Shown here one piece after another: positions 1 through 64,000 of a stretch of 64,000 nt of DNA. Each line of letters opens with the position of its first letter. Within the stretch, counting starts at the first letter, position 1. The position numbers and the translations under genes are program-made. The notes beneath the pieces are model-generated. The model did no database searches. It was not told the origin of the DNA and saw nothing but the letters and a program-made list of their open reading frames with translations. Source of the stretch: Squalus acanthias (Eukaryota); the NCBI GenBank assembly GCA_030390025.1, contig CM059432.1, forward strand, positions 45,076,001-45,140,000, given 5' to 3'.

Positions 1-545
1 TACGTACCAACACTGGTGAGTGGTCAATCCGGCAGTGACTAGACGTATGATATATGGCAACTGACCAGGTCGCCCGGCTGCAGCAGCGAGTGGTCAATTT
101 ACAGCATCTTTTATACCCCAAAACTTGGCAACCCTCCCATTGCGTACGTGTCTCTAACTATACGGATAATGGTCATCAGTTGTTTTTCAGTTCTTCTTAT
201 CAATAGTTCATTGAGCCTCCGTGGGTTTCAAGGCCGGTTACATTCCATAGTTTGAAGATGTTTTTGTCTTTGCACTGATTCCACAGCTCAATAGTCTGTT
301 CCCACAGAACTTTAAAAGTTTGTTTTCCATATCTGTTGAAAGACAGTTGGTAGCTTTCACAGCTTACAACCACAGCATCTTATTTTGCAAAGTTCTCACA
401 TCAACCAATCTTTTCTCCTCACGAAGCATGAAGGTACATAAAATGTGGTCAACTTTTTAAGTTTGGTCAAGTTGCATCAAAATTTACAGCAAATGGTGTG
501 TTCTTACAATGTCAAGGGCAGTCACTCTCACCTCACCTCTGGAAT

Positions 546-1090
546 TCAACTCTTTTGTCCATGTTTGGACCAAGGCTGTAATGAGGTCTGGAGCCGAGTG
601 GTCCTGGCGGAACCCAACTGAGCATCGGTGAGCAGGTTATTGGTGCGTAAGTGCTGCTTGATGGCACTGTTGGTGACACCTTCCTTCACTTTGCTGATGA
701 CTGAGAGTAGACTGCTGGGGCGGTAATTAGCCAGATTGGATTTGTGCCGCTTTTTGTAGACAGGACATACCTGGGCAATTTTCCACATTATCGGGTAGAT
801 GCCAGTCTTGTAGTTGTATTGGAACAGGTTGGCTAGAGGTGCAGCTAGTTCTGAAGCACAAGTCTTCAGCAGGACAGTGGGATGTTGTCAGGGCCCATAG
901 ACTTTGCTGTACCCAGTGTGCTAAGCCGTTCCTTGATATCACATGGAGTGAATCGAATTGGCTGAAGACTGGCTTCTGTGATGGTGGGGACCTAAGGAGG
1001 AGGCCGAGATGGATCATCCACTCAGCACTTCTGGCTGAAGATGTTTGCGAATGCTTCAGCCTTGTCTTTAGCACTCATATGCTGGGCTCC
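546..1090 (-). mobile_element. Non-LTR retrotransposon (CR1/L2-clade, 'family 2') RT fragment
   Basis: ORF 546-788 WKIAQVCPVYKK..NYRPSSLLSVISKV is the RT N-terminal motif. It matches the copies at 10090 and 53920. Confidence 0.85.
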
Positions 1091-1877
1091 GACATCCTCT
1101 TAAATCAATCCTCAATCATGTTAAATCCAGACAAGAGGTACACAATACAACCTCACAAAATGTCCGCTGTAATCTGGTTCCATTGACTTTGAAGCAGGAC
1201 CAGATATCCACCCTTACATTTCATTTCCCTCTCCTGTGTCTGCATTTCAATGAAAAACAGTCTCCTATCTTTTATGTGGGCCAATGACGTAGCAATGCTG
1301 TAAATGTTTAGCAGTTTCACATGCACTTAATATCTTCTTCAATCAGGTCTCATTACCGGTGCAATTTGCCCATGTAATCAGAGACAAAAAAATTACATGT
1401 GGGATATAAAGCAGATAATTAGTGTGTTCATGAGTTGCAAAAAACTGCTGTATGGAAAGATCCTACGCATGTACAAATATATTAGTATAAAATTGCAAAC
1501 AGTGTAAACACATAAACAGCACATTATTGGCAGTTACACAAATGACAACATACATTTTTGCATGTACAAATGATATTTGCTTATTTCCTACAAGGGAAAA
1601 ATAGAACCCCCAAGAGGTTTAATATCAGTTAATTCATGTTTATTTGTGCTTGCATCAAATTCCTTTGTGCATTATTTTAATACAGTTGTTAAGCCAAATA
1701 AATGCTAACAACTATGCTAAAATAGCGCACAAAGGAATTTTATGTGACTACATTAATTAGTGCATTACCAGAAGAAATAACAAGGTAGAACATACTGTGG
1801 CCATTAGTGTTAATGCTCATGTTATTTGAGCATTAATTCTCAGAGTGCACTGTGGCATGTCATTAATTCATGTTTTG

Positions 1878-2693
1878 GAAATTTAACGCAGAAAAGTGCG
1901 AAGTGATACATTTTGGTAGGAAGAAGGAGGAGAGGCAATATAAACTGAAGGGTACAATCCTAAATGGGGTGCATGAACAGAGACACCTAGAGGTATATGT
2001 GCACAAATCATTGAAAGTGGCAGGGCAGTTTGAGAAACCGGTTAAAAATTGCATACGGGATATTGGACTTCATAAATAGAGGCACAGAGTACAAAAGCAA
2101 GGAAGCTCTGATGAACCTTTATAAAACACTGGTTCAGCCTCAACTGGAGTATTGTGTTCAATTCTGGGCACCGCACATTAGGAAGGATATGAAGGCCTTA
2201 GAGAGGGTCCAGATAAGATTTACGAGAATGATTCCAGGGATGAGGGACTTCAGTTACGTGGATAGACTAGAGAAGCTGGGGTTGTTCTCATTAGAGCAGA
2301 GAAGGTTGAGAGAAGATTTGATTGAGGTATTCAAAATCATGAGGGGTCTAGACAGAGTAGATAGAGAGAAACTGTCCCCATTGGCAGAAGGGTCGAGAAC
2401 CAGAGGACACAGATTCAAGGTGATTGGCAAAAGAACCAAAGGCGACATGAGGAAAAACTTTTTTACGCAGCGAGTGGTTAGGATCTGGAATGCACTTCCT
2501 GAAAGGGTGGTGGAGGCAGATTCAATTGTGGCTTTCAAAAGGGAATTGGATAAGTACCTGAAGGAAAAAATTTGCAGGGCTACGGGGAAAGGGCGGGGCA
2601 GTGTGTCTAGCTGAAGTGCTCTTGCAGAGAGCTGGCACGGGCTTGACAGGCCGAATGGCCTCTTTCTGTGCTGTAACCATTCTATGATTCTAT
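1878..2693 (+). mobile_element. CR1 LINE, 5'-truncated 3' fragment
   Basis: FNAEKCEVIHFG..LYKTLVQPQLEYCVQFWAP..LERVQ..FFTQRVVRIWNALP, followed by a 3' stem-loop (GGCCGAATGGCC) and an ATTCTATG-type tail. Confidence 0.95.
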
Positions 2694-2695
2694 AG

Positions 2696-3080
2696 GTAGG
2701 TAGGGAGTTCCAGGATTTTGACCCAACAATGATGAAAGTACAGCGATATTTGTTCAAGTCAAGATGGTATGTGACTTGGAAGGGAGCTTGGAAGTGATGG
2801 TCTTCCCATCCACCTGCTCTCCTTGTCCTTCTAGCTGGTGTAGATTGCGGGTTTGGGAGGCGCTGTCGAAGAATCCTTGGTGACTTGCTGTAGATGGTAC
2901 ACACTGCGGCCACAGTACCCCGGCGGTGGAAGGAGTGAATGTTTAACCTGCTGGATGGGGTGCCGATCAAGCGGATTGCTTTGTCCTGTATGGTGTTGAG
3001 CATCTTGAGTGATGTTGCTGTTGCACCCATCCAGACAAGTGGACAGTACTGTGTCACATTCCTGACATGCTTTGTAGGTG
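2696..3080 (-). mobile_element. CR1/L2-clade 'family 2' LINE 3' fragment
   Basis: YCPLVWMGATATSLKMLNTIQDKAIRLIG..SKSWNSLP. Homologous to 10900-11300. Confidence 0.85.
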
Positions 3081-3230
3081 GTATGTTCAACTACTACAAC
3101 AATTTAAGTGATTAAAGGAAGGATTATCATTAGTTGTAGAAATAGTGCCCCATTTTCCAGTACCTACATTATGCTTGTGACTTGCTTGGTAACTCCTATC
3201 TCCTGTGTCTGTAGACTTCTTAGAATCATT

Positions 3231-3402
3231 GGGGGTAATTTTCACCTTCATTGCTTGAGCAGTGAATTAGCAGAGCAGATTGCATGCCCTTGATGGAACT
3301 TGCCCGATTTTAATTTCCATTGAAAATTGGCAGGTTCTATAAAGGATGGGTGGTGCCCTCTACCAGTTTATTGTACAAGTGGTGAAGGTGAAAATTACAC
3401 CC
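3231..3402. mobile_element. 172-bp palindromic Harbinger-type MITE
   Basis: TIRs GGGGGTAATTTTCACCTTCA / TGAAGGTGAAAATTACACCC, with a 3-bp TSD ATT on both sides. Confidence 0.8.
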
Positions 3403-3459
3403 ATTGCTAGGTGAATAACTGCAATGAAAGGTTCTAGATTGCCGCTACTGACCTAATCT

Positions 3460-3900
3460 TGGAAACAGAATTGGATTCCTTGCTCCTCTTGCTCTGCATT
3501 TGGAAACGGATGAACAAGAACAGGAAAGGGTCATCCATAATATCAGGTGGGACACCAGATGTGCAATATCCTCTTGCAAGTACCAAACAAGGTAGATATA
3601 TCATCCCAGGAAGAGGTACCTGGGAATATTGGAGAAGCGATGTCTTCGATCTAAAGACATAGGAAACTCAGATTAAGCCAGAAAATAGTAACAGAGCTCT
3701 GCCACCTGCTCCACCAGGACCTGAAGATAACATGTACTATTTGCATGCCATTGCCAATGACCATGAAAGTCATAATGGTGCTTAACCTCTGTGAGTCATG
3801 TCTCCTGTGCTGGCCTGGAAGAAACATCAGCTGTATCAGTCAGTTTTCTGTGCACAAATGTACTAAGGACATGACTGTGTTGCCTAAGTGGTCATTTTTT
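3460..3900 (+). pseudogene. Degraded PIF/Harbinger transposase N-terminal relic
   Basis: 3691-3723 reads TELCHLLHQDL, matching TELCHLLQPDL of the transposase at 39593-40522. The flanking frames are broken. Confidence 0.6.
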
Positions 3901-5750
3901 CTGTGTGAACCTAGACAGAAAGAGTTGCCAGGTTATTCATTCAGATGGGACATAAAAGCTAAGTCCCATTCCATCTTTATCAGATGTCCACAGATACAAG
4001 GTTATAAGGCAAGAATCATTAACAGGAATCCTAGCTGATTTTCCCCTCTCTACTCTAGGGTGCTGAGGCCAATTATGGGATTGAACCACACAAATTTACT
4101 AACTGAACCTGCTTTCAGATTTGTATTGAAAAATTTATCAAAATGTCAATTGTCCTTCTTGTAATGAAACATTGGTAATGAGGATTTAGAAGTTCCAAAT
4201 GATCTTTCACAGTATGTATTAGTTTTGTGAAACTAATTTAGGAAAGATATGGGACTGCATGACTCCATATTGCCTCAATTAATATAGTGCTTCTTTTAAT
4301 GGAAAATGAAAATGGCAACTCGCAATCTTTATTTTGACTTTGATTGGTACTGTTAATTTTGTAGATGCTGTTTTCATTCCCTTACAGATTGATGCAGCTG
4401 GCCTTGGTGTAGTTTCCATTTTTTCTGAAACATCTGTACTATTTAAGAAAATCAGTGGGAGATTGTATTGTGCTTTCTACCATGCTGTGTGTACCCTTCA
4501 AAATACCATCTCATTAAATGAAGAACAGTTACGTTAATATGAATGATTTGGGGAGATTAAGTAAAAGGGGTGTTTAGCCTTAACACAGCACAAACACTTT
4601 CATTATCTGCAGTCATGCCAAAGGCTATGAATTATTCTCTGTATCATCCCTTGATTTGGAAGCCTCTTTGCTATCCTTAGTGGACAGCACTACTAAGACG
4701 ATTTAATTTTCAGATATCCATTAAGACTCCTGCTCTTCCACTACTTTCTATTTTATTTCATCCAGTAGTCCACTGTGGTTCAGTATTTGGGGTTGAATGT
4801 CCATGGGGGTTCTCCTGATCATGCCCCAAAACTTCAGCGGAAGATCCATGGAAACCTCGCAGAAACGGCATAAACTCAGCCCTATGATTTTAGGATTCCC
4901 AGATTTGAATAAATGCATATTTAAAAACGTAATTTTATTGTTTACAAATGGGTTATTATGGTTGGTAGAGTTTATTAAGCAGTATACATTCTAATTGCGT
5001 GGAACAGATGCAGAAAAGCACTTATTGAACAGGAACTGCATTTTGCCTGTTGCAGTTTGATAACCATGCTTTTTAAAGCAATTTTCTTCCTTTTTTGCCC
5101 CTCATTCACTTCTCCAAACTCTTCTATTACTGATTAACATTAGTTCTTCCTTGATAAAATGCCTTGGCACATTTTACTATGTTAAAGGCGCTATATAAAT
5201 GTAAGCTGTTGTAGTAGGCTGTGTGAAGACCTCACAGCAAAGCCTGATCCTGTCCTATCCCAACATGTGCAAATGTTTACAGGTGTCATTGGATCGTGAT
5301 CAGCAGCAGGAACCATGGCTGATTTTTTTCCCCTCCGAAGCCCATAGACACTGAGCTCAACTTCAAGTCTCCATACTTACCTCCAGCACAAGCCAACTAA
5401 ATTAGCACAACATAGAGATTGAATCTGGTCTAGATGTTCAGCACCACACCACAAGGTGCAATTATCTATTGAAATTGAGGAAACCCAACAAATAGTTTAA
5501 AGTAAATCAGATGTACACCAGGGGAGAAACAAATGCAGCAGATGTCTCCTCTGGTTTCCAAATGATAGCAGATCAGATTGAGTAAAATTTTACCAAGGGC
5601 TTTACAGATCTCATTGGTGCCATCAGATCTGTTAACACTCTGATAAGTGAGCCCAGCAGCTGGGGCATAGCTGTACATCAAGGATAAGGGTCTGCCTCTC
5701 TGGACAGTTTCACACCTGGACCCTGTCATCATCCTGCTTCTTTCACAGTA

Positions 5751-8577
5751 TTGAGAGGTCGCACAACACCAGGTTATAGTCCAACAGTTTTATTTGAAAT
5801 CACAAGCTTTCGGAACTATCGCTCCTTCCTCAGGTGAAGTAAATTGGATACAGAATCGTCAGAGCATATATAGATGGAAAAAAAAGCATGTGTACTTTAC
5901 AATTGCAGACCAATAAATTAAATCATCCTGACTATCTGCCGAGGTGTGATAAAGTTAATTAAGTCAGCCAGGAAGGTACCACATCAAAAGACATAGCAAG
6001 ATACAACTGAGACAATGAGGTGAAGTCGCAGGGGTTCTAACGTGTCAAAAGCTGCCGTCTGTATGTAAAACGAAAAGCTTTAAAAAAAAAAATTTACTTT
6101 TTTACTGGGAAAATTTTTACTTTTTTACTGGGAATCACATCTGTGAACAAGCTAACGACGACTCGAGTCCGGATCACGTCATGTATCGTGACATAAACCC
6201 AAGATCCCGATTGAGACCGTCTTCATGAGTGCAGAACTTGGCTATCAGTTTCTGCTCGATGATTTTGCGTTGTCGTGTGTTTCTAAGGTTGCCTTGGAGA
6301 ACGCTTACCCGCAGATCCGAGGCTGAATGTCCTTGACTGCTGAAGTGTTCCCCGACTGGGAGGTAACAATCCTGCCTGGCGATTGTTGCGCGGTGCTCGT
6401 TTATACGTTGTCTCAGTGTCTGCATGGTCTCGCCGATGTACCATGCCGCGGTGCATTCTTTCCTGCAACGTATGAGGTAGACAACGTTGGCCGAGTCACA
6501 TGAGTATGTACCATGTACCTGGTGGGTAGTGTCCTCACGTGTGATGGTGGTATCTGTGTTGATGATCTGGCATGTCTTGCAGAGTTTGCCATGGCAGGGT
6601 TGTGTGGTGTCGTGGTCGCTGTTATCCTGAAAGCTGGGTAATTTGCTGCGAACGATGGTACTTCTGAGGTTAGGCGGCTGTTTGAAGGCAAGTAGTGGAG
6701 GCGTGGGGATGGCCTTAGCGAGGTGTTTGTCGTCATCGATGACATGTTGAAGGCTGCGAAGAACATGTCGTAGTTTCTCCGCTCCGGGGAAGTACTGGAC
6801 GACGTAGGGTACCCTGTTGGTTGTGTCCCGTGTTTGCCTTCTGAGGAGGTCTATGCGATTTTTCGCTGTGGCCCGTCGGAACTGTCGATCGATGAGTCGA
6901 GCGTCATATCCCGTTCTTACGAGGGCGTTTTTCAGCGTCCGTAGGTGTCCATCGCGTTCCTCCTCGTCTGAGCAGATCCTGTGTATTCGCAGGGCTTGTC
7001 CATAGGGGATGGCTTCTTTAACATGGTTAGGGTGGAAGCTGGAGAAGTGGAGCATCGTGAGGTTGTCCGTGGGCTTGCGGTAGAGTGAAGTGCTGAGGTG
7101 TCCGTCTTTGATGGAGATTCGTGTGTCCAGGAATGAGACCGATTCTGAGGAGTAGTCCATGGTGAGTTTGATGGTGGGATGGAACTTGTTTATGTTATCG
7201 TGTAGTCTTTTCAGTGATCCTTCGCCATGGGTCCAAAGGAAGAAAATGTCGTCGATGTATCTGGTGTACAGCGGTGGCTGGAGGTCCTGTGCAGCGAAGA
7301 AGTCTTGCTCGAACTTGTGCATGAAGATGTTGGCGTATTGGGGTGCGAATTTGGTCCCCATGGCTGTTCCGTGTGTTTGGGTAAAAAAATGGTTGTCGAA
7401 GGTGAAGACATTGTGGTCAAGGATGAAGCGGATGAGTTGTAGGATGGCGTCTGGAGATTGGCTGTTGTTGATGTTGAGTACTGAGGCTGTTGCAGCGATG
7501 CCGTCATCGTGGGGGATACTGGTGTAGAGTGCCGATACGTCCATCGTGGCAAGGAGTGTTCCTGGTTCAACTGGTCCGTGGGTGCTGAGTTTCTGTAAGA
7601 AGTCTGTAGTGTCGCGACAGAAGCTGGGGGTTCCCTGTACGATGGGTTTCAGAATGCCCTCGACGTATCCAGAGAGGTTCTCACACAGGGTTCCATTGCC
7701 TGATACGATAGGACGTCCGGGTGTGTTGGCTTTGTGTATCTTTGGGAGGCAGTAGAAGTCTCCCACGCGGGGAGTACGTGGGATGAGAGCGCGTAGGATG
7801 TTTTGAAGGTCTGGATCGAAGGTCTTGATCAGTCTATTGAGTTGGCGGGTGTGTTCTTTGGTCGGATCTGCGGGTAGCTGTCTGTAGTGTTCCTGGTTGT
7901 CCAGTTGTCGGTATGCTTCTTTACAATAGTCCGTTCTGTTCTGTATGACGATGGCTCCTCCTTTGTCCGCTGGTTTGATGACAATGTTGCGGTTGGTCTT
8001 GAGAGCGTGGATGGCGTTGCGTTGTGCTCGGGTGACATTCTGGACTGTCTTGTGAGTGCGGCTGATGAATCTGGCGTTGATGCATTTCCTGACAGCTTGA
8101 GCATACATGTCAAGCTTGGGGCAGCGACCCTCCGGAGGGGTCCAGTTTGACTCTTTTTTCTTCGGTTGCTGCACTGCGAGTCCCTCTGTCTGCTGTTCTG
8201 GATCATTGATTGTCTCATTGGGTTTGTTGCTGACATCTTGGGATTTGTGGAAGTATTCCCGGAGCCTCATTCTCCTGATGAATTCCTCCGTGTCTGCCGC
8301 GAGACCGATGGGGTCCATTTTGGTGGTTGGGCAGAACTTGAGCCCTAGGGCGAGAACTTCGATTTCGTCTGGTTGAAGGGTATGGTCGGACAAGTTGACG
8401 ATGGACTTCCCTGTGGTTGCAGCCGTGGTACCGGGGGAGGCTTGGTTGCTGCTGGTGGTGATGCCGAGTTTCTCAAGCTTCCTGTTCTTGATGCGCATGT
8501 AGGCAGCGTAGTTCCGTTGCCTCGTCTGTTTGGTGGTGTCTCGTAACTGGTCTGCTGTGTCCTGAGCACAGGCTGAG
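5751..8577 (-). mobile_element. Penelope-like element (Poseidon-type), 5'-truncated
   Basis: RT + GIY-YIG ORF and a 3' region with HHR and AATAAA. Candidate TSD ACAGTA at 5745-5750 and 8578-8583. Confidence 0.93.
5800..5837 (-). ncRNA. Minimal type I hammerhead ribozyme (family A)
   Basis: Minus strand UCAC-CUGAGGA-AGGAGC GAUA GUUCC-GAAA-GCUU-GUGA: both core boxes, stem I UCAC/GUGA, and a palindromic AAGCUU stem III. Confidence 0.85.
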
Positions 8578-8588
8578 ACAGTACACAT
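6174..8588 (-). CDS. Penelope-type reverse transcriptase + GIY-YIG endonuclease (804 aa, uninterrupted)
   Basis: RT motifs IKPADKGGA, FYCLPKIHK..PGRPIVS, MDVSALYTSIP, GTAMGT, RYIDD and YRKPT. GIY-YIG motif NVVYLIRC..YIGET..LRQRINEH and C-terminal GLN. Confidence 0.95.
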   Translation of the reverse strand: MCTVSACAQDTADQLRDTTKQTRQRNYAAYMRIKNRKLEKLGITTSSNQASPGTTAATTGKSIVNLSDHTLQPDEIEVLALGLKFCPTTKMDPIGLAADTEEFIRRMRLREYFHKSQDVSNKPNETINDPEQQTEGLAVQQPKKKESNWTPPEGRCPKLDMYAQAVRKCINARFISRTHKTVQNVTRAQRNAIHALKTNRNIVIKPADKGGAIVIQNRTDYCKEAYRQLDNQEHYRQLPADPTKEHTRQLNRLIKTFDPDLQNILRALIPRTPRVGDFYCLPKIHKANTPGRPIVSGNGTLCENLSGYVEGILKPIVQGTPSFCRDTTDFLQKLSTHGPVEPGTLLATMDVSALYTSIPHDDGIAATASVLNINNSQSPDAILQLIRFILDHNVFTFDNHFFTQTHGTAMGTKFAPQYANIFMHKFEQDFFAAQDLQPPLYTRYIDDIFFLWTHGEGSLKRLHDNINKFHPTIKLTMDYSSESVSFLDTRISIKDGHLSTSLYRKPTDNLTMLHFSSFHPNHVKEAIPYGQALRIHRICSDEEERDGHLRTLKNALVRTGYDARLIDRQFRRATAKNRIDLLRRQTRDTTNRVPYVVQYFPGAEKLRHVLRSLQHVIDDDKHLAKAIPTPPLLAFKQPPNLRSTIVRSKLPSFQDNSDHDTTQPCHGKLCKTCQIINTDTTITREDTTHQVHGTYSCDSANVVYLIRCRKECTAAWYIGETMQTLRQRINEHRATIARQDCYLPVGEHFSSQGHSASDLRVSVLQGNLRNTRQRKIIEQKLIAKFCTHEDGLNRDLGFMSRYMT

Positions 8589-8757
8589 GGCACAAACTGT
8601 GCTGGTCCAAGCAACCCCACAGCTTAGGATGTTGGGAAGTCATAGCAGGGTCATCTTGAGGCCTAGCTCAAGCAGGTGTCCCAGGAGGCCCAAACTGACA
8701 CTCAGCACATTGTCACCTCTCTGACTTCAGCCACTGAGGAAACATATAAAAGGAGCA

Positions 8758-8911
8758 CGATAGCAAAATACTGCGGATGCTGGAAATCCGAAATAACAAC
8801 AGAAAACGCTGGAAAAACTCAGCGGGCCAGACAACATCCGTGGAGAGAGAAAGAGTTAACGTTTCAGGTCGATGACCTTTCGTCAGAACTGGGAAGAGCC
8901 GGAAATCAAAA
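8758..8911 (-). mobile_element. Solo Penelope 3' end (family B) with HHR
   Basis: 14-bp TSD ATATAAAAGGAGCA (8744-8757, 8912-8925). Homologous to 21300-21430, which lies downstream of a GIY-YIG frame. Confidence 0.88.
8854..8890 (-). ncRNA. Minimal type I hammerhead ribozyme (family B)
   Basis: AGUU-CUGACGA-AAGGUC AUC GACCU-GAAA-CGUU-AACU, with palindromic AACGUU. Confidence 0.85.
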
Positions 8912-9361
8912 ATATAAAAGGAGCATATTGGGTTCAAGAGCACATAAATGATTCAGGTTCAGGAAAGGGAAGCACAATAGAGCCACACACACACAAATCA
9001 CTTGTAGGCAATAAATATTTGGTAGCAATTTAAACAATTATGTGCCCAGAGAGTGTTCTTGCTATTGTCTTGGGTAATGTTTCATCAGAGAAAAGAATGG
9101 GGATAAATAAGACTTGAGATGCAATATTGCCCAATGCTGGGTAGGGTGTAGTTAGCCGTTGTATTGAGCATATGGCTGTACATGTGTTCGAGGCCATAGG
9201 TTTCTTATTTGGTCGTTTTGTCTAAGAAAACCTGCCATTTCTTCTGTGTGCTCCTGGGGGGTCTTCTGGTTCCAGTGGGTTTGGATCCTCATGCAATAGC
9301 TCTATGTGGTTGCAGGCAGCATATGAGCACTTGAGTATCTGAAGATGAATGAGAGAAAGTC

Positions 9362-9810
9362 TTTCATTTAAGTAGTGCCTTTCATGACCTCAGGATGTCC
9401 CAAAGCACTTTACAGCAAATTAAGTAGTTTTGAAGTGTAGTCACTGTTGTAATGTAGGAAACGCAGCAGCCAATTTGCACACAGCAAGCTCCCGCAAACA
9501 GCAATATGATAATGAGCAGATAATCTGTTTTAGTGATGTTGATTGAGGAATAAATATTGGCCAGGACACCGGGGATAATTTCCCTGCCCTTCTTCAAAGT
9601 AGTGCTGTGGGATCTTTTCCATCCACCTGAGAGGGTAGACAGGGCTTCAATTTAACATCTCATCTGAAAGACGACACCTCTGACAGTGCAGCACTCCCTC
9701 AGTACTACACTGGAGTGTCAGCCTAGATTTTTTTTGTGCTTCAGTCTCTGGAGTGAGACATGAACCCACAACCTTCTAACTCAGAGGTGAGAGTGCTACC
9801 ACTGACCCAC
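9362..9810 (-). mobile_element. tRNA-derived SINE (SacSINE1/DeuSINE-like), near full length
   Basis: Minus-strand head GTGGGTCAGTGGTAGCACTCTC..GGGTTCATGTC (A/B boxes). The body is shared with 18285-18645, 56250-56468 and 47120-47221. The family name is from recall. Confidence 0.75.
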
Positions 9811-9867
9811 GGAAGAAGGTGTTGTGGCTGCTGCTGAGGTTGCAAGTATTGACATACATGATTCTGT

Positions 9868-10090
9868 GCTCATGTGACACACAAGTTGCACATTGAGGAA
9901 GTTACATTCCTTACAGGTCACCTGTTCAAGGCAGTGTTAGTGACATCCCTGTGGGTGCCTGGAAGAATCCTGATGCATAGTAATTGAAGGCAATGGTGCC
10001 ACTTAGTGTCACTAGTAGTACTGTGTATGTGGTGCACTCTTTCACAACCTTTTCATTGAATCATAGCCTTCTGAGGCACGATTCCTCAGA
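9868..10090 (-). pseudogene. Degraded Harbinger transposase relic
   Basis: The minus strand gives SEESCLRRL*F..AFNYYASGFFQ..FLNVQLVC (HARBI1-family motifs), with internal deletions. Confidence 0.7.
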
Positions 10091-11430
10091 CAAATTCAAT
10101 CCGGCCAATTACCGCCCCATCAGCAAAGTGGTGGAAGGTGTCGTTGACAGCACTATCAAGCAACACTTACTCACCAATAACCTGCTCACCAATGCTCAGT
10201 TTGGGTTCTGCCAGAAACACTCAGCTCCAGACTTCATTACATGTCCAAACATGGACAAAAGAACTGAATTCCAGAGGTGAGATGAGAGTGACTACCCTTG
10301 ACATCAAGGCAGCATTTGACCAAGTGTGGCATCAAGGAGCCCTAGTAAAATTGAAGTCAATGAGAATAAGGGGGGAAACTCTCCAAAGGCTGGAGGCATA
10401 CCTAGCACAAAGGAAGATGGTTGTGGTTGTTGAAGGTCAATCATCTCAGCCCCAGGACATTGCTGCATGAGTTCCTCAGGGCAGTGTCCTAGGCCCAACT
10501 ATCTTCAGCTGCTTCATCAATGACCTTCCCTCCATCATAAGGTCAGAAGTGGGGATGTTAGCTGATGATTGCACAGTGTTCAGTTCCATTTGCAATTCCT
10601 CATATAATTAAGTAGTCCATGCCCGCATGCAGCAAGATCTGGACGACATTCAGGCTTGGGCTGATAAGTGGCAAGTAACATTCGCCAGGCAATGACTATG
10701 TCCAACAAGCGAGAGTCTAATCACCGCCCCTTGACATTCAACGGCATTACCATCACCGAATCCTCCACCATCTACATCCTGGGAGTCACCATTGACCAGA
10801 AACTTAACTGCACCATACACATAAATACTGTGGCAACAAGAGCAGGTCAGAGGCTAGGTATTCTGCAACGAGTGTCTCACCTGCTGACTCCCCAAACCAT
10901 TTCCACCATCTACAAGGCACAAGTCAGGAGTGTGATGGAATACTCTCCACTTGCCTGGATGAGTGCAACTCTAACACCATTCAAGAAGCTTGACACCATC
11001 CAGGATGCTTGATTGGCACCCCATCCACCACCTTAAACATTCACTTCCTCCACCACCGGCGCACCGTGGCTGCAGTGTGTACCATCTACAAGATGCACTG
11101 CAGCAACTCGCCAAGGCTTCTTCGACAGCACCTCCCAAACCCGTGACCTCTACCACCTAGAAGGACAAGGGCAGCAATCGCATGGGAACAGCACCACCTC
11201 CAAGTTCCCCTCCAAGTCACACACCATCCTGATTTGGAAATAGATCGCCGTTCCTTCATCATCGCTGGGTCAAAATCCTGGAACTCCCTCCCTAACAGCA
11301 CTGTGGGAGTACCTTCACCACACGGACTGCAGCGGTTCAAGAAGGTGGCTCGACACCACCTTCTCAAGGGCAATTAGGGATGGGCAATAAATGCTGGCCT
11401 TGCTAGCGACGCCCAGATTCCAGGAACAAA
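10090..11430 (+). mobile_element. CR1/L2-clade 'family 2' LINE, 5'-truncated, frameshifted
   Basis: NPANYRPIS, LDIKAAFDQVWH, VPQGSVLGP, LADD, IYKAQVRSVMEY. 3' end GGGCAATAAATGCTGGCC. Confidence 0.92.
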
Positions 11431-11524
11431 TTTAAAAAAAGACATATTTGTGTAGTTTGCCTTAAATAAATAAATATATGTAGCTTGAAGCATAGTTGAT
11501 GGTGCAGCGAATATACTTGTGATA

Positions 11525-11667
11525 TGCAAAAGCAAAATACTGCAGATGCTGTAAATCTGAAATAAAAACAGAAATTACTGGAAATACTCAGCAGGTCAGG
11601 CAGCATCTGTGGAGAGAGAAACAGAGTTAACGTTTCAGGTCAATGACCCTTCGTCAGAACTAGGGAT
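11525..11667 (-). mobile_element. Solo Penelope 3' end (family B) with HHR
   Basis: 14-bp TSD ATATACTTGTGATA (11511-11524, 11668-11681). Confidence 0.88.
11625..11661 (-). ncRNA. Minimal type I hammerhead ribozyme (family B)
   Basis: AGUU-CUGACGA-AGGGUC AUU GACCU-GAAA-CGUU-AACU. Confidence 0.85.
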
Positions 11668-13047
11668 ATATACTTGTGATACAACCTGATCTTCATCCCT
11701 CCTCCCCTTCTTTGTCCAGAAAAGATAAAAACGGTGGTATTCTCATCCTGCTGGCAGTTTAAATGTGAGGAAATAAATAGGTACAAACCGTACAATTGAT
11801 CCTAGCAATGTTTCTGGAAGTAACACAAATGAAAATAAACGTTCCCAAAAAAATACTTTCAAAGTTAGACTTTTCAGCTCTGTCACATGAGGGGATGGAG
11901 CTTCAAGGGGAATCTGCATTCCATTTATGCTCGCCAATGGTATTGATGGCAATGAACACAACACCCCTTCAGTAGCTCATTATTCTGCTGATTCAAATAC
12001 TAATATCAACATTGCTTGGGTTTTCAGCGAGATTGCTAATCGCTGACCTCATGCCTGGCTGGTAATGGTTGACCAGCATGAAATGGGCAGGGAAATGTTG
12101 TTTTTCATCTCTGCCCATTATTCTAACCCCTAACACTGACTTTATGCTACCACTGTGGCCATATAGGAATGAGAGATTTTTCCGATTTTCTGTGTTATTC
12201 TAGTAGCTGAAAAATTATTTTTCTATTGTTGCACTGTCTAAATAAATAATACAGCTTCCTACTCTAGTGTTTGTTTCAGGTGTTGATTTGAAGACAAAAC
12301 ATGATTGTTTCCCTTTCCTGGGTCTTAAAATAGATTTAGCATGCATAGGTATATTTAGACACAAAACACTGATTTTTGCTTCTGATAATATTACAAGTAT
12401 TTTTCGTAAATTTGTAGTTCATCAATAAGGGAAAAAAGCACTGTCAATTATATTGGCACATAGAATTTAACAAGGGTTGCTCAGCATTTGGTTTGCTCTA
12501 ATTTCTCTAGATAGTTGCTTTCTGGAAGTTGCAACCGTGTGTCTCTTATTGTTACTGGGGCAGTTTTGTAACCAGACTGAGAATGTACCTATGATAATTT
12601 TGTGAAGAATCTCTCTAGAAGTTAACCTTTTTATTTTAGTTTAAACAGGTTAATGCTTCTGTTAAAATAGTCGACAGAGGAATGTTATATGAATTAATTA
12701 AGCTTTCGCAAACAGTAATTTCTAGGATATAATGAACAGAGCAGTAAGATAATCTGGCTGTATGTGGTAGCTGCATAACAGTAGGACAAAAGTATACAGT
12801 AAAATGCCAGTGGGGTCCAATAGATTAACTGAGAATCTGTTGGCAGTGCACAGCTGTTACTTTGACATTATAAAAATGCTGTCACACCAGCACCTATTAA
12901 CAAATCCCTTAAATTCAACATTGTTCAGCCCAGCAATGGTTGAAAATTGCTCGGAATAATTCATGCTATTTCACAATGCTTGAGGCTTTGTAAACTGAAC
13001 TGAGGGTGTAAGTAAATGAAATTCAGCAAATCAAAGCTGAAGACTTT

Positions 13048-13796
13048 GGGCTAGGAATTCAGTGCGTTTGTGCCTCTCGTTAGCGCCCCCGGTGGGCGCT
13101 AACGGGGCCCAAATGACTTTTCACCTGGGCACGGCATCGCTAACGACTCCCGCTAAATTCAGCGGGAGTTTAGCAGCTGCGGTAACCAGTAGCACCCCGC
13201 TCCGCTGTGCAGGCGATGACAACTTCATCACCGTGCGCAGTGCCCCATTTTCACCCTGCCTTCAAAATTGGCCTGCACCCCCTGAATCTGCACCAAGCGA
13301 TGGCAGGGGGCAGGAACGGAGCGGCAGGAGGCTCGCCGAGTGCTAACTAAAGGGGAGGTAGCTGGCGGCGGAAAAAAAATCAGCCGACTTACTTGTCGCG
13401 GCCTGTTGCATCTTTGAACGTTGGGGTCCGTGCCACGACCTGGCAGTCCTGCACTCCTCTTGAGTGCCGGGCTGCTGGCACGGCACTCCGCTCCCCAGTG
13501 GTCCAGGTAGGGCCCGACAGAGTTGTGGGCTTGGGCCCTCCCCTTTAATGAGGGGAAGAACCCTTCCAAGCGGCAGCGCTACGTGGCCCAGTGCATCGCG
13601 CTGCAGAACGCACTGCCCCGATTTTCGGGGTTAGCGCTCTAAGAAGGAAGTGGAGTGCTTGAATTAGCGCTCCACCTCCCTCTTGGGGCACTAAAACTGA
13701 AGTTAGCGATCGCCGGTGCTATTTTTCGCCGGGCGCTAAATTTAGCGCCCAGGCGATGTTAGCGCCCCAAAATGGTCGCGAACAAATTTTTTCCCC
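13048..13796. mobile_element. Harbinger-type non-autonomous element (GC/CpG-rich MITE)
   Basis: Ends GGGCTAGGAATT / AATTTTTTCCCC, TTT on both flanks, and TAGCGC-rich subterminal arrays like those of 37060-41228. Confidence 0.8.
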
Positions 13797-14232
13797 TTTA
13801 TGTACTGTACCACACTGAAGCTTTTGGAGGTCCAAAAGTACTGGATATCTGAATTTAGCCCTTGGTCTGCCAGTTGCAAGGAATGGGGCAGGTTATGCAG
13901 TAAGAGAAGTTGCTGAAAGTAGCACTAAGAATATATTTGGACTGTGTGAGTTTTCTGAGTTCTGATCATTTTATGGATTTGTCAAACATGACTTTATTTT
14001 GAGACAATGTTCAGTGAATCTGTTATCAACAATCTTAAGGGTGTTGAAATAAAGCAAGGAAGTGAAATGTTGATTTTACAAAAGAAAAATACTGTGGAAA
14101 TCTAAAATAAAAATGCAGGAAATACTCAGCAAGTCAGGCAGCATCTGTGGAGAGAGAAGCAGAATTAACGATTCAGGTCGATGACCTTTCATCAGAACTC
14201 ATAAAAAGTAATCAACCTCAAACGTTAACTCT

Positions 14233-15044
14233 GGCCGCGATTTTGTAAATAGATGCGGGTTGGGAGCGGGTCAGGTGGTTTCTGGCTTCCAGTCCCGTCC
14301 CCAACAACATCTGGCCCACGGACATCATTTTACGTTGATTGACCTTGTTAAGCCCGCCCTACGAGCTTGCCGGCCAATTAAGAGGAAGCCGGTCAGATGA
14401 CATCACAGAATCACAGAATCACAGAATCCCCACAGTGCAGATAGAGGACATTTCGGCCCATCGAGCCTGCACCGACACATATCCCACCCTATCCCCGTAA
14501 CCCCACGTGTTTAATCCCCCTAACACTAAGGGTCAATTTATCATAGCCAAATCAACCTAACCCGCACATCTTTGGACATCATTTGATGACGCTTCAGCTG
14601 CCGGTTTTCTTAAAGGGACCACGTACAATTTTTCTTTGACAGCTCATTTCTCAGTGTTTGACAGCATTGAAGTGCTGCAAACACTGACAATTACTGTACA
14701 AAGGTGAGCTCTTGCACCCAGGCTCTCCAGTGACTCCCTCCATAGGCTGGAACAGATGGCAGCTGCAGGTGAGGTTACAGAAGTGATCTCTCACTAGTGA
14801 GAGAGGTTCTCCCAATAAGGTGGGACTAGACATCGATTTCAAAACATTTTACCTACAGAAAAATGGCTTTAATCCTCTTCCCGCCGCTAGGTGTCGGTTC
14901 CATGCGCAAATCGGGGACCCGACACTTGGGAAAATTGTTTGGAGGCGAGTTGACAGCGGGATCGAAACCCGCCGTCAATCAAAATGATTTTGACCCTTGA
15001 CCAGCCTTCAAACCCGCCCTCTCAGTGCTGATAAAATCGCGGCC
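14233..15044. mobile_element. Harbinger-type MITE
   Basis: Perfect TIR GGCCGCGATTTT / AAAATCGCGGCC. The TSD TCT is confirmed by re-joining the interrupted Penelope end (AACGTTAAC-TCT-GTTTCTC). Confidence 0.9.
14405..14577 (-). mobile_element. HE1-like SINE 3' fragment with CR1-type (ACAGAATC)n tail
   Basis: Octamer tail, CR1-like 3' stem, and TAACCCGCACATCTTTGG core. Flanked by a GACATCA duplication. The family name is from recall. Confidence 0.65.
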
Positions 15045-15344
15045 TCTGTTTCTCTCTCCACAGATGCTGCCTGACCTGCTGAGTATTTCCAGCATCTTCT
15101 GTATTGTAGATTTTACATACCATTTCAACAGGGATGCTTACTACCATTATTTTAAACACTTTTCCTTAACAGAATAACCATTTGCATAATTTTTTGATTA
15201 AATTGTTCTCTCAATTAATTCAGAATTTTTTTTTAAATATGTAGAATATCTCAGCATTCTAGCAAGCTAAGGTGAGTGTGAAACTTCAAGATTTTGGGGT
15301 TCAAAGCTAGGCCTGTATCTTCCATCCTTCATGTCAAGTTCCAC

Positions 15345-16170
15345 AGAACCATAGAAGCTTATATCACAGAACGAGGCCATTCAGTCCATTATGTAAACCA
15401 GTTTCTTGCTAGAGTAATCCAAAACTAATGTCACCCCTCCTCTTCCCATTGTCCTGTGTCTTCTGCTGCTGCGAATATATATCCATTTTCCCCTGAAAAG
15501 AAGCATTGGTCTCTGCCTCAACCATTCCCTATGGAAAAGCTTTCCATTTCTTATTGGTAATAATTTTAAATTGATCACAGGCTCTTCAACCAGAGAAAAA
15601 ATAGTCTTTCCTCAAAACTCTTCTTAATTTGTGGTATGATACAAAAAAACCTTTATTAAAACTGCTCTTAACTTTCTCTGCTCCAGGGGAAATAGTCCCA
15701 GTATGAGAAGTCTCTCCTTATGCACCATCCTGGTGAATCTATGTTGAATGCTATCTATAGCTTTAATGTCTTTTCTATATTGGGGTGCACAAAACTGCAT
15801 ATGATACTTTAATTGTGGCCTATACAATGTTTTGTTTTATAAAACCCCAAATTCTATCGACTTTTTTTATGGTTTTATCTACCTACACTCACATTTTCAG
15901 GGAATTGTGTATTTGAACCCCAGGACTCTCTGCTCATCCGTACCATAGAGTATCTTTCCCTTATTTGCAAACTCCCACCCCTTGCCTTTGCTCCCAAAAT
16001 GCATTACCTCACACTTATCCGCATTAAATTGCATCTGCCACCTGCCTGCCCATTCTATTAGCCTGCTTATGTCCTCCTGAAGTCTTTTATGGTATTTCTC
16101 ACTGTTTGCCAAATTTCCTACATTTGTGTCATCAGCAAATTTTGAGATTGTGCTCCTTATATTAAAATCC
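15345..16170 (-). mobile_element. Old degraded CR1 3' fragment
   Basis: [24 protein letters not shown] and RPQLKYHMQFCAP. Confidence 0.88.
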
Positions 16171-16959
16171 AAATTGATTAATTTTCCCGTCTCTTCCTCT
16201 CCCCAGTAGAAAGCTATTGTTTCCCAGAATATTAAGTCAAAAAAAAGGTTGTATAATGTGCGCTTCGCTGATAGCTTCAGATTATTCACAGAATAATCAT
16301 GAGACAAATGACAACAGAACCTTAATGGGCATCATGGAACTGTCTGAGATGCTGGTAACAGCTTTTCCATGTACTATTACTGACAAGTGTAACTGCTTTA
16401 GTCAGACATATCATTTAATATTCCCACTCAAATAGAATTGGCATGATTGAATTCTAAAGTTAACCCTTTGTGTGACATGGTAGCGGCTTTGCATGATTTA
16501 ACCCCTACAGAACAACAGCTCTGGGGAATTCTGTACTCCAACTTTGTTCACACGCTATGATGAAAAATGGGAATTTTTGCAAGGAACGCCATTAGCGTTA
16601 ATAAACCCAAAAAACAGGGTGAGTATCGGTCTGACAACCAGAGGCAGAAATCATATACAACTGTCATTTTTTCCTGCACATTCTCCAAAATATCAATGTC
16701 CATTTGAAGATAGAGGCCCAAAGGTCAGTGGGACCACTCCATAAATGCCAGGGAGCACCCATTGATGACATCTGCTCCTGAATTTGGCAAAGTATCCAGG
16801 GTCAGGGGGAGTTCACCTACTTTGCACATGGCTGGTGTGCAGCTGCTCACCAAGCTGTCATCACCAATGGCTCAAGTAAAAGTTTTAGAAGCGACATCAG
16901 CTGTCTCTAGAGGAAGACAACATTCTTTAGGATTTCAGGTCAGTACCAAGCCCAACTAC

Positions 16960-17630
16960 CCCACCACTGACCTTCAATTGTACCACCGTCACCAAGTTCC
17001 TCCACCATCAAAATCTTGTGGTTATCATTGACCAGAAGCTTAAGTGAACCAGTCATATCAACACTGTAGCTACAAGATCAGGGCAGATAAAGGGTTCTCT
17101 GCAATGAGTGGCTCACTTCCACATCCCTCAAAGCCTATCCACCACCTGTAATGCTGAAGTTAGAAATGTGATGGCATACTTACCTCTAAACTGGATAGGT
17201 ACATCTGCAACAACACTCAAGAAGCTCAACAGCATTCAGGATACATCAGTTTACTTAATCAGCACTCTTGCCACTGGACTCCGTATCCACTCCCTCCACC
17301 ACTGGCACATTGTGCATTATCTACAGCATGCACTGCAGCAACACAACAAGCTTACATTGAGAGCGCCTCCCAGATCAGGGACATCAACCACCAAACAGTA
17401 ATATCATGAGCATACTCTCACCTCCAAGTACCCCTCCAAATCACACAGCATACTGACTTAGACATACATTACTATTCCTTAATTGTTGCTGGTTAAATAT
17501 CTTGGAATTCCCTTCCTATCACCACAAGGACTGTAGCGGTTCAAGATGAAGGCCTGCCACCGCCTTCTCAGGACAACTAAGGATCGGCTATAAAAGTGAC
17601 ATTGCCAGTATCGTGCCCATCCTGAGAACA
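16960..17630 (+). mobile_element. Old 'family 2' LINE 3' fragment
   Basis: AEVRNVMAYLPLNWIGTSATTLKKLNSIQD. A diverged homolog of 10740-11420. Confidence 0.75.
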
Positions 17631-17644
17631 TTTATCTCATTTAT

Positions 17645-18140
17645 CTCTCTCCACTTGCCTGGATGAGTGCAGCTCCAACAACACTCAAGAAGCTTGACCA
17701 TCCGGAACAAAGCAGCCCGCTGGATTGGCACCCCATCCATCACGTTAAACATTCACTCCCTCCGCCTCCGACGCACGTGGCTCGAGTGTGTACCATCTAT
17801 AAGATGCACTGCAGAAATTCGCCAAGGCTTCTTCGACAGCACCGCCCAAACCCACGACCTCTACCACCTAGACGGACAAGGGCAGCAGGCACATGGGAAC
17901 ACCATCACCTCCAAGTTCTCCTCCAAGTCACACACCATCCTGACTTGGAAATATATCGCCGTTCCTTCATCCTTGGGGTCAAAATCCTGGAACTCCCTAC
18001 CTAACAGCACTGTGGGAGTACCTTCACCACACAGATTGCAGCGGTTCAAGAAGGCGGCTCACCACCACCTTCTCAAGGATAATTAGGGATGAGCAATAAA
18101 TGCTGGCCTTGCCAGCAATGCCCACATCCCATAAATGAAT
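17645..18140 (+). mobile_element. 'Family 2' LINE 3' fragment
   Basis: PLAWMSAAPTTLKKLD..GSKSWNSLPNS..FKKAAHHHLLK, followed by the GCAATAAATGCTGGCCTTGCCAGC end. Confidence 0.9.
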
Positions 18141-18284
18141 ACTTTTTTTTTTAATTCCTAGTTATCAAGGTGAGTAAAGATACACTTGAGATCATACAGA
18201 ACTAAGATTCACTTATGCAGATGTTTAACTGAATCGATGCAGTTTTCGCATAATTAATCTAAAATACAGAAAAGAAAGAAGAAC

Positions 18285-18645
18285 TTTCACTTTTACAGCG
18301 CCTTTCACAGCCTCAGGATGTCCCAAAGCGCTTCATGGTCAATGAAGTAATTTTGAAGTGTCATTACTGTTGTAGTATAAAGAAACGTGGCAGCCAATAT
18401 GTGCACAGCAAGGTCCCACAAACAGCAATAAGATAAATGTCCAGATAATCTGTTCTTTTCATGCTGTTGGTTGAAGGATAAATAAATATTGGCCAGAACA
18501 TACAGAGAACTCACCTGCTCTCCTTCAAATAGTGCCATGGGATCTCTTACGTTCACCTGAGAGGGCAGGCGGGGCCTTGATTTAACTTCTCATCTGAAAG
18601 ACGGCTCTTCCAAAAGTGCAGCACTCCCTCAGTACTGCACTGAAG
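18285..18645 (-). mobile_element. SacSINE1-like SINE, 5'-truncated
   Basis: Colinear homology to 9375-9715. Confidence 0.75.
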
Positions 18646-19822
18646 TAACTAGAGTAAGAAGAGCAGAAAAGATCCTAATGTGTAACATATCTAAATTCCG
18701 AATTAGAAGGAAAGTTGGTAAAAAAAATTGGGGGTCAAAACTCGTGCCACAAACCCTCTTCATCTACAGAGCTGATCTCAACAAAAAGAGCAAACATAAT
18801 CAACCAAACTGCTGAAAATAATAGCTAAAAAGCTGACATTGGGGTTTTTGGCCATCCCTTTATTCAAATTATATCAGCAAAATTATGAATGAGTTGATTC
18901 CAGCATTAAGAGCCAGAAATAGCATTGACATCCAAACAAAATCATTTCCGCCACATTTACATATTTCAATGAAGCTCCCACCTATTTCTGGCAGAAGCTT
19001 CCTGTATCAGTTGGACACAGCCCTCAGAAATATGCATCATACTCTTTGTGAACAGAGCTCTACCGTCAGTGATTTTGTCCCATATTTCTGGTCAGTTAAA
19101 CCCCTGATGTGCCCATTTAAAGGGTGTAAACAATGTAAATATTCACCCTACTCAGTCAGACCATAAGCATGAGGAGCTCGCTTTATCCCACCAATTTCCA
19201 TTATCCACCAGTGGATCTCCTGCAGTATGGCAGATAGTTGAGATTCTGCTGTACTGGTGTTATAGCACTGTAGCATTTGTTTATAATGATGGATCTTTCC
19301 TGTCATGTGGCGCATTATGGTATTGATTGTGGTTATGGAGATCTCTCTGGCCTAGAAAAATCTGTATTCAAGAAGGACGGCATAGAGATGGTGAAAAGAG
19401 ATAAAATTTATAGTATTATTATATTAATAAGACAATTACATGGCAGATTTTGATTTGAATCGATTTTGCATGGCACAGACATAAATCTGTAGTGTAACTG
19501 CAGTTCATGTCACATGATCTGAGCATGAATCTATCAAAAACAGTGTAAAACCACCTGGAGTCCCACACCATTCACTGCACATCAGTTACAGTCAGAATTT
19601 TTGTTTTGCATTCAGCTAATATTTTATCATATCCTCAAGCCATCCTCAAGCATTTTACAACCAATGGCTTATTTTTCAAGTAGCAACTGTCATTATGTAG
19701 GCAGCCAAATGTGCACAGCAAGATCCCCCACACAGGAAATGAATGAATGACCAGGTAAAGTAAAAACAGAAAATGCTGGGAATACTCAGCAGGTCAGGCA
19801 GCATCTGTAGAGAGAGAAACAG

Positions 19823-19860
19823 AGTTCAACGTTTCAGGTCGATGACCCTTCGTCAGAACT
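19823..19860 (-). ncRNA. Hammerhead ribozyme motif (family B, left arm)
   Basis: AGUU-CUGACGA-AGGGUCAUCGACCU-GAAA-CGUU-G-AACU, with one extra nt near the cleavage site. Confidence 0.7.
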
Positions 19861-20679
19861 GGAAAAAGTTAGAGATGTAACAGAATTTAAGCAAGTGCAG
19901 GGGCAGGGAAAGGGAGGAGGGGAGGGAAGAACAAAAGGGAAGATCTGTGATAGGATGGAAGGCAGGAGAGATTAAAAGACAAAAGGGATGATGGTGCAAG
20001 GCAAAAGGAGATGGTAATAGGACAAGTTAAGAAACAATAGATGACTCTAGATGATGTGTAAATGGCAATGGCAGAATCATCAACTTGATGTTGAGCCCAG
20101 ATGGCTATAAAGTACCTAATCGAAAGATGCGGTGCTGTTCCTCGAGCTTATGTTGAGCTTCGTTGGAACAGTGTAAGAGGCCGAAGATGGAGAGATCAGA
20201 GTGGAGTGGAGAATTAAAGTGACAGGCAGCTGGAAGCTCGGGGTCACACTTACGGACTGAATGGAGGTGTTCCGCAAAGCGGACACCCAATCTGCGTTTG
20301 GTCTCCCCAGTGTAGAGGAGACCGCATCGTGAGCAGCGAATACAGTATACTAAATTGCAAGAAGTACAAGTAAATCACTTTTTCACCTGGAAGGAGTGTT
20401 TGGGGTCCTGGACAGTGGGAAGGGAGGAGGCAAAAGGGCAGGTGTTACAGCTCATGCGCTTACACGGGAAGGTGCCGTGGGAAGGGGAAGGGGTGTTGGG
20501 TATGATAGAGGAGTGGACCAGGGTGCTGCTCCCTGTGCGACACCCTGGTCCACTCCTCTGTCACCCCCAACACCCCTTCCCTTTCCCATGACACCTTCCC
20601 GTGCAAGCGCCGGAGATGCATCACCTGCCCTTTTACCTCCTCCCTTCCCACTGTCCAGGGCCCCAAACACTCATTCCAG

Positions 20680-21009
20680 GTGAAACTTCGATTTAATTCT
20701 ACTTCTTGCAATTTAGTATACTGTATTCGCTGCTCAAGATGTGGTCTCCTCTACATTGGGGAGACCAAATGCAGATTGGGTGACCGCTTTGCGGAACACC
20801 TCCGTTCAGTCCGTAAGCATGACTCCGAGCTTCCGGTCACGTGTCACTTTAATTCTCTGCTCCACTCCCACTCTGATCTCTCCATCCTCGGCCTCTTACA
20901 TTGTTCCAATGAAGCTCAACGTAAGCTCGAGGAACAGCACCTCATCTTTCGAGTAGGCATTTTACAGCCTTCTGGACTCAACATCGAGTTCAACAATTTC
21001 AGACTATAA
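20680..21009 (+). pseudogene. GIY-YIG endonuclease domain of Penelope family B (truncated ORF end)
   Basis: NLVYCIRCSRCGLLYIGETKCRLGDRFAEH..LEEQHLIFRVG..PSGLNIEF. A mirror copy lies on the minus strand at ~20085-20390. Confidence 0.9.
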
Positions 21010-21299
21010 GCTCGGCCCCTATTTTATTTTTTCTTTATTTTTTTCTTTTTGCCTTTTTTTCTCTCACATGGCAGCTAGATGATTCTGCCATTGCCATTTA
21101 CACCTCATCTAGAGTCATCTTTTGTTTCTTAACTTGTCCCATTACCATCTCCTTTTGCCTTTCACCATCATCCTTTTTGTCTTTTAATCTCTCCTGCCTT
21201 CCATCCTTTCACAGACCTTCCCTTTTGTTCTTTCCTCCCCTCCTCCCTTTCCCTGCCCCTGCACTTGCTTAAAAATCTGCTACAACACTAACTTTTTCT

Positions 21300-21336
21300 A
21301 GTTCTGATGAAGGGTCATCGACCTGAAACGTTAATT
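21300..21336 (+). ncRNA. Hammerhead ribozyme motif (family B, right arm)
   Basis: AGUU-CUGAUGA-AGGGUCAUCGACCU-GAAA-CGUU-AAUU. Confidence 0.82.
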
Positions 21337-21879
21337 CTGTTTCTCTCTCTTCAGATGCTGCCTGACCTGCTGAGTATTCCCAGCATTTTCTGTTTTTATT
21401 TCAGATTTTCAGCATCCACAGTATTTTGCGTTTGAATGACCAGATGATCTGCTTTTGGCCAGACTGCCCCAATAGTAGCTGAGATGTTGAAATCTACAGC
21501 TGGACCCTCTTCAGTCAGAGCTTCTCAGGGTTGCCAACCACAGCAATCCCAAGTGCCCTCATCAGAGGCTTGGCAGCCTTCCACCTCCCATGCTGAAGCC
21601 TTGTAGGAGCACCAGAATAGGTTGGAGAGCACTAAGGTCAGGCACTAGTGGCTTGTACCAGGGTTAAGCTCAGTTTCTGGATGTGTTTATGTTCATTATC
21701 AGTAGCACTTTCTAATGGAATTCTTATTGTGTAGAGATTGTTTGGTGAGTATTTGTTGACCAGGTAATCTAATTCGACAGAAATACCCATGCTGGTGTTG
21801 GGTTGAATGCATTTTTAAGGATTGTGGCAGGATTGGGCCTTATGTTGGTGCAGGGGAATAGAGATAATTTAGCCAAAGT

Positions 21880-22190
21880 GCTCCTGGATAATCTGCTATC
21901 GAAGAGCTCGTGGAGCCAGTAGGATTGATGAGCCTTCCTCAGCATCCTCTGTGTCTTCCTGTTCTTCATGCTCCTCCACAGGTGGCTCAATGGGTTAGCA
22001 GATTTTCATGGAAAAGTTGTGGAGCATACAGCATACTATGGCGATTCTGGATATCTCTCGGGACTATACTGCAGGATGCCTCAAGACCAAACAGTGAAAG
22101 CCGCAGCTCTGTGGATTTAGCCTGCAGCTCCTCCTCCTTCTCCTCTTCCAGCCACAATGCCATCCCAATAACCAAACCCATAATGCCAGT
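21880..22190 (-). pseudogene. Harbinger transposase N-terminal relic within a degraded element (~21480-22700)
   Basis: MGLVIGMALWLEEEKEEE..YAPQLFHE resembles the MGAAL..RPYPPRVFR N-termini at 40736 and 53280. Confidence 0.45.
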
Positions 22191-25100
22191 CTGAAGTTTG
22201 CCAGAAGCTCCTGGTCAAAATTCCACTGCAGACTCAACCATTTAACATTTTTGAAAGCTCAATGTCTGCTACAGCAGCCATCGCAGATAAAACAGCAAAA
22301 GCAGTACATTAGCAGTTAAAATGAACAAACCAGTGATTTACCCGAGAGCAGCTAATGATCCCTTTTAAGTAATGCTGGAAATTACACCCTTCTGACTTTT
22401 CCTGCCCATGATTTGTGGGTCTAATTTAGAAGTGGCAAATAGAACGCTGAGTTAGATAAAAATGGTATTTGAGCCAGGACCCTGAAACAGGCACAGGACC
22501 CTAATTTCTATGTATTAAATAGGCACCCACTGATTTTAAGCAGGCATGCTGGACAACTAATAAGAGGTCTGATCGAAAATAGCATCGGGCACACTTCCAG
22601 GGATGAATGGGTAGGTAAGACCGGACCCCACTTTTCCGTGTCTTAATGCCCATAATTTTAATGTAAAACAGGTGAGCACCTGTTGAAAATTGTCCCCAGG
22701 AACTCAGTTTAACATCTTATCTGAAAGACAGCCCCTCCATCAATTCCATGGTGGGGCTTGAACTCCTAACCTGTTGATTCAGAGGTGAGAATATTCCCAA
22801 CTGAGCCAAACCAAAATCAGGAAAGGAATTTAATTCAATTTAATTTAGTTTTAAAATTTAAATAGCCAATTGGTTTGCTGGCCCACCCTTAAAGATTCTT
22901 TTCTATAATTACAAATCTAACTGTCAGTGGGATGCCAGTGCTGGGAACTCTGCAAATGTGTTACATATACATGTGTAGAGATCTTCTTTCCATAACTAGA
23001 CAACAGTGTGAGGGGCAATACAACTCCATGTTGTCCTGTCTCATCACTTTCAAAGGTACTGGTGTTAAAATTGGTAATTGCTCTATAACTGCAGCACAAA
23101 TCTAGGCACATCATTGCCAAAGATCTATTGTAATCAGTTTTCAGGGCACCTCCAATCTTTTAATAGTATCATAAGTTCCACTGGTCCTGAGGTAAATAAT
23201 AGACGATAGCTGACACACCTCATGTCTGATGTTTGAAGATAGTGAGATCAATGGCTCTCAGCTGATGATAATCTTTATTGCCGTTCGCTATGTTTTGTAG
23301 AGCATAATCCCAGACTGCTGCAGAGCTGTTTTACCAATAGGACTCAAAAAGTAATTGAGTATATGTTTGTTGTCTAGAAAAAAAGTTGTCTTGTTCATTT
23401 TAAAAACTATTATCAACAACACTTTCAACATGAAGATATCTGTTGGTGTTGCATAACCTGACTGTTTGCAATGAGCAGATTCACTCTGGGTGAGGATGGC
23501 ATGATCAAAACTCCATTAAAAATGTACAATAAAAGACCAAAGATAATTTGACAAAAGCGCAACAGTTCAGTGCCATGAGCATGTAGTCTTTGCACCCCGA
23601 GTGACAGATTTAAAATTTTCACTCAGTGCTAGAGATTTTTAAATGTTGAGTTGCTGATGAGTGATATAACATGTACCGGATCTATTCAACATTGTGACCT
23701 TTGCTTCACTCTTACAAGCATTAGCTTTACAATCGTGCATTGTTTCTGAGACATATATTTCCTTCCAGCAGTATGTTGTAAAAGGATACCTCTTCTTCAA
23801 ATTTCTGATTGAGTGTCTAAATATTGTTGCTATGCAAGTCAATACAGTCCTTCTTTGACAGTGTCTCAATTCCTTCAAGGACACTGAACATCTAAGAATT
23901 TATTGCAAGTACCACAAACACTATATGATAGAAACTGCTGACAAAAAAGTTAGGTTCATGGGTTTCATAATTACTTTTCAACAAAATAAGGCTTATTGGC
24001 TGATAGGAATAATAGGGCCAATTCCCCAAGTAGGCTAGAAAATGGCTCAAGGTTGCATGGAAACCTGACTAGCTGCATAGTGTCACCACAGTTCTATGAT
24101 TTGCTGAGCTCTCTGTGTGTTGTTAACTTGCACAGAGCATTGCTTCACATGTGGGGTTAGGTAATGTTGAGTGCAGCAGTTCTTAAAGGGCTACTGCACT
24201 GCTTTTGCTGTAATCTGGCTGCTGGTGTTGAAGATAGTTGGAGAAACCCTGATAACTGCCTCCTTCGCTGAAGAGAGCCTGGAGGAAGTGGCACTCAGGA
24301 ACATTGCCTTTTTTAGGGCACAGGAACATGTTCCGAACAGAGCTACTGCACAGCAGGCATAGCAGAAAATGGCAAATAGAATGAATGCAGCCTCACACAT
24401 CCATAGGTCATGGGAACAAATGTGCATAAAACTATCAGAGCAAGAGAAGAGTGCCACGGTAGCTTGGTGAAACCCGGCCCACGGTAAGGAAAGGAATGTC
24501 TCTAATATGCACAAACTAAACACTCAGCCCATTGTATGGTTCCTGTGGCTAAAAATAAAGGCCTAGAAATTCAAGATTGCTAAAAACCTGCCGGTGCCAC
24601 CACGGGCTGGAGTTAACGGCCGCCAAAATTGATGGCACTGGCAGGACCGGGATATTCGTGCTGGTTGCTAATTAACATTAGCCCAGCACTGAACCTACAG
24701 TGCAAGGCCGTTTTTGTGGCGGTAGTCTCAACAGGAGGCCCAGTGTAGTGTGGCCGTAGCGTCATTGCAGCAAGAACAGCCTTCTCTTAAAACAACGCTG
24801 TCATTTCAGAAAGGGGAAATGCCTTCTAAAATGAAAGAAATAAAAATCATGTAAAAATAGGCAGATTCAGCTCTTACAACTCAACTGCCTTCTGAAAAAA
24901 ATGTAACATTAAAAAGAATTCCCAAATGGGAGTCTTCAGCTGAATTGCCCACTGCACCTAAAAAAATGGGAAAAGTGCTTCAGCACTTATACAAATGGCT
25001 CAGTAAGCCAGGAAAGGGGCACCCAAGGTCTTGCATGCACCACTCCAGCTTTGTACAGGGGGTAAACACTGCAAGAGTGGTCCTCAACTCACAGGGGCCA

Positions 25101-25604
25101 GGAGGCCCTCCAGAAAGAACAATGTGGGACCAGATCACCGAGGCCGTCACTGCCAGCAGTTTTGCCCCCATGGCCTGGTTCCAGTGCCTACAGAAGATTC
25201 ATGACCTCAGATGAGTGGTCAAGGTCAGTGAATGCATCTGCAAAAGCCGTCTCCTACCAACTGCACCACTAGCCTCACACACTGCTCAATGCATGACTCC
25301 CACCCCACCTCCAGTCGCTCACCTACCAACAATCTGTACCAAACATGAGGCACACCTCCCATTTCTCACTTCACCTCACCCCTTTGGAGGAGACGGTGCT
25401 GGCCATCTGGCCATTCTTGGCCAGCAGCAGGGGCTGAAAGAATGAAAGATGCTGGTATCCTCATACGTTATCCTCCTGCTCGCATCCATCTCTTGCTTTC
25501 CTGCCCTCCCCTCACCACAACTCCACCCTTGTGCCTTCCTCATTTCACACACACAAGAGATGCAGGCTGCCCAGCCAGAGGTTGACCAAGAAGAGGGAGA
25601 GGAG

Positions 25605-25613
25605 AGAAAAGAA

Positions 25614-25645
<32 letters not shown>

Positions 25646-25693
25646 AAAAAAAGAAAAAGAAAAAGAAAAAGAAGAAGAAGAAGAAAAAAAAAA
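25605..25693 (+). repeat. Polypurine (GAA)n/(GAAAAA)n microsatellite
   Basis: Direct reading. It lies in the acidic region of the Myb relic. Confidence 0.95.
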
Positions 25694-26385
25694 CACTGTC
25701 ACTTTGTTTCACACACCCAGCCAACAGCACCTCAAGGTTGACCAGCAAGGCCATTTGCAGTATCCCCCACTGAAAGTCAGCAGCCTTCCACCAGCCATGC
25801 TGCAGCCACTGGGGTAGCACTGTGTGACATCAGTAGGATAGGCAAAGGCACACACAAGACAGTCACTAAGAGAATGCATAAGGGTGATGAGTTGATTTCT
25901 TGATGTCATATTGGATGGATAGATGTATAAAGTTGGATTGGAAAGTTTGCTTTGTGGTGGTTTTTATTTCAGCATTGTGGCCAAGAGGACGCTGTGATGG
26001 TCAGTAACAGAGGGAAGGTAAGGTGTGGGGCTAATAGAGTCATAGAATCATAGAGTTATACAGCACAGAAAGAGGCCCTTCGGCCCATCGTGTCCACGCC
26101 GGCCATCAAGCCCTATCTATTCTAATCCCATTTTCCAGCAGTTGGTCCGTAGCCTTGTATGCTATGGCATTTCAAGTGCTCATCTAAATGCTTCTTGAAT
26201 GTTGTGAGGGTTCCTGCCTCTACCACTCTAATGTTGAAAGAGGAATTCGGGTTGGGGTCACTGGTACTGCAGGCAGATGATTCTATCACCTGGCCAGAAA
26301 GGGGCATCTGGGTTGCTTCATTCCTTCTGCTTCCTCCTCTTCTGCTTGTTCCTCTTCTGCTTCTTCATCTTCTTCGTCTTCCCTC

Positions 26386-26533
26386 TGCAAATGGATGCTG
26401 TAAATCTGAAATAAAAGTATAAAATGCTGGAAATACTCAGCAGGTCAGGCAGCATCTTGACCTGAGACGTGAACTCTGTTTCTCTCTCCATGGATGCTGC
26501 CTGACCTGTTGAGTATTTCCAGCATTTTCTGTC
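26386..26533. mobile_element. Short tail-outward inverted pair of Penelope family-B ends
   Basis: AAAATGCTGGAAATACTCAGCAGGTCAGGCAGCATC ... GATGCTGCCTGACCTGTTGAGTATTTCCAGCATTTT. The HHR is only partial. Confidence 0.8.
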
Positions 26534-28481
26534 TTCTCAGAGGTCTTCTTTTACCATCCAAGGCCCTGCAAGTGTCCAGCAGCATTCCCTGCACACTTTT
26601 AAAACTTTTAACATTTATTGCACCAAGCCACTACTTCAACAAAATGTAAAAAATTCCAATCCAAAAGCTTAAATGCCAACTTACCTGAAAGATGTGTGTG
26701 TCCCTTTAAGAAGTGCTGACAGCTCACTTTTCAGAACAAGCTTAGAACCTAGTGCTAAACTCAGTGCAATGGTCCAAGTTCGCAGAGCGTGACATTAAGT
26801 CGATGTTGCACATCGACTGACATCGTGCTCTCCATATTTGAATATCCAGGGTCAGCGCTGCTATCAGCAGCGCTAAGGCCCTCACCAAAATGGCGGCCAC
26901 CAAGTCCCATGCCAGAGAAGGGCATTAGAGCGGAGGCCGCCATTATTTTCCAGCCTTGCGGTGGTAACTTGTGGCATAACGGTAGGGAATTTCTAGGCCA
27001 AAGTATTTTTGTTTAGTTATAATTAGCTCCTATTCCTTTAAATCCACTCATAGGACATGAACAGTTTTTTAAAAAAGCAATTGCAGTTTAGATTTGTCTG
27101 TCAAAATAGCAAAGATTGACAGCGGGTAGGAAACCCGCTGTCAAACTGCCTCCACGCGAGTCTCCCAGGTGTCGGGTCTGTCAGCCGCGAACTGACCCAA
27201 CACCAAGTGGCGGGGGATACAATTCAGCTTGTTAAATGGCTTGTTAAGATCCAATTTAAGACTATTTTGAGGCTTACTTCTAATTTTACGTTCTCCCCCA
27301 CGGGTTACCCGCTGTTCAGGGAACACACCAGCTCACCCTGGCGTGTTTTGAGTCTGCTCTGATGTTTCTGAAAAGCTGACATCTGCAAAAGTGGTGTAAA
27401 GGATGCCATGTTGCAGATGGTGAGTTTCAGAGCGCAGAAAATGTTGGTTACTGCATTTTTAATACATATAGAGATTTCTTTAGCTTACAAGTTTTTAGAT
27501 CCAACTGTATGTCCAGTGCCACCTCATTGGGAGAACCTCGCTCACCAATGACAGATCGCTTCTGTCATCTCACCTGCAGCTGCCATCTATTGCAGCAACA
27601 TCGGAGCCATTGAAAAAATCAGACCTTGGTCCTCCGAATCATTCCACGATCAGCCCCAACACCAACATCACCAGGCACACCAACATCACCGACAACATCA
27701 CCAACCTTCTCCGCCATCAACTGATGCTGCACTGGACACAGGGCATCAGCTCCTGACAACATTGCTGCCCGGGAGGCCAGCGATGGCATCACCATGGCCA
27801 GATTTTCTTCACTTGATGCTGTAAATCCTGGCTGCCACATAATGCGCCAGTTTGACACCATCCCACACCAGCACCGTGAAGCATCCCTATAATGTCCAAG
27901 CCATTCCATGCACATACATCACTATAGCGGGGTGGGGCGGGGGGGTGGGGTGTGGGAGGAGAGAGGTGGGGTAATTATCTCTGAACAATGACTGGAACTC
28001 AGTAAGACACTTCTCAAGGTGCGCTCAGATCTGTCCAATAAGGGGCACTTTTGGAAAAATAGATTTCACTGTATGACAACACATTACCAGAAACATCACA
28101 TGGACATTGGCTAAACCGCTCAAGAGCCTACCCTTGTGTGTTGCTAGTTGGTATGCTTGCAGCAGGATGCGGGTGAGTGTGAGGGGTGGCTAGTGAGATG
28201 GGGAAGTGATAAGGTAGATAGAGAGCATTGGGTGGAGGTGCAAGGTAAGTTGGTGTGAGTAAGGATGTGCAGGAGAAGGGTATGGAAGGCAGAGTGATGG
28301 GGATGGGTTGAGTGGCACAGCAGGGTGAGTTTGAGTGTGGATTTGCAGTAACGTTTTGTGATCCACTGAGATCATTGAAAGGTTGGCACCATTGCAGCCA
28401 GGGACCCCTGACGACATCCCTGCCTTTGCCCTCCTGTGCAATGTGCAACCAGGCTGCGTTGGTGTACTGGGGAGGTCCCTT

Positions 28482-30390
28482 AACATAAGAACATAAGAAA
28501 TAGGAGCAGGAGTAGGCCAATCGGCCCCTCGAGCCTGCTCCGCCATTGAATAAGATCATGGCTGATCTGATCCTAACCGCCAATCTACTATCACAGAACC
28601 ATCTCCTGCATCTAACAGAATTGCACACACGAAATAGGAGCAGAATCAGGCTACACGGTCCCTGGGCCCGCTCCACTACCCACAGGGCCATGACCGGATC
28701 CGAACCTAGACTCATGTCCAAATTCCTGCCCGCTCCCCGTAACCCTTAATGCCCTTTACTTCTAGGAAACTGTCTATTTCTGTTTTAAATTTATTTAATG
28801 ATGTAGCTTCTACAGCTTTTTGTGGCAGCATATTCCATGGACCTACCACCCTCTGAGTGAAGTAGTTCCTCCTCATCTCAGTTTTGAAAGAGCAGCCCCT
28901 TATTCTAAGACTATGTCCCCTAGTTCTAGTCTCACCCGTCATCGGGAACATCCTCCCCGCATCCACCCGATCCAACCCCTTCACAATCTTATATGTTTCA
29001 ATAAGATCGCCTCTCATTCTTCTGAACTCCAATGAGTAGAGTCCCAATCTACCCAACCTCTCCTCATATGACCACCCCCTCATCCCCGGGATTAACCGAG
29101 TGAACCTTTTTTGCACTGCCTCGAGAGCAAGGATGTCTTTCCTTAAGTAAGGACACCAAAACTGTATGCAGTATTCCAGGTGCGGTCTCACCAATACCTT
29201 GTACAACTGAAGCAATACCTCCCTATTTTTATATTCTATCCCCCTAGCAATGAAAGCCAACATTCCATTTGCCTTCTTAATCACTTGCTGCACCTGCATA
29301 CTAACCTTTTGAGTTTCGTGCACCAGGACCCCCAGATCCCTTTGCACTTCAGTACTCTCCAGTTTCTTGCCATTAAGATAATAAATTGCTCTAGGATTTT
29401 TCCTGCCAAAGTGCATCACCTCACACTTTCCAGCGTTGTATTCCATCTGCCAAATCTCTGCCCACTTACTTAGCCTGTCTATGTCCCCTTGCAGGTTTTT
29501 TATGTCCTCCTCACTCACTACTTTCCCTCCCATCTTTGTATCATCTGCAAATTTTGATATGTTACACTTGGTCCCTTCCTCCAAATCGTTAATATAGATT
29601 GTAAAGAGTTGGGGACCCAGCACTGACCCCTGTGGAACACCACTAGTTACTGATTGCCAGTCTGAGAATGAACCATTTATCCCAACTCTTTGCTTTCTGT
29701 TAGATAGCCAATCCTCTATCCATGCCAGAATATTACCCCCAATCCTGTGATTTTTTACCTTAAGCAATAATCTTTTGTGTGGCACCTTGTCAAATGCCTT
29801 TTGGAAGTCTAAATACACTACGTCCACTGGTTCCCCTTTATCCACTCTATATGTTACTTCCTCAAAGAACTCCAGCAAATTTGTCAAACATGACTTCCCC
29901 TTCGTAAAACCATGCTGACTTTGTCCTATTAAATTATGATTATCCAAATGTCCTGTTACTGTTTCCTTAATAATGGACTCCAAAATTTTACCTACCACAG
30001 ATGTTAGGCTAACCGGTCTATAGTTACCAGCCTTCTGTCTACTGCCCTTTTTAAATAAGGGTGTTACATTAGCAGTTTTCCAGTCTGCCGGGACCTTAGC
30101 GGAATCCAGGGAGTTTTGAAAAATTATTACCAATGCATCTACAATCCCTACCGCCACTTCCTTCAAGACTCTAGGATGTAAGCCATCAGGTCCAGGTGAT
30201 TTATCTGCCTTGAGTCCCATTATTTTACCGAGTACCACTTCCTTAGTGATTTTGATCGTGTTTAGCTCCTCTCCCCCTATAGCCCCCTGTTTGTCCAGTG
30301 TTGGGATATTCTTAGTGTCCTCTACTGTAAAGACTGATACAAAATATTCATTCAGTGTTTTTGCCATCTCCATATTTCCCACCATTAATT
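28482..30390 (-). mobile_element. Young 5'-truncated CR1 LINE
   Basis: (CTTATGTT)n tail and flanking TCCCTT duplication (28476-28481, 30391-30396). Confidence 0.95.
28712..30385 (-). CDS. CR1 ORF2 reverse transcriptase portion (557 aa, uninterrupted, endonuclease missing)
   Basis: [51 protein letters not shown]. Confidence 0.93.
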   Translation of the reverse strand: MVGNMEMAKTLNEYFVSVFTVEDTKNIPTLDKQGAIGGEELNTIKITKEVVLGKIMGLKADKSPGPDGLHPRVLKEVAVGIVDALVIIFQNSLDSAKVPADWKTANVTPLFKKGSRQKAGNYRPVSLTSVVGKILESIIKETVTGHLDNHNLIGQSQHGFTKGKSCLTNLLEFFEEVTYRVDKGEPVDVVYLDFQKAFDKVPHKRLLLKVKNHRIGGNILAWIEDWLSNRKQRVGINGSFSDWQSVTSGVPQGSVLGPQLFTIYINDLEEGTKCNISKFADDTKMGGKVVSEEDIKNLQGDIDRLSKWAEIWQMEYNAGKCEVMHFGRKNPRAIYYLNGKKLESTEVQRDLGVLVHETQKVSMQVQQVIKKANGMLAFIARGIEYKNREVLLQLYKVLVRPHLEYCIQFWCPYLRKDILALEAVQKRFTRLIPGMRGWSYEERLGRLGLYSLEFRRMRGDLIETYKIVKGLDRVDAGRMFPMTGETRTRGHSLRIRGCSFKTEMRRNYFTQRVVGPWNMLPQKAVEATSLNKFKTEIDSFLEVKGIKGYGERAGIWT

Positions 30391-30786
30391 TCCCTTGTGC
30401 CCTTGGAAGGGAAGAGAACCTCCCTGTGTGCTGTGACTCCCTCCATAAGCATATGGAGGGAGTCGTTGGAGAGCCTGGGTATAAGCGTTCCCCTTTGTGC
30501 AGTGCTTGTCAATGTTTGAAGCACCTCAATGCTGTCAAACACTGACAGAACAACTGTCAAACTCAATGTGGACGTGGTCCCTTTAAGGAAACCGGCTGAT
30601 GACGTGTCATCAAATGACGTCATCAGACCCGCTTCCTGTTAATTGGCCGGAAAGCCCGCAGGGCGGGATTAACAAGGCCAATCAAGGGAAAATCACGTCT
30701 GCAGAGCGGCTGCAGCTGGGAGTGGGACCGGAACCCAGAAACCAGCTCTCCCACCACCATCCCGCCTCCTCCATTAAATTTGCAGC

Positions 30787-33700
30787 CTTTGTGTCTGTCT
30801 TCACGGAAGAAGATGCAAAAAAACTTCCTGGAAATAGTGGCGAACCAAGGGTCGAGCGAGAATGAGGAACTGAAAGAAATTAGTATTAGTAAAAAAATAG
30901 TACTGGAGAAATTAATGGGACTGAAAGCTGATAAATCCCCTGGACCTGCTGGCCGATATCCAAGAGTTTTGAAAGAGGTGGTTATAGAGATAGTGGATGC
31001 ATTGGTTGTCGTTTTCCAAAATTCCATAGATTCTAGAACGGTTCCCGCGGATTGGAAGGTAGCAAATGTAACCCCACTATTTAAGAAAGGAGGGAGAGAG
31101 AAAACGGGGAACTACAGACCAGTTAGCCTGACATCAGTAGTAGGGAAAATGCTGGAATCTATTATTAAGGATGTGGTAACAGGGCACTGAGAAAGTAATA
31201 ATAGGATTAAGCAGAGTCAACACGGATTTATGAAAGGGAAATCGTGTTTGACAAATCTGTTAGAGCTTTTTGGGGTTGTAACTAGCAGAATAGATAAGGG
31301 GGAACCAGTGGAAGTGGCGTATTTGGATTTTCAGAAGGCATTCGATAAGGTGCCACACAAAAGGTTATTAAACAAAATTAGGGCTCATGGGATTGGGGGT
31401 AATATGCTAGCATGGATTGAGGATTGGCTAACGGACAGAAAACAAAGAGTAAGAATAAACAGGTCATTTTCGGATTGGCAGGCTGTAACTAGTGGGGTAC
31501 CGCAAGGATCAGCGCTTGGGCCTCAGCTATTCACAATCTACATCAATGATTTGGATGAGGGGACCAAATGTAATATATCCAAATTTGCTGATGATACAAA
31601 GTTGGGTGGGAATGTAAGTTGTGAGGAGGATGCAAGGAGGCTTCAAGGGGATATAGACAGGCTAAGTGAATGAGTAAGAACATGGCAAATGTAATATAAT
31701 GTGGAGAAATGTGAAGTTATCCACTTTGGTAGGAAAAATAGAAAAGCAGAGTATTTTTAAATGGTGAGAGATTGGGAAATGTTGGTGTTCAGAGGGACCT
31801 GGGTGTCCTTGTACACGATTCACTGAAAGTTAACATGCAGCTACAGCAAGCAATTAGGAAAGCAAATGGTATGTTGGCCTTTATTACAAGAGAATTTGAG
31901 TACAAGAGTAAAGACATCTTACTGCAGATATATAGGGCCCTGGTGAGACCATACCTGGAGTATTGTGTACTGTTCTGGTCTCCTTACCTAAGGAAGAATA
32001 CACTCGCCATAGAGGGAGTGCAACGAAGGTTCACCAGACTGATTCCTGGGATGGGGGGATTGTCCTATGAGGAGAGATTGAGAAGACTAGGCCTATATTC
32101 TCTAGAGTTTAGAAGAATGAGAGGTGATCTCAATGAAACATACAAAATTCTTACAGGGCTTGACAGGGTAGATGCAGGGAGGATGTTGCCCCTGGCTGGG
32201 GATTCTAGAACCAGGAGTCACAGTCTCAGAATAAGGGGTCGGCCATTTAAGACTGAGATGAGGAGAATTTTCTTCACTCAGAGGGTGGCGAATCTCTGAA
32301 ATTCTCTACCCCAGAGGGCGACGGAGGCTCAGTTGTTGAGTATATTCAAGACAGAGATCGATAGATTTTAACCAAATTAGTAACAATACTGTGGAGGAGG
32401 AATTCCTAGAGTGTATACGGGATGGTTTCCAGGTCCAATATGTCGAGGAACCAACCAGAGATCAGGCCATCTTAGACTGGGTATTATGTAATGAGAAAGG
32501 ATTGATTAGCAATCGTGTTGTGTGAGGCCCCTTGGGGAGGAGTGATCATAATATGATAGAATTCTTCATTAAGATGGAGAGTGAAGTAGTTCACTCAAAG
32601 ACTAGGGTCCTGAATTTAAATACATGAAACTACGATGGTATGAGGCACAAATTGGCTAGGATGGATTGGGGAACGTTACTTAAAGGGTTGACGGTGGATA
32701 GGCAATGGCAAACATTTACAGATCGCATGGATGAACTACAGAATTTGTTCATCCCTGTCTGGCATAAAAATAAAGCAAAAACGGTGGCGCAACCGTGACT
32801 AACAAGGGAAATTAGGGATAGCATAAGATCCAAGGAGAGGTCATATAAATTTGCCAGAAAAAGCAGCAAACCTGAGGATTGGGAGCAGTTTAGGATTCAG
32901 CAAAGGAGGACAAAAGGATTAATTAGGGAGGGGGAAAATAGAGTATGAGAGTAAGCTTTCAGGGAACATAAAAACTGACTGTAAAAGCTTCTATAGATAT
33001 GTGAAGAGAAAAAGATTGGTGAAGTCAAGCGTAGGTCCCTTGCAGTCAGAATCAGGGGAATTTATAATGGGGAACAAAGAAATGGCTGACCAATTAAATA
33101 CATACTTTGGTTCTGTCTTCACAAAGGAGGACACAAATAACCTCCCAGAGATGTCGGGGAATATAGGGTTTAATGAGAGGGAGGAACTGAATGAAATCAG
33201 TATTTGCAGGGAAATGGTGTTAGGGAAACTGACGGGATTGAAGGCCGATAAATCCCCAGGGCCTGATAATCTACATACTAGGGTAATTAAGGAAGTGGCC
33301 CTAGAAATAATAGATGCATTGCTGGTCATCTTCCAAAATTCTATGGATTCTGGCACAGTCCCCATGGATTGGAGAGTAGCTAATGTAACCCTACTATTTA
33401 AAAAAGGTGGTAGAGAGAAAATGGGGATTTATAGACTGGTAAGCCTGACATCGGTAGTGGGGAAAATGCTAGAGTCCATTATAAAAGATGTAATAGCAGA
33501 GCACTTGGAAAACAGTGACAGGATCGGACAAAGTCAACATAGATTTACAAAAGGTAAATCATGCTTGACTAATCTACTGGAATTTTTTGAGGATGTAACT
33601 GGTAGAATAGATAAGGGAGAAGCAGTGGATGTGGTGTATTTGGACTTTCAGAAGGCTTTCGATAAGGTCCCGCATAAGAGATTAGCATGCAAAGTTAAAG

Positions 33701-34970
33701 CACATGGGATTGGGCGTAATGTACTGACTTGGATGGAGAACTGATTGGCAGACAGGAAGCAAAGAGTTGGAATAAACGGGTCTTTTTCCGAGTGGCAGGC
33801 AGTGACTAGTGGGGTACTGCAGGGATCGGCGCTAGGACCCCAGCTATTCACAATATATATTAATGATCTAGACGAGGGGACTAGATGTAATATCTCCAAG
33901 TTTGCAGATGACACAAACCTGGGTAGGCGTGTGTGCTGTGAGAAGGATGCAGAGAAACTCCAGTATGATTTGGACAGGTTGGGTGATTGGGCAGATGCAT
34001 GGCAGATGCAGTATAATGTGGATAAATGCGAGTTATCCACTTTTGTGGCAAAAACAGGAAGGCAAATTATTATCTGAACGGCAATAGATTGGGAGAAGTG
34101 GAAGTGCAATGAGACCTGGGTGTCCTTGTGCAGCAGTTGCTGAAGGTAAGCATGTAGGTGCAGCAGGTGGTTAAGAAGGCAAATGGTATGTTGGCCTTCA
34201 TAGCGAGAGGATTCGAGTACAGGAGCAAGGATGTCTTGCTACAGTTGTACAGGGCCTTGGTGAGACCACATCTTGAGTATTGTGTGCAGTTTGGTCACCT
34301 TATCTGAGGAAGGATGTTCTTGCCATGGAGGGAGTGCAGCGAAGATTCACCAGACTGATACCTGGGATGGCAGGACTGACGTATGAGGAGAGATTGGGTC
34401 GATTGGGCTTATATTCACTGGAGTTTAGAAGAATGAGAGGGGATCTCATTGAAACTTATAAAATTCTAACAGGACTAGACAGACTAGATGCAGGAAGGAT
34501 GTTCCTGATGGCGGGGGAGTCCAGAACCAGAGATCGCAGTCTAAGGATAAGGGGTAAGCCATTAGGACAGAGATGAGGAGGAATTTCTTCACCCAGAGAG
34601 TGGTGAACCTGTGGAATTCTCTACCACAGAAGGCAGTTGAGGCCAATTCATTAAATATATTCAAGAAGCAGTTCGATATATTTCTTAAGGCTAAAGGGAT
34701 CAAGGGATATGGGGAGAAAGCTGGGACAGGGTCCTGAATTTGGATGATCAGCCATGATCTCATTAAATTGCGGAGCAGGCTCGAGGGGCCGAATGGCCTA
34801 CTCCTGCTCCTATCTTCTATGTTTCTATGAATATTAAGGGATTCAAGGGATACGGTGATAGTGCAGGAAAGTAGAGATGAGGTAGAAGATCAGCCATGAT
34901 CTTATTGAATAGCGGAGCATGATCGAAGGGCCAAATGGCCTTCCCTGCTCCTATTTCTTATGTTCTTATG
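30787..34970 (+). mobile_element. CR1 LINE (30787-32369 + 34830-34970) split by a second CR1
   Basis: RT motifs with stops and frameshifts. The 3' end resumes at 34830 (AATATTAAGGG..) and ends in CTTATGTTCTTATG. Confidence 0.9.
32370..34829 (+). mobile_element. Nested CR1 LINE, defective
   Basis: Endonuclease C-terminus (EEPTRDQAILD..SDH) through RT (FADD) to the CTATGTTTCTATG tail. Confidence 0.92.
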
Positions 34971-35017
34971 TAAACATTGAAACCTTTATTTTCAACACTT
35001 TGCGTTCTTGGACAGAT

Positions 35018-36178
35018 TTTTCTACATGGACTTCAGTAAGGCTTTTGACAAAGTCCCGCATGGGAGACTGGTCAAGAAGGTAAGAGCCCATGGGATCCAG
35101 GGCAATTTGGCACATTGGATCCAAAATTGGCTTAGTGGCAGGAGGCAGAGGGTGATGGTCGAAGGTTGTTTTTATGACTGGAAGCCTGTGTCCAGTGGTG
35201 TACCGCAGGGATCGGTGCTGGGTCCCTTGCTGTTTGTAGTGTACATTAATGATTTAGATATGAATGTAGGCGGTATGATCAGTAAGTTCGCAGATGACAC
35301 GAAAATTGGTGGAGTGGTAAATAGCGAGGAGGGAAGCCATAGACTACAGGACGATATAGACGGGTTGGTCAGATGGGCAGAACAGTGGCAAATGGAATTT
35401 AACCCTGAAAAGTGTGAGGTGATGCATTTTGGGAGGACTAACAAGGCAAGGGAATACACAATGAATGGTAGGACCCTAGGAAGGACAAAGGATCAGAGGG
35501 ACCTTGGTGTGCATGTATATAGATCCCTTAAGGCAGCAGGACAGGTAGATAAGGTGGTTAAGAAGGCATATGGGATACTTGCCTTCATTAGCCGAGGCAT
35601 AGAATATAAGTGCAGGGAGGTTATGATGGAGCTGTACAAAACGTTAGTTAGGCCACAGCTGGAATACTGTGTGCAGTTCTGGTCGCCACACTATAGGAAG
35701 GATGTGATTGCATTAGAGAGGGTGCAGATGAGATTCACCAGGATGTTACCTGGACTGGAGCGTTTCAGCTATGAAGAGAGACTGGACAGGCTGGGGTTGT
35801 ATTCCTTAGAGCAGAGAAGGCTGAGGGGGGACCTGATTGAGGTGTACAAAATTATGTGGGGCATAGATAGGGTAGATAGAAAGTAACTTTTCCCCTTAGT
35901 AGAGGGGTCAATAACCAGGGGGCATAGTTTCAAGGTAAGGGGCAGGAGGTTTAGAGGGGATTTGAGGAAAAACTTTTTCACCCAGAGGGTGGTTGGAATC
36001 TGGAACTCACTGCCTGAAAGGGTGGTAGAGGCAGGAACCCTCACAACATTCAAGAAGCATTTAGATGAGCACTTGAAACGCCATAGCATACAAGGCTACG
36101 GACCAAGTACTGGAAAATGGGATTAGAATAGACAGGGCTTGATGGCCGGCGCAGACACGATGGGCTGTATAACTCTAT
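35018..36178 (+). mobile_element. CR1 LINE 3' fragment
   Basis: [35 protein letters not shown], with an (ACTCTATG)n tail into which two Harbingers inserted. Confidence 0.95.
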
Positions 36179-37048
36179 GGGGGAGAAATTCAGTATCGGC
36201 CGGGCGCAATGTTTAGCGCCTGGCGCTAATTATCGCCTCCGACTGCAAACTTGACTTCTATCGCCCCTGGAGGTGATTGGAGCGCTAAATCAGGTGCTAC
36301 ACACCTCTCTTAAGGCGCTAATGCCGAGGAGTGAGGCACTACCTCAGAGCCCTGGCGAAGCTCATGTGATGTCAGTCAGCAATGGAACACAGACACACTG
36401 GCACCGGCCAGTTCTTAAAGGGGAGGGTCGATCTTGCTCTCCATCCACACCCTGCTCATTGCAGCCTTGAATCTCAGCCTGGAGAGACCTGTACATCAAA
36501 TCTGTTGGAAAGAACAATGGACAGGTCCAGGGAAAGAGCTCAGAGTGCAGCCCCCGTAGTCTCTCTAAATCGATGCAAGGAAGAACAAATCAAAAAGAAC
36601 CTGCTAAGTGCTGCTCAGTACCCAAAACTCCTCAACACAGCTTTGAATATCTCCTGCAGTCTCTCTCTCTCACTCAGAATGCGTGGTGCAAAAATTTCAG
36701 CTGACAAGAAAAGGCAGGAAGCGGTCAGCTTTAAATAGTGCTCGCCCAGTCCTTTCCCGACTGTTAAACGCTCCCCTCAACCTGTCGTTGCTAGCGGCAG
36801 GCGGTAAGACAGGGGGAGCCACTCAATATCCGGTCTGGGGCGCTACCGGGACGTTGCACACTCGACTGACATCACGATCTGCGGGCGCAGGAGATTGTGG
36901 CGGTAGTGTTTAGCGCCGCCGCAAAATGTCTAGTCAATTTTGTGAGCGGCGCAAACATCGCTGCGCACAGGGCGCTAGTTGCTTTGCGCCCCATTTGCGC
37001 CCTCTTAAGGCGCTAACGGGAGGTTCAAACCAACCAAATTTTTCCCGC
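36179..37048. mobile_element. 870-bp internal-deletion derivative of the adjacent Harbinger
   Basis: TIRs GGGGGAGAAATT / AATTTTTCCCGC and TSD TAT. Both ends are colinear with 37060-41228. Confidence 0.92.
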
Positions 37049-37420
37049 TATGACTCTATGGGGGAGAAATTCAGTATCGCCCCGTTTGGGGCGCGATTAT
37101 CGGTCGGGCGCAAAGTTTAGCGCCTGCCGCTAATTATCGCCTCCGACTGCAAACTTGGCTTTTATCGCCCCTGGAGGTGATTGGAGCGCTAAATCAGGCG
37201 CTGCACACCTGTCTTACGGCGCAAAGGCCGAGAAGCGAGGCGCTAACTCAGAGCGCGGGCGCAGCGCTGGTGATGTCAGTTAGCGATGGAACACAGACAC
37301 ACTAGCGCCGGACAGTTCTTAAAGGGGAAGGTCGATTTTGCTCTCCAGTCACACCCTGCTCATTGGAGCCTTGAATCTCGGCCTGGAGAGACCTGTGACT
37401 ACATTTTCCAGCCAAGGACT

Positions 37421-39235
37421 ATGGAGAGGGTGAGAGAACGAGCTCAGCGCTTCAGTGAGTGGGCCTTGGAGGCTCTGGTTGGTGCGGTGGAGTGTAGAAG
37501 ATCTATACTCTACCCTGAGAGTGGCAGGAGGCCTTTGCCGCGCGACTACAGAAGAGTGTGGAGAGAGGTGGCTCAGCACGTCTCCTCCAGGAGCATGGTG
37601 CCCAGGACCCATACTCAATGTCGCAAAAAGTTTAACGACCTCACTCAGGTCGTCAGGGTGAGTGGCTTTTTTTCAATACCTCTCCATCCCTGCATCTCAA
37701 CCTCACTCTATGGCCAGAGGGTCTTAAAACCCCAATGCCCAACACTCATCCAACACCAATGGCCCTCTCATGAAACACACACACACATTCCACACTTTAC
37801 ATACAGTAAGGGCTATTCAACTATGGGAGGCACATCAGGCAAGACCATGGCTGCATACATTAAGGGCTACTCAATTATGGGAGACACATAAGGCAAGACC
37901 ATGGCTGCATACATTAAGGGCTATTCAATTAAATGGAGGCACATCAGGCAAGACCATGGCTGTATATTTACTCAGACGCCGTCCTTTTTCTTGCAGGCCA
38001 AGCAATCTCATAATAGGAGACAGCAACAACGGACGGGTGGAGGGCAGCCTCAGCTGCAACCCCTCAGTGATCTTGAGGCACGCGTCCACAGATTTGTGGC
38101 AAGCCAGGTGATCGGTCCCGTCGCCCCTGGAGACGCCGACTCCGTTCTGGACAGCAATGGTAAGGTCATCAGCTTTCTCTCCTCTCTCATTCCACTTGTC
38201 GCTCACAACACCAGCCTTTGACACTTTCAATCCAACTTACTAAATCGCTTCACTCGTTCCTCCCTTACTGTCCCCCTGTCCTCACGCTAAAGCCACTCTT
38301 GTACCTCCCTGCTTTCAGATGGTGATTCACCAGCTGAGGAGACGGGCCCTGACGCTGCCAGTGGGAGTGAAGCTGCAGGCGAGGATGAAGAGGAAGCCGG
38401 AGCATCAGCGCCACCCTCTCCCGAGGAAGCCCATGCCCACACTGGGAACACATCTTCCCTGGAGGGGAGCAGGGGGGAAGGGTCTGATGAGGGTGAAGCT
38501 CGAGGACCCAGCAGGCTGCAGCAACGCGATGTGGCTAGGGAAGCTCGGGGGCCTTCTCCTCGGAGGGAGAGTAGGCCAGTGAGTCCTGCTGCACTGGACG
38601 CAGAGGAGGAGCGGCTCATCGCTGAAATGAACACCCAGGCGGTGCACATGCACACTCAGCTCATGGGTGCAGTGGGAAGGGTGCCCGAAACCATTGATGC
38701 ACTGGCAAGGAGTGTGGAGCACTTCGCTGTAGCACAGGCGGATGCCACGCTAAAGCTTAGTGCTGCAATTCAGTCACTGGCTGCCGTGATCCCATCTCAG
38801 ACTGCTCTCATGCAGACTCAGATTGAGGCCACGCAAGCACTGACTGCTGCCATTGTCGCTGGTTCGGACACATTTCCCCAGGGCTCTCACCGCGCCGCAG
38901 CAGGCCAGCAATCTGTGCTCCAGCAGATTGCTCTGGATGCTGATGTGCTGCCCTGTGGGAGTGCCAGTGTGTCGGTCGAGCAGGGAGTTGCTGTCCTCTC
39001 TCAAGAGGACAGCATTCCTGCTTCCACCACTGTCACTTCTCCATTGCACTTCCCACCGCCTGTAGCCCAGACTGCTGCCGCCCATGCAGAGTTGGTGCAG
39101 TCTGCAGCCGGGCCCTCCAGGCCCAGAGCTGGTCGAGGCCGTCCTTCAAGGGCATCTGTAGTCTCAGGTCTGACTATCAGCAGCCTTCACCAGCCTTGCT
39201 GCAGCCACTGGGGCCTCATTACGGAGGAGCAGTAG
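37421..39235 (+). CDS. Harbinger Myb/SANT-like (trihelix) DNA-binding protein, 3 exons: 37421-37657, 37997-38159, 38319-39235 (~438 aa)
   Basis: RFSEWALEALV..VWREVAQHVS..RTHTQCRKKFNDL and RTGGG. Canonical splice sites GTGAGT/TTGCAG and GTAAGG/TTTCAG with compatible phases 0 and 1. The extreme C-terminus may be frameshifted. Confidence 0.85.
37807..37968 (+). repeat. 54-bp minisatellite x3 in intron 1 of the Myb gene
   Basis: Unit TAAGGGCTAYTCAAYTATGGGAGRCACATMAGGCAAGACCATGGCTGCATACAT starts at 37807, 37861 and 37915. Confidence 0.92.
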
Positions 39236-39592
39236 GGTGGGAAGGGAGGAAGTGCGCAAGGGAAGGAGATCACTCTCGAAGGGCAAAAAGTAGGAGGTGT
39301 GACGAAATGTTGGTCAATTTTTTATTAAAGGCCGAGGTTCGTGTTCAAACTTTTGTTTAGTGTTTTGGACATTATCTCCAGGTTGTGAGAACCAGTTATG
39401 TTAATGAATGATTTTTTGTGTTTGTTTCTATTAATTTGTCATGAAGAAATGACACACACAGAGTTTATAAAATAAAAAAGTTTTTGTATTCAAAATGTAC
39501 AGGTTTGGCCTTTGGAATCATTGCTGCCTTGGCCGGCTTTGGGGTTGCGGGTTGCTTTCATTCATGTTGTTCTCCATGGCAGAAGCCATTTC

Positions 39593-40736
39593 CTAAGTAG
39601 GGGCCTGGAAGCGGCTTGTTATCAGCCGTTGACGGACGGCCCTTGCAGTTTCAACATTGTGGGCCTCCCTCCCGCCTTGGTGCTGCTGCTGATCATCCTC
39701 CTCCTCTTCCTCCTCCTCCGGTGGTGGCATTGGCTGGGTCCTGAGGATTGCCAGGTTATGAAAAATGCAGCACACAACTATGAAGAGGGAGACTCGCTCA
39801 GGCGAGTACTGCAGGGCTCCTCCTGAGTAGTCCAGACAGCGGAACCGTTGCTTGAGCATGCCGATCGTCTGCTCAATGATGTTCCTGGTGGCGAGATAGC
39901 TCTCATTGTACCGCAGCTCAGCAGGGGTGTTGGGGTTACGGAGCGGTGTCATCAGCCAGGTGCAGAGTGGATAACCCTTGTCCCCGAGGAGCCTACCACT
40001 TGGCTGATGCGGTGCCTGGAAAAGGTCTGGCACACCAGTCTGGTGCAGGATGAAAGCATCGTGGCTGCTGCCAAGATAGCGGGCATTGACTGCGAGTATC
40101 AGCTGTCTGTGGTCACAGACCAACTGGACGTTTAAGGAGTGGAACCCCTTGCGGTTTCGGAAAACCTCTGCATTCTCATGCGGTGCCCGCAATGCCACAT
40201 GCGTGCAGTCAATGGCGCCAGGCACCATGGGGAAGCCCACTATCCTCGCAAAGCCCAATGCGCATTCATGCTGTTTGGCCCGGGTCATCGGGAAAGAGAT
40301 GTACTGGCGTCTCCTTTTATAGAGGGCATTTGTGACCTGACGGATACAGCAATGGACCGCAAACTGGGAGATATTGACGATGTCCCCAGTAGCTGCTTGA
40401 AAGGAGCCAGTGGCATAAAAATTCAGAGCCACTGTGACCTTCACTGCCACTGACAGAGACGTCCTGGTCCTCAGTTGAGGCTGCAGATCTGGCTGCAGCA
40501 GGTGGCAGAGCTCAGTGACCACCTCCTTGCTGAAAGCGCAGCCTGCGCAAACACTGCTCCTCAGACAAATTAATGTAGGAGAATTGTTGCCGAAATACCC
40601 TGGGAGGGTAAGGTCTCCTGTACAGAGGCCTGTTGGCTCTCATCCGTCTGGCCATGATTGCCACTCTCTCTCTGCGTCTCTGTTGCCTCCGATTCTGCAA
40701 GCGCAGGACGACGCCCCGAATCAGTGCAGCCCCTAT
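39593..40736 (-). pseudogene. HARBI1-family DDE transposase, lightly disabled
   Basis: GAIDCTHV, NRKGFHSLNVQLVCD, GSSHDA, LLGDKGY, RNIIEQTIGMLKQRFRCL. The start codon appears as ATA at 40736 (ATGGGGGCTGCA at 55821), and there is a +1 frameshift near 40533. Confidence 0.93.
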
Positions 40737-41231
40737 AGTCTCTTGGTAATCGAAGTAATGAAGGTCAAATCCAAAAGTACCTGCAAAGTGATGCTCAGTA
40801 GCCAAAACTACTTCACACAGACGTTGACTCTATGCAAAAGTCTCTCCTTCTCTCTCTCAGAATCTCTCTCTCTGTCAGAATGAGTGGTGCAAAAATGTCT
40901 ACCACAGAAAAAGCCATGAAGAGGCCACCTTTAAATAGCGCCCCCCCCAGCCCCTCAGCGACAGGGAAACGTTCCAGTCTCCCTGTTGTTGCTTGCGCCA
41001 GGCGGAAAGGAGGAGGGCGCCACTCAATATCCGGTCCAGGGCACCACTGACGTCAAGATCTGCGGGCGCAGGAGATCGGGGCGCTAGTGTTTAGCGCCGC
41101 CGCAAAATGTCTGGTCAATTTCGCGAGCGGCGCAGACATCGCCGCGCCCGGGCGCTAGTTGCTTTGCGCCCCATTAGCGCCCTCTTAAGGCGCTAATAGG
41201 AGGCACAAACCAACCGAATTTTTCCCCCTAT

Positions 41232-42073
41232 GTGTGCACCTTTGGAAGTGGCTTAGTGAGTTGCAGTAAATGGTGAGACATAACGGTAACCCCCGCAATG
41301 GTGGTGAGTGTGAAAGGAATGGCTTGGACATTGTAGGGATGCTTTCTGGTGTTGGTGTGGGGTGGTGCCAACTTTACGCATCATGTGGAAGCCAGGGTGT
41401 ACAGCGTCAAGCGAAGTAAATCTGGCCATGGTGAGGCCATCCCTGGCCTCCCATGCAGCAATGCGCTCGGGTGCTGATGCCCTCTGTCCTGTGCAGCATC
41501 AGTTGATTGCGAAGAAGGTTGGTGTTGTTATTTGGTGCTGCTGGTGTTGGGGCTGATCATGGTTGGATTCTGAGGAACAAGGTGAGACAGTACAAAGGGC
41601 ACCCATGCGGTCAAATAGATGGCAGGTGAAGTAGAGATTACAGAAGCGAACTGTCAATGGTGAGAGAGTTCTTCTAATGAGGTGAGAGTGTATGGAGAAT
41701 GGACAGTGGAAAGCCTGCAGAATCTGTGCTGGAAATGGACTGAGAAACAGCTTGTGGTTCAGGAAAGTGATGAGCTGTCAGGTGGGAGCTTTTACTATAC
41801 ATTTGAAGTTGTCAAGTAATCAGCTGGAGCAATGGCCACTGAACTCCCGCCTCAGGTTGACAGACGTGCTCCCCGAACAGCCTGGTTCCCGTGGCCATGT
41901 AGTTATAGTTAAAATGTAAGTTGAAAAAGCCTGTTAAGGGTCTGTTAAGTACATTATAATTAGTTTAATTGGGTTGCACGCCGCCGCCTGTTCCCGACCC
42001 GATGTAAAAAAAAACACTTTCCCACCTGACCCGCCACCGATCCCTCCCGCTGACACCCCAGAGAATTCCGGCC
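41232..42073 (+). mobile_element. Type-B-related Harbinger derivative (copy 3; its upstream piece is 34971-35017)
   Basis: Homologous to 42980-43500. The join GGACAGAT|GTGTGCACC is restored on removing 35018-41231. TIR-like end GAATTCCGGCC. Confidence 0.78.
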
Positions 42074-42170
42074 TGGATGTCTGACAAGTAGCATTGACAA
42101 ATCAGAGGCAGTGGAGGGGTGGTGGTGAGGTAGAGCTGGGTGTCATCAGCGTACATGTGGAATTTGACAT
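42074..42170 (-). mobile_element. L2-clade LINE RT fragment
   Basis: FHMYADDTQLYL. Confidence 0.75.
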
Positions 42171-42278
42171 CTTAGTAATACTGTGGGGGGTATCTACTAA
42201 TAATGTTAGGAAAAGTTTCACTAAGGTTGGTTTGTCCATCATACCTTTACATCACACTTCCTTTAGTCTGCACACTTT

Positions 42279-44652
42279 GGGCAGGATTTTCCCTGCGGAG
42301 GCGGGATGGCAGCGGGAGAGCTGGTTGGTGGGTTCCGGTCCCGGTCCAGTCTGCAGCCGCTCTCTGGAAATGATTTTCCGTTGATTGGCCTTGTTAAGCC
42401 CGCCCTGCAGGGTTCCTGGCCAATTAATAGGAAGCGAGTCTGATGATGTCATTTGATGACGCGTCATCAACCGGTTTCTTTAAAGGGACCAAGGCCGCAT
42501 TGAGGTGCTGCAAACACTGACAAGCACTGCACAAAGGTGCACGTCTGCAACCAGGCTCACACATGACTCCCTCCATATGCTTAGAAGATCAACGCAGTCT
42601 GGTTGCACATTGCACAGGACGACACAAGCAGGGATGTCGTCAGGAGTCCCTGGCTGCAGTGATACAAACCTTTAATTGATCTCAGTAGATCACGAAACAT
42701 TACTGCAAAGCCACACTCAAACTCACCCTGGCTGAGCCTCTCATCACATACCCATCACTCTGCCTTCCCTACCCTACTCCTGCAAATCCTTACTCATACC
42801 AACTTACCTTGCACCTCCATCCATCCCTCTCTATCTAAATGATCACTTCCCCATCTCACTAGCCACCCCTCACACTCACCCTCATCCTACTGCAAGCATA
42901 CCAACTAACAACACACAAGGGTAGGCACTTGAGTGGTTTAGCCAATGTTCATGTGAAGTTTCTGGTAATGTGTTGTCATACAGTGAAATCTATATTTTCA
43001 ACACTTCACCTTATTGGACAGATCGGTCCGCACCTTGAGAAGTATCTTAATGAGTTTCTGTGAATGTTGAGACGTAACTCCACCGCGCACCCCCCCCCCC
43101 CCCCCCCGCCTGCTATTGTGATGAGTGTGAAAGGAATGGCTTGGCCATTATAGGGATGCTTTATGGTGCTGGTGTGGGATGGTGTCAACCTGGCGCATCA
43201 TGTGGCAGCCAGGGTGTACAGCGTCAAGTGAAGTAAAACTGGCCATGGTGATTCCATTGCTGGCCTCCCGGGCTGATGCCCTGTGTCCTGTGCAGCATCA
43301 GGTGATGGCGAAGGTTGGTGGTGTTGTTGGTGATGTTGGTGTGCCTGGTGATGATGGTGTTGGGGCTGATCATGGAAGGATTCAGAGGACCAAGGTGAGA
43401 TTTTTTCAAGGGCACCGATGTTGCTGCAATAGATGGCAGCTGCAGTTGAGATGACAGAAGCGATCTGTCAATGGTGAGAGAGGTTGTTCCAATGAGGTGC
43501 CACTGGATAGAGTTGGCTCTAAACACTTGCAAGCTACAGGAATCTCTATGGGGTAAAAATTGGATAGCACCCTCTTTGGGGTGCTACCTTCGCAGGGGCG
43601 CTAATTTTAACGCCCCGAAAAAGTTAGCACCCCTGCGGCCGATTTTCTCAGGTAGCGCCCCGAGAGGGAGGAGGGGCGCTACTGGATGTGCCCCGCATCC
43701 CTTTTGGGTGCTGCGAGCCAATATCGTGGCACTGCGGCCTATCGACCCGCGGAACTGCAGACGTTCCTCCCCTTATTAAAGGGGAGGGGCCTGGCGCAGC
43801 ACGTCCCAGCGCCCAGCTGGGCCACCAGGGATCGGGAGTGCCGACAAACGAGCCCGGCACTCAAGAGGAGTGCCGGAGTGATGGAGAGCAGCCGACACCC
43901 CGCGGGGCGGGCTTCACGGGGGCCGGGGACAGCAACGGGGGCAGGTGCTGGTAGGCGGCCAGCAACAAAAATGGCGACCCGCCACCTCCCCTTTAACTAG
44001 CACCGCCCCGGCCGCAGGTAGGCCCCCCTGACCCCGGCGGGCATAGCGTCCGGCGGTAAGTCGGGGGGGTGCCACCCAATATTACAGCCGGGGCGCAAGC
44101 GGGGTGCTGCGCATGGTGATGACGTCATCACTGGCGGCGCAGTGCCGCCATTAACCTCCTGCTGAATTTTGCGGGAGGCGTTAGCGGCGCCGCGCCCAGG
44201 TGCTAGTTGATTTGCGCCCCATTAGCGCCCTAAGAGGGCGTTAACGGGAGGCACAAATCAACCGAATTTAGCCCCCTATATGTCTTACAAATGCAGTAAC
44301 CAACAGTTTCTGCGCTCTGAAACTGAACAGCTGCAACACGGCATCCTTTACACCACTTCTGCAGCTGTCAGCTTATCAGAAACATCAGAGCAGACTCAAC
44401 TCACGACAGGGTGAGCTGGTGTGTTCCCTGAGCAGCGGGTAACCCGTGGGGGAGCACGTAAAATTACAAAGTGGCTCAAAATAGCATTAAATTGTCTGTT
44501 AACAAGCCATTTAATGATCTAAATGGTCTTCCCCACTGCTTGGTGTCGGGTCTGTTCTGCACAGACAGACCCGACACCTGGGAGACTCGCGTGGAGGCGG
44601 GTTGACAGTGGGTTTCCTACCCGCTGTCAATCTTTGCTATTTTGACACACAT
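42279..44652 (+). mobile_element. Non-autonomous Harbinger derivative (type B, copy 2), interrupted by a MITE
   Basis: Starts GGGCAGGATTTT. Inverse homolog of 27095-30786. Confidence 0.82.
43550..44276. mobile_element. Harbinger-type GC-rich MITE
   Basis: Ends GGGGTAAAAATT / AATTTAGCCCCC. The TSD TAT is confirmed by the empty site in the paralog (~27465-27480). Confidence 0.9.
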
Positions 44653-46154
44653 TGGGTGTCACACTTCACCTGATGGACTGAAATTTCAACAGTAATAAAT
44701 CCCAACTGAGCAGGTAAACACTATCAATCAGCAATTAGCAGTTATGAATTAAAAGCAGCAATCACAAAAGTCAAAAAACTATGAGCTGGAATTTCTGTGG
44801 TGGTTCTCCCAACCTTCCACCAAAACTTAGGCAGAATATCATCATAAGCCCTTAAGAAACAGTTAATGATATTTCTCTGGGGATTCAGCTGTTCTCCCGC
44901 AAAGTTATGGCAGGAGATCAGAGAACCTCACAGAAATTCCAGGCACTTGAATCAGAAATTGGCAGCCAGGAGCTACCAATAAAAGAAAAGAGAAGGTCAA
45001 AATAGTTTTTGAAAATGTTTTTTGTCCATCATTTTTATTGTCCTCAACTTGGCTACAAAAGGCTCAAAATAAGGTTACCAATACATTAAAAACATAAAAT
45101 ATTATATATTTCATAATAACATGATCAAAGTTTGAGTAGCTTCATTAATATTTTCAAAGGACAACTGATCTTATCAGAGAAGCTTAAGACTTGAGTTACA
45201 TCCTGTGCTGTATATTTCTTTTTGTGAAGCTTCTGCCTCATATGTCCCAAGGTGCTTCACAAAGGCATAATCAGAAAAATATTAATATAAAATGGAAGTA
45301 TTGTATAAAAGTAAGGACACAATGTACGACTTTAAAATAGAGACTGAATTACATCTGCATTTCCAGGTCCAATGATTACCCCACCCCCGCCCCCCCATCC
45401 GTCCACTTTAACCCACCTTGCTTGAAAACTACACTTAATCTCAATGCACATAAACCACTGGAGATCAATTCGTAAAGACATGCAAATTTATAAAATTTGC
45501 AAGAAACTGATTAAAGTGTCTCCAAAAGCATTTCCAGCATGCAAACAAAGTATGAAAAATTACGTGAATAAGTAACATTGTGGCTGCAGCTGAGATAAAT
45601 AAGATGAATATTGCCACAGATTGAAAGACCTTATTAAATTAACACAGCTGTCTAATTATGATATAAATCACTCTGATTATTATCAGGGGAGCTTCTATAC
45701 AATTATAATGATATGACTAAAAATCTCATTAGTCTGTCACTTGTGTATATTTTCTATGCCTTGTCAATCTTTGTTGATGACATGTGTCCACTGTACTGTT
45801 TAACACTGTGCAATATTACATGAGCAATTCAGCATGTTTGTATGAAATTTCTTTGCCTGCTATGGCAATGAAGGCATTAATTTGTTCAAAATAAATAGGT
45901 CAAGGCCTCCATTAAAATAGCAGACAAATGAATTTCAAATGAACTTATTAATGCGTTTCTATTCTAATATTACAGTGAGATTTCTTCCCTGAAGTATTTT
46001 GTTGTTTATTTTCTTTATTTCAGTCAGCTGAGGTATTGCATTTCCCCCTGAAATGCTACATAATTAATCTCTCCATGCTGCAGTTCACCAGTCTGTGTTC
46101 ATACTGTGGTTGTCATCTTTGTAAAACTTGTGCGAATTGCATACTACAGAGTTT

Positions 46155-46650
46155 GCCGTGTTCTAACTCGCACCAAGTCCTGTTCACCCATCATCCCTGT
46201 GCTCGCTGACCTATATTGGCTCCCGGTTAAGCAATGCCTCGATTTTAAAATTCACATCCTTGTTTTCAAATCCCTCCAGGGCCTCGCCCCTCCCTATCTC
46301 TGTAATCTCCTCCAGCCCTATAACCCTCTGAAATATCTGCGCTCCTCTAATTCTGCCCTCTTGAGCATCCCTGATTATAATCGCTCAACCATTGGTGGCC
46401 GTGCCTTCAGCTGCGTAAGCCCTAAGCTCTGGAATTCCCTCCTTAAACCTCTCCGCCTCTCTACCTCTCTTTCCTCCTTTAAGACACTCCTTAAAACCTA
46501 CCTCGTCGACCAAGCTTTTGGTCATCTGACCTAATTTCTCCTTCTGTTGCTCAGTGTCAAATTTTTATTTTTATTTTTTGTCTTATAACACTCCTGTGAA
46601 TGTTTTACTATGTTAAAGGCGCTATATAAATACAAGTTGTTGTTGCTGTT
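46155..46650 (+). mobile_element. L2 LINE 3' fragment
   Basis: RVLTRTK..PVLADLYWLPV..GLAPPYL..GGRAFS..PKLWNSL..FKTLLKTYL, with tail GCTATATAAATACAAG(TTG)n. Confidence 0.92.
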
Positions 46651-47221
46651 ACACTATCCCAATTACTTGCAGGGTTTCAAAGGAGGCCACCTTTAAGAGG
46701 TAGTCTTGCAGTGGAATAACTGTACATTGGCTGGCGTGTAGTTCCCAGTCAGAGCATTCATATCACTTTTGGATTGGTGGCTTTGAGGGATTGGATTAAT
46801 TTGATTGTAAATGAGCACAAACTAAAAAAGGCCTGAAAATCTCAAGCAGGAAATGTTCCAGTTTGAATAGCAAATCCATTTCACCATAACTAAAATCCTA
46901 CAAAATGTTATCTGAAAATACTAGCCGATTGTCTGTAGCATTGCTCATGGGTGTTGGTTGTTACACTGTTGCAGGAGGATGGTACTTAGGTAGAAGAGGG
47001 GCACATATAGCCACTGAAATAACTTGGAAAGAAGTTTGCAAGAGACAGTGAGTTAAATAAATAAATAGGATTTTCCTTTACCACATCAAATATATAATAA
47101 TAAATTCATTTGTTTCCATCATTTCCTACATTACAACAGTGACTACACTTCTAAAGTATTTCATTGGCTGTAAAGCGCTTTGGGACCTCCTGAGGTCATG
47201 AAAGACGCTATATAAATACAA

Positions 47222-47392
47222 AAATGAGAAGTCGCACAACACCAGGTTATAGTCCAACAGATTTATTTAATTTTACAAGCTTTCGGAGCTGTTCGCTCCT
47301 TCCTCAGGTAGGGTAGCTGTGAGAGAATCTCCCAGAATTCACAATATAAACACAGAAAAATCTATTCAAATCTTTCCTGGCATCTCCACATC
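47222..47392 (-). mobile_element. Solo Penelope 3' end (family A-like) with HHR, inserted in a SINE tail
   Basis: Matches 5752-5836. 12-bp TSD ATATAAATACAA (47210-47221, 47393-47404). Confidence 0.85.
47274..47310 (-). ncRNA. Minimal type I hammerhead ribozyme (family A)
   Basis: UAC-CUGAGGA-AGGAGC GAACA GCUCC-GAAA-GCUU-GUA. Confidence 0.82.
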
Positions 47393-49103
47393 ATATAAAT
47401 ACAAGACTTTCTTTTCTTCCTTTCATGGTTACATAAATAAATAAATCTGGGTATGTAACAATTTTATGCATTACGGACAGCTTTTTACTGTTTTTATTTC
47501 TCAGTGAAGCCTTTTCCATCACTGGACAGGTGGAAGTGTGTGGTTTACAAACAGTAAAAACTATGTGAATGGCCAGTCTTGAGGTCAAGAATGAAAACAT
47601 TCCTGCCCAGCTCCAAAGTCTGTTTATGCTCATTGGACACAGAATAAAGGCAGCCTTGGCATATGTAGGCTATTTTCTCCACAGATTCCTTTCACACTGT
47701 CATTCTGGTGCATACTGGGAGTTTTCTCCACAGGCTTATTACATACCGGGAGCCAATATAGGTCAGCGAGCACAGGGATGACGGGTGAACGGGACTTGGT
47801 GCGAGTTAGAACACGGCAAACTCTGTAGTATTCAATTTGCACAAGTTTTAGAAAGATGACAACCGCAGTATGAACACAGACTGGTGAACTGCAGCTTGGA
47901 GAGATTAATTATGTAGCATTTCAGGGGGAAATGCAATACCTCAGCTGACTGAAATAAAGAAAATAAAGAACAAAATACTTCTGGGAAGAATTCTCACTGT
48001 GTAATATTAGAATAGAAATGCATTTGAAATTCATTTGTCTGCTATTTTAATGGAGGCCTTGACTTATTTATTTTGAACAGATTAATGCCTTCATTGCCAT
48101 AGCAGGCAAAGAAATTTCATACAAACATGCCGAATTGCTCATGTAATATTGCACAGTGTTAAACAATACTTTGGGCACATGTCATCAACAGAGATTGACA
48201 AGGCGTAGAAAATATACCTCGCATATAATTTATATCATAATTAGACAGCTGTGTTAATTTAATAAGATCTTTCAATCTGTGGCAATATTAATCTTATTTA
48301 TCTCAGCTGCAGCCATAATGTTACTTATTCACATAATTTTTCAAGAATATCTGATGCATTGTATGTCTATCTGTATTACAGTAGGCTTCTCACTTGTCAG
48401 AACTGAGTAATCTATTCCCTAAAAATACCATTGACTAAATAAATAATGTGTGCATAGGTATGTGCACTGCCCAGCCAAACTGACAACAAATTACATGACT
48501 GCAGGACAAGACTGAGGATTGAATCCTACAGTACACCACTTCTCTTAATAACAATGTGACAGGATTGCTTATGCATACATCCATTAATGTTATTTATTCA
48601 CGCCTTAAATATATTGCACTAACAACTTCAATCTCTAAACCGTACAATGAATTAATAGCTAAATTTACTGTAAGGCCTTGCTAACAGATTGGCAGTACAC
48701 CAGTTCTGTGTGAACATTTGTTCAACTAATGATGAAATATTACTTTATGTCCAAAGAGAATAACAATCATTAGTTTTGTTACAAATTTATTTGTAGTGGC
48801 TTCATCGCGCATAACTTTTGCTGCTTCAGCCAATTTTGGGTTAATCGGCTCATTATTGCACTACAGTTGTCTTTCAATATAATATTGACTTGTGGTGACT
48901 GCATTGTTTTTGCCATTTGACTCATCTATATTTGTTTTGCCTTCTGAAACCATATTTCAGGCAGCATGGTTAAGCACAATTATGGGTTTTAGGATTGTGT
49001 CTACAAGTAGAGGAAACAGATAGAAGAATGTGCTGGTGTCCAGGGTACATCTAGGAGGAAAATGGAGAGTAGCTATTGTATTATCTTGTCTGTCCTGTCA
49101 GGG

Positions 49104-49322
49104 TCATTGGAGTTTTTGTGGCATTAGTCTGTAGTTTTGAGGGTGAGAGTTGGCACTCAGTGTCCATGCCACCTCCCTCCAGGTAGCAGGACTGACATTT
49201 CTGGTAGGTTTTCTGCCATGAAAACCCGGCAGTCGGTGTCTCCTCATCTCAATGTCTTCAAGGCGGGCTTGCAGGTCAGACTCTGAGAAATTGTAGCACC
49301 TTCTTTTCTGCCTGCGTGCCAT
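49104..49322 (-). pseudogene. Harbinger Myb/SANT exon-1 relic
   Basis: RCYNFSESDLQARLEDIEMRRHRL..ATWREVAWTLSA. Confidence 0.7.
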
Positions 49323-49959
49323 GTCCTCATGCCTTGCTTGCCTGCTCCTGTGGCATCTGCTCCTGCGGTAGGCATTCTGGAAAAGTGGTGCAGAAAGATT
49401 CATGAGAGATGCAGTCAAGCTGGCTGACAGTCAGCTCATTGAGCCAAGAACTGTTCCTCGCTGCTCCCCCAGCCTGATGCTGAAATCTTCAGCTGGAACC
49501 GGCTTTTTAAAGTGTGCATTCTAATTTCCATGCACTCTGGCAGATTACTCCCATTTTACACAGGATTTACACCAATCACTATTCCAAGGATATGCAAAAG
49601 AGCTGACCCTTGGCTGTCGCAAACCTTTTTCCATTGGAGTAGAAGTCACCATGTGGAAATCTGGGGTAAGAGTTTATATTTTCCTCATCATGCTTTACGA
49701 TGTATAAGAACTATAGAACTGCAGAAGTTAATAGCACAGAAGGAGGCCATTCAGCTCATCATGCCTGCATTGGCAATTTGCTAGAACATTCACAAACTTA
49801 TTCCACTGCCCTGCTCACCCCATCAACCCCTGTATTTTCCTCTGCTTCCAATGTTTTATCTATTCTTCCCTTAACAGATGAGATGATCTCTGTCTCAACT
49901 ATTCCCTGTGGCAAAGCATTCCGCACTCCAATAACTCTCTTCGTAACCAAAAAGAGAGT

Positions 49960-50373
49960 GGGATCATTTTAACCTAACCCGCCAGCCGGAAACGGTCAGT
50001 CCCATGTTTTACATCCTGCCCAATTTTACTCTCTATTGACTTCAACGGAGAGTAAAATCCGTAAAGCTCAGCAGGGTGTAAAACAGGCGCCCGACCCAAA
50101 TCCATCCATTTCCCAACCAGCGGGTTACATAAGAACATCAGAAATAGGAGCAGGAGTAGGCCATTTGGCCCTTCAAGGATGCTCCACCATTCAATAAGAT
50201 CATGGCTGATCTTCTACCTCATCTCCACTTTCCTGCACTATCCCCATATTCCTTGATTCCCCTTAATATTCAAAAATCTATCGATTTCTGTCTTGAATAT
50301 ACTCAACAGCCCTCTGGGTGAAGAAATTTCTCCTCATATCAGTCCTAAATGGGTTAAGTTAAAATTACCCGCC
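49960..50373. mobile_element. Small palindromic MITE interrupted by a CR1 3' end (~50126-50350)
   Basis: ATTTTAACCTAACCC / GGGTTAAGTTAAAAT ends, AGT flanks, and GGGTTA duplicated around the CR1 piece. Confidence 0.65.
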
Positions 50374-51109
50374 AGTGAATCAAAAATATGTTCAAAATCT
50401 GTAAGGAATGTAGGAATTAAAAGCCTTTCACTTTGCAGAATATATTAGCACTTTCTGTCTTAAAATTAATTGATTGCAGATAGTCACAATGAATTGTACG
50501 AAACTACTGATAAATAATGAAGAAAGGTCTAGCCAACATGGCATGTTGGCCAATAATTAAAATGCCACAGTTCTTGTGTGTTTTTCTTAGAAAATGCAGG
50601 TTGCATTAAAAGATCTTGATAGTTTAGTCCTGATGAATAAAAGGGAATGGGTTCATTTGGTATTTCAAAACAAATCATGCGTAAAAGGCTTTTCCTACTT
50701 GAGTAGCATAGCACTGCAGAAACACAAATTTCCCATCCCGATAACTGTACTCAACTCACGTATAGAGAAATAAAATCCTCAGATTGACCACTGAATGGCA
50801 TTTCCAGTGTCCAATAAAAGTACAGAAATGTTGTTGCGATGCTGGCTATCGCTTGACCCTGGACAATGGAGATTTGGGTGGCTCTAAGTCCCGCTCGCAC
50901 TCCTGCCATATTTCTGTCTCCTTCTTTGGCTCAGTGTAAATGTTTTGTCTGATTACGGTCCTGAGAAGCGCCTTGGGATGTTTTACTATGTTAAAGGTTT
51001 TTTTTTAAATACAAGTTGTTGTTGTTGAATGGTGCCACTTCAAGCCAGAAATCACCTCTTAAAGGGAAGGTGCGCTCTGGCTGTAAACAGCAGGAAACGC
51101 TTCCGAAGA

Positions 51110-51316
51110 AAGAAATGACTTCCAGACCTGCAGATTGAGCCCCCAGGTTCTCCGATGCTGCAGGAGGAGGGAGATCCTGTTCGCCTGGGGGTGGGGGGAA
51201 ACACCACTGCCGCCAGTGGGAAGAGGCTGCGGAGGGTGTTAACGCCAGGAATTTAGCTCCCAGGGCATGGCTGCAAGGCAGGAACAAGTTGAATGATCTC
51301 ACCAGAGTTGCCACAG
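51110..51316 (+). pseudogene. Harbinger Myb/SANT exon-1 relic
   Basis: WEEAAEGVNARNLAPRAWLQGRNKLNDLTRV, followed by GTAAG at the same position as the donor at 37658. Confidence 0.7.
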
Positions 51317-52731
51317 TAAGAATCTGAACTCTCAATTCTTTTACAGAGAAACTATTAGAAACAAAATTCAAACAAGGAGAAGCAAAGACAGTGGGGGTGA
51401 AATTGGTCTTCAGCAATAGAGCAAAATCAGTGATAGCAAATCAGCAGCCCATTTTACACCTCGCCAGAATTTTCTTTCCTTTGAGTTGAATGAGATGTAA
51501 AACAGGCTGCCTATTCTCTATCGCCCATTTCACACTTTCATAAAAGTAAATAGTAAAATGTGAATCTTGCAGTACAACCTTACAGTAAAATAGCTGTATA
51601 TGAAGAAAGGGCAGTACATAAAGAAAGAAGGCATTTTTTCTGGGTGCATTCACATATATGTATGCAGGAAAATACACAGGAAAACAGGACACAAATACAG
51701 GGAAAATACAAACAAAAATAAAATCTGATCAGGATATTGCCACACTGGCCATACAACTGTTACTTACAGTAAAGTTAAACTAAGTAAAAGTTCAGCTAAC
51801 AGTAATAATCTGACTTGTCCAACAGTTCCTCAAGAAAATAAAATGCACCGTCTCTAAAAATACATCAGAAAAGTGACCACAGGTCAAGGCAATTTCAAAC
51901 TTAATTCTAATGGTTATAGCACTGTCAGTTAGGCAAAAGCACGTAATAAATTCATATATAATCAAGAGGGAAAGAAATATATATACTGACAAACTGTTAG
52001 AGGAGATTCTCAGAAAGGACTCAAACTATAACTATAACAGGGACCACTTGCATCCATTCATTCCTCATTCCTCACTTTTGGCAGACCTGCTGCTCCATGT
52101 AGAATAGAGTTTACAGAGTGTGTTGCTTCTTTGATAAAGTAATCCAAATCAAATCCTATATTTAAGGGGAAGGTAGATAAACACATGTGGGAGAAAGAAA
52201 TAGAAGGTTACATTGATAGGGTTAGATGAAGAGGGGCGGGAGGAGGCTCGTGTGCAGCATAAACACCCTTGCTATGGTCTCAGTTCAACTACTTCTCATG
52301 GCAAAGTATTTCATGCTTTAACAGCTCTCTGTATAAAGAAACTTCTCCTACTCTCACTCCTCATTTTTTAAATTACAAATTTAACCTGATGTTGCCTCGA
52401 TATTGGCACCCCAACCAAAGAAAATGATCTTCGACTGTTTGTTGATAACTTGCTTATTTGTGGAATATTTCACCCAAATGCAGATCAATGCTGGTCCTTT
52501 TCATTTTCTTGCTTTCTAAAGAGAAAAACCAAAGGATAATGGAAGTTAAATTGGATAAACCCCAAAAACGGGCATGGGGATCGTGGTACATGATTAACCC
52601 ATGCCCATTCACTGTGCAGTAGGCAGCATGTTAAATTGGTGCTGCCTGCTGCTTTATATGGTTGTTGTGTGCAGCCAGCACTACCCAGGCTGTTCATTGG
52701 AATCCCTCCTGGTTGAGGAAAATGGCTAAGG

Positions 52732-53280
52732 TCAGACGAGGAGCACGCAATGCAATGTGCTTGCAGTCAATGGCACCTTGCACCATGGGGAAGCCTGCAA
52801 TCTGTGCAAAATCTCGTGCTCTCTCCTCCTGCTTGTCTCTGGCAAGAGAGAATGAGTTGAATGTGTTACTCTTGGTACAGTTATACAGCAGTGCAGTGCA
52901 AACTGTGAGATGTTCCTTATATCTCCAGCAGCAGCCTGAAAGGAGTCAGACACATCAAAATTAAGAGTCACAGTTACCTTGACAGCCATCGGTAATGCTG
53001 TCCTTACCATGCTTTGAGACTGCAGTTGTGGCTGTGGTAGTTGGCAGATTTCACTCATAACCTCTTTTGTGAAGTGAAGACATCTCATGCATTGGTCCTT
53101 GCTGAAGTTGAAGTAACAGAATTGCTCCCTGAAGATCTTCGGTGGATATGGCCTACTGCTGAGTGACCTTCTCCCCCTCCTCCTCCTCTCTCCTCTAGCA
53201 GCTTGTTCTGCACTACCTGGCCTCTCTTCATTCTCCCAGTCCTGTTCAATTCCCAGAGGAAGCCCTACCAGGCCACCCAT
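52732..53280 (-). pseudogene. Harbinger transposase N-terminal half, degraded (in element ~52541-53495)
   Basis: RPYPPKIFREQF..CMRCLHFTKEV..VKVTVTLNF..FQAAAGDI, then frameshifted GAIDCKHIAL. Confidence 0.88.
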
Positions 53281-53774
53281 GTCTGGAAGCAACTTCTTTC
53301 ATCACAATATTTTATATGACAAAGAAAGTACTGCAAGACCAGCCAGACCACTCCCTGTAGAGTATTCAAACCTTAGCCAAGTATAGGAACCTCTAAAAAG
53401 GTGTAAAATTGTTACAAAGGCCAGCAGAAATAATCCAGCAATTAACTTCCCACACGACCCCAACCCACCTGTTTTTTTAGGTTAAAATTCCCCCCTAAGA
53501 GTTGCACTGTCTAGACATGGGATACTTAAAACAGGAGTATTTTAAATAATATATACAAGGCATGGAATAACTTTGTATTGAATTGTAAAACCAAAGCTGT
53601 ATCACATTTAGGGTGTCATAATCACTGTATGCAATCCACGCAGAAATGGGATGATTCATCTCATGTAAAATTGGGTATTTTGTTCTTCACACTCCACAGC
53701 AGAATTATCTTCATTTATCTGAGCATTCAATTGTGTTGAGTTGAGGAGATTGTGATTCATTTCACTTGGGAACA

Positions 53775-53918
53775 GTAGCATAGTGGTTATGTTACTGAAC
53801 AAGAGGCCTGGACTAATAATCCAGAGGCGTGAGTTCAAATCCCACACGGCAGCTGGGGAATTTAAATTCAGTTAATTAAATAAATCTAGAATAAAAAGCT
53901 AGTATCAGTAATGGTAAC
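53775..53918 (+). mobile_element. tRNA-derived SINE 5' head
   Basis: A box TAGCATAGTGG and B box GTTCAAATCCC, followed by an AT-rich body. Confidence 0.6.
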
Positions 53919-53919
53919 C

Positions 53920-55400
53920 TGGATGTCGTGCTGAAGTCTTGTGCTCCAGAACTAGCTGCGCCTCTAGCCATAGCTGTTCCAGTACTGCTACAACACTGGC
54001 ATCTACCCAACAATGTGGAAAACTTCCCAGGTATGTCCTGTCCACAAAAAGCAGGACAAATCTAATCCAGCCAATTTCTGCCTCGTCAGTCTACTCTCAA
54101 TCATCAGCAAAGTGATGGAAGGTGTCGTCGACAGTGCTATCAAGCAGCACTTACTCACCAATAACCTGCTCACCGATGCTCAGTTTTGGTTCCGCCAGGA
54201 CCACTCGGCTCCAGACCTCATTACAGCCTTGGTCCAAACATGGACAAAGAGCTGAATTCCAAAGGTGGGGTGAGAGTGAATGCCTTTGACATCAAGGCAG
54301 CATTTGACCGAGTGTGGCATCAAGGAGCCCTAGTAAAATTGAAGTCAATTGGAATCAGGGGGAAAACTCTCTTCTTCCTTCCTAGCACAAAGGAAGATGG
54401 TTGTGGTTGTTGGAGGTCAATCATCTCAGCCCCAGGACATTGCAGCAGGAGTTCCTCAGGGCAGTGTCCTAGGCACAACCATCATCAGCTGTTTCATCAA
54501 TGACCGTCCCTCCATCATAAGGTCAGAAATGGGGATGTTTGCTGACGATTGCACAATGTTCAGTTCCTTTCACAACTCCTCAGATAATGAAGCAGTCCAT
54601 GCCCACATGCAGCAATCCCTGGATGAAATTCAGGCTTGGGCTGATAAGTGGCAAGTATATTTGCGCCACGCAAGTGCCAGGCAATGACTATCTCCAACAA
54701 GTAAGATTCTAACCACCGCCCCTTGAAATTTAACGGCATTACCATTATCGAATCCCCCACCATCAACATCCTGGAGGGTCACGATTGACCAGAAACTTAA
54801 TTGGACCAGCCACATAAATACTGTGGCAACAAGAGCAAGTCAGAGGCTAGGTATTCTGCGACGAGTGTCTCACCTCCTGACTCTCCAAAGCCTTTCCACC
54901 ATCTACAAGGCGCAAGTCAGGAATGTGATGGAATACTCTCCACTTGCCTGAATGAGTGCAGCTCCAACACCACTCAAGAAGCTCGATAGGATCCAGGACG
55001 AAGCAACTCGCTTGATTGGCACCCCATCCACCAACTTAAACATTCCCTCCCTCCATCTACAAGATTCACTACAGCAAGGCTTCTTCGGCAGCACTTCCCA
55101 AACCCTCGACCTCTACCACCTAGAAGAACAAGGGCAGCAGGCGCATGGGAACACCATCATCTGCAAGTAGTCCTCCAAGTTGCAGACGATCCTGACTTGG
55201 AAATATATCGCCATTCCTTCATTGTCACTGGGTCAAAATCCTGGAACTCTCTCCCTAACAGCACTATGGGAGTGCCTTCACCACATGCACTGCAGTGGTT
55301 CAAGAAGACGGCTCACCACCACCTTCTCAAGGGCAATTAGATATGGGCAATAAATGCTGGCCTTGCCAGCGATGCCCACATCCCAGGAATGAATTTAAAA
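53920..55400 (+). mobile_element. 'Family 2' LINE, 5'-truncated, frameshifted
   Basis: LKSCAPELAAPL, DIKAAFDRVWH, GVPQGSVLG, FADD, and the same 3' end as 11380-11420. Confidence 0.92.
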
Positions 55401-55470
55401 AAAAAATTCACTCCACTAGCCAAAATGGATGCAGGTAACCTGAATGAAAGGGAGGAGAGATACAAATTAG

Positions 55471-56155
55471 GGCCACGAAATTTGGTAGGTTAGCGCCTCC
55501 CATTAGCGCCTGGCGGGGCGCTAACGTGGCGCTAAGGGGTTAGCGCCCGACCGCGGAGAATCCAACGCCGCATGAGGCCTTCAGTGGCGAATTAGCGCTG
55601 GCTTTTGCTTTTGCGCCTGGCGCCGACAACGCAAGTAAGAGGAGGCGTTGTTCACTCAGAAGTACGCTGCAGGAGCAGTAATTAAAGGGAATACTTGAAC
55701 ATCGTGAAAAAGGCGCTTTCCGTGATCGCACCGTTTATTACTTGCACCAGTCTGCTGCCTGTCCAAACTTTTTTACACCTTTTCCTCAAACATCTCCAAA
55801 TGCTGCACTTTCTGAAAGTGATGGGGGCTGCAATGGCAGTCGCCCAGGTCGCGTTGAAAAACACCACTCTTGACTATAAGGTTATACAGCATGATTGGTC
55901 CTTCCCTTTAAGAGATGAAAGCAGCCTGTGTGATGAAAGAGTGCCGTTTGGACTGCGCATGACCTTCTTTATCGCTCTGCCGGTAGCGCCCCACTCTCAG
56001 AGGTTAGCGCCCTAAGTTAGGAGTGTAACGTTTGAGTTAGTGCTCCACTTCCCTCTTGGAGCGCTAACAATAAATTTTGCGGGAGTCAACAATGATTAGC
56101 GCCTAGCTTTTAAAGTTTTATCGCCCCAAACTGGGCTATCCCGAATTTCTCCCCC
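55471..56155. mobile_element. Harbinger-type MITE retaining a transposase start (MGAAMAVA, 55821)
   Basis: Ends GGCCACGAAATT / AATTTCTCCCCC, with TAG flanks. Confidence 0.82.
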
Positions 56156-56249
56156 TAGGTCTTTACATGTTGGTAATCAAATATTTATTTTGTTTGAATA
56201 TAGTTGATGTGTTATTTAGTGGCAGAAATTTTAATGCACTATTTCAAAG

Positions 56250-56468
56250 AAGAGCCAAGATATTATCCCCGGTGTCCTAGCCAGTATTTATCCCTCAATC
56301 AACATCACTAATACAGATTATCTGGTCATTATCATATTACTGTTTGTGGGAGCTTGCTGTGCGCAAATTGGCTGTCGCATTTCCTACATTACAACTGTGA
56401 CTACACTTCAAAAAGTACTTCATTGGCTTTAAAGTGCTTTGGGACGTCCAGTCGTCGTGAAAGTCATT
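56250..56468 (+). mobile_element. SacSINE1-like SINE 3' half
   Basis: Reverse complement of 9380-9580. Confidence 0.75.
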
Positions 56469-57360
56469 GGGGGAGAAATTCAGTATCGCCCATTTGGGGT
56501 GCAATTATCGGCCGGGCACAAAGATTAGCGCCTGGTGCTAATTATCGCCACCGACTGCAAACTTGACTTTTATCGCCCCTGGAGGTGATCGGAGCGCTAA
56601 ATCAGGCGCTTCACACCTGTCTTAAGGCGCAAAGGCCGAGGAGCGAGGCGCTACCTCAGAGCGCTGGCAAAGCTCATGTAATGTCAGTCAGCAATGGAAC
56701 ACACACACAATGGCACGGGCCAGTTCTTAAAGGGGATGGTTGATCTTGCTTTCCATCCACATCCTGCTCATTGCAGCTTTGAATCTTGGCCTGGAGAGAC
56801 CTGCACATCAAATCTGCTGGAAAGAACAATGGAGAGTACCAGGCAAAGAGCTCAGCGTGCAGCCCCCACAGTCTCTTCTAAATCGATACAAGGAATGGCA
56901 AATCAAAATGAACCTGCAAAGTGCTGCTCAGTACCCAAAACTCCTTCACACAACGTTGAATCTCTCCAGAAGTCTCTCTCTCTCTCTCTCAGAATGCGTA
57001 GTTCAAAAATGGCACCAACAATAAAAGGCAGGAAGCGGTCACCTTTAAATAGCGCTCCCCCTTTCCCTTCATGACTGCAGAACGCTCCCCTCAACCTGTC
57101 GTTGCTAGCGTCAGGCGGTAAGGCAGGGGGCGCCACTCAATATCCGCTCCGGGGCGATACCGGGGCGTTGCGCACTCGACTGACGTCACGATCTGCCGGC
57201 GCAGGAGATCGTGGCAGTAGTGTTTAGCGCCGCCGCAAAATGTCTAGTTAATTTCGCGAACGGCGCAAACTTCACCGCACCTGGGTGCTAGATGCTTTGC
57301 GCCCCATTAGCGCCCTCTTAAGGCGCTAACGGGAGGCGCAACCAACTGAATTTTTCCCCC
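56469..57360. mobile_element. Internal-deletion derivative of the 37060-41228 Harbinger (same subfamily as 36179-37048)
   Basis: TIRs GGGGGAGAAATTCAGT / ACTGAATTTTTCCCCC and the same deletion junction. Flanks ATT/ATG. Confidence 0.92.
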
Positions 57361-57621
57361 ATGCATTATGATAAAATAGGAAATAAGAGTTCTCCACCAC
57401 AGATCTTCTGACACAATAACAATGCTGCTTGATTCTTTGTCTTAACAGACTTTGTAAATGTTGTTTGGATAAATGAAATGGAAGAGTTGCTCAGTGTGCT
57501 TTATGAAACAATATTTTTTATAAATAGGGTTACGATTTTGTTACATATACTGCCAGAGGAAATGTTCCTCCAAACATTTCAAAAGATGTAAATGATGAAA
57601 GGATTAAAAGCCTCTAGACAA

Positions 57622-58120
57622 GGGGGAGAAATTCGGTATCGACCATTTTGGGGCACTAACATCGCCTGGGCGCTAACTTTAGCGCCCATTGCTAATTAGC
57701 GCCGGTGACCGTGAAATGGAGTTTTAGCGCCCCAAGGGGAAGTGGAGCACTAAATCAAGCGCTCCACTTCCTTCTTAGGGCGCTAACGTCGGAGAGCGGG
57801 GCGGAGACTTCAGCAGTGTTGCACACTGGGCCGTGCAGCGCTGCCACGTTCAAAGGCTCCTTCTCTACCTTAAAGGGAAGGGCCATCGCTGCAGGCTCTG
57901 CAATATAAAGAGTACCTACCTGGACCACCAAGGCAGCCATGATCAGCCCGGCTCTCAACTTCGGAATTCAATTTCAGGCCCGGGGTTCTACCAGGGCGAT
58001 GCGCACGGTGATGACGTCACGATCTCCGGGCTAAGGAGATCGGGGTGTGACAGTGTAGCGCCGCCGCAAAACTCCCGCCGAATATGGCGGGAGTCGATGT
58101 CAGCGCCACGCCCGGAACTC
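57622..58120. mobile_element. Harbinger-type MITE, right end lost at a CR1 3' fragment (~58125-58320)
   Basis: Starts GGGGGAGAAATTCGG and is the inverse homolog of the right end of 13048-13796. Confidence 0.75.
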
Positions 58121-60664
58121 GCTACTACAAGGAGTAGTTGAGGCAAATAGCATAGATGCATTTAATAGGAAGCTAGATAAACACATGAGGGAGAAAATAA
58201 TAGGATATGTTGTTGGGGTTGGATGAAGAAGGGTGGGAGGAGGCTCATGTGGAGCATAAACCCCAGAATGGATATGTCGTGCTGAATGGCCTGTTCTGTG
58301 CTGTAAATACTATGTAACTGTAAAAAAGGTCTAGGAATTATTTGTCTTGTCTGTTTGATATTGTTTGCTTATTTATTCATTTAAATAGGGTACATAATCA
58401 GCAGCAATCAAAAATATATTTATTACCTTGTCAACAATCCAGGTAATATTTTATTTAATGATCCAGCAGCTGTAGAGCACTTTCCACACTGTCGGAGAAG
58501 CAACAGCGTGACCAAAGCAAGCTACTGGAGTGTACAATATATAAAGTAACAGCCTCAACTAGAGTATAAAAATATATTTTCACCTATTATCCAGTGCCTC
58601 TATCAATTTAACCTCCATTCCGACTGGGACCACATTGATTAAAATGTAATTATTCATTGACTAAAAATCAATTCCAAAGGTTGATATTCTTCAGTCAATC
58701 AATTCTTAGCACTTTAAGGATTGAATTGGTAACTTAATTTAATGCAGCTCGATTGTCAATGCTATTTTGGATGGACTTTTACAACTCCACTCAATCAACA
58801 AGGTAACTCATTAGCGACCCAGTGCCCTAGGAGTTAAATGGGAAAAAATCAGATTGCAGATTTTTTTGACTGCATAATCAGTCACTGCTAGTTATTAGAA
58901 CTGATTGATTTTAATGTTGAATTTTAAGTAAAGTGTAACCCAATAATTAGAATTTGTTTGATTGTAGCTTATTCCTCATGGCATTTCTAAAGACTGAACT
59001 TAAGAAGAGAAGCTCAATATCACTACCCCTTTTAGAAAAGAAATAGCTATGAAGATTTCTAGGCCCTGATTGCGGTCTCTCAACCACCCAATTTTTCGGC
59101 ACAGGGCAATAGCGAGACCAATTTTTAAAAATAAAAACAACTTACCACTGACTTCACACCCAAGGCCAGCCTGCTGCCATTTTCAAGCAGGCCTCAACTT
59201 AAGCAGCCAGTGCTCCTTCCTCGTTATTCAATGCAAATCAGAATCTTATGACATAGTTAGGACCACAATTCCACAATATAGCATATGGCGAGTTTAGTGT
59301 GACACCCGCTAATTGCTGGTCCTGCCCACTACACAGAGCAGGAAACGGCCAGAGCCAGCATCTCCAGAAAGAATCAAAAAAACATTTTTCTGGAACTATT
59401 TGGGCATCTACAAGAACATAATTTCTGTGTCTCACTGCTAATTCGTGCCTCCTCCCAGCCCCCCCCCCCCCCCCACCCACCCCCACATGCCTTCAATATG
59501 CCCTCTATCTCTCCCTCAGCCCCTGGTCGGCCCAACCCTCCCCTTTAAACCCTTCCTGCAGGCCTACGCTCGGTGGATATCCCACTGGATTTCCTCTCCA
59601 TCCACAAAATGACGAGCTGCCCATCAGCACTGGAAACGTGCAGTCAGCTCACTAGTTCAATGCAAATATCTTGCTGGCGACATCAGGCATGAATTCTGAA
59701 CGCTCCACCTGCCGCCCACTCAATGTACGCTGAAATGTATGGAAATCAATCCCATAATCCACATTAATATTGTCATGTTCCACTCATTGCAGTTATTTTT
59801 TGCATGTTTTGTTTAAATTGTCATGATAGATATTAGCTTGTAGAAGTCTAACTGTGTGACGAATCTGAAATAACATTGGTAGAGATAGTTATTAATCCAG
59901 TATTGTTTCAACATCAATTATATTTCTAATTCAATTTCTTGAGTCCACAAGACTCAGTAACCTCTCCAAGATATTACATAGAATTACATAGAATGTACAG
60001 CACAGAAACAGTCCATTCGGCTCAACTAGTCTGTGTCAGTGTTTATGCTTCACATGAACCTCCTTCCGCCTTATTTCATCTAACCTTATCAGCATAATCT
60101 TCTATTCCTTTCTCCCTCATGTGTTTATCATAGAATAGTTACAGCATAGAAGGAGGCCATTTGGCCCATCAAGCCCGTGCCGGCTCTCTGCAAGAGCACT
60201 TCAGCTCGTCCCACTCCCTCGCCCTTTCCCAGTAGCCCTGCAAATTTTTTTCCTTCAGGTACTTATCCAACTCCCTTTTGAAAACCATGATTGAATCTGC
60301 CTCCATCACCCTTTCAGGCAGTGCATTCCAGATCCTAACCACTCGCTGCGTAAAAACGTTTTCCTCATGTCGCCTTTGCTTCTTTTGCCAATCACGTTGA
60401 ATCTGTGTCCTCTGGTTCTTGACCCTTCCGCCAATGGGAACAGTTTCTCTCTGTCTACTCTGTCCAGACCCCTCATGATTTTGAACACCTCTATCAAATC
60501 TCCTCTCAACCTTCTCTGCTCTAAGGAGAACAACCCCAGCTTCTCTAGTCTATCGATGTAACTGAAGTCCCTCATCCCTGGAATCATTCTCATAAATCTT
60601 TTCTGCACCCTCTCTAAGGCCTTCACATCCTTCCAAAAGTGCGGTGCCCTGAATTGGACACAAT

Positions 60665-61501
60665 GGGAGGAATTTTGCCAGCCCTGGGGAGGCGGCTATG
60701 GACTGCCGGGAAAATGGCAGAAACTGGGAGCGGGTACCGAACCCGCTCCCAACCCACCTCCGTGCCATCTTCCCGGGAGGCGGGTCCCCGACTCGCGCAG
60801 GGACCCGTCTCCTCGAGGCGGGAAAGGGATTAGAGCCAATTAACTGCCTGTTAACAGCTAGTTAACAGGCAGTTAAGAGGCTTATCCCCATTTTACCCCT
60901 TCAGTTGCGGGCTTCTCGACGTCAGGAAACCCCGCCAGGGTCAGCGAGGTGAGCAGTGGGTCTGCGTGGTGAGAGTGGTCGAAAAGTCCGCTGTGGAGGT
61001 GAGTGATGGGTGCATGTATGGAGAGCTAAGTATGAGAGGTGAGTGTAAAGTGTTAGAATAAGTTTACTTACCTTTGTTTCTTTCTGCAGGCTTCAACCCT
61101 TGGGGCTCCGGAGGTGCCTCATGTCAACGGCAGAGATGACAGAATGGCTGCTGCATTCTCAGATGCAGCAGCCATCTGATTTCTGCGGAGGAAATAGGTT
61201 TTGGTGAGCCTTCAGTAAGGGCTCACCATAAAACAGAGATTGTCAGTGTTTGACAGCTTCTCTAAGCTGTCAAACGCTGACAATTCATCTGTCAAAAAAT
61301 TTTTGACAGATGAAATGTCATACGCTGACGTCCTCTGTCACCGGCTTTCCCTTAGTTGGTCTGCTAAGCCTGCAGGGCGGGCTTAACAAGGTCAATCAAG
61401 GGAAAATAGCGTGGGTTGGCTGGACGTCATTGGGGGCGGGACTGAAACTCGACAACCAGCAGTCCCGCCCCCAACGTGCACGCATTGATAAAATCCAGCC
61501 C
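60665..61501. mobile_element. Harbinger-type MITE
   Basis: Ends GGGAGGAATTTT / AAAATCCAGCCC. The TSD AAT restores the CR1 sequence GGACAC-AAT-ACTCC. Confidence 0.9.
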
Positions 61502-61571
61502 AATACTCCAGTTGATGCCGGACCAGTGTTTTATAAAGGTTCATCATAAATTCCTTGCTTTTGTACTCTAT

Positions 61572-62273
61572 GGGCTGGATTTTCATTGACCTGTGGAGGT
61601 GGGTTTGGAGGCGTGTGGGGGGTTAAAATTGCGAAAACTGGTGGGCGGGCACAAGCCCACCTCCATCCCGCCTCCACGCAATTTTCATTAAATCGTGTCT
61701 GCTGGTTCCGACTCTGTCCCGCCTCTAAGAGGCAGGATAGGCTGTTAAAGCCCTTAACAAGCACTAAATTGCCTCTATAATGCCATTTTGAAAGGCCTTT
61801 GTGATTTTAACCCTTTTTCTACATGAAGCACGCCTGTTCTGAACCACGAATGTGAAACCTGGCCGGAGCACATTTGGCTGGCTGGCTGGCTGGCTGGCAT
61901 ATCTGGATGGATGAATGAATGAGGAGGAGACATATCTGGATGGATGGATGAGGAGGAGACATATCTGGGAGTGATGGTGCAAAAATATTTGGGAGCAGAG
62001 TTAGGGCTGCTGCTGCTCATTTTGCATCCAGGTCCTCTCACAGCAAAGGCCAGGCAGTCTTTGCAGACCTTCAATGCAGCAGCAATGATGACATCATCAG
62101 AGGCGATTTTCAGACTGAAAACACGAATTGGTTCATGGGTTCCCACATGCTGGAACTCAATTGCCCAATTAGGTGAAAATCGCATCAATCTCCCACATCC
62201 AATTACAGTCGCGTGGATAACACGAAAAGTGGATGACATGACCCCAACCCGCCCCAGTATCAAAATCCAGCCC
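61572..62273. mobile_element. Harbinger-type MITE with internal (TGGC)n/(TGGA)n repeats
   Basis: Perfect TIR GGGCTGGATTTT. The TSD TAT restores the CR1 sequence GTACTC-TAT-GCCTC. Confidence 0.92.
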
Positions 62274-64000
62274 TATGCCTCTATTTATGAAGCCCAGGAT
62301 CCTGTATGCATTTTTTAACCACTTTTGCAACCTGCCCTGCCACCTTCAACGATTTGTGTACATATACCCCCAGGTCTCTCTGTTTTCATTGTACCCTTTA
62401 GTTTATATTGCCTCTCCTCATTCTTCCTACCAAAATGTATCACTTCGCACTTTTCTGTGTTAAATTTCATCTGCCACGTGTCCTCCCATTTCACCAGCCT
62501 GTCCATGTCTTCTTGAAGTCTATCACTATCCTCCTCACTGTTCACTATACTTCCAAGTTTTGTGTCATCTGCAAATTTTGAAATGGTCCCCTGTACACCC
62601 AAGTCCAAGTCATTAATATATATCAAAGAAAAGCAGTGGTCCTAGCTTTATCTAGCTTCCCCTTAAATGCATCTATGCTATTTGCCTCAACTACTCCTTG
62701 TGGTAGCGAGTTTCACATTTGGGTAAAGAAGTTTCTACTGAATTCCCTATTGGATGTATTGGTATCTTATATTTATGGTCCCTAGTTTTGGTCTCCTCTG
62801 CAAGTGGAAATATCTTCTCTCCGTCCCCTCTATCAATACCCTTCATAATTTTAAAGACCTATAATAGGTCACCCCTCAATCTTCTCTTTTCTAGAGAAAA
62901 GAACCCTAGCCTGTTCAGCCTTTCCTGATAAAAATATCCTCTCAGTTCTGGTATCATCCTTTTTTGCAATATAATAATAAAATAATCATTTTTATAATAT
63001 GGAGACCAGAACTGTGCATAGTACTCTAAGTGTGGTCTAGCTAAGTCTCAGAAGGCAACAGAAGAGTGTTAGAGAAAATCAGAATTCCTTGTAACAGATA
63101 TTTTTAATATTCATCAAATTGACTTATGTCGGTGATAGGTTACGGAAAACCAATTTGGGAACCCAGTATCAGCATCAAGCATGGCCTGATCAAGTAAAAT
63201 ATAGATCACATAACAATATAGCTCCATCTACTCTGCCCCAGCCTCAGAATGGTTCTCCTCTTCCCTGCCTACAAATTATATTTTCTATTTCCCATCCTTG
63301 TTATCGCTGTGGCCTCTCTGGGCGTGAATGTTAATTCATGGTAAATTGTGGCCAGCTTTATTCTGTAGAAGGCCAAACCAAACCCAGTAGAAACTAACCT
63401 AAGACTGTCCAAATTCATTTGATATAGGACGCTTATAGCTAGCAGAAAAAGGATTAATTTCACTTCACCAATCTAAACTGAATTTAATCCCAGGTCCCAG
63501 TACTTAATAGTGCACCCAATCCCCAGTAACTGATTTTAAAAGGGGTTTTGCAGCTCTCCTTTTAAATGTGACTCATGGAATGAGGTGACATCTTTAAGTG
63601 AAAAGTGAGAATTAAAATCCATACCTTCTGTATGCAGAGATAATTTCTGCATTTAGTTTAATTAATTTATGTTGCCTGGGAATTGAATATTCTGCCTCTG
63701 GGATGCTTTACTTGTAACTAAATTCTAAATGCTTCTTGCATCCTTGAATCCTAACTATCTTGCCATGCTACAATTTTTAATATGCATGAAATAATACCTT
63801 ATTATGTAAAGTGACTGAGCATGTACTGGGTCCCTGCAGAATGGGAAAGATTCAGAAAAAGCAACAATTATCTCCAATTTACTTCAAGCATTTGCAGGTC
63901 AGCTCATTTACATATTAAACAATTAAGACTATCATTCTTAGTAGTGTTTGTTCAGACAATTTAGAATTGAAAGTACTCAATATTTTTTTTATTTATTTTA

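Follow-up and report, generated by a model that had tools for sequence, protein, structure and literature searches.

What is the origin of a short insert that holds little more than a hammerhead ribozyme and a tail, and that is flanked by a perfect TSD? This question is raised by two inserts, A and B, in the window (the whole 64,000-nucleotide stretch of Squalus acanthias DNA that was analysed). An earlier note on this DNA had read them as possible members of a retrozyme- or SINE-like family.

Two short inserts and their parent element

Both ribozyme-plus-tail inserts were found as claimed, each with an exact 14-bp TSD (Table 1). A common word of at least 14 letters between flanks was seen in 1 of 5000 random flank pairs, and the inserts and both TSDs are confirmed as real. 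Their 5′ ends lie 21 nt (A) and 6 nt (B) ahead of stem I, in agreement with the ~6-21 nt noted earlier, although homology to the parent element starts only ~8 nt (A) and ~2 nt (B) ahead of it, and the leading 13 nt of A and 4 nt of B have no match in either long arm. The predicted cut site is spanned by both inserts, which do hold sequence on its two sides as had been described.

Table 1. Positions of the inserts, parent element, hammerheads and related arms in the window.
Feature	Position	Strand	Remarks
Insert A	8758-8911	-	PLE end module (parent 21292-21429) preceded by 13 unmatched nt; diverged subfamily
Insert A TSD, 3′-side copy	8744-8757		14 bp, exact repeat
Insert A TSD, 5′-side copy	8912-8925		14 bp, exact repeat
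Minimal type I hammerhead of A	8854-8890	-	stem I formed by 8890-8887 and 8857-8854; core starts at 8886; stem II 8878-8866; descriptor scan and pairing
Predicted cut of A hammerhead	between 8858 and 8857	-	motif-based
Insert B	11525-11667	-	PLE end module (parent 21298-21434) preceded by 4 unmatched nt
Insert B TSD, 3′-side copy	11511-11524		14 bp, exact repeat
Insert B TSD, 5′-side copy	11668-11681		14 bp, exact repeat
Minimal type I hammerhead of B	11625-11661	-	core starts at 11657; cleavage predicted between 11629 and 11628; descriptor and pairing
Event C, head-to-head pair, same family	14072-15117		9-bp TSD (14072 / 15109)
Event E, head-to-head pair of long arms	19744-21443		11-bp TSD (19744 / 21433); reveals parent element
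C-terminal part of PLE ORF	20509-21009	+	C-x4-C-x2-C linker and GIY-YIG endonuclease
Candidate core promoter of parent	21268-21306	+	weak TATA-like 6/8 at 21268; initiator-like A at 21300, first base of stem I; consensus from general knowledge
Long-arm hammerhead	21300-21336	+	core from 21304; descriptor scan
Optional tail, ~33 nt, between two preferred 3′ ends	21401-21434	+	arm ends; loose ends accumulate at 21400-21401 and at 21429-21434
Event D, short head-to-head pair	26392-26535		arm starts lie 49 and 12 nt past C3
Second PLE family, short hammerhead-plus-tail copy	47210-47404	-	12-bp TSD (47210 / 47393); BLAST extent 47225-47309

The description of the inserts as self-contained fits their appearance and not their origin: the same module forms the 3′ end of a longer Penelope-like element (PLE) copy in the window, which carries the end of a GIY-YIG ORF (20525-21432). 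The GIY-YIG domain is matched by Pfam PF01541 on 20509-21006 (E 5.7e-05), the module follows within 300 bp downstream, and the ORF end is 58-64% identical to shark and ray proteins. Its linker is kept in all five alignment rows and agrees with the CX2-5CxxC pattern of the Neptune/Nematis type. The homologue P0012 carries both RT and GIY-YIG, and the window holds no RT of this first family. The linker and the endonuclease point to an EN+ PLE of the Neptune/Nematis type, and the EN+ PLE hallmarks are present (minimal hammerhead in a terminal repeat, inverted pairs and a 30-40 bp tail).

The 3′ ends of A and B are the same two that are found in the long copies; the pile-up at 21434 coincides with the end of the reference copy. 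Over 93 columns, B differs from the long arms at 6 and 8 positions and from A at 11, and comparison of five arms over these columns gives no change that is exclusive to A and B. At parent 21395, insert A has a G that is also frequent as a variant in three species. A and B are almost certainly the terminal module (minimal type I hammerhead and tail) of a Neptune-type PLE, and their placement in a separate retrozyme or SINE family is not supported.

Further arms of the family are found in events C and D. The left arm of event C starts 13 nt before the core position C3, 9 nt ahead of stem I, and the earlier note had rightly seen this arm of the 14081 pair stop at a similar point. Its right arm starts inside stem II and is interrupted by an 812-bp MITE (14233-15044). 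A convincing TSD was not found for event D. A 43-residue frame across the module gave no homologue, exact-pattern scans gave no hit in metagenome, viral and prokaryote genome contigs, and protein-led scans gave none in viral and genome contigs.

The hammerhead motif

The hammerhead descriptor finds 5 sites in the window against 0 in 30 shuffles. C3 lies at 8886 in A and at 11657 in B, on the minus strand, and both motifs have a 4-bp stem I, a 5-bp stem II and a palindromic AACGUU that replaces stem III. The features of the minimal type I class are found in both: the core, stems I and II, the palindrome at 15.2-16.2 and the extra base after A9. Stems I and II are completely paired in all five arms that hold them. 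The 10.1-11.1 pair is A-U in two of these five arms and G-U in three, instead of the G10.1-C11.1 pair that is described as highly conserved in minimal type I hammerheads and that is the usual one for EN+ PLEs (PMC4209133, PMC8557442). The left arm of event C has a mutated core (GAAA to GAAT).

Rfam gave no match at the gathering score and two weak matches at E up to 10, with the hammerhead not among them, so the call of a predicted ribozyme rests on motif and pairing. Neither the motifs nor the inserts stand out in folding energy (z -0.12 to -1.69, 7 sequences). The tail is possibly structured: it shows two compensatory pairs, both from A, a level reached by 40 of 500 shuffles, and RNAalifold picked a different fold.

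Position of the 5′ ends

Another question is where the copies of this family begin. Of the eight arms in the window, three have their end 6-13 nt ahead of the core (zone -14 to -1 of C3), none ends between -14 and -759, and three end downstream of C3 (+10, +12 and +49). This clustering has p 0.0008 under a uniform hazard and p 0.005 against the downstream part only, for a zone picked post hoc and arms that are not fully independent. Loose ends also pile up just before 21300, the first base of stem I, where run X6 contributes 278 contigs and run X9 contributes 279 (two other organisms), at a resolution of ~5 nt, among the 24 of 2663 loose-end rows listed, and sharpened by a private change of the reference at 21299. 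These contigs have a median length of 255 and a flank agreement of 0.34, which therefore indicates mixed flanks. The 21300 row is absent among the listed loose ends of X1, the organism closest to the window, for which counts are incomplete. Peak depth relative to the tail, a crude measure from three DNA runs, amounts to 0.63-0.90 over the hammerhead, against 0.26-0.40 for the UTR 100 nt upstream of it and 0.46-0.54 at the ORF end. Diverged-UTR subfamilies could account for part of the depth step. A pile-up before 21352 was rejected as an artefact of private reference changes at 21350-21351, where the loose letters continue as element.

The same 5′-end geometry at stem I occurs in an unrelated PLE family with different upstream sequence. 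Its short copy begins at stem I and is preceded, within the TSD, by ~83 nt of other sequence, and its parent has an ORF at 6174-8639 and a hammerhead at 5833. The idea that 5′ ends cluster at the hammerhead is thus moderately borne out, by three of eight arms, the X6 and X9 pile-up and the second family.

Proposed mechanism and its alternatives

How can such a preferred end be created? The protein of an Anolis PLE nicks AT-rich DNA and primes reverse transcription at two internal RNA sites, located 111-118 nt from the start of an ORF that itself begins in the hammerhead, with uncleaved RNA, the documented main PLE substrate, as template (PMC11167929). The earlier note had considered an uncleaved, a multimeric or a re-ligated circular template; the uncleaved form stands, with the cut site spanned, and neither circle nor multimer is needed, because uncleaved RNA is that main substrate. 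A cleaved template was rejected for these copies, since none of the eight arms starts at 21333 and neither does any of the 24 loose-end rows listed.

In the favoured reading, the PLE mRNA would carry the module twice, at its 5′ and 3′ ends. Priming in the 3′ copy would give long, randomly truncated arms, as in event E. Priming in the 5′ copy would end in run-off at the RNA end after ~135 nt, because the RNA would begin with the opening bases of stem I; this putative start may be set by a TATA box and initiator or by trimming to that point. The result would be a discrete class of 135-155 bp, akin to an integrated retroviral strong-stop product, and such short copies, having no upstream TATA, should be mostly dead ends and not a self-propagating family. 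We consider it evenly poised between right and wrong that an uncleaved mRNA starting at stem I is primed internally by the PLE protein, within its 5′ repeat, and then copied up to run-off.

The 5′ ends sit on the far side of the ribozyme as seen by the RT, which speaks for run-off. Against it, A and the left arm of event C reach 8-9 nt past the proposed +1, through pyrimidine-rich, ambiguous sequence. The TATA match of the first family is also weak, 6/8 in one long arm and just 5/8 in the other, while the second family has a match of 8/8. In its favour, three of six outside hammerhead loci, from metagenome contigs, have a TATA-like motif ~31 nt upstream, with a match of at least 7/8 at -42 to -32 of C3 (p 0.005, for a search interval that was fixed after those flanks had been viewed and with one positive locus being an A-run); the other three lack the motif. 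Also against run-off, the start site of D. virilis Penelope is ~120 nt upstream of the hammerhead, and the junctions show no consistent cap-derived G, the pooled flank ending in C.

A more ordinary explanation, which we regard as unlikely but worth serious attention, is 5′ truncation of cDNA primed in the 3′ repeat, with a local hot spot from RT drop-off or microhomology joining in the T-rich stretch upstream of stem I and with no special RNA end. Strong 5′ truncation is usual in PLEs, the three arms ending after C3 fit it, in the right arms of events C and D the start lies at or within the stem II loop and the join shows a few matching letters, and the peak is inflated by the small sample and the private reference change. 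Yet no arm ends in the long interval upstream of the zone, the depth does not drop further from UTR to ORF end, and an unrelated family with other upstream sequence has the same structural stop. The earlier note had offered instead that RT stalls at a dimeric hammerhead. In its wider form, the RT would stop at a folded, protein-bound or dimeric hammerhead, where the trans-paired 5′ strand of stem I in a dimer would be the last barrier. The pile-up at the first base of stem I agrees with this, the Anolis hammerhead is protein-assisted (PMC11167929), and some stalling may take place in stem II, where two arms end; an opposite-strand joint (21320/21353) was also seen in 1, 3 and 6 contigs in three runs. 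A plain stall nevertheless fits A, B and the left arm of event C poorly, because the RT meets the 3′ side of the ribozyme first and these arms end past the whole copied motif; as the 3′ strand of stem I and stem II are reached first, ends would be expected at or after 21316-21336. A block of 4 bp is also weak, and hammerhead mutants left insertion size unchanged in vitro (PMC11167929). We find a stop of this kind improbable.

Still less probable is that the boundary is a 3′ splice site, the template being an RNA in which a short element exon, or host exons, had been joined to the AG at stem I, with the unmatched 5′ letters as exon remnants. A branch-point-like CTAAC, a pyrimidine run and an AG do lie ahead of stem I (consensus from general knowledge), and the D. 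virilis intron ends at helix I; but the heterogeneous flanks at 21300 argue against one constant exon, intron-like letters are retained in the left arm of event C, and the extra letters of A are absent from both long arms. The reading that brought attention to this locus, an independent non-autonomous ribozyme RNA of retrozyme or SINE type, circular or multimeric and mobilised in its own right, now appears very improbable. It would account for the discrete size and the TSDs, monomers do occur among non-LTR retrozymes, which have been proposed as derivatives of PLE terminal repeats, and PLE terminal sequences are sufficient in trans. However, the inserts match the end of the PLE in the window, B is nearer to the long arms than to A, and the two share no exclusive change. 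The tandem head-to-tail arrays that the earlier note had proposed to look for are absent among 13 TRF rows in the window, and no head-to-tail joint is seen among the 15 of 432 joint rows listed for the contigs. No arm of the eight is permuted or starts at the cut site, no Pol III A or B box is found in A or B (consensus from general knowledge), and a tRNA-, 5S- or 7SL-derived SINE head is absent in ARAGORN and Rfam (0 matches each). The 13-20 extra letters of A were also tried as a head-to-tail remnant and rejected, since their match to its own tail is equalled in 491 of 2000 shuffles.

Returning to run-off from the 5′ repeat, a broader form of it can be suggested, to which we lean slightly less than to its opposite. 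The mRNAs of many PLE families may start at stem I through a TATA box and initiator, and priming in the 5′ repeat may routinely integrate a fixed-length run-off cDNA, which would explain the great numbers of solo minimal hammerheads in animal genomes as a distinct product class, and not as random truncation, and supply monomers for non-LTR retrozymes. If short copies mark the RNA 5′ end, genomes already map PLE start sites; the ribozyme would then head the message at its extreme 5′ end, and a simple origin would be at hand for the abundant solo hammerheads. If the peak reflects only a hot spot of truncation, these copies are ordinary remains of PLEs.

Relation to known systems

Retroviral minus-strand strong-stop DNA is made by internal priming near the RNA 5′ end, which gives a short run-off cDNA of fixed length. 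The likeness extends to mechanism alone and is an analogy, since in the present case nicked target DNA would serve as the primer and the product would be integrated. Minimal hammerheads of EN+ PLEs are for the most part lone, scattered motifs left by truncated PLEs (Cervera & De la Pena 2014, PMC4209133; Craig et al. 2021, PMC8557442). The family here resembles such 5′-truncated and solo-pLTR insertions in the minimal type I hammerhead with a palindrome for stem III, the head-to-head pairs, the optional 30-40 bp tail and the TSDs; a preferred 5′ end at stem I was not found described in the consulted parts of the two sources. With non-LTR retrozymes (Cervera & De la Pena 2020, PMC7229834; Li et al. 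2026, bioRxiv 10.64898/2026.07.22.740005) the inserts share short non-coding sequence, a type I hammerhead, a long TSD and kinship to PLE terminal repeats. Those retrozymes are tandem, with at least 2 units and circular RNA, and have canonical hammerheads in PMC7229834, unlike A and B, which are single and unpermuted, carry the minimal motif and do not form a separate lineage.

Another close system is the Poseidon PLE PAc, from Anolis carolinensis (Frangieh et al. 2024, PMC11167929). The family here differs from it in the CxxxxCxxC linker of the Neptune/Nematis type, and a link between the natural RNA 5′ end and a short genomic size class was not found in the consulted text of that source. In PAc, as in the family here, two RT starts define a tail ~100-130 nt after the hammerhead; its template is likewise uncleaved, and the length of the in vitro product is set by the template's 5′ end.

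Results

Inserts A and B, two short hammerhead-plus-tail copies, are real. The earlier note described each as a hammerhead and a tail between perfect 14-bp target-site duplications (TSDs), and this is borne out by the exact repeats (1 in 5000 random flank pairs has a 14-letter repeat) and by a hammerhead descriptor that matched five sites across the window, A and B among them, against 0 in 30 shuffles. By motif and pairing, each carries a predicted minimal type I hammerhead with a stem I of 4 bp, the core, one extra A, a stem II of 5 bp, GAAA and a palindrome replacing stem III; the 10.1-11.1 pair is A-U or G-U, not G-C. An Rfam search gave no match for either hammerhead. At the element's 5' junction, ATAT ends both TSDs (two cases).

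Features of the two Penelope-like element families (window coordinates)
Feature	Position	Strand	Structure	TSD
Insert A	8758-8911	hammerhead on minus		exact 14 bp
Insert B	11525-11667	hammerhead on minus		exact 14 bp
Event C			short head-to-head pair, split by MITE	9 bp
Event D			short head-to-head pair	
Event E	19744-21443		head-to-head long arms	11 bp
Family 2 ORF	6174-8639	minus	821-aa open RT plus GIY-YIG-type frame; hammerhead core at 5833	

Three further events of the same Penelope-like element (PLE) family, family 1, lie in the window (C, D and E). The long plus arm of event E, the parent whose coordinates are used for family 1, runs from an ORF end with a GIY-YIG domain through a UTR and the hammerhead to the tail. 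Its ORF end has a C-x4-C-x2-C linker and matches shark and ray proteins best; such a linker is a mark of Neptune/Nematis type PLEs (PMC8557442, excerpt). Because this arm shows the same module behind a GIY-YIG ORF, A and B are, on sequence grounds, the last ~137 nt of a PLE, whose host is probably a cartilaginous fish. At their 3' side, the family-1 arms in the window end either within 21396-21401 or within 21418-21434. Pile-ups of contigs from three organisms stand at 21400-21401 and at 21429-21434, the reference copy itself also stopping at 21434. These two end zones agree with a PLE tail of 30-40 bp, and likewise with PAc having two sites where RT starts (PMC11167929, excerpt).

The centre of event E (20509-20560) is a palindrome with a loop, resembling the inverted junctions of rotifer PLEs, and its minus arm lacks 88 bp that span the stop codon. 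The 812-bp MITE in event C (14233-15044; 12-bp terminal inverted repeats, 3-bp TSD, TCT) sits a few bases 3' of the predicted hammerhead cut site, and fragments of it are present elsewhere in the window.

Relative to C3, the first core base of the hammerhead, the eight window arms start at -13, -12, -6, +10, +12, +49, -759 and -779. Three starts fall inside a 14-nt zone (p = 0.0008 under a uniform hazard, 0.005 when set against the downstream part only), values limited by a zone picked after the fact and by dependence between paired arms. For four public runs, contigs (66583, 89975, 80932 and 4562) were compared with 20860-21460. In X6 and X9, runs of two other organisms, 278 and 279 contigs depart from the element immediately ahead of stem I, whose first base is 21300, and pass into mixed, AT-rich flanks; this pile-up was read among the 24 of 2663 loose-end positions listed and thus has no background level, and 21299, a private change in the reference, collects contig ends from ~5 nt around. 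In X1, the run of the organism best matching the window, 21300 is not among the loose-end positions listed, and the counts are lower bounds. A similar pile-up at 21352 was rejected as an artefact. Family 2 has a single short copy (47225-47309), likewise beginning at stem I. The bunching of 5' ends at the hammerhead is probably real.

In three DNA runs the peak depth relative to the tail stood at 0.63-0.90 over the hammerhead, 0.26-0.40 over the UTR and 0.46-0.54 at the ORF end, a step rather than a decay, with the caveat that depth is not a measure of copy number and that UTR differences between subfamilies may contribute. A second favoured 5' end may lie at the stem II loop: in events C (14212) and D (26457) the right arm begins at or within it, and a joint like that of event D occurs in contigs of three runs.

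By eye, stem I of the family 2 short copy is changed on both sides against its parent (5752-5835), from C-G to U-A. Insert A lies ~105 bp upstream of the family 2 frame, and no family 2 hammerhead was found upstream of that frame.

Discussion

Neither the element type nor the ribozyme is new, and inverted pairs and the tail have also been described before. In the literature within reach, which left out most subscription papers, Repbase and some supplements, nothing was found that reports 5' ends favouring stem I or describes run-off products. The 5' ends at stem I are the one mechanistic lead, and a testable one.

A separate retrozyme- or SINE-like family, which the earlier note had raised as one option, finds no footing here. 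Over 93 shared columns of five arms, B is separated from the two long arms by 6 and 8 differences and from A by 11, and no change is shared by A and B alone; the inserts have no match to a Pol III box consensus, and no tRNA was found. That an independent circular ribozyme RNA family produced them is highly improbable: the suggested search for head-to-tail arrays gave no tandem array of the unit in the window, none of the eight family-1 arms is permuted, and the unmatched 5' letters of A do not match its own tail. Retrozymes are by definition tandem units (2026 preprint, bioRxiv 10.64898/2026.07.22.740005, excerpt; PMC7229834, excerpt), whereas A and B are single, unpermuted copies; truncated PLEs were earlier named as a source of single dispersed minimal hammerheads (PMC4209133, excerpt). 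The inserts do span the predicted cut site, from which an uncleaved, multimeric or re-ligated template had been deduced, but a circle is unneeded since uncleaved RNA is the main PLE substrate in vitro (PMC11167929, excerpt).

What then sets the 5' ends? A truncation hot spot is an unlikely source, and stalling of RT at the hammerhead is less likely again: RT goes from the tail toward the ribozyme and, if it stalled, would be expected to leave ends on the ribozyme's 3' side, yet A, B and the left arm of event C finish after the entire motif. Their ends suggest that the template itself stops there, its 5' end just past the hammerhead. A splice boundary at stem I is very improbable. Immediately ahead of stem I (21288-21301) are branch-point-like and acceptor-like letters reminiscent of the D. 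virilis intron end.

PLE mRNA begins inside the terminal repeat (PMC2377424, excerpt) and the length of the in vitro product is set by the template's 5' end (PMC11167929, excerpt); therefore, priming in the 5' repeat would run off at ~135 nt. The mRNA would have the hammerhead module in its 5' repeat (ahead of the ORF, an assumption for family 1), and reverse transcription primed within that repeat would reach the RNA end over this distance. The short copies may thus be run-off products of an RNA starting at stem I, a reading that we consider evenly balanced. Position 21300 is inside an initiator-like motif, 32 nt past a weak TATA-like motif, and in family 2 the TATA match at equal spacing is perfect; these assignments are putative, made by match to consensus. 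Related GIY-YIG genes were found at 28 metagenome loci, six of which were positive with the hammerhead descriptor. Three of the six have, between -42 and -32 relative to C3, a TATA match of at least 7/8 (p = 0.005, by offsets), a range set after the flanks were seen, with one positive an A-run, one hammerhead that may not belong to the neighbouring ORF and three loci negative. A rotifer pLTR is also reported with TATA and initiator motifs, though where these sit relative to the hammerhead is not stated there (PMC3846280, excerpt). Against run-off, A and the left arm of event C extend 8-9 nt beyond the proposed +1, a consistent cap-derived G was not found at the junctions, and the D. virilis start lies ~120 nt upstream, in contrast to the start at stem I proposed for family 1.

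One unrelated contig from a metagenome (L012:940-1030) has a perfect TATA match 31 nt ahead of an initiator-like motif abutting hammerhead stem I, all of it downstream of a GIY-YIG match.

Elsewhere in the window, a Myb/SANT gene (37274-37891, plus strand) and a DDE_Tnp_4 transposase (39593-40639, minus strand) face each other, a pair that we take to be a Harbinger-type transposon. A LINE-type RT frame of 598 aa with RVT_1 is open at 28712-30508 (minus strand), and by eye a decayed LINE fragment lies between inserts A and B (~10060-11430).

What the first reader, a model, noticed from the sequence alone, without database searches (positions are those of the whole stretch)
19744..21443. 1.68-kb palindrome made in one insertion: two Penelope 3' ends, tails outward, each with a hammerhead
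Seen: arms of ~770 and ~890 bp are truncated at the same internal point and separated by 15 nt, within a single 11-bp TSD. The same tail-outward geometry recurs at 14081-15104 and 26386-26533, so 3 of 5 family-B inserts here are inverted pairs. Established: inverted pLTRs are known for Penelope. Inference: both target nicks primed from an RNA 3' end, possibly from two RNAs held together by the palindromic HHR stem III (AACGUU). Fold-back of the cDNA is the alternative. Transcription from either strand would give a long hairpin dsRNA that includes the GIY-YIG sequence, a possible endo-siRNA or ADAR substrate.
Basis: partly seen in the sequence, partly recalled or inferred. Interest (0 to 1): 0.72.

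Follow-up and report, generated by a model that had tools for sequence, protein, structure and literature searches.

The report
Penelope palindrome copied from both cuts
This 1.7-kb mirror-image stretch is a real but old, dead insertion of a Penelope-like jumping gene in a layout already described and shared by about a quarter to a third of sampled sister copies, whose unequal ends indicate that both cut DNA strands likely started their own copy of the element's RNA at two fixed points.

Summary
The palindrome is real: two 5'-truncated ends of a Neptune/Nematis-type Penelope-like element, head to head inside one 11-bp TSD, arms 92% alike, each with a minimal hammerhead core. Corrections: the 15-nt 'spacer' is the right arm's own sequence, only the right arm has the 33-nt tail, and both ends are likely internal priming sites, not RNA 3' ends. 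The layout is published (PMC3846280, PMC8557442) and common here: 11 of 50 inserts in an unselected census, with TSD. Across three samples, classifiable pairs have one long and one short end (23/24, 19/19, 8/8). In 26 of 37 pairs neither arm lies within the other, which excludes simple fold-back for them. Arms share source alleles (focal pair 5 shared, 3 discordant; 12.9 discordant expected). Best reading: twin target-primed reverse transcription, likely on one RNA (0.55), or on two RNAs from one source (0.25). A hammerhead-held RNA dimer is not supported. Equal truncation is not the rule (4/11, then 0/12). Expression, small RNAs and long-read support could not be tested. This scan found the same thing many times before, in this and other genomes.

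The parts
19744..19754 (.). Left copy of the 11-bp target-site duplication TGAATGACCAG
19755..20525 (-). Left arm: 5'-truncated element end that stops at the short (tail-less) site, 33 nt before the long end; carries an 87-nt internal deletion at 20081/20082 that removes the ORF stop region
19828..19856 (-). Minimal type-I hammerhead core of the left arm (CUGACGA, stem II, GAAACGUU); predicted, activity untested
   Evidence: motif class from PMC4209133 passages
20526..20540 (+). The '15-nt spacer': element sequence that continues the right arm inward
20526..21432 (+). Right arm: 5'-truncated element end that runs to the long (tailed) site
20527..21009 (+). ORF remnant: Cys linker (CKRRRCITC) and GIY-YIG endonuclease with its CCHH-type cysteines, ending in TAA; no RT domain, no start codon
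21304..21332 (+). Minimal type-I hammerhead core of the right arm; predicted, activity untested
21355..21432 (+). ATG and first ~26 codons of the next tandem unit's ORF; its last ~33 nt (21400-21432) are the one-sided tail
21433..21443 (.). Right copy of the target-site duplication
14079..15105 (.). Sister long+short inverted pair with an 11-bp TSD (1 mismatch), interrupted by an 812-bp TIR element at 14233-15044
26386..26535 (.). Sister short inverted pair, TSD not clear
11524..11661 (-). Single long-end insert of the same family, 5' end 134 nt from the long end, with TSD
8758..8910 (-). Single long-end insert of a very young subfamily (Y), with TSD; used as the probe for young copies
   Evidence: L170

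Best explanation
This is a dead, 5'-truncated insertion of an endonuclease-bearing Penelope-like retrotransposon, likely made by twin target-primed reverse transcription: both staggered nicks of one target site would prime a cDNA on element RNA from one source, most likely one molecule, one at the distal (tailed) start site and the other at the proximal site about 33 nt upstream. Shown here: one TSD; a long and a short outer end; head-to-head geometry; shared source alleles; the same rule across sister inserts. Shown in vitro for the anole element (PMC11167929): nicking and extension of both strands, and two internal start sites that bound the tail; a dimer is predicted there. Inferred: a protein dimer places one nick at each start site; the proximal RT runs ahead and the distal one follows by displacing it; the two antisense cDNA flaps are joined where they stop, through 0-7 nt of microhomology or a short insert, and are filled in; single inserts arise when one cDNA is lost or never starts. 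The hammerheads ride along in the copied 3' region and are likely not needed for the pairing.
For: Long+short rule: 23 of 24 classifiable young pairs (26 found; p about 1.5e-6 even at a null of 0.5), 19 of 19 classifiable old-family pairs (37 found), and 8 of 8 classifiable TSD pairs in an unselected census of 50 inserts (p 0.0013). Singles use both ends (71 long, 42 short, 5 unclear; 11, 23, 1). Non-nested arms (short-end arm reaches further in, long-end arm further out): 16 of 25 young pairs and 10 of 12 census pairs. Shared source alleles: young pairs 33 concordant and 2 discordant vs 46 discordant expected, minimum 20 in 5000 shuffles; old family 41/34 vs 16/89; census 14/3 vs 4.1/22.7; focal pair 5/3 vs 2.1/12.9, with 1 of 102 comparisons as close. 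One allele with 12 exact matches in the genome sits in both arms of L213 and on that background in none of the other 10. The short-end arm tends to be the longer one (26 of 37, p 0.02), as expected if it leads. A slippage-prone 10-bp duplication differs between arms in 5 pairs, which fits two copying passes.
Against: Allele sharing cannot tell one RNA molecule from two transcripts of one locus, nor fully exclude early gene conversion. L258 is a true TSD pair whose arms differ at the three-site pLTR haplotype (1 of 9 informative pairs). L241 and L354 are discordant at one lineage site each. Of two 'private' shared alleles checked genome-wide, one proved common (719 matches). The excess of equal truncation points (4 of 11, p 0.004) did not repeat (0 of 12). 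Short-end singles are also over-represented among long inserts of the census (23 vs 11), so the 'short arm leads' bias may not need one RNA. For this locus alone the short arm lies within the long arm, so fold-back is not excluded by its own geometry. One young and one census pair are long+long (L215, L368; neither has a TSD).
Confidence: 0.55

Rival explanations
1. Twin priming as above, but on two RNA molecules, usually from the same source locus (cis preference or one active locus per germ cell), each held by one subunit of a protein dimer.
For: It explains non-nested arms, broad and mostly unequal arm lengths, and the discordant pairs L258, L241 and L354. A dimer is predicted for the anole protein (PMC11167929). 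An unreviewed note on this genome (e1-8153267) reports about a quarter of mini-pairs with discordant halves; only partly checked here.
Against: It needs an extra asymmetry to give long+short every time. Discordance is rare in my samples. The L213 event-private allele needs a source copy that left no other exact match.
Confidence: 0.25
2. Self-priming hairpin: a template or first cDNA folds back at its truncated end and is copied (the reading in PMC3846280), and the endonuclease then cuts the open end with a 33-nt stagger, giving one long and one short end.
For: It explains shared alleles and the long+short rule in one step. Centres with small loops exist (this locus 15 nt; L164, L176, L213, L257). 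Snap-back-like junction inserts occur (L043). L215 is long+long with shared rare alleles and no TSD.
Against: A fixed stagger makes the loop-bearing arm always the same class, yet it is the short-end arm in 26 and the long-end arm in 11 of 37 pairs. Loops of 0.5-2 kb would be needed in many pairs. Singles use the same two ends. Two RNA start sites on both strands were seen directly in vitro (PMC11167929).
Confidence: 0.12
3. One reading: two RNAs are held together by the palindromic hammerhead stem III (AACGUU), and each primes one nick.
For: Metazoan PLE minimal hammerheads have palindromic positions 15.2-16.2 and are proposed to work as dimers (PMC4209133 passages). The AACGUU motif is intact in both arms.
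Against: A two-fold symmetric RNA dimer predicts like-with-like ends. Naiads lack canonical hammerheads yet show the inverted copy and one-sided tail (PMC8557442). Hammerhead core mutants and templates cut to +20 still insert in vitro (PMC11167929). A dimer would capture RNAs of other source loci, but discordant pairs are rare.
Confidence: 0.04
4. Two independent events (a second copy landing in or beside the first), or an assembly mirror.
For: The family does insert into its own copies: L179, and the 132-nt insert inside L258. No listed contig bridges this centre.
Against: There is one TSD around the whole unit and none at the centre. The arms are 8% apart, as old as other copies, and share lineage alleles. 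The right junction is bridged in two studies.
Confidence: 0.04

Closest known systems
EN+ Penelope-like insertion units with an inverted 5'-truncated copy, a one-sided 30-40-bp tail and one TSD (Pen2a_Av of Adineta vaga, PMC3846280, passages read; general scheme in PMC8557442 Fig. 2 legend, passages read)
   Same: Head-to-head inverted copy, tail at one end only, TSD round the whole unit, tail encoding the start of the ORF.
   Different: Here both arms are long (0.77 and 0.9 kb) and no full ORF is present. Those papers explain the junction by self-priming or by endonuclease resolution, and give no long+short counts or allele test in the passages read.
Poseidon element PAc of Anolis carolinensis (PMC11167929; abstract, main text and part of the Methods read, parts 1-2 of 4)
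   Same: Two internal RT start sites inside the ORF start that bound the tail; both strands nicked and extended; hammerhead next to the ATG; uncleaved RNA used as template.
   Different: PAc is Penelope/Poseidon clade, while this family has the CX2-5CxxC linker of Neptune/Nematis. The parts read do not link two-strand priming to inverted pairs. The start sites here are about +45 and +80, not +111-118.
LINE-1 twin priming
   Same: Both target nicks prime cDNA on one RNA, and the two cDNAs are joined by microhomology, giving an inversion inside one TSD.
   Different: L1 arms copy different, non-overlapping parts of the RNA and the second primer anneals by homology. Here both arms copy the same 3' region from two fixed sites 33 nt apart, giving a palindrome.
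Minimal type-I hammerheads of metazoan PLEs (PMC4209133, passages read)
   Same: [quoted passage not shown]
   Different: The stem II closing pair is G-U or A-U rather than G-C. Cleavage was not tested. The two motifs of this locus lie on opposite strands and cannot pair with each other as ribozymes in one transcript.

Membership tests
EN+ Penelope-like elements | Single ORF with RT followed by a C-terminal GIY-YIG endonuclease | tested here: met
   Young relative L268 has an intact 955-aa ORF with RVT_1 (E 2.4e-05) and GIY-YIG (E 5.6e-04) hits, both below Pfam's cut-off; the focal arm's GIY-YIG passes it (23.9 vs 22.6 bits).
EN+ Penelope-like elements | [quoted passage not shown] | tested here: met
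   LVYCIRCSRCGLLYIGET...EHLRSV...PVTCHF in the right arm; definition from PMC8557442.
EN+ Penelope-like elements | Partial tandem pLTR, optional inverted copy, one-sided 30-40-bp tail, TSD | tested here: met
   Focal unit. L268 shows full ORF + upstream pLTR + inverted short-end arm in one 16-bp TSD.
EN+ Penelope-like elements | RT phylogeny within the PLE clade | not tested
   No tree was built.
Neptune/Nematis clades | CX2-5CxxC linker between RT and EN | tested here: met
   CKRRRCITC (focal) and CTRRRCNTC (L268); definition. Neptune versus Nematis was not resolved.
Penelope/Poseidon clade (strict sense) | Absence of the CX2-5CxxC linker | tested here: not met
   The linker is present.
Minimal type-I hammerhead of PLEs | Core CUGANGA / GAAA / NUH with stems I and II and palindromic stem III | tested here: met
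   Motif in both arms; stem II folds. No Rfam hammerhead hit, and the monomer z-scores are not significant.
Minimal type-I hammerhead of PLEs | Self-cleavage as a dimer | not testable with these tools
   Needs an assay. Inserts run past the predicted cut at -102, so their templates were uncut.
Simple fold-back (snap-back) inversion | Returning arm lies wholly within the first arm | tested here: inconclusive
   Met for this locus alone; not met in 26 of 37 sister pairs.
Hairpin endo-siRNA locus / ADAR substrate | Read-through transcript, small RNAs or edits mapped to the locus | not testable with these tools
   No raw RNA reads were offered; only the fold could be computed.

The most novel reading that the evidence does not exclude
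Penelope-like elements normally integrate by priming both target nicks at once on a single RNA, one at each of the two start sites that bound the tail, the second RT displacing the first. This one rule would explain the inverted pLTR, the one-sided tail and the TSD of the whole class, and would be a retrotransposition route distinct from LINE TPRT that writes palindromes at about a quarter to a third of insertions.
Probability: 0.5. Interest if true: 0.6.

Novelty: new member of a known kind. Interest (0 to 1): 0.36.

Why it matters
As an object the locus is ordinary: an old, ORF-less copy in a published layout. Its value is as one data point in a family whose copies record the insertion reaction. 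PMC8557442 calls the origin of tandem/inverted PLE structures still undefined, and PMC11167929 supplies an in vitro system. The long+short rule, the non-nested arms and the shared source alleles turn that open question into a direct test with barcoded RNAs. If such pairs are a quarter to a third of inserts, this genome also holds a large number of long inverted repeats that could yield dsRNA or fragile sites; that consequence is untested.

Tried and rejected
Rfam scan: no hammerhead family hit; the miRNA hits at the centre are below gathering scores and reflect the palindrome. The palindrome as an amplified unit: no other scored candidate spans this centre. Two own-genome DNA searches returned nothing, which shows nothing. 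Equal truncation as a general rule: supported in one sample, not in the census. 'Private' shared alleles: 7 of 25 doubletons fell within one insert, but of two checked genome-wide one was a common lineage allele, so the figure overstates. Shared A-to-G edits as a single-RNA mark (lead from e1-10280452): 0 of those 7 alleles are A>G; small sample. Stops at the ribozyme cut (lead from e1-8622537): 5' ends of singles cluster at -132 to -134 (11 of 110 listed), with 1 at -101. RNAcofold of two hammerhead motifs gave intermolecular versions of the local hairpins and was not used as evidence. Expression: no RNA holder listed; contigs of one guessed-RNA run cover only 31-40-nt family-level pieces and two partial matches; neither is evidence either way. 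Centre bridging by short-read contigs: none listed, list cut; inconclusive. My first label 'Poseidon-type' was dropped after the linker check. L258 was first scored on the wrong pair of arms and left out of the totals; one search shows the true pair, which adds 2 discordant sites. Not done: RT tree, target-site symmetry, species naming.

Full report
Observation. The window holds an inverted pair at 19755-20525 (-) and 20526-21432 (+) inside the TSD TGAATGACCAG at 19744-19754 and 21433-21443. The arms match at 709 of 773 aligned columns. The left arm has an 87-nt deletion, with GTT at both deletion ends in the family consensus, and stops about 33 nt before the right arm's end. The 15 nt between the arms match what other copies carry just upstream of the shared point, so they belong to the right arm. 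Each arm has a minimal hammerhead core, which Rfam does not detect. The right arm keeps a GIY-YIG frame. Arms 8% apart cannot be an assembly mirror. Contigs from two studies bridge the right junction by 33 nt. The left junction is reached by 18 nt only, the centre is not bridged in the listed pieces, and no long reads were on offer.

What the element is. [quoted passage not shown] The CX2-5CxxC linker places it with Neptune/Nematis rather than Penelope/Poseidon; no tree was built. The ORF's ATG lies about 80 nt before the long end. The outer ends of the arms are thus about 45 and 80 nt into the next unit's ORF, not at an RNA 3' end. For the anole element, RT starts at two internal sites that bound the tail, both target strands are nicked and extended, a dimer is predicted, and hammerhead mutants still insert (PMC11167929, parts 1-2 of 4 read).

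How common. In four unselected 100-kb blocks, 2 of 9 inserts were inverted pairs. Among 38 distinct inserts behind the 40 matches to a very young subfamily, 12 were pairs, 11 with a TSD. In a census of all 50 inserts on contig C1 that carry one exact 29-mer, 15 had an adjacent inverted arm and 11 had a clear TSD. The layout is described for rotifer and other PLEs, with the tail at one end only (PMC3846280, PMC8557442; passages read).

Rule 1, one long and one short end. Young subfamily: 26 pairs found (some through palindrome-shaped queries), 24 classifiable, 23 long+short; the exception L215 is long+long without a TSD. The test used a hand tally of singles (31 long, 18 short); a recount gives 31 and 20. 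Even at a null of 0.5 the chance is about 1.5e-6 (25 in 2^24). Old family: 37 adjacent pairs detected, 19 with both ends classifiable (this locus among them), all long+short; the other 18 had an end that could not be classed. Census: 8 of 8 classifiable TSD pairs; 3 more had a long end and an end shorter than the short site; one long+long pair had no TSD. Singles use both ends.

Rule 2, arms need not be nested. A copy made by folding back cannot hold sequence that the first strand lacks. In 16 of 25 young pairs (values typed into; L258 left out; L257 was entered as long-further although its junction suggests the reverse by about 4 nt) and 10 of 12 census pairs, the short-end arm reaches further in while the long-end arm reaches further out, often by 0.5-2 kb. 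Both arms must there be copied from RNA. The focal pair is nested, so it is assigned by its two ends and by its family, not by its own geometry. Junctions show 0-7 nt overlaps or short inserts, some templated; reading these as microhomology-mediated end joining rests on my own knowledge.

Rule 3, one source. At non-CpG substitution sites the arms of 21 young pairs share 33 derived alleles and differ at 2, against 46 differences expected. The true L258 pair adds 2 differences. The old family gives 41 shared and 34 discordant in 22 pairs against 16 and 89, the census 14 and 3 in 11 pairs against 4.1 and 22.7, and the focal pair 5 and 3 against 2.1 and 12.9. Overall the focal arms are no closer to each other (7.4% at non-CpG sites) than to typical copies, so no late homogenisation is seen. 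One of two rare shared alleles tested genome-wide was common. The other has 12 matches, two of them the arms of L213, and none of the other 10 is on L213's background. This shows the same source lineage and hints at the same molecule.

The equal truncation point. Inner ends within 35 nt occurred in 4 of 11 young pairs (0.9 expected, p 0.004) but in 0 of 12 census pairs. Many short old pairs stop at -110 to -139, where singles also pile up (-132 to -134); a transcript start there is a guess. The near-symmetry of this locus is therefore one end of a broad range and weak evidence for any model.

The hammerhead and dsRNA ideas. A symmetric RNA dimer does not predict long+short, hammerhead-less Naiads have the same layout, and the templates were uncut because inserts run past the predicted cut at -102. 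A read-through RNA of the locus is predicted to form about 735 pairs with unbroken runs up to 54 bp, and would bury its one sense hammerhead. No RNA data could test this.

Verdict. Twin priming from both nicks at two fixed internal sites: about 0.8 in all, 0.55 on one RNA and 0.25 on two RNAs of one source. Hairpin plus staggered cut 0.12; hammerhead-held dimer 0.04; independent events or artefact 0.04. The structure is known. I did not find the twin-priming reading or the long+short count in print in searches of an open-access library that lacks most subscription papers. The scan's own unreviewed notes reach the same reading on many other loci; I had reached it before looking, and they are not counted as support. 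The host is a 3.7-Gb animal genome; notes call it shark-like, which I did not test.

Noticed in passing
window 6174-8639 (-): An 821-aa open frame that reads as the RT and GIY-YIG parts of a second, different Penelope-like family (label from motifs, not scanned).
   Followed up: no
window 14233-15044: An 812-bp element with terminal inverted repeats (GGCCGCGATTTT) and a 3-bp TCT duplication sits inside the sister palindrome; it looks like a non-autonomous PIF/Harbinger-type element (label recalled).
   Followed up: partly
window 38291-40639 (-): A 348-aa frame resembling a Harbinger/PIF transposase and a neighbouring 314-aa frame (label recalled, not scanned).
   Followed up: no
window 45553-48343: Inverted arms 93-97% alike around a 1.5-kb spacer, unrelated to the Penelope family studied.
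   Followed up: no
window 28480-35996: A cluster of CR1-like LINE fragments in both orientations, one with a 598-aa open RT frame at 28712-30508 (label recalled).
   Followed up: no
L179:63-1660; L258:5600-5750: Young copies inserted into other copies of the same family, each with its own short duplication; L179 landed in the hammerhead region of an older copy in opposite orientation. This is a second route to apparent inverted pairs.
   Followed up: partly
L268:1130-5171: A complete young unit: intact 955-aa ORF, upstream pLTR starting at -123, inverted short-end arm and a 16-bp TSD.
   Followed up: partly
old-family singles and short pairs, -132 to -134 from the long end: 5' ends pile up at the 5' edge of the hammerhead, about 30 nt upstream of the predicted cut; possibly the transcript start.
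   Followed up: partly
L031:4401-4545: A short palindrome of another Penelope-like family with a different hammerhead-like motif lies 30 nt from a palindrome of this family that lacks both 3' ends.
   Followed up: no
L043:7690-7712; L096:1331-1354: Junction inserts that repeat nearby arm sequence, inverted in L043 and direct in L096.
   Followed up: no
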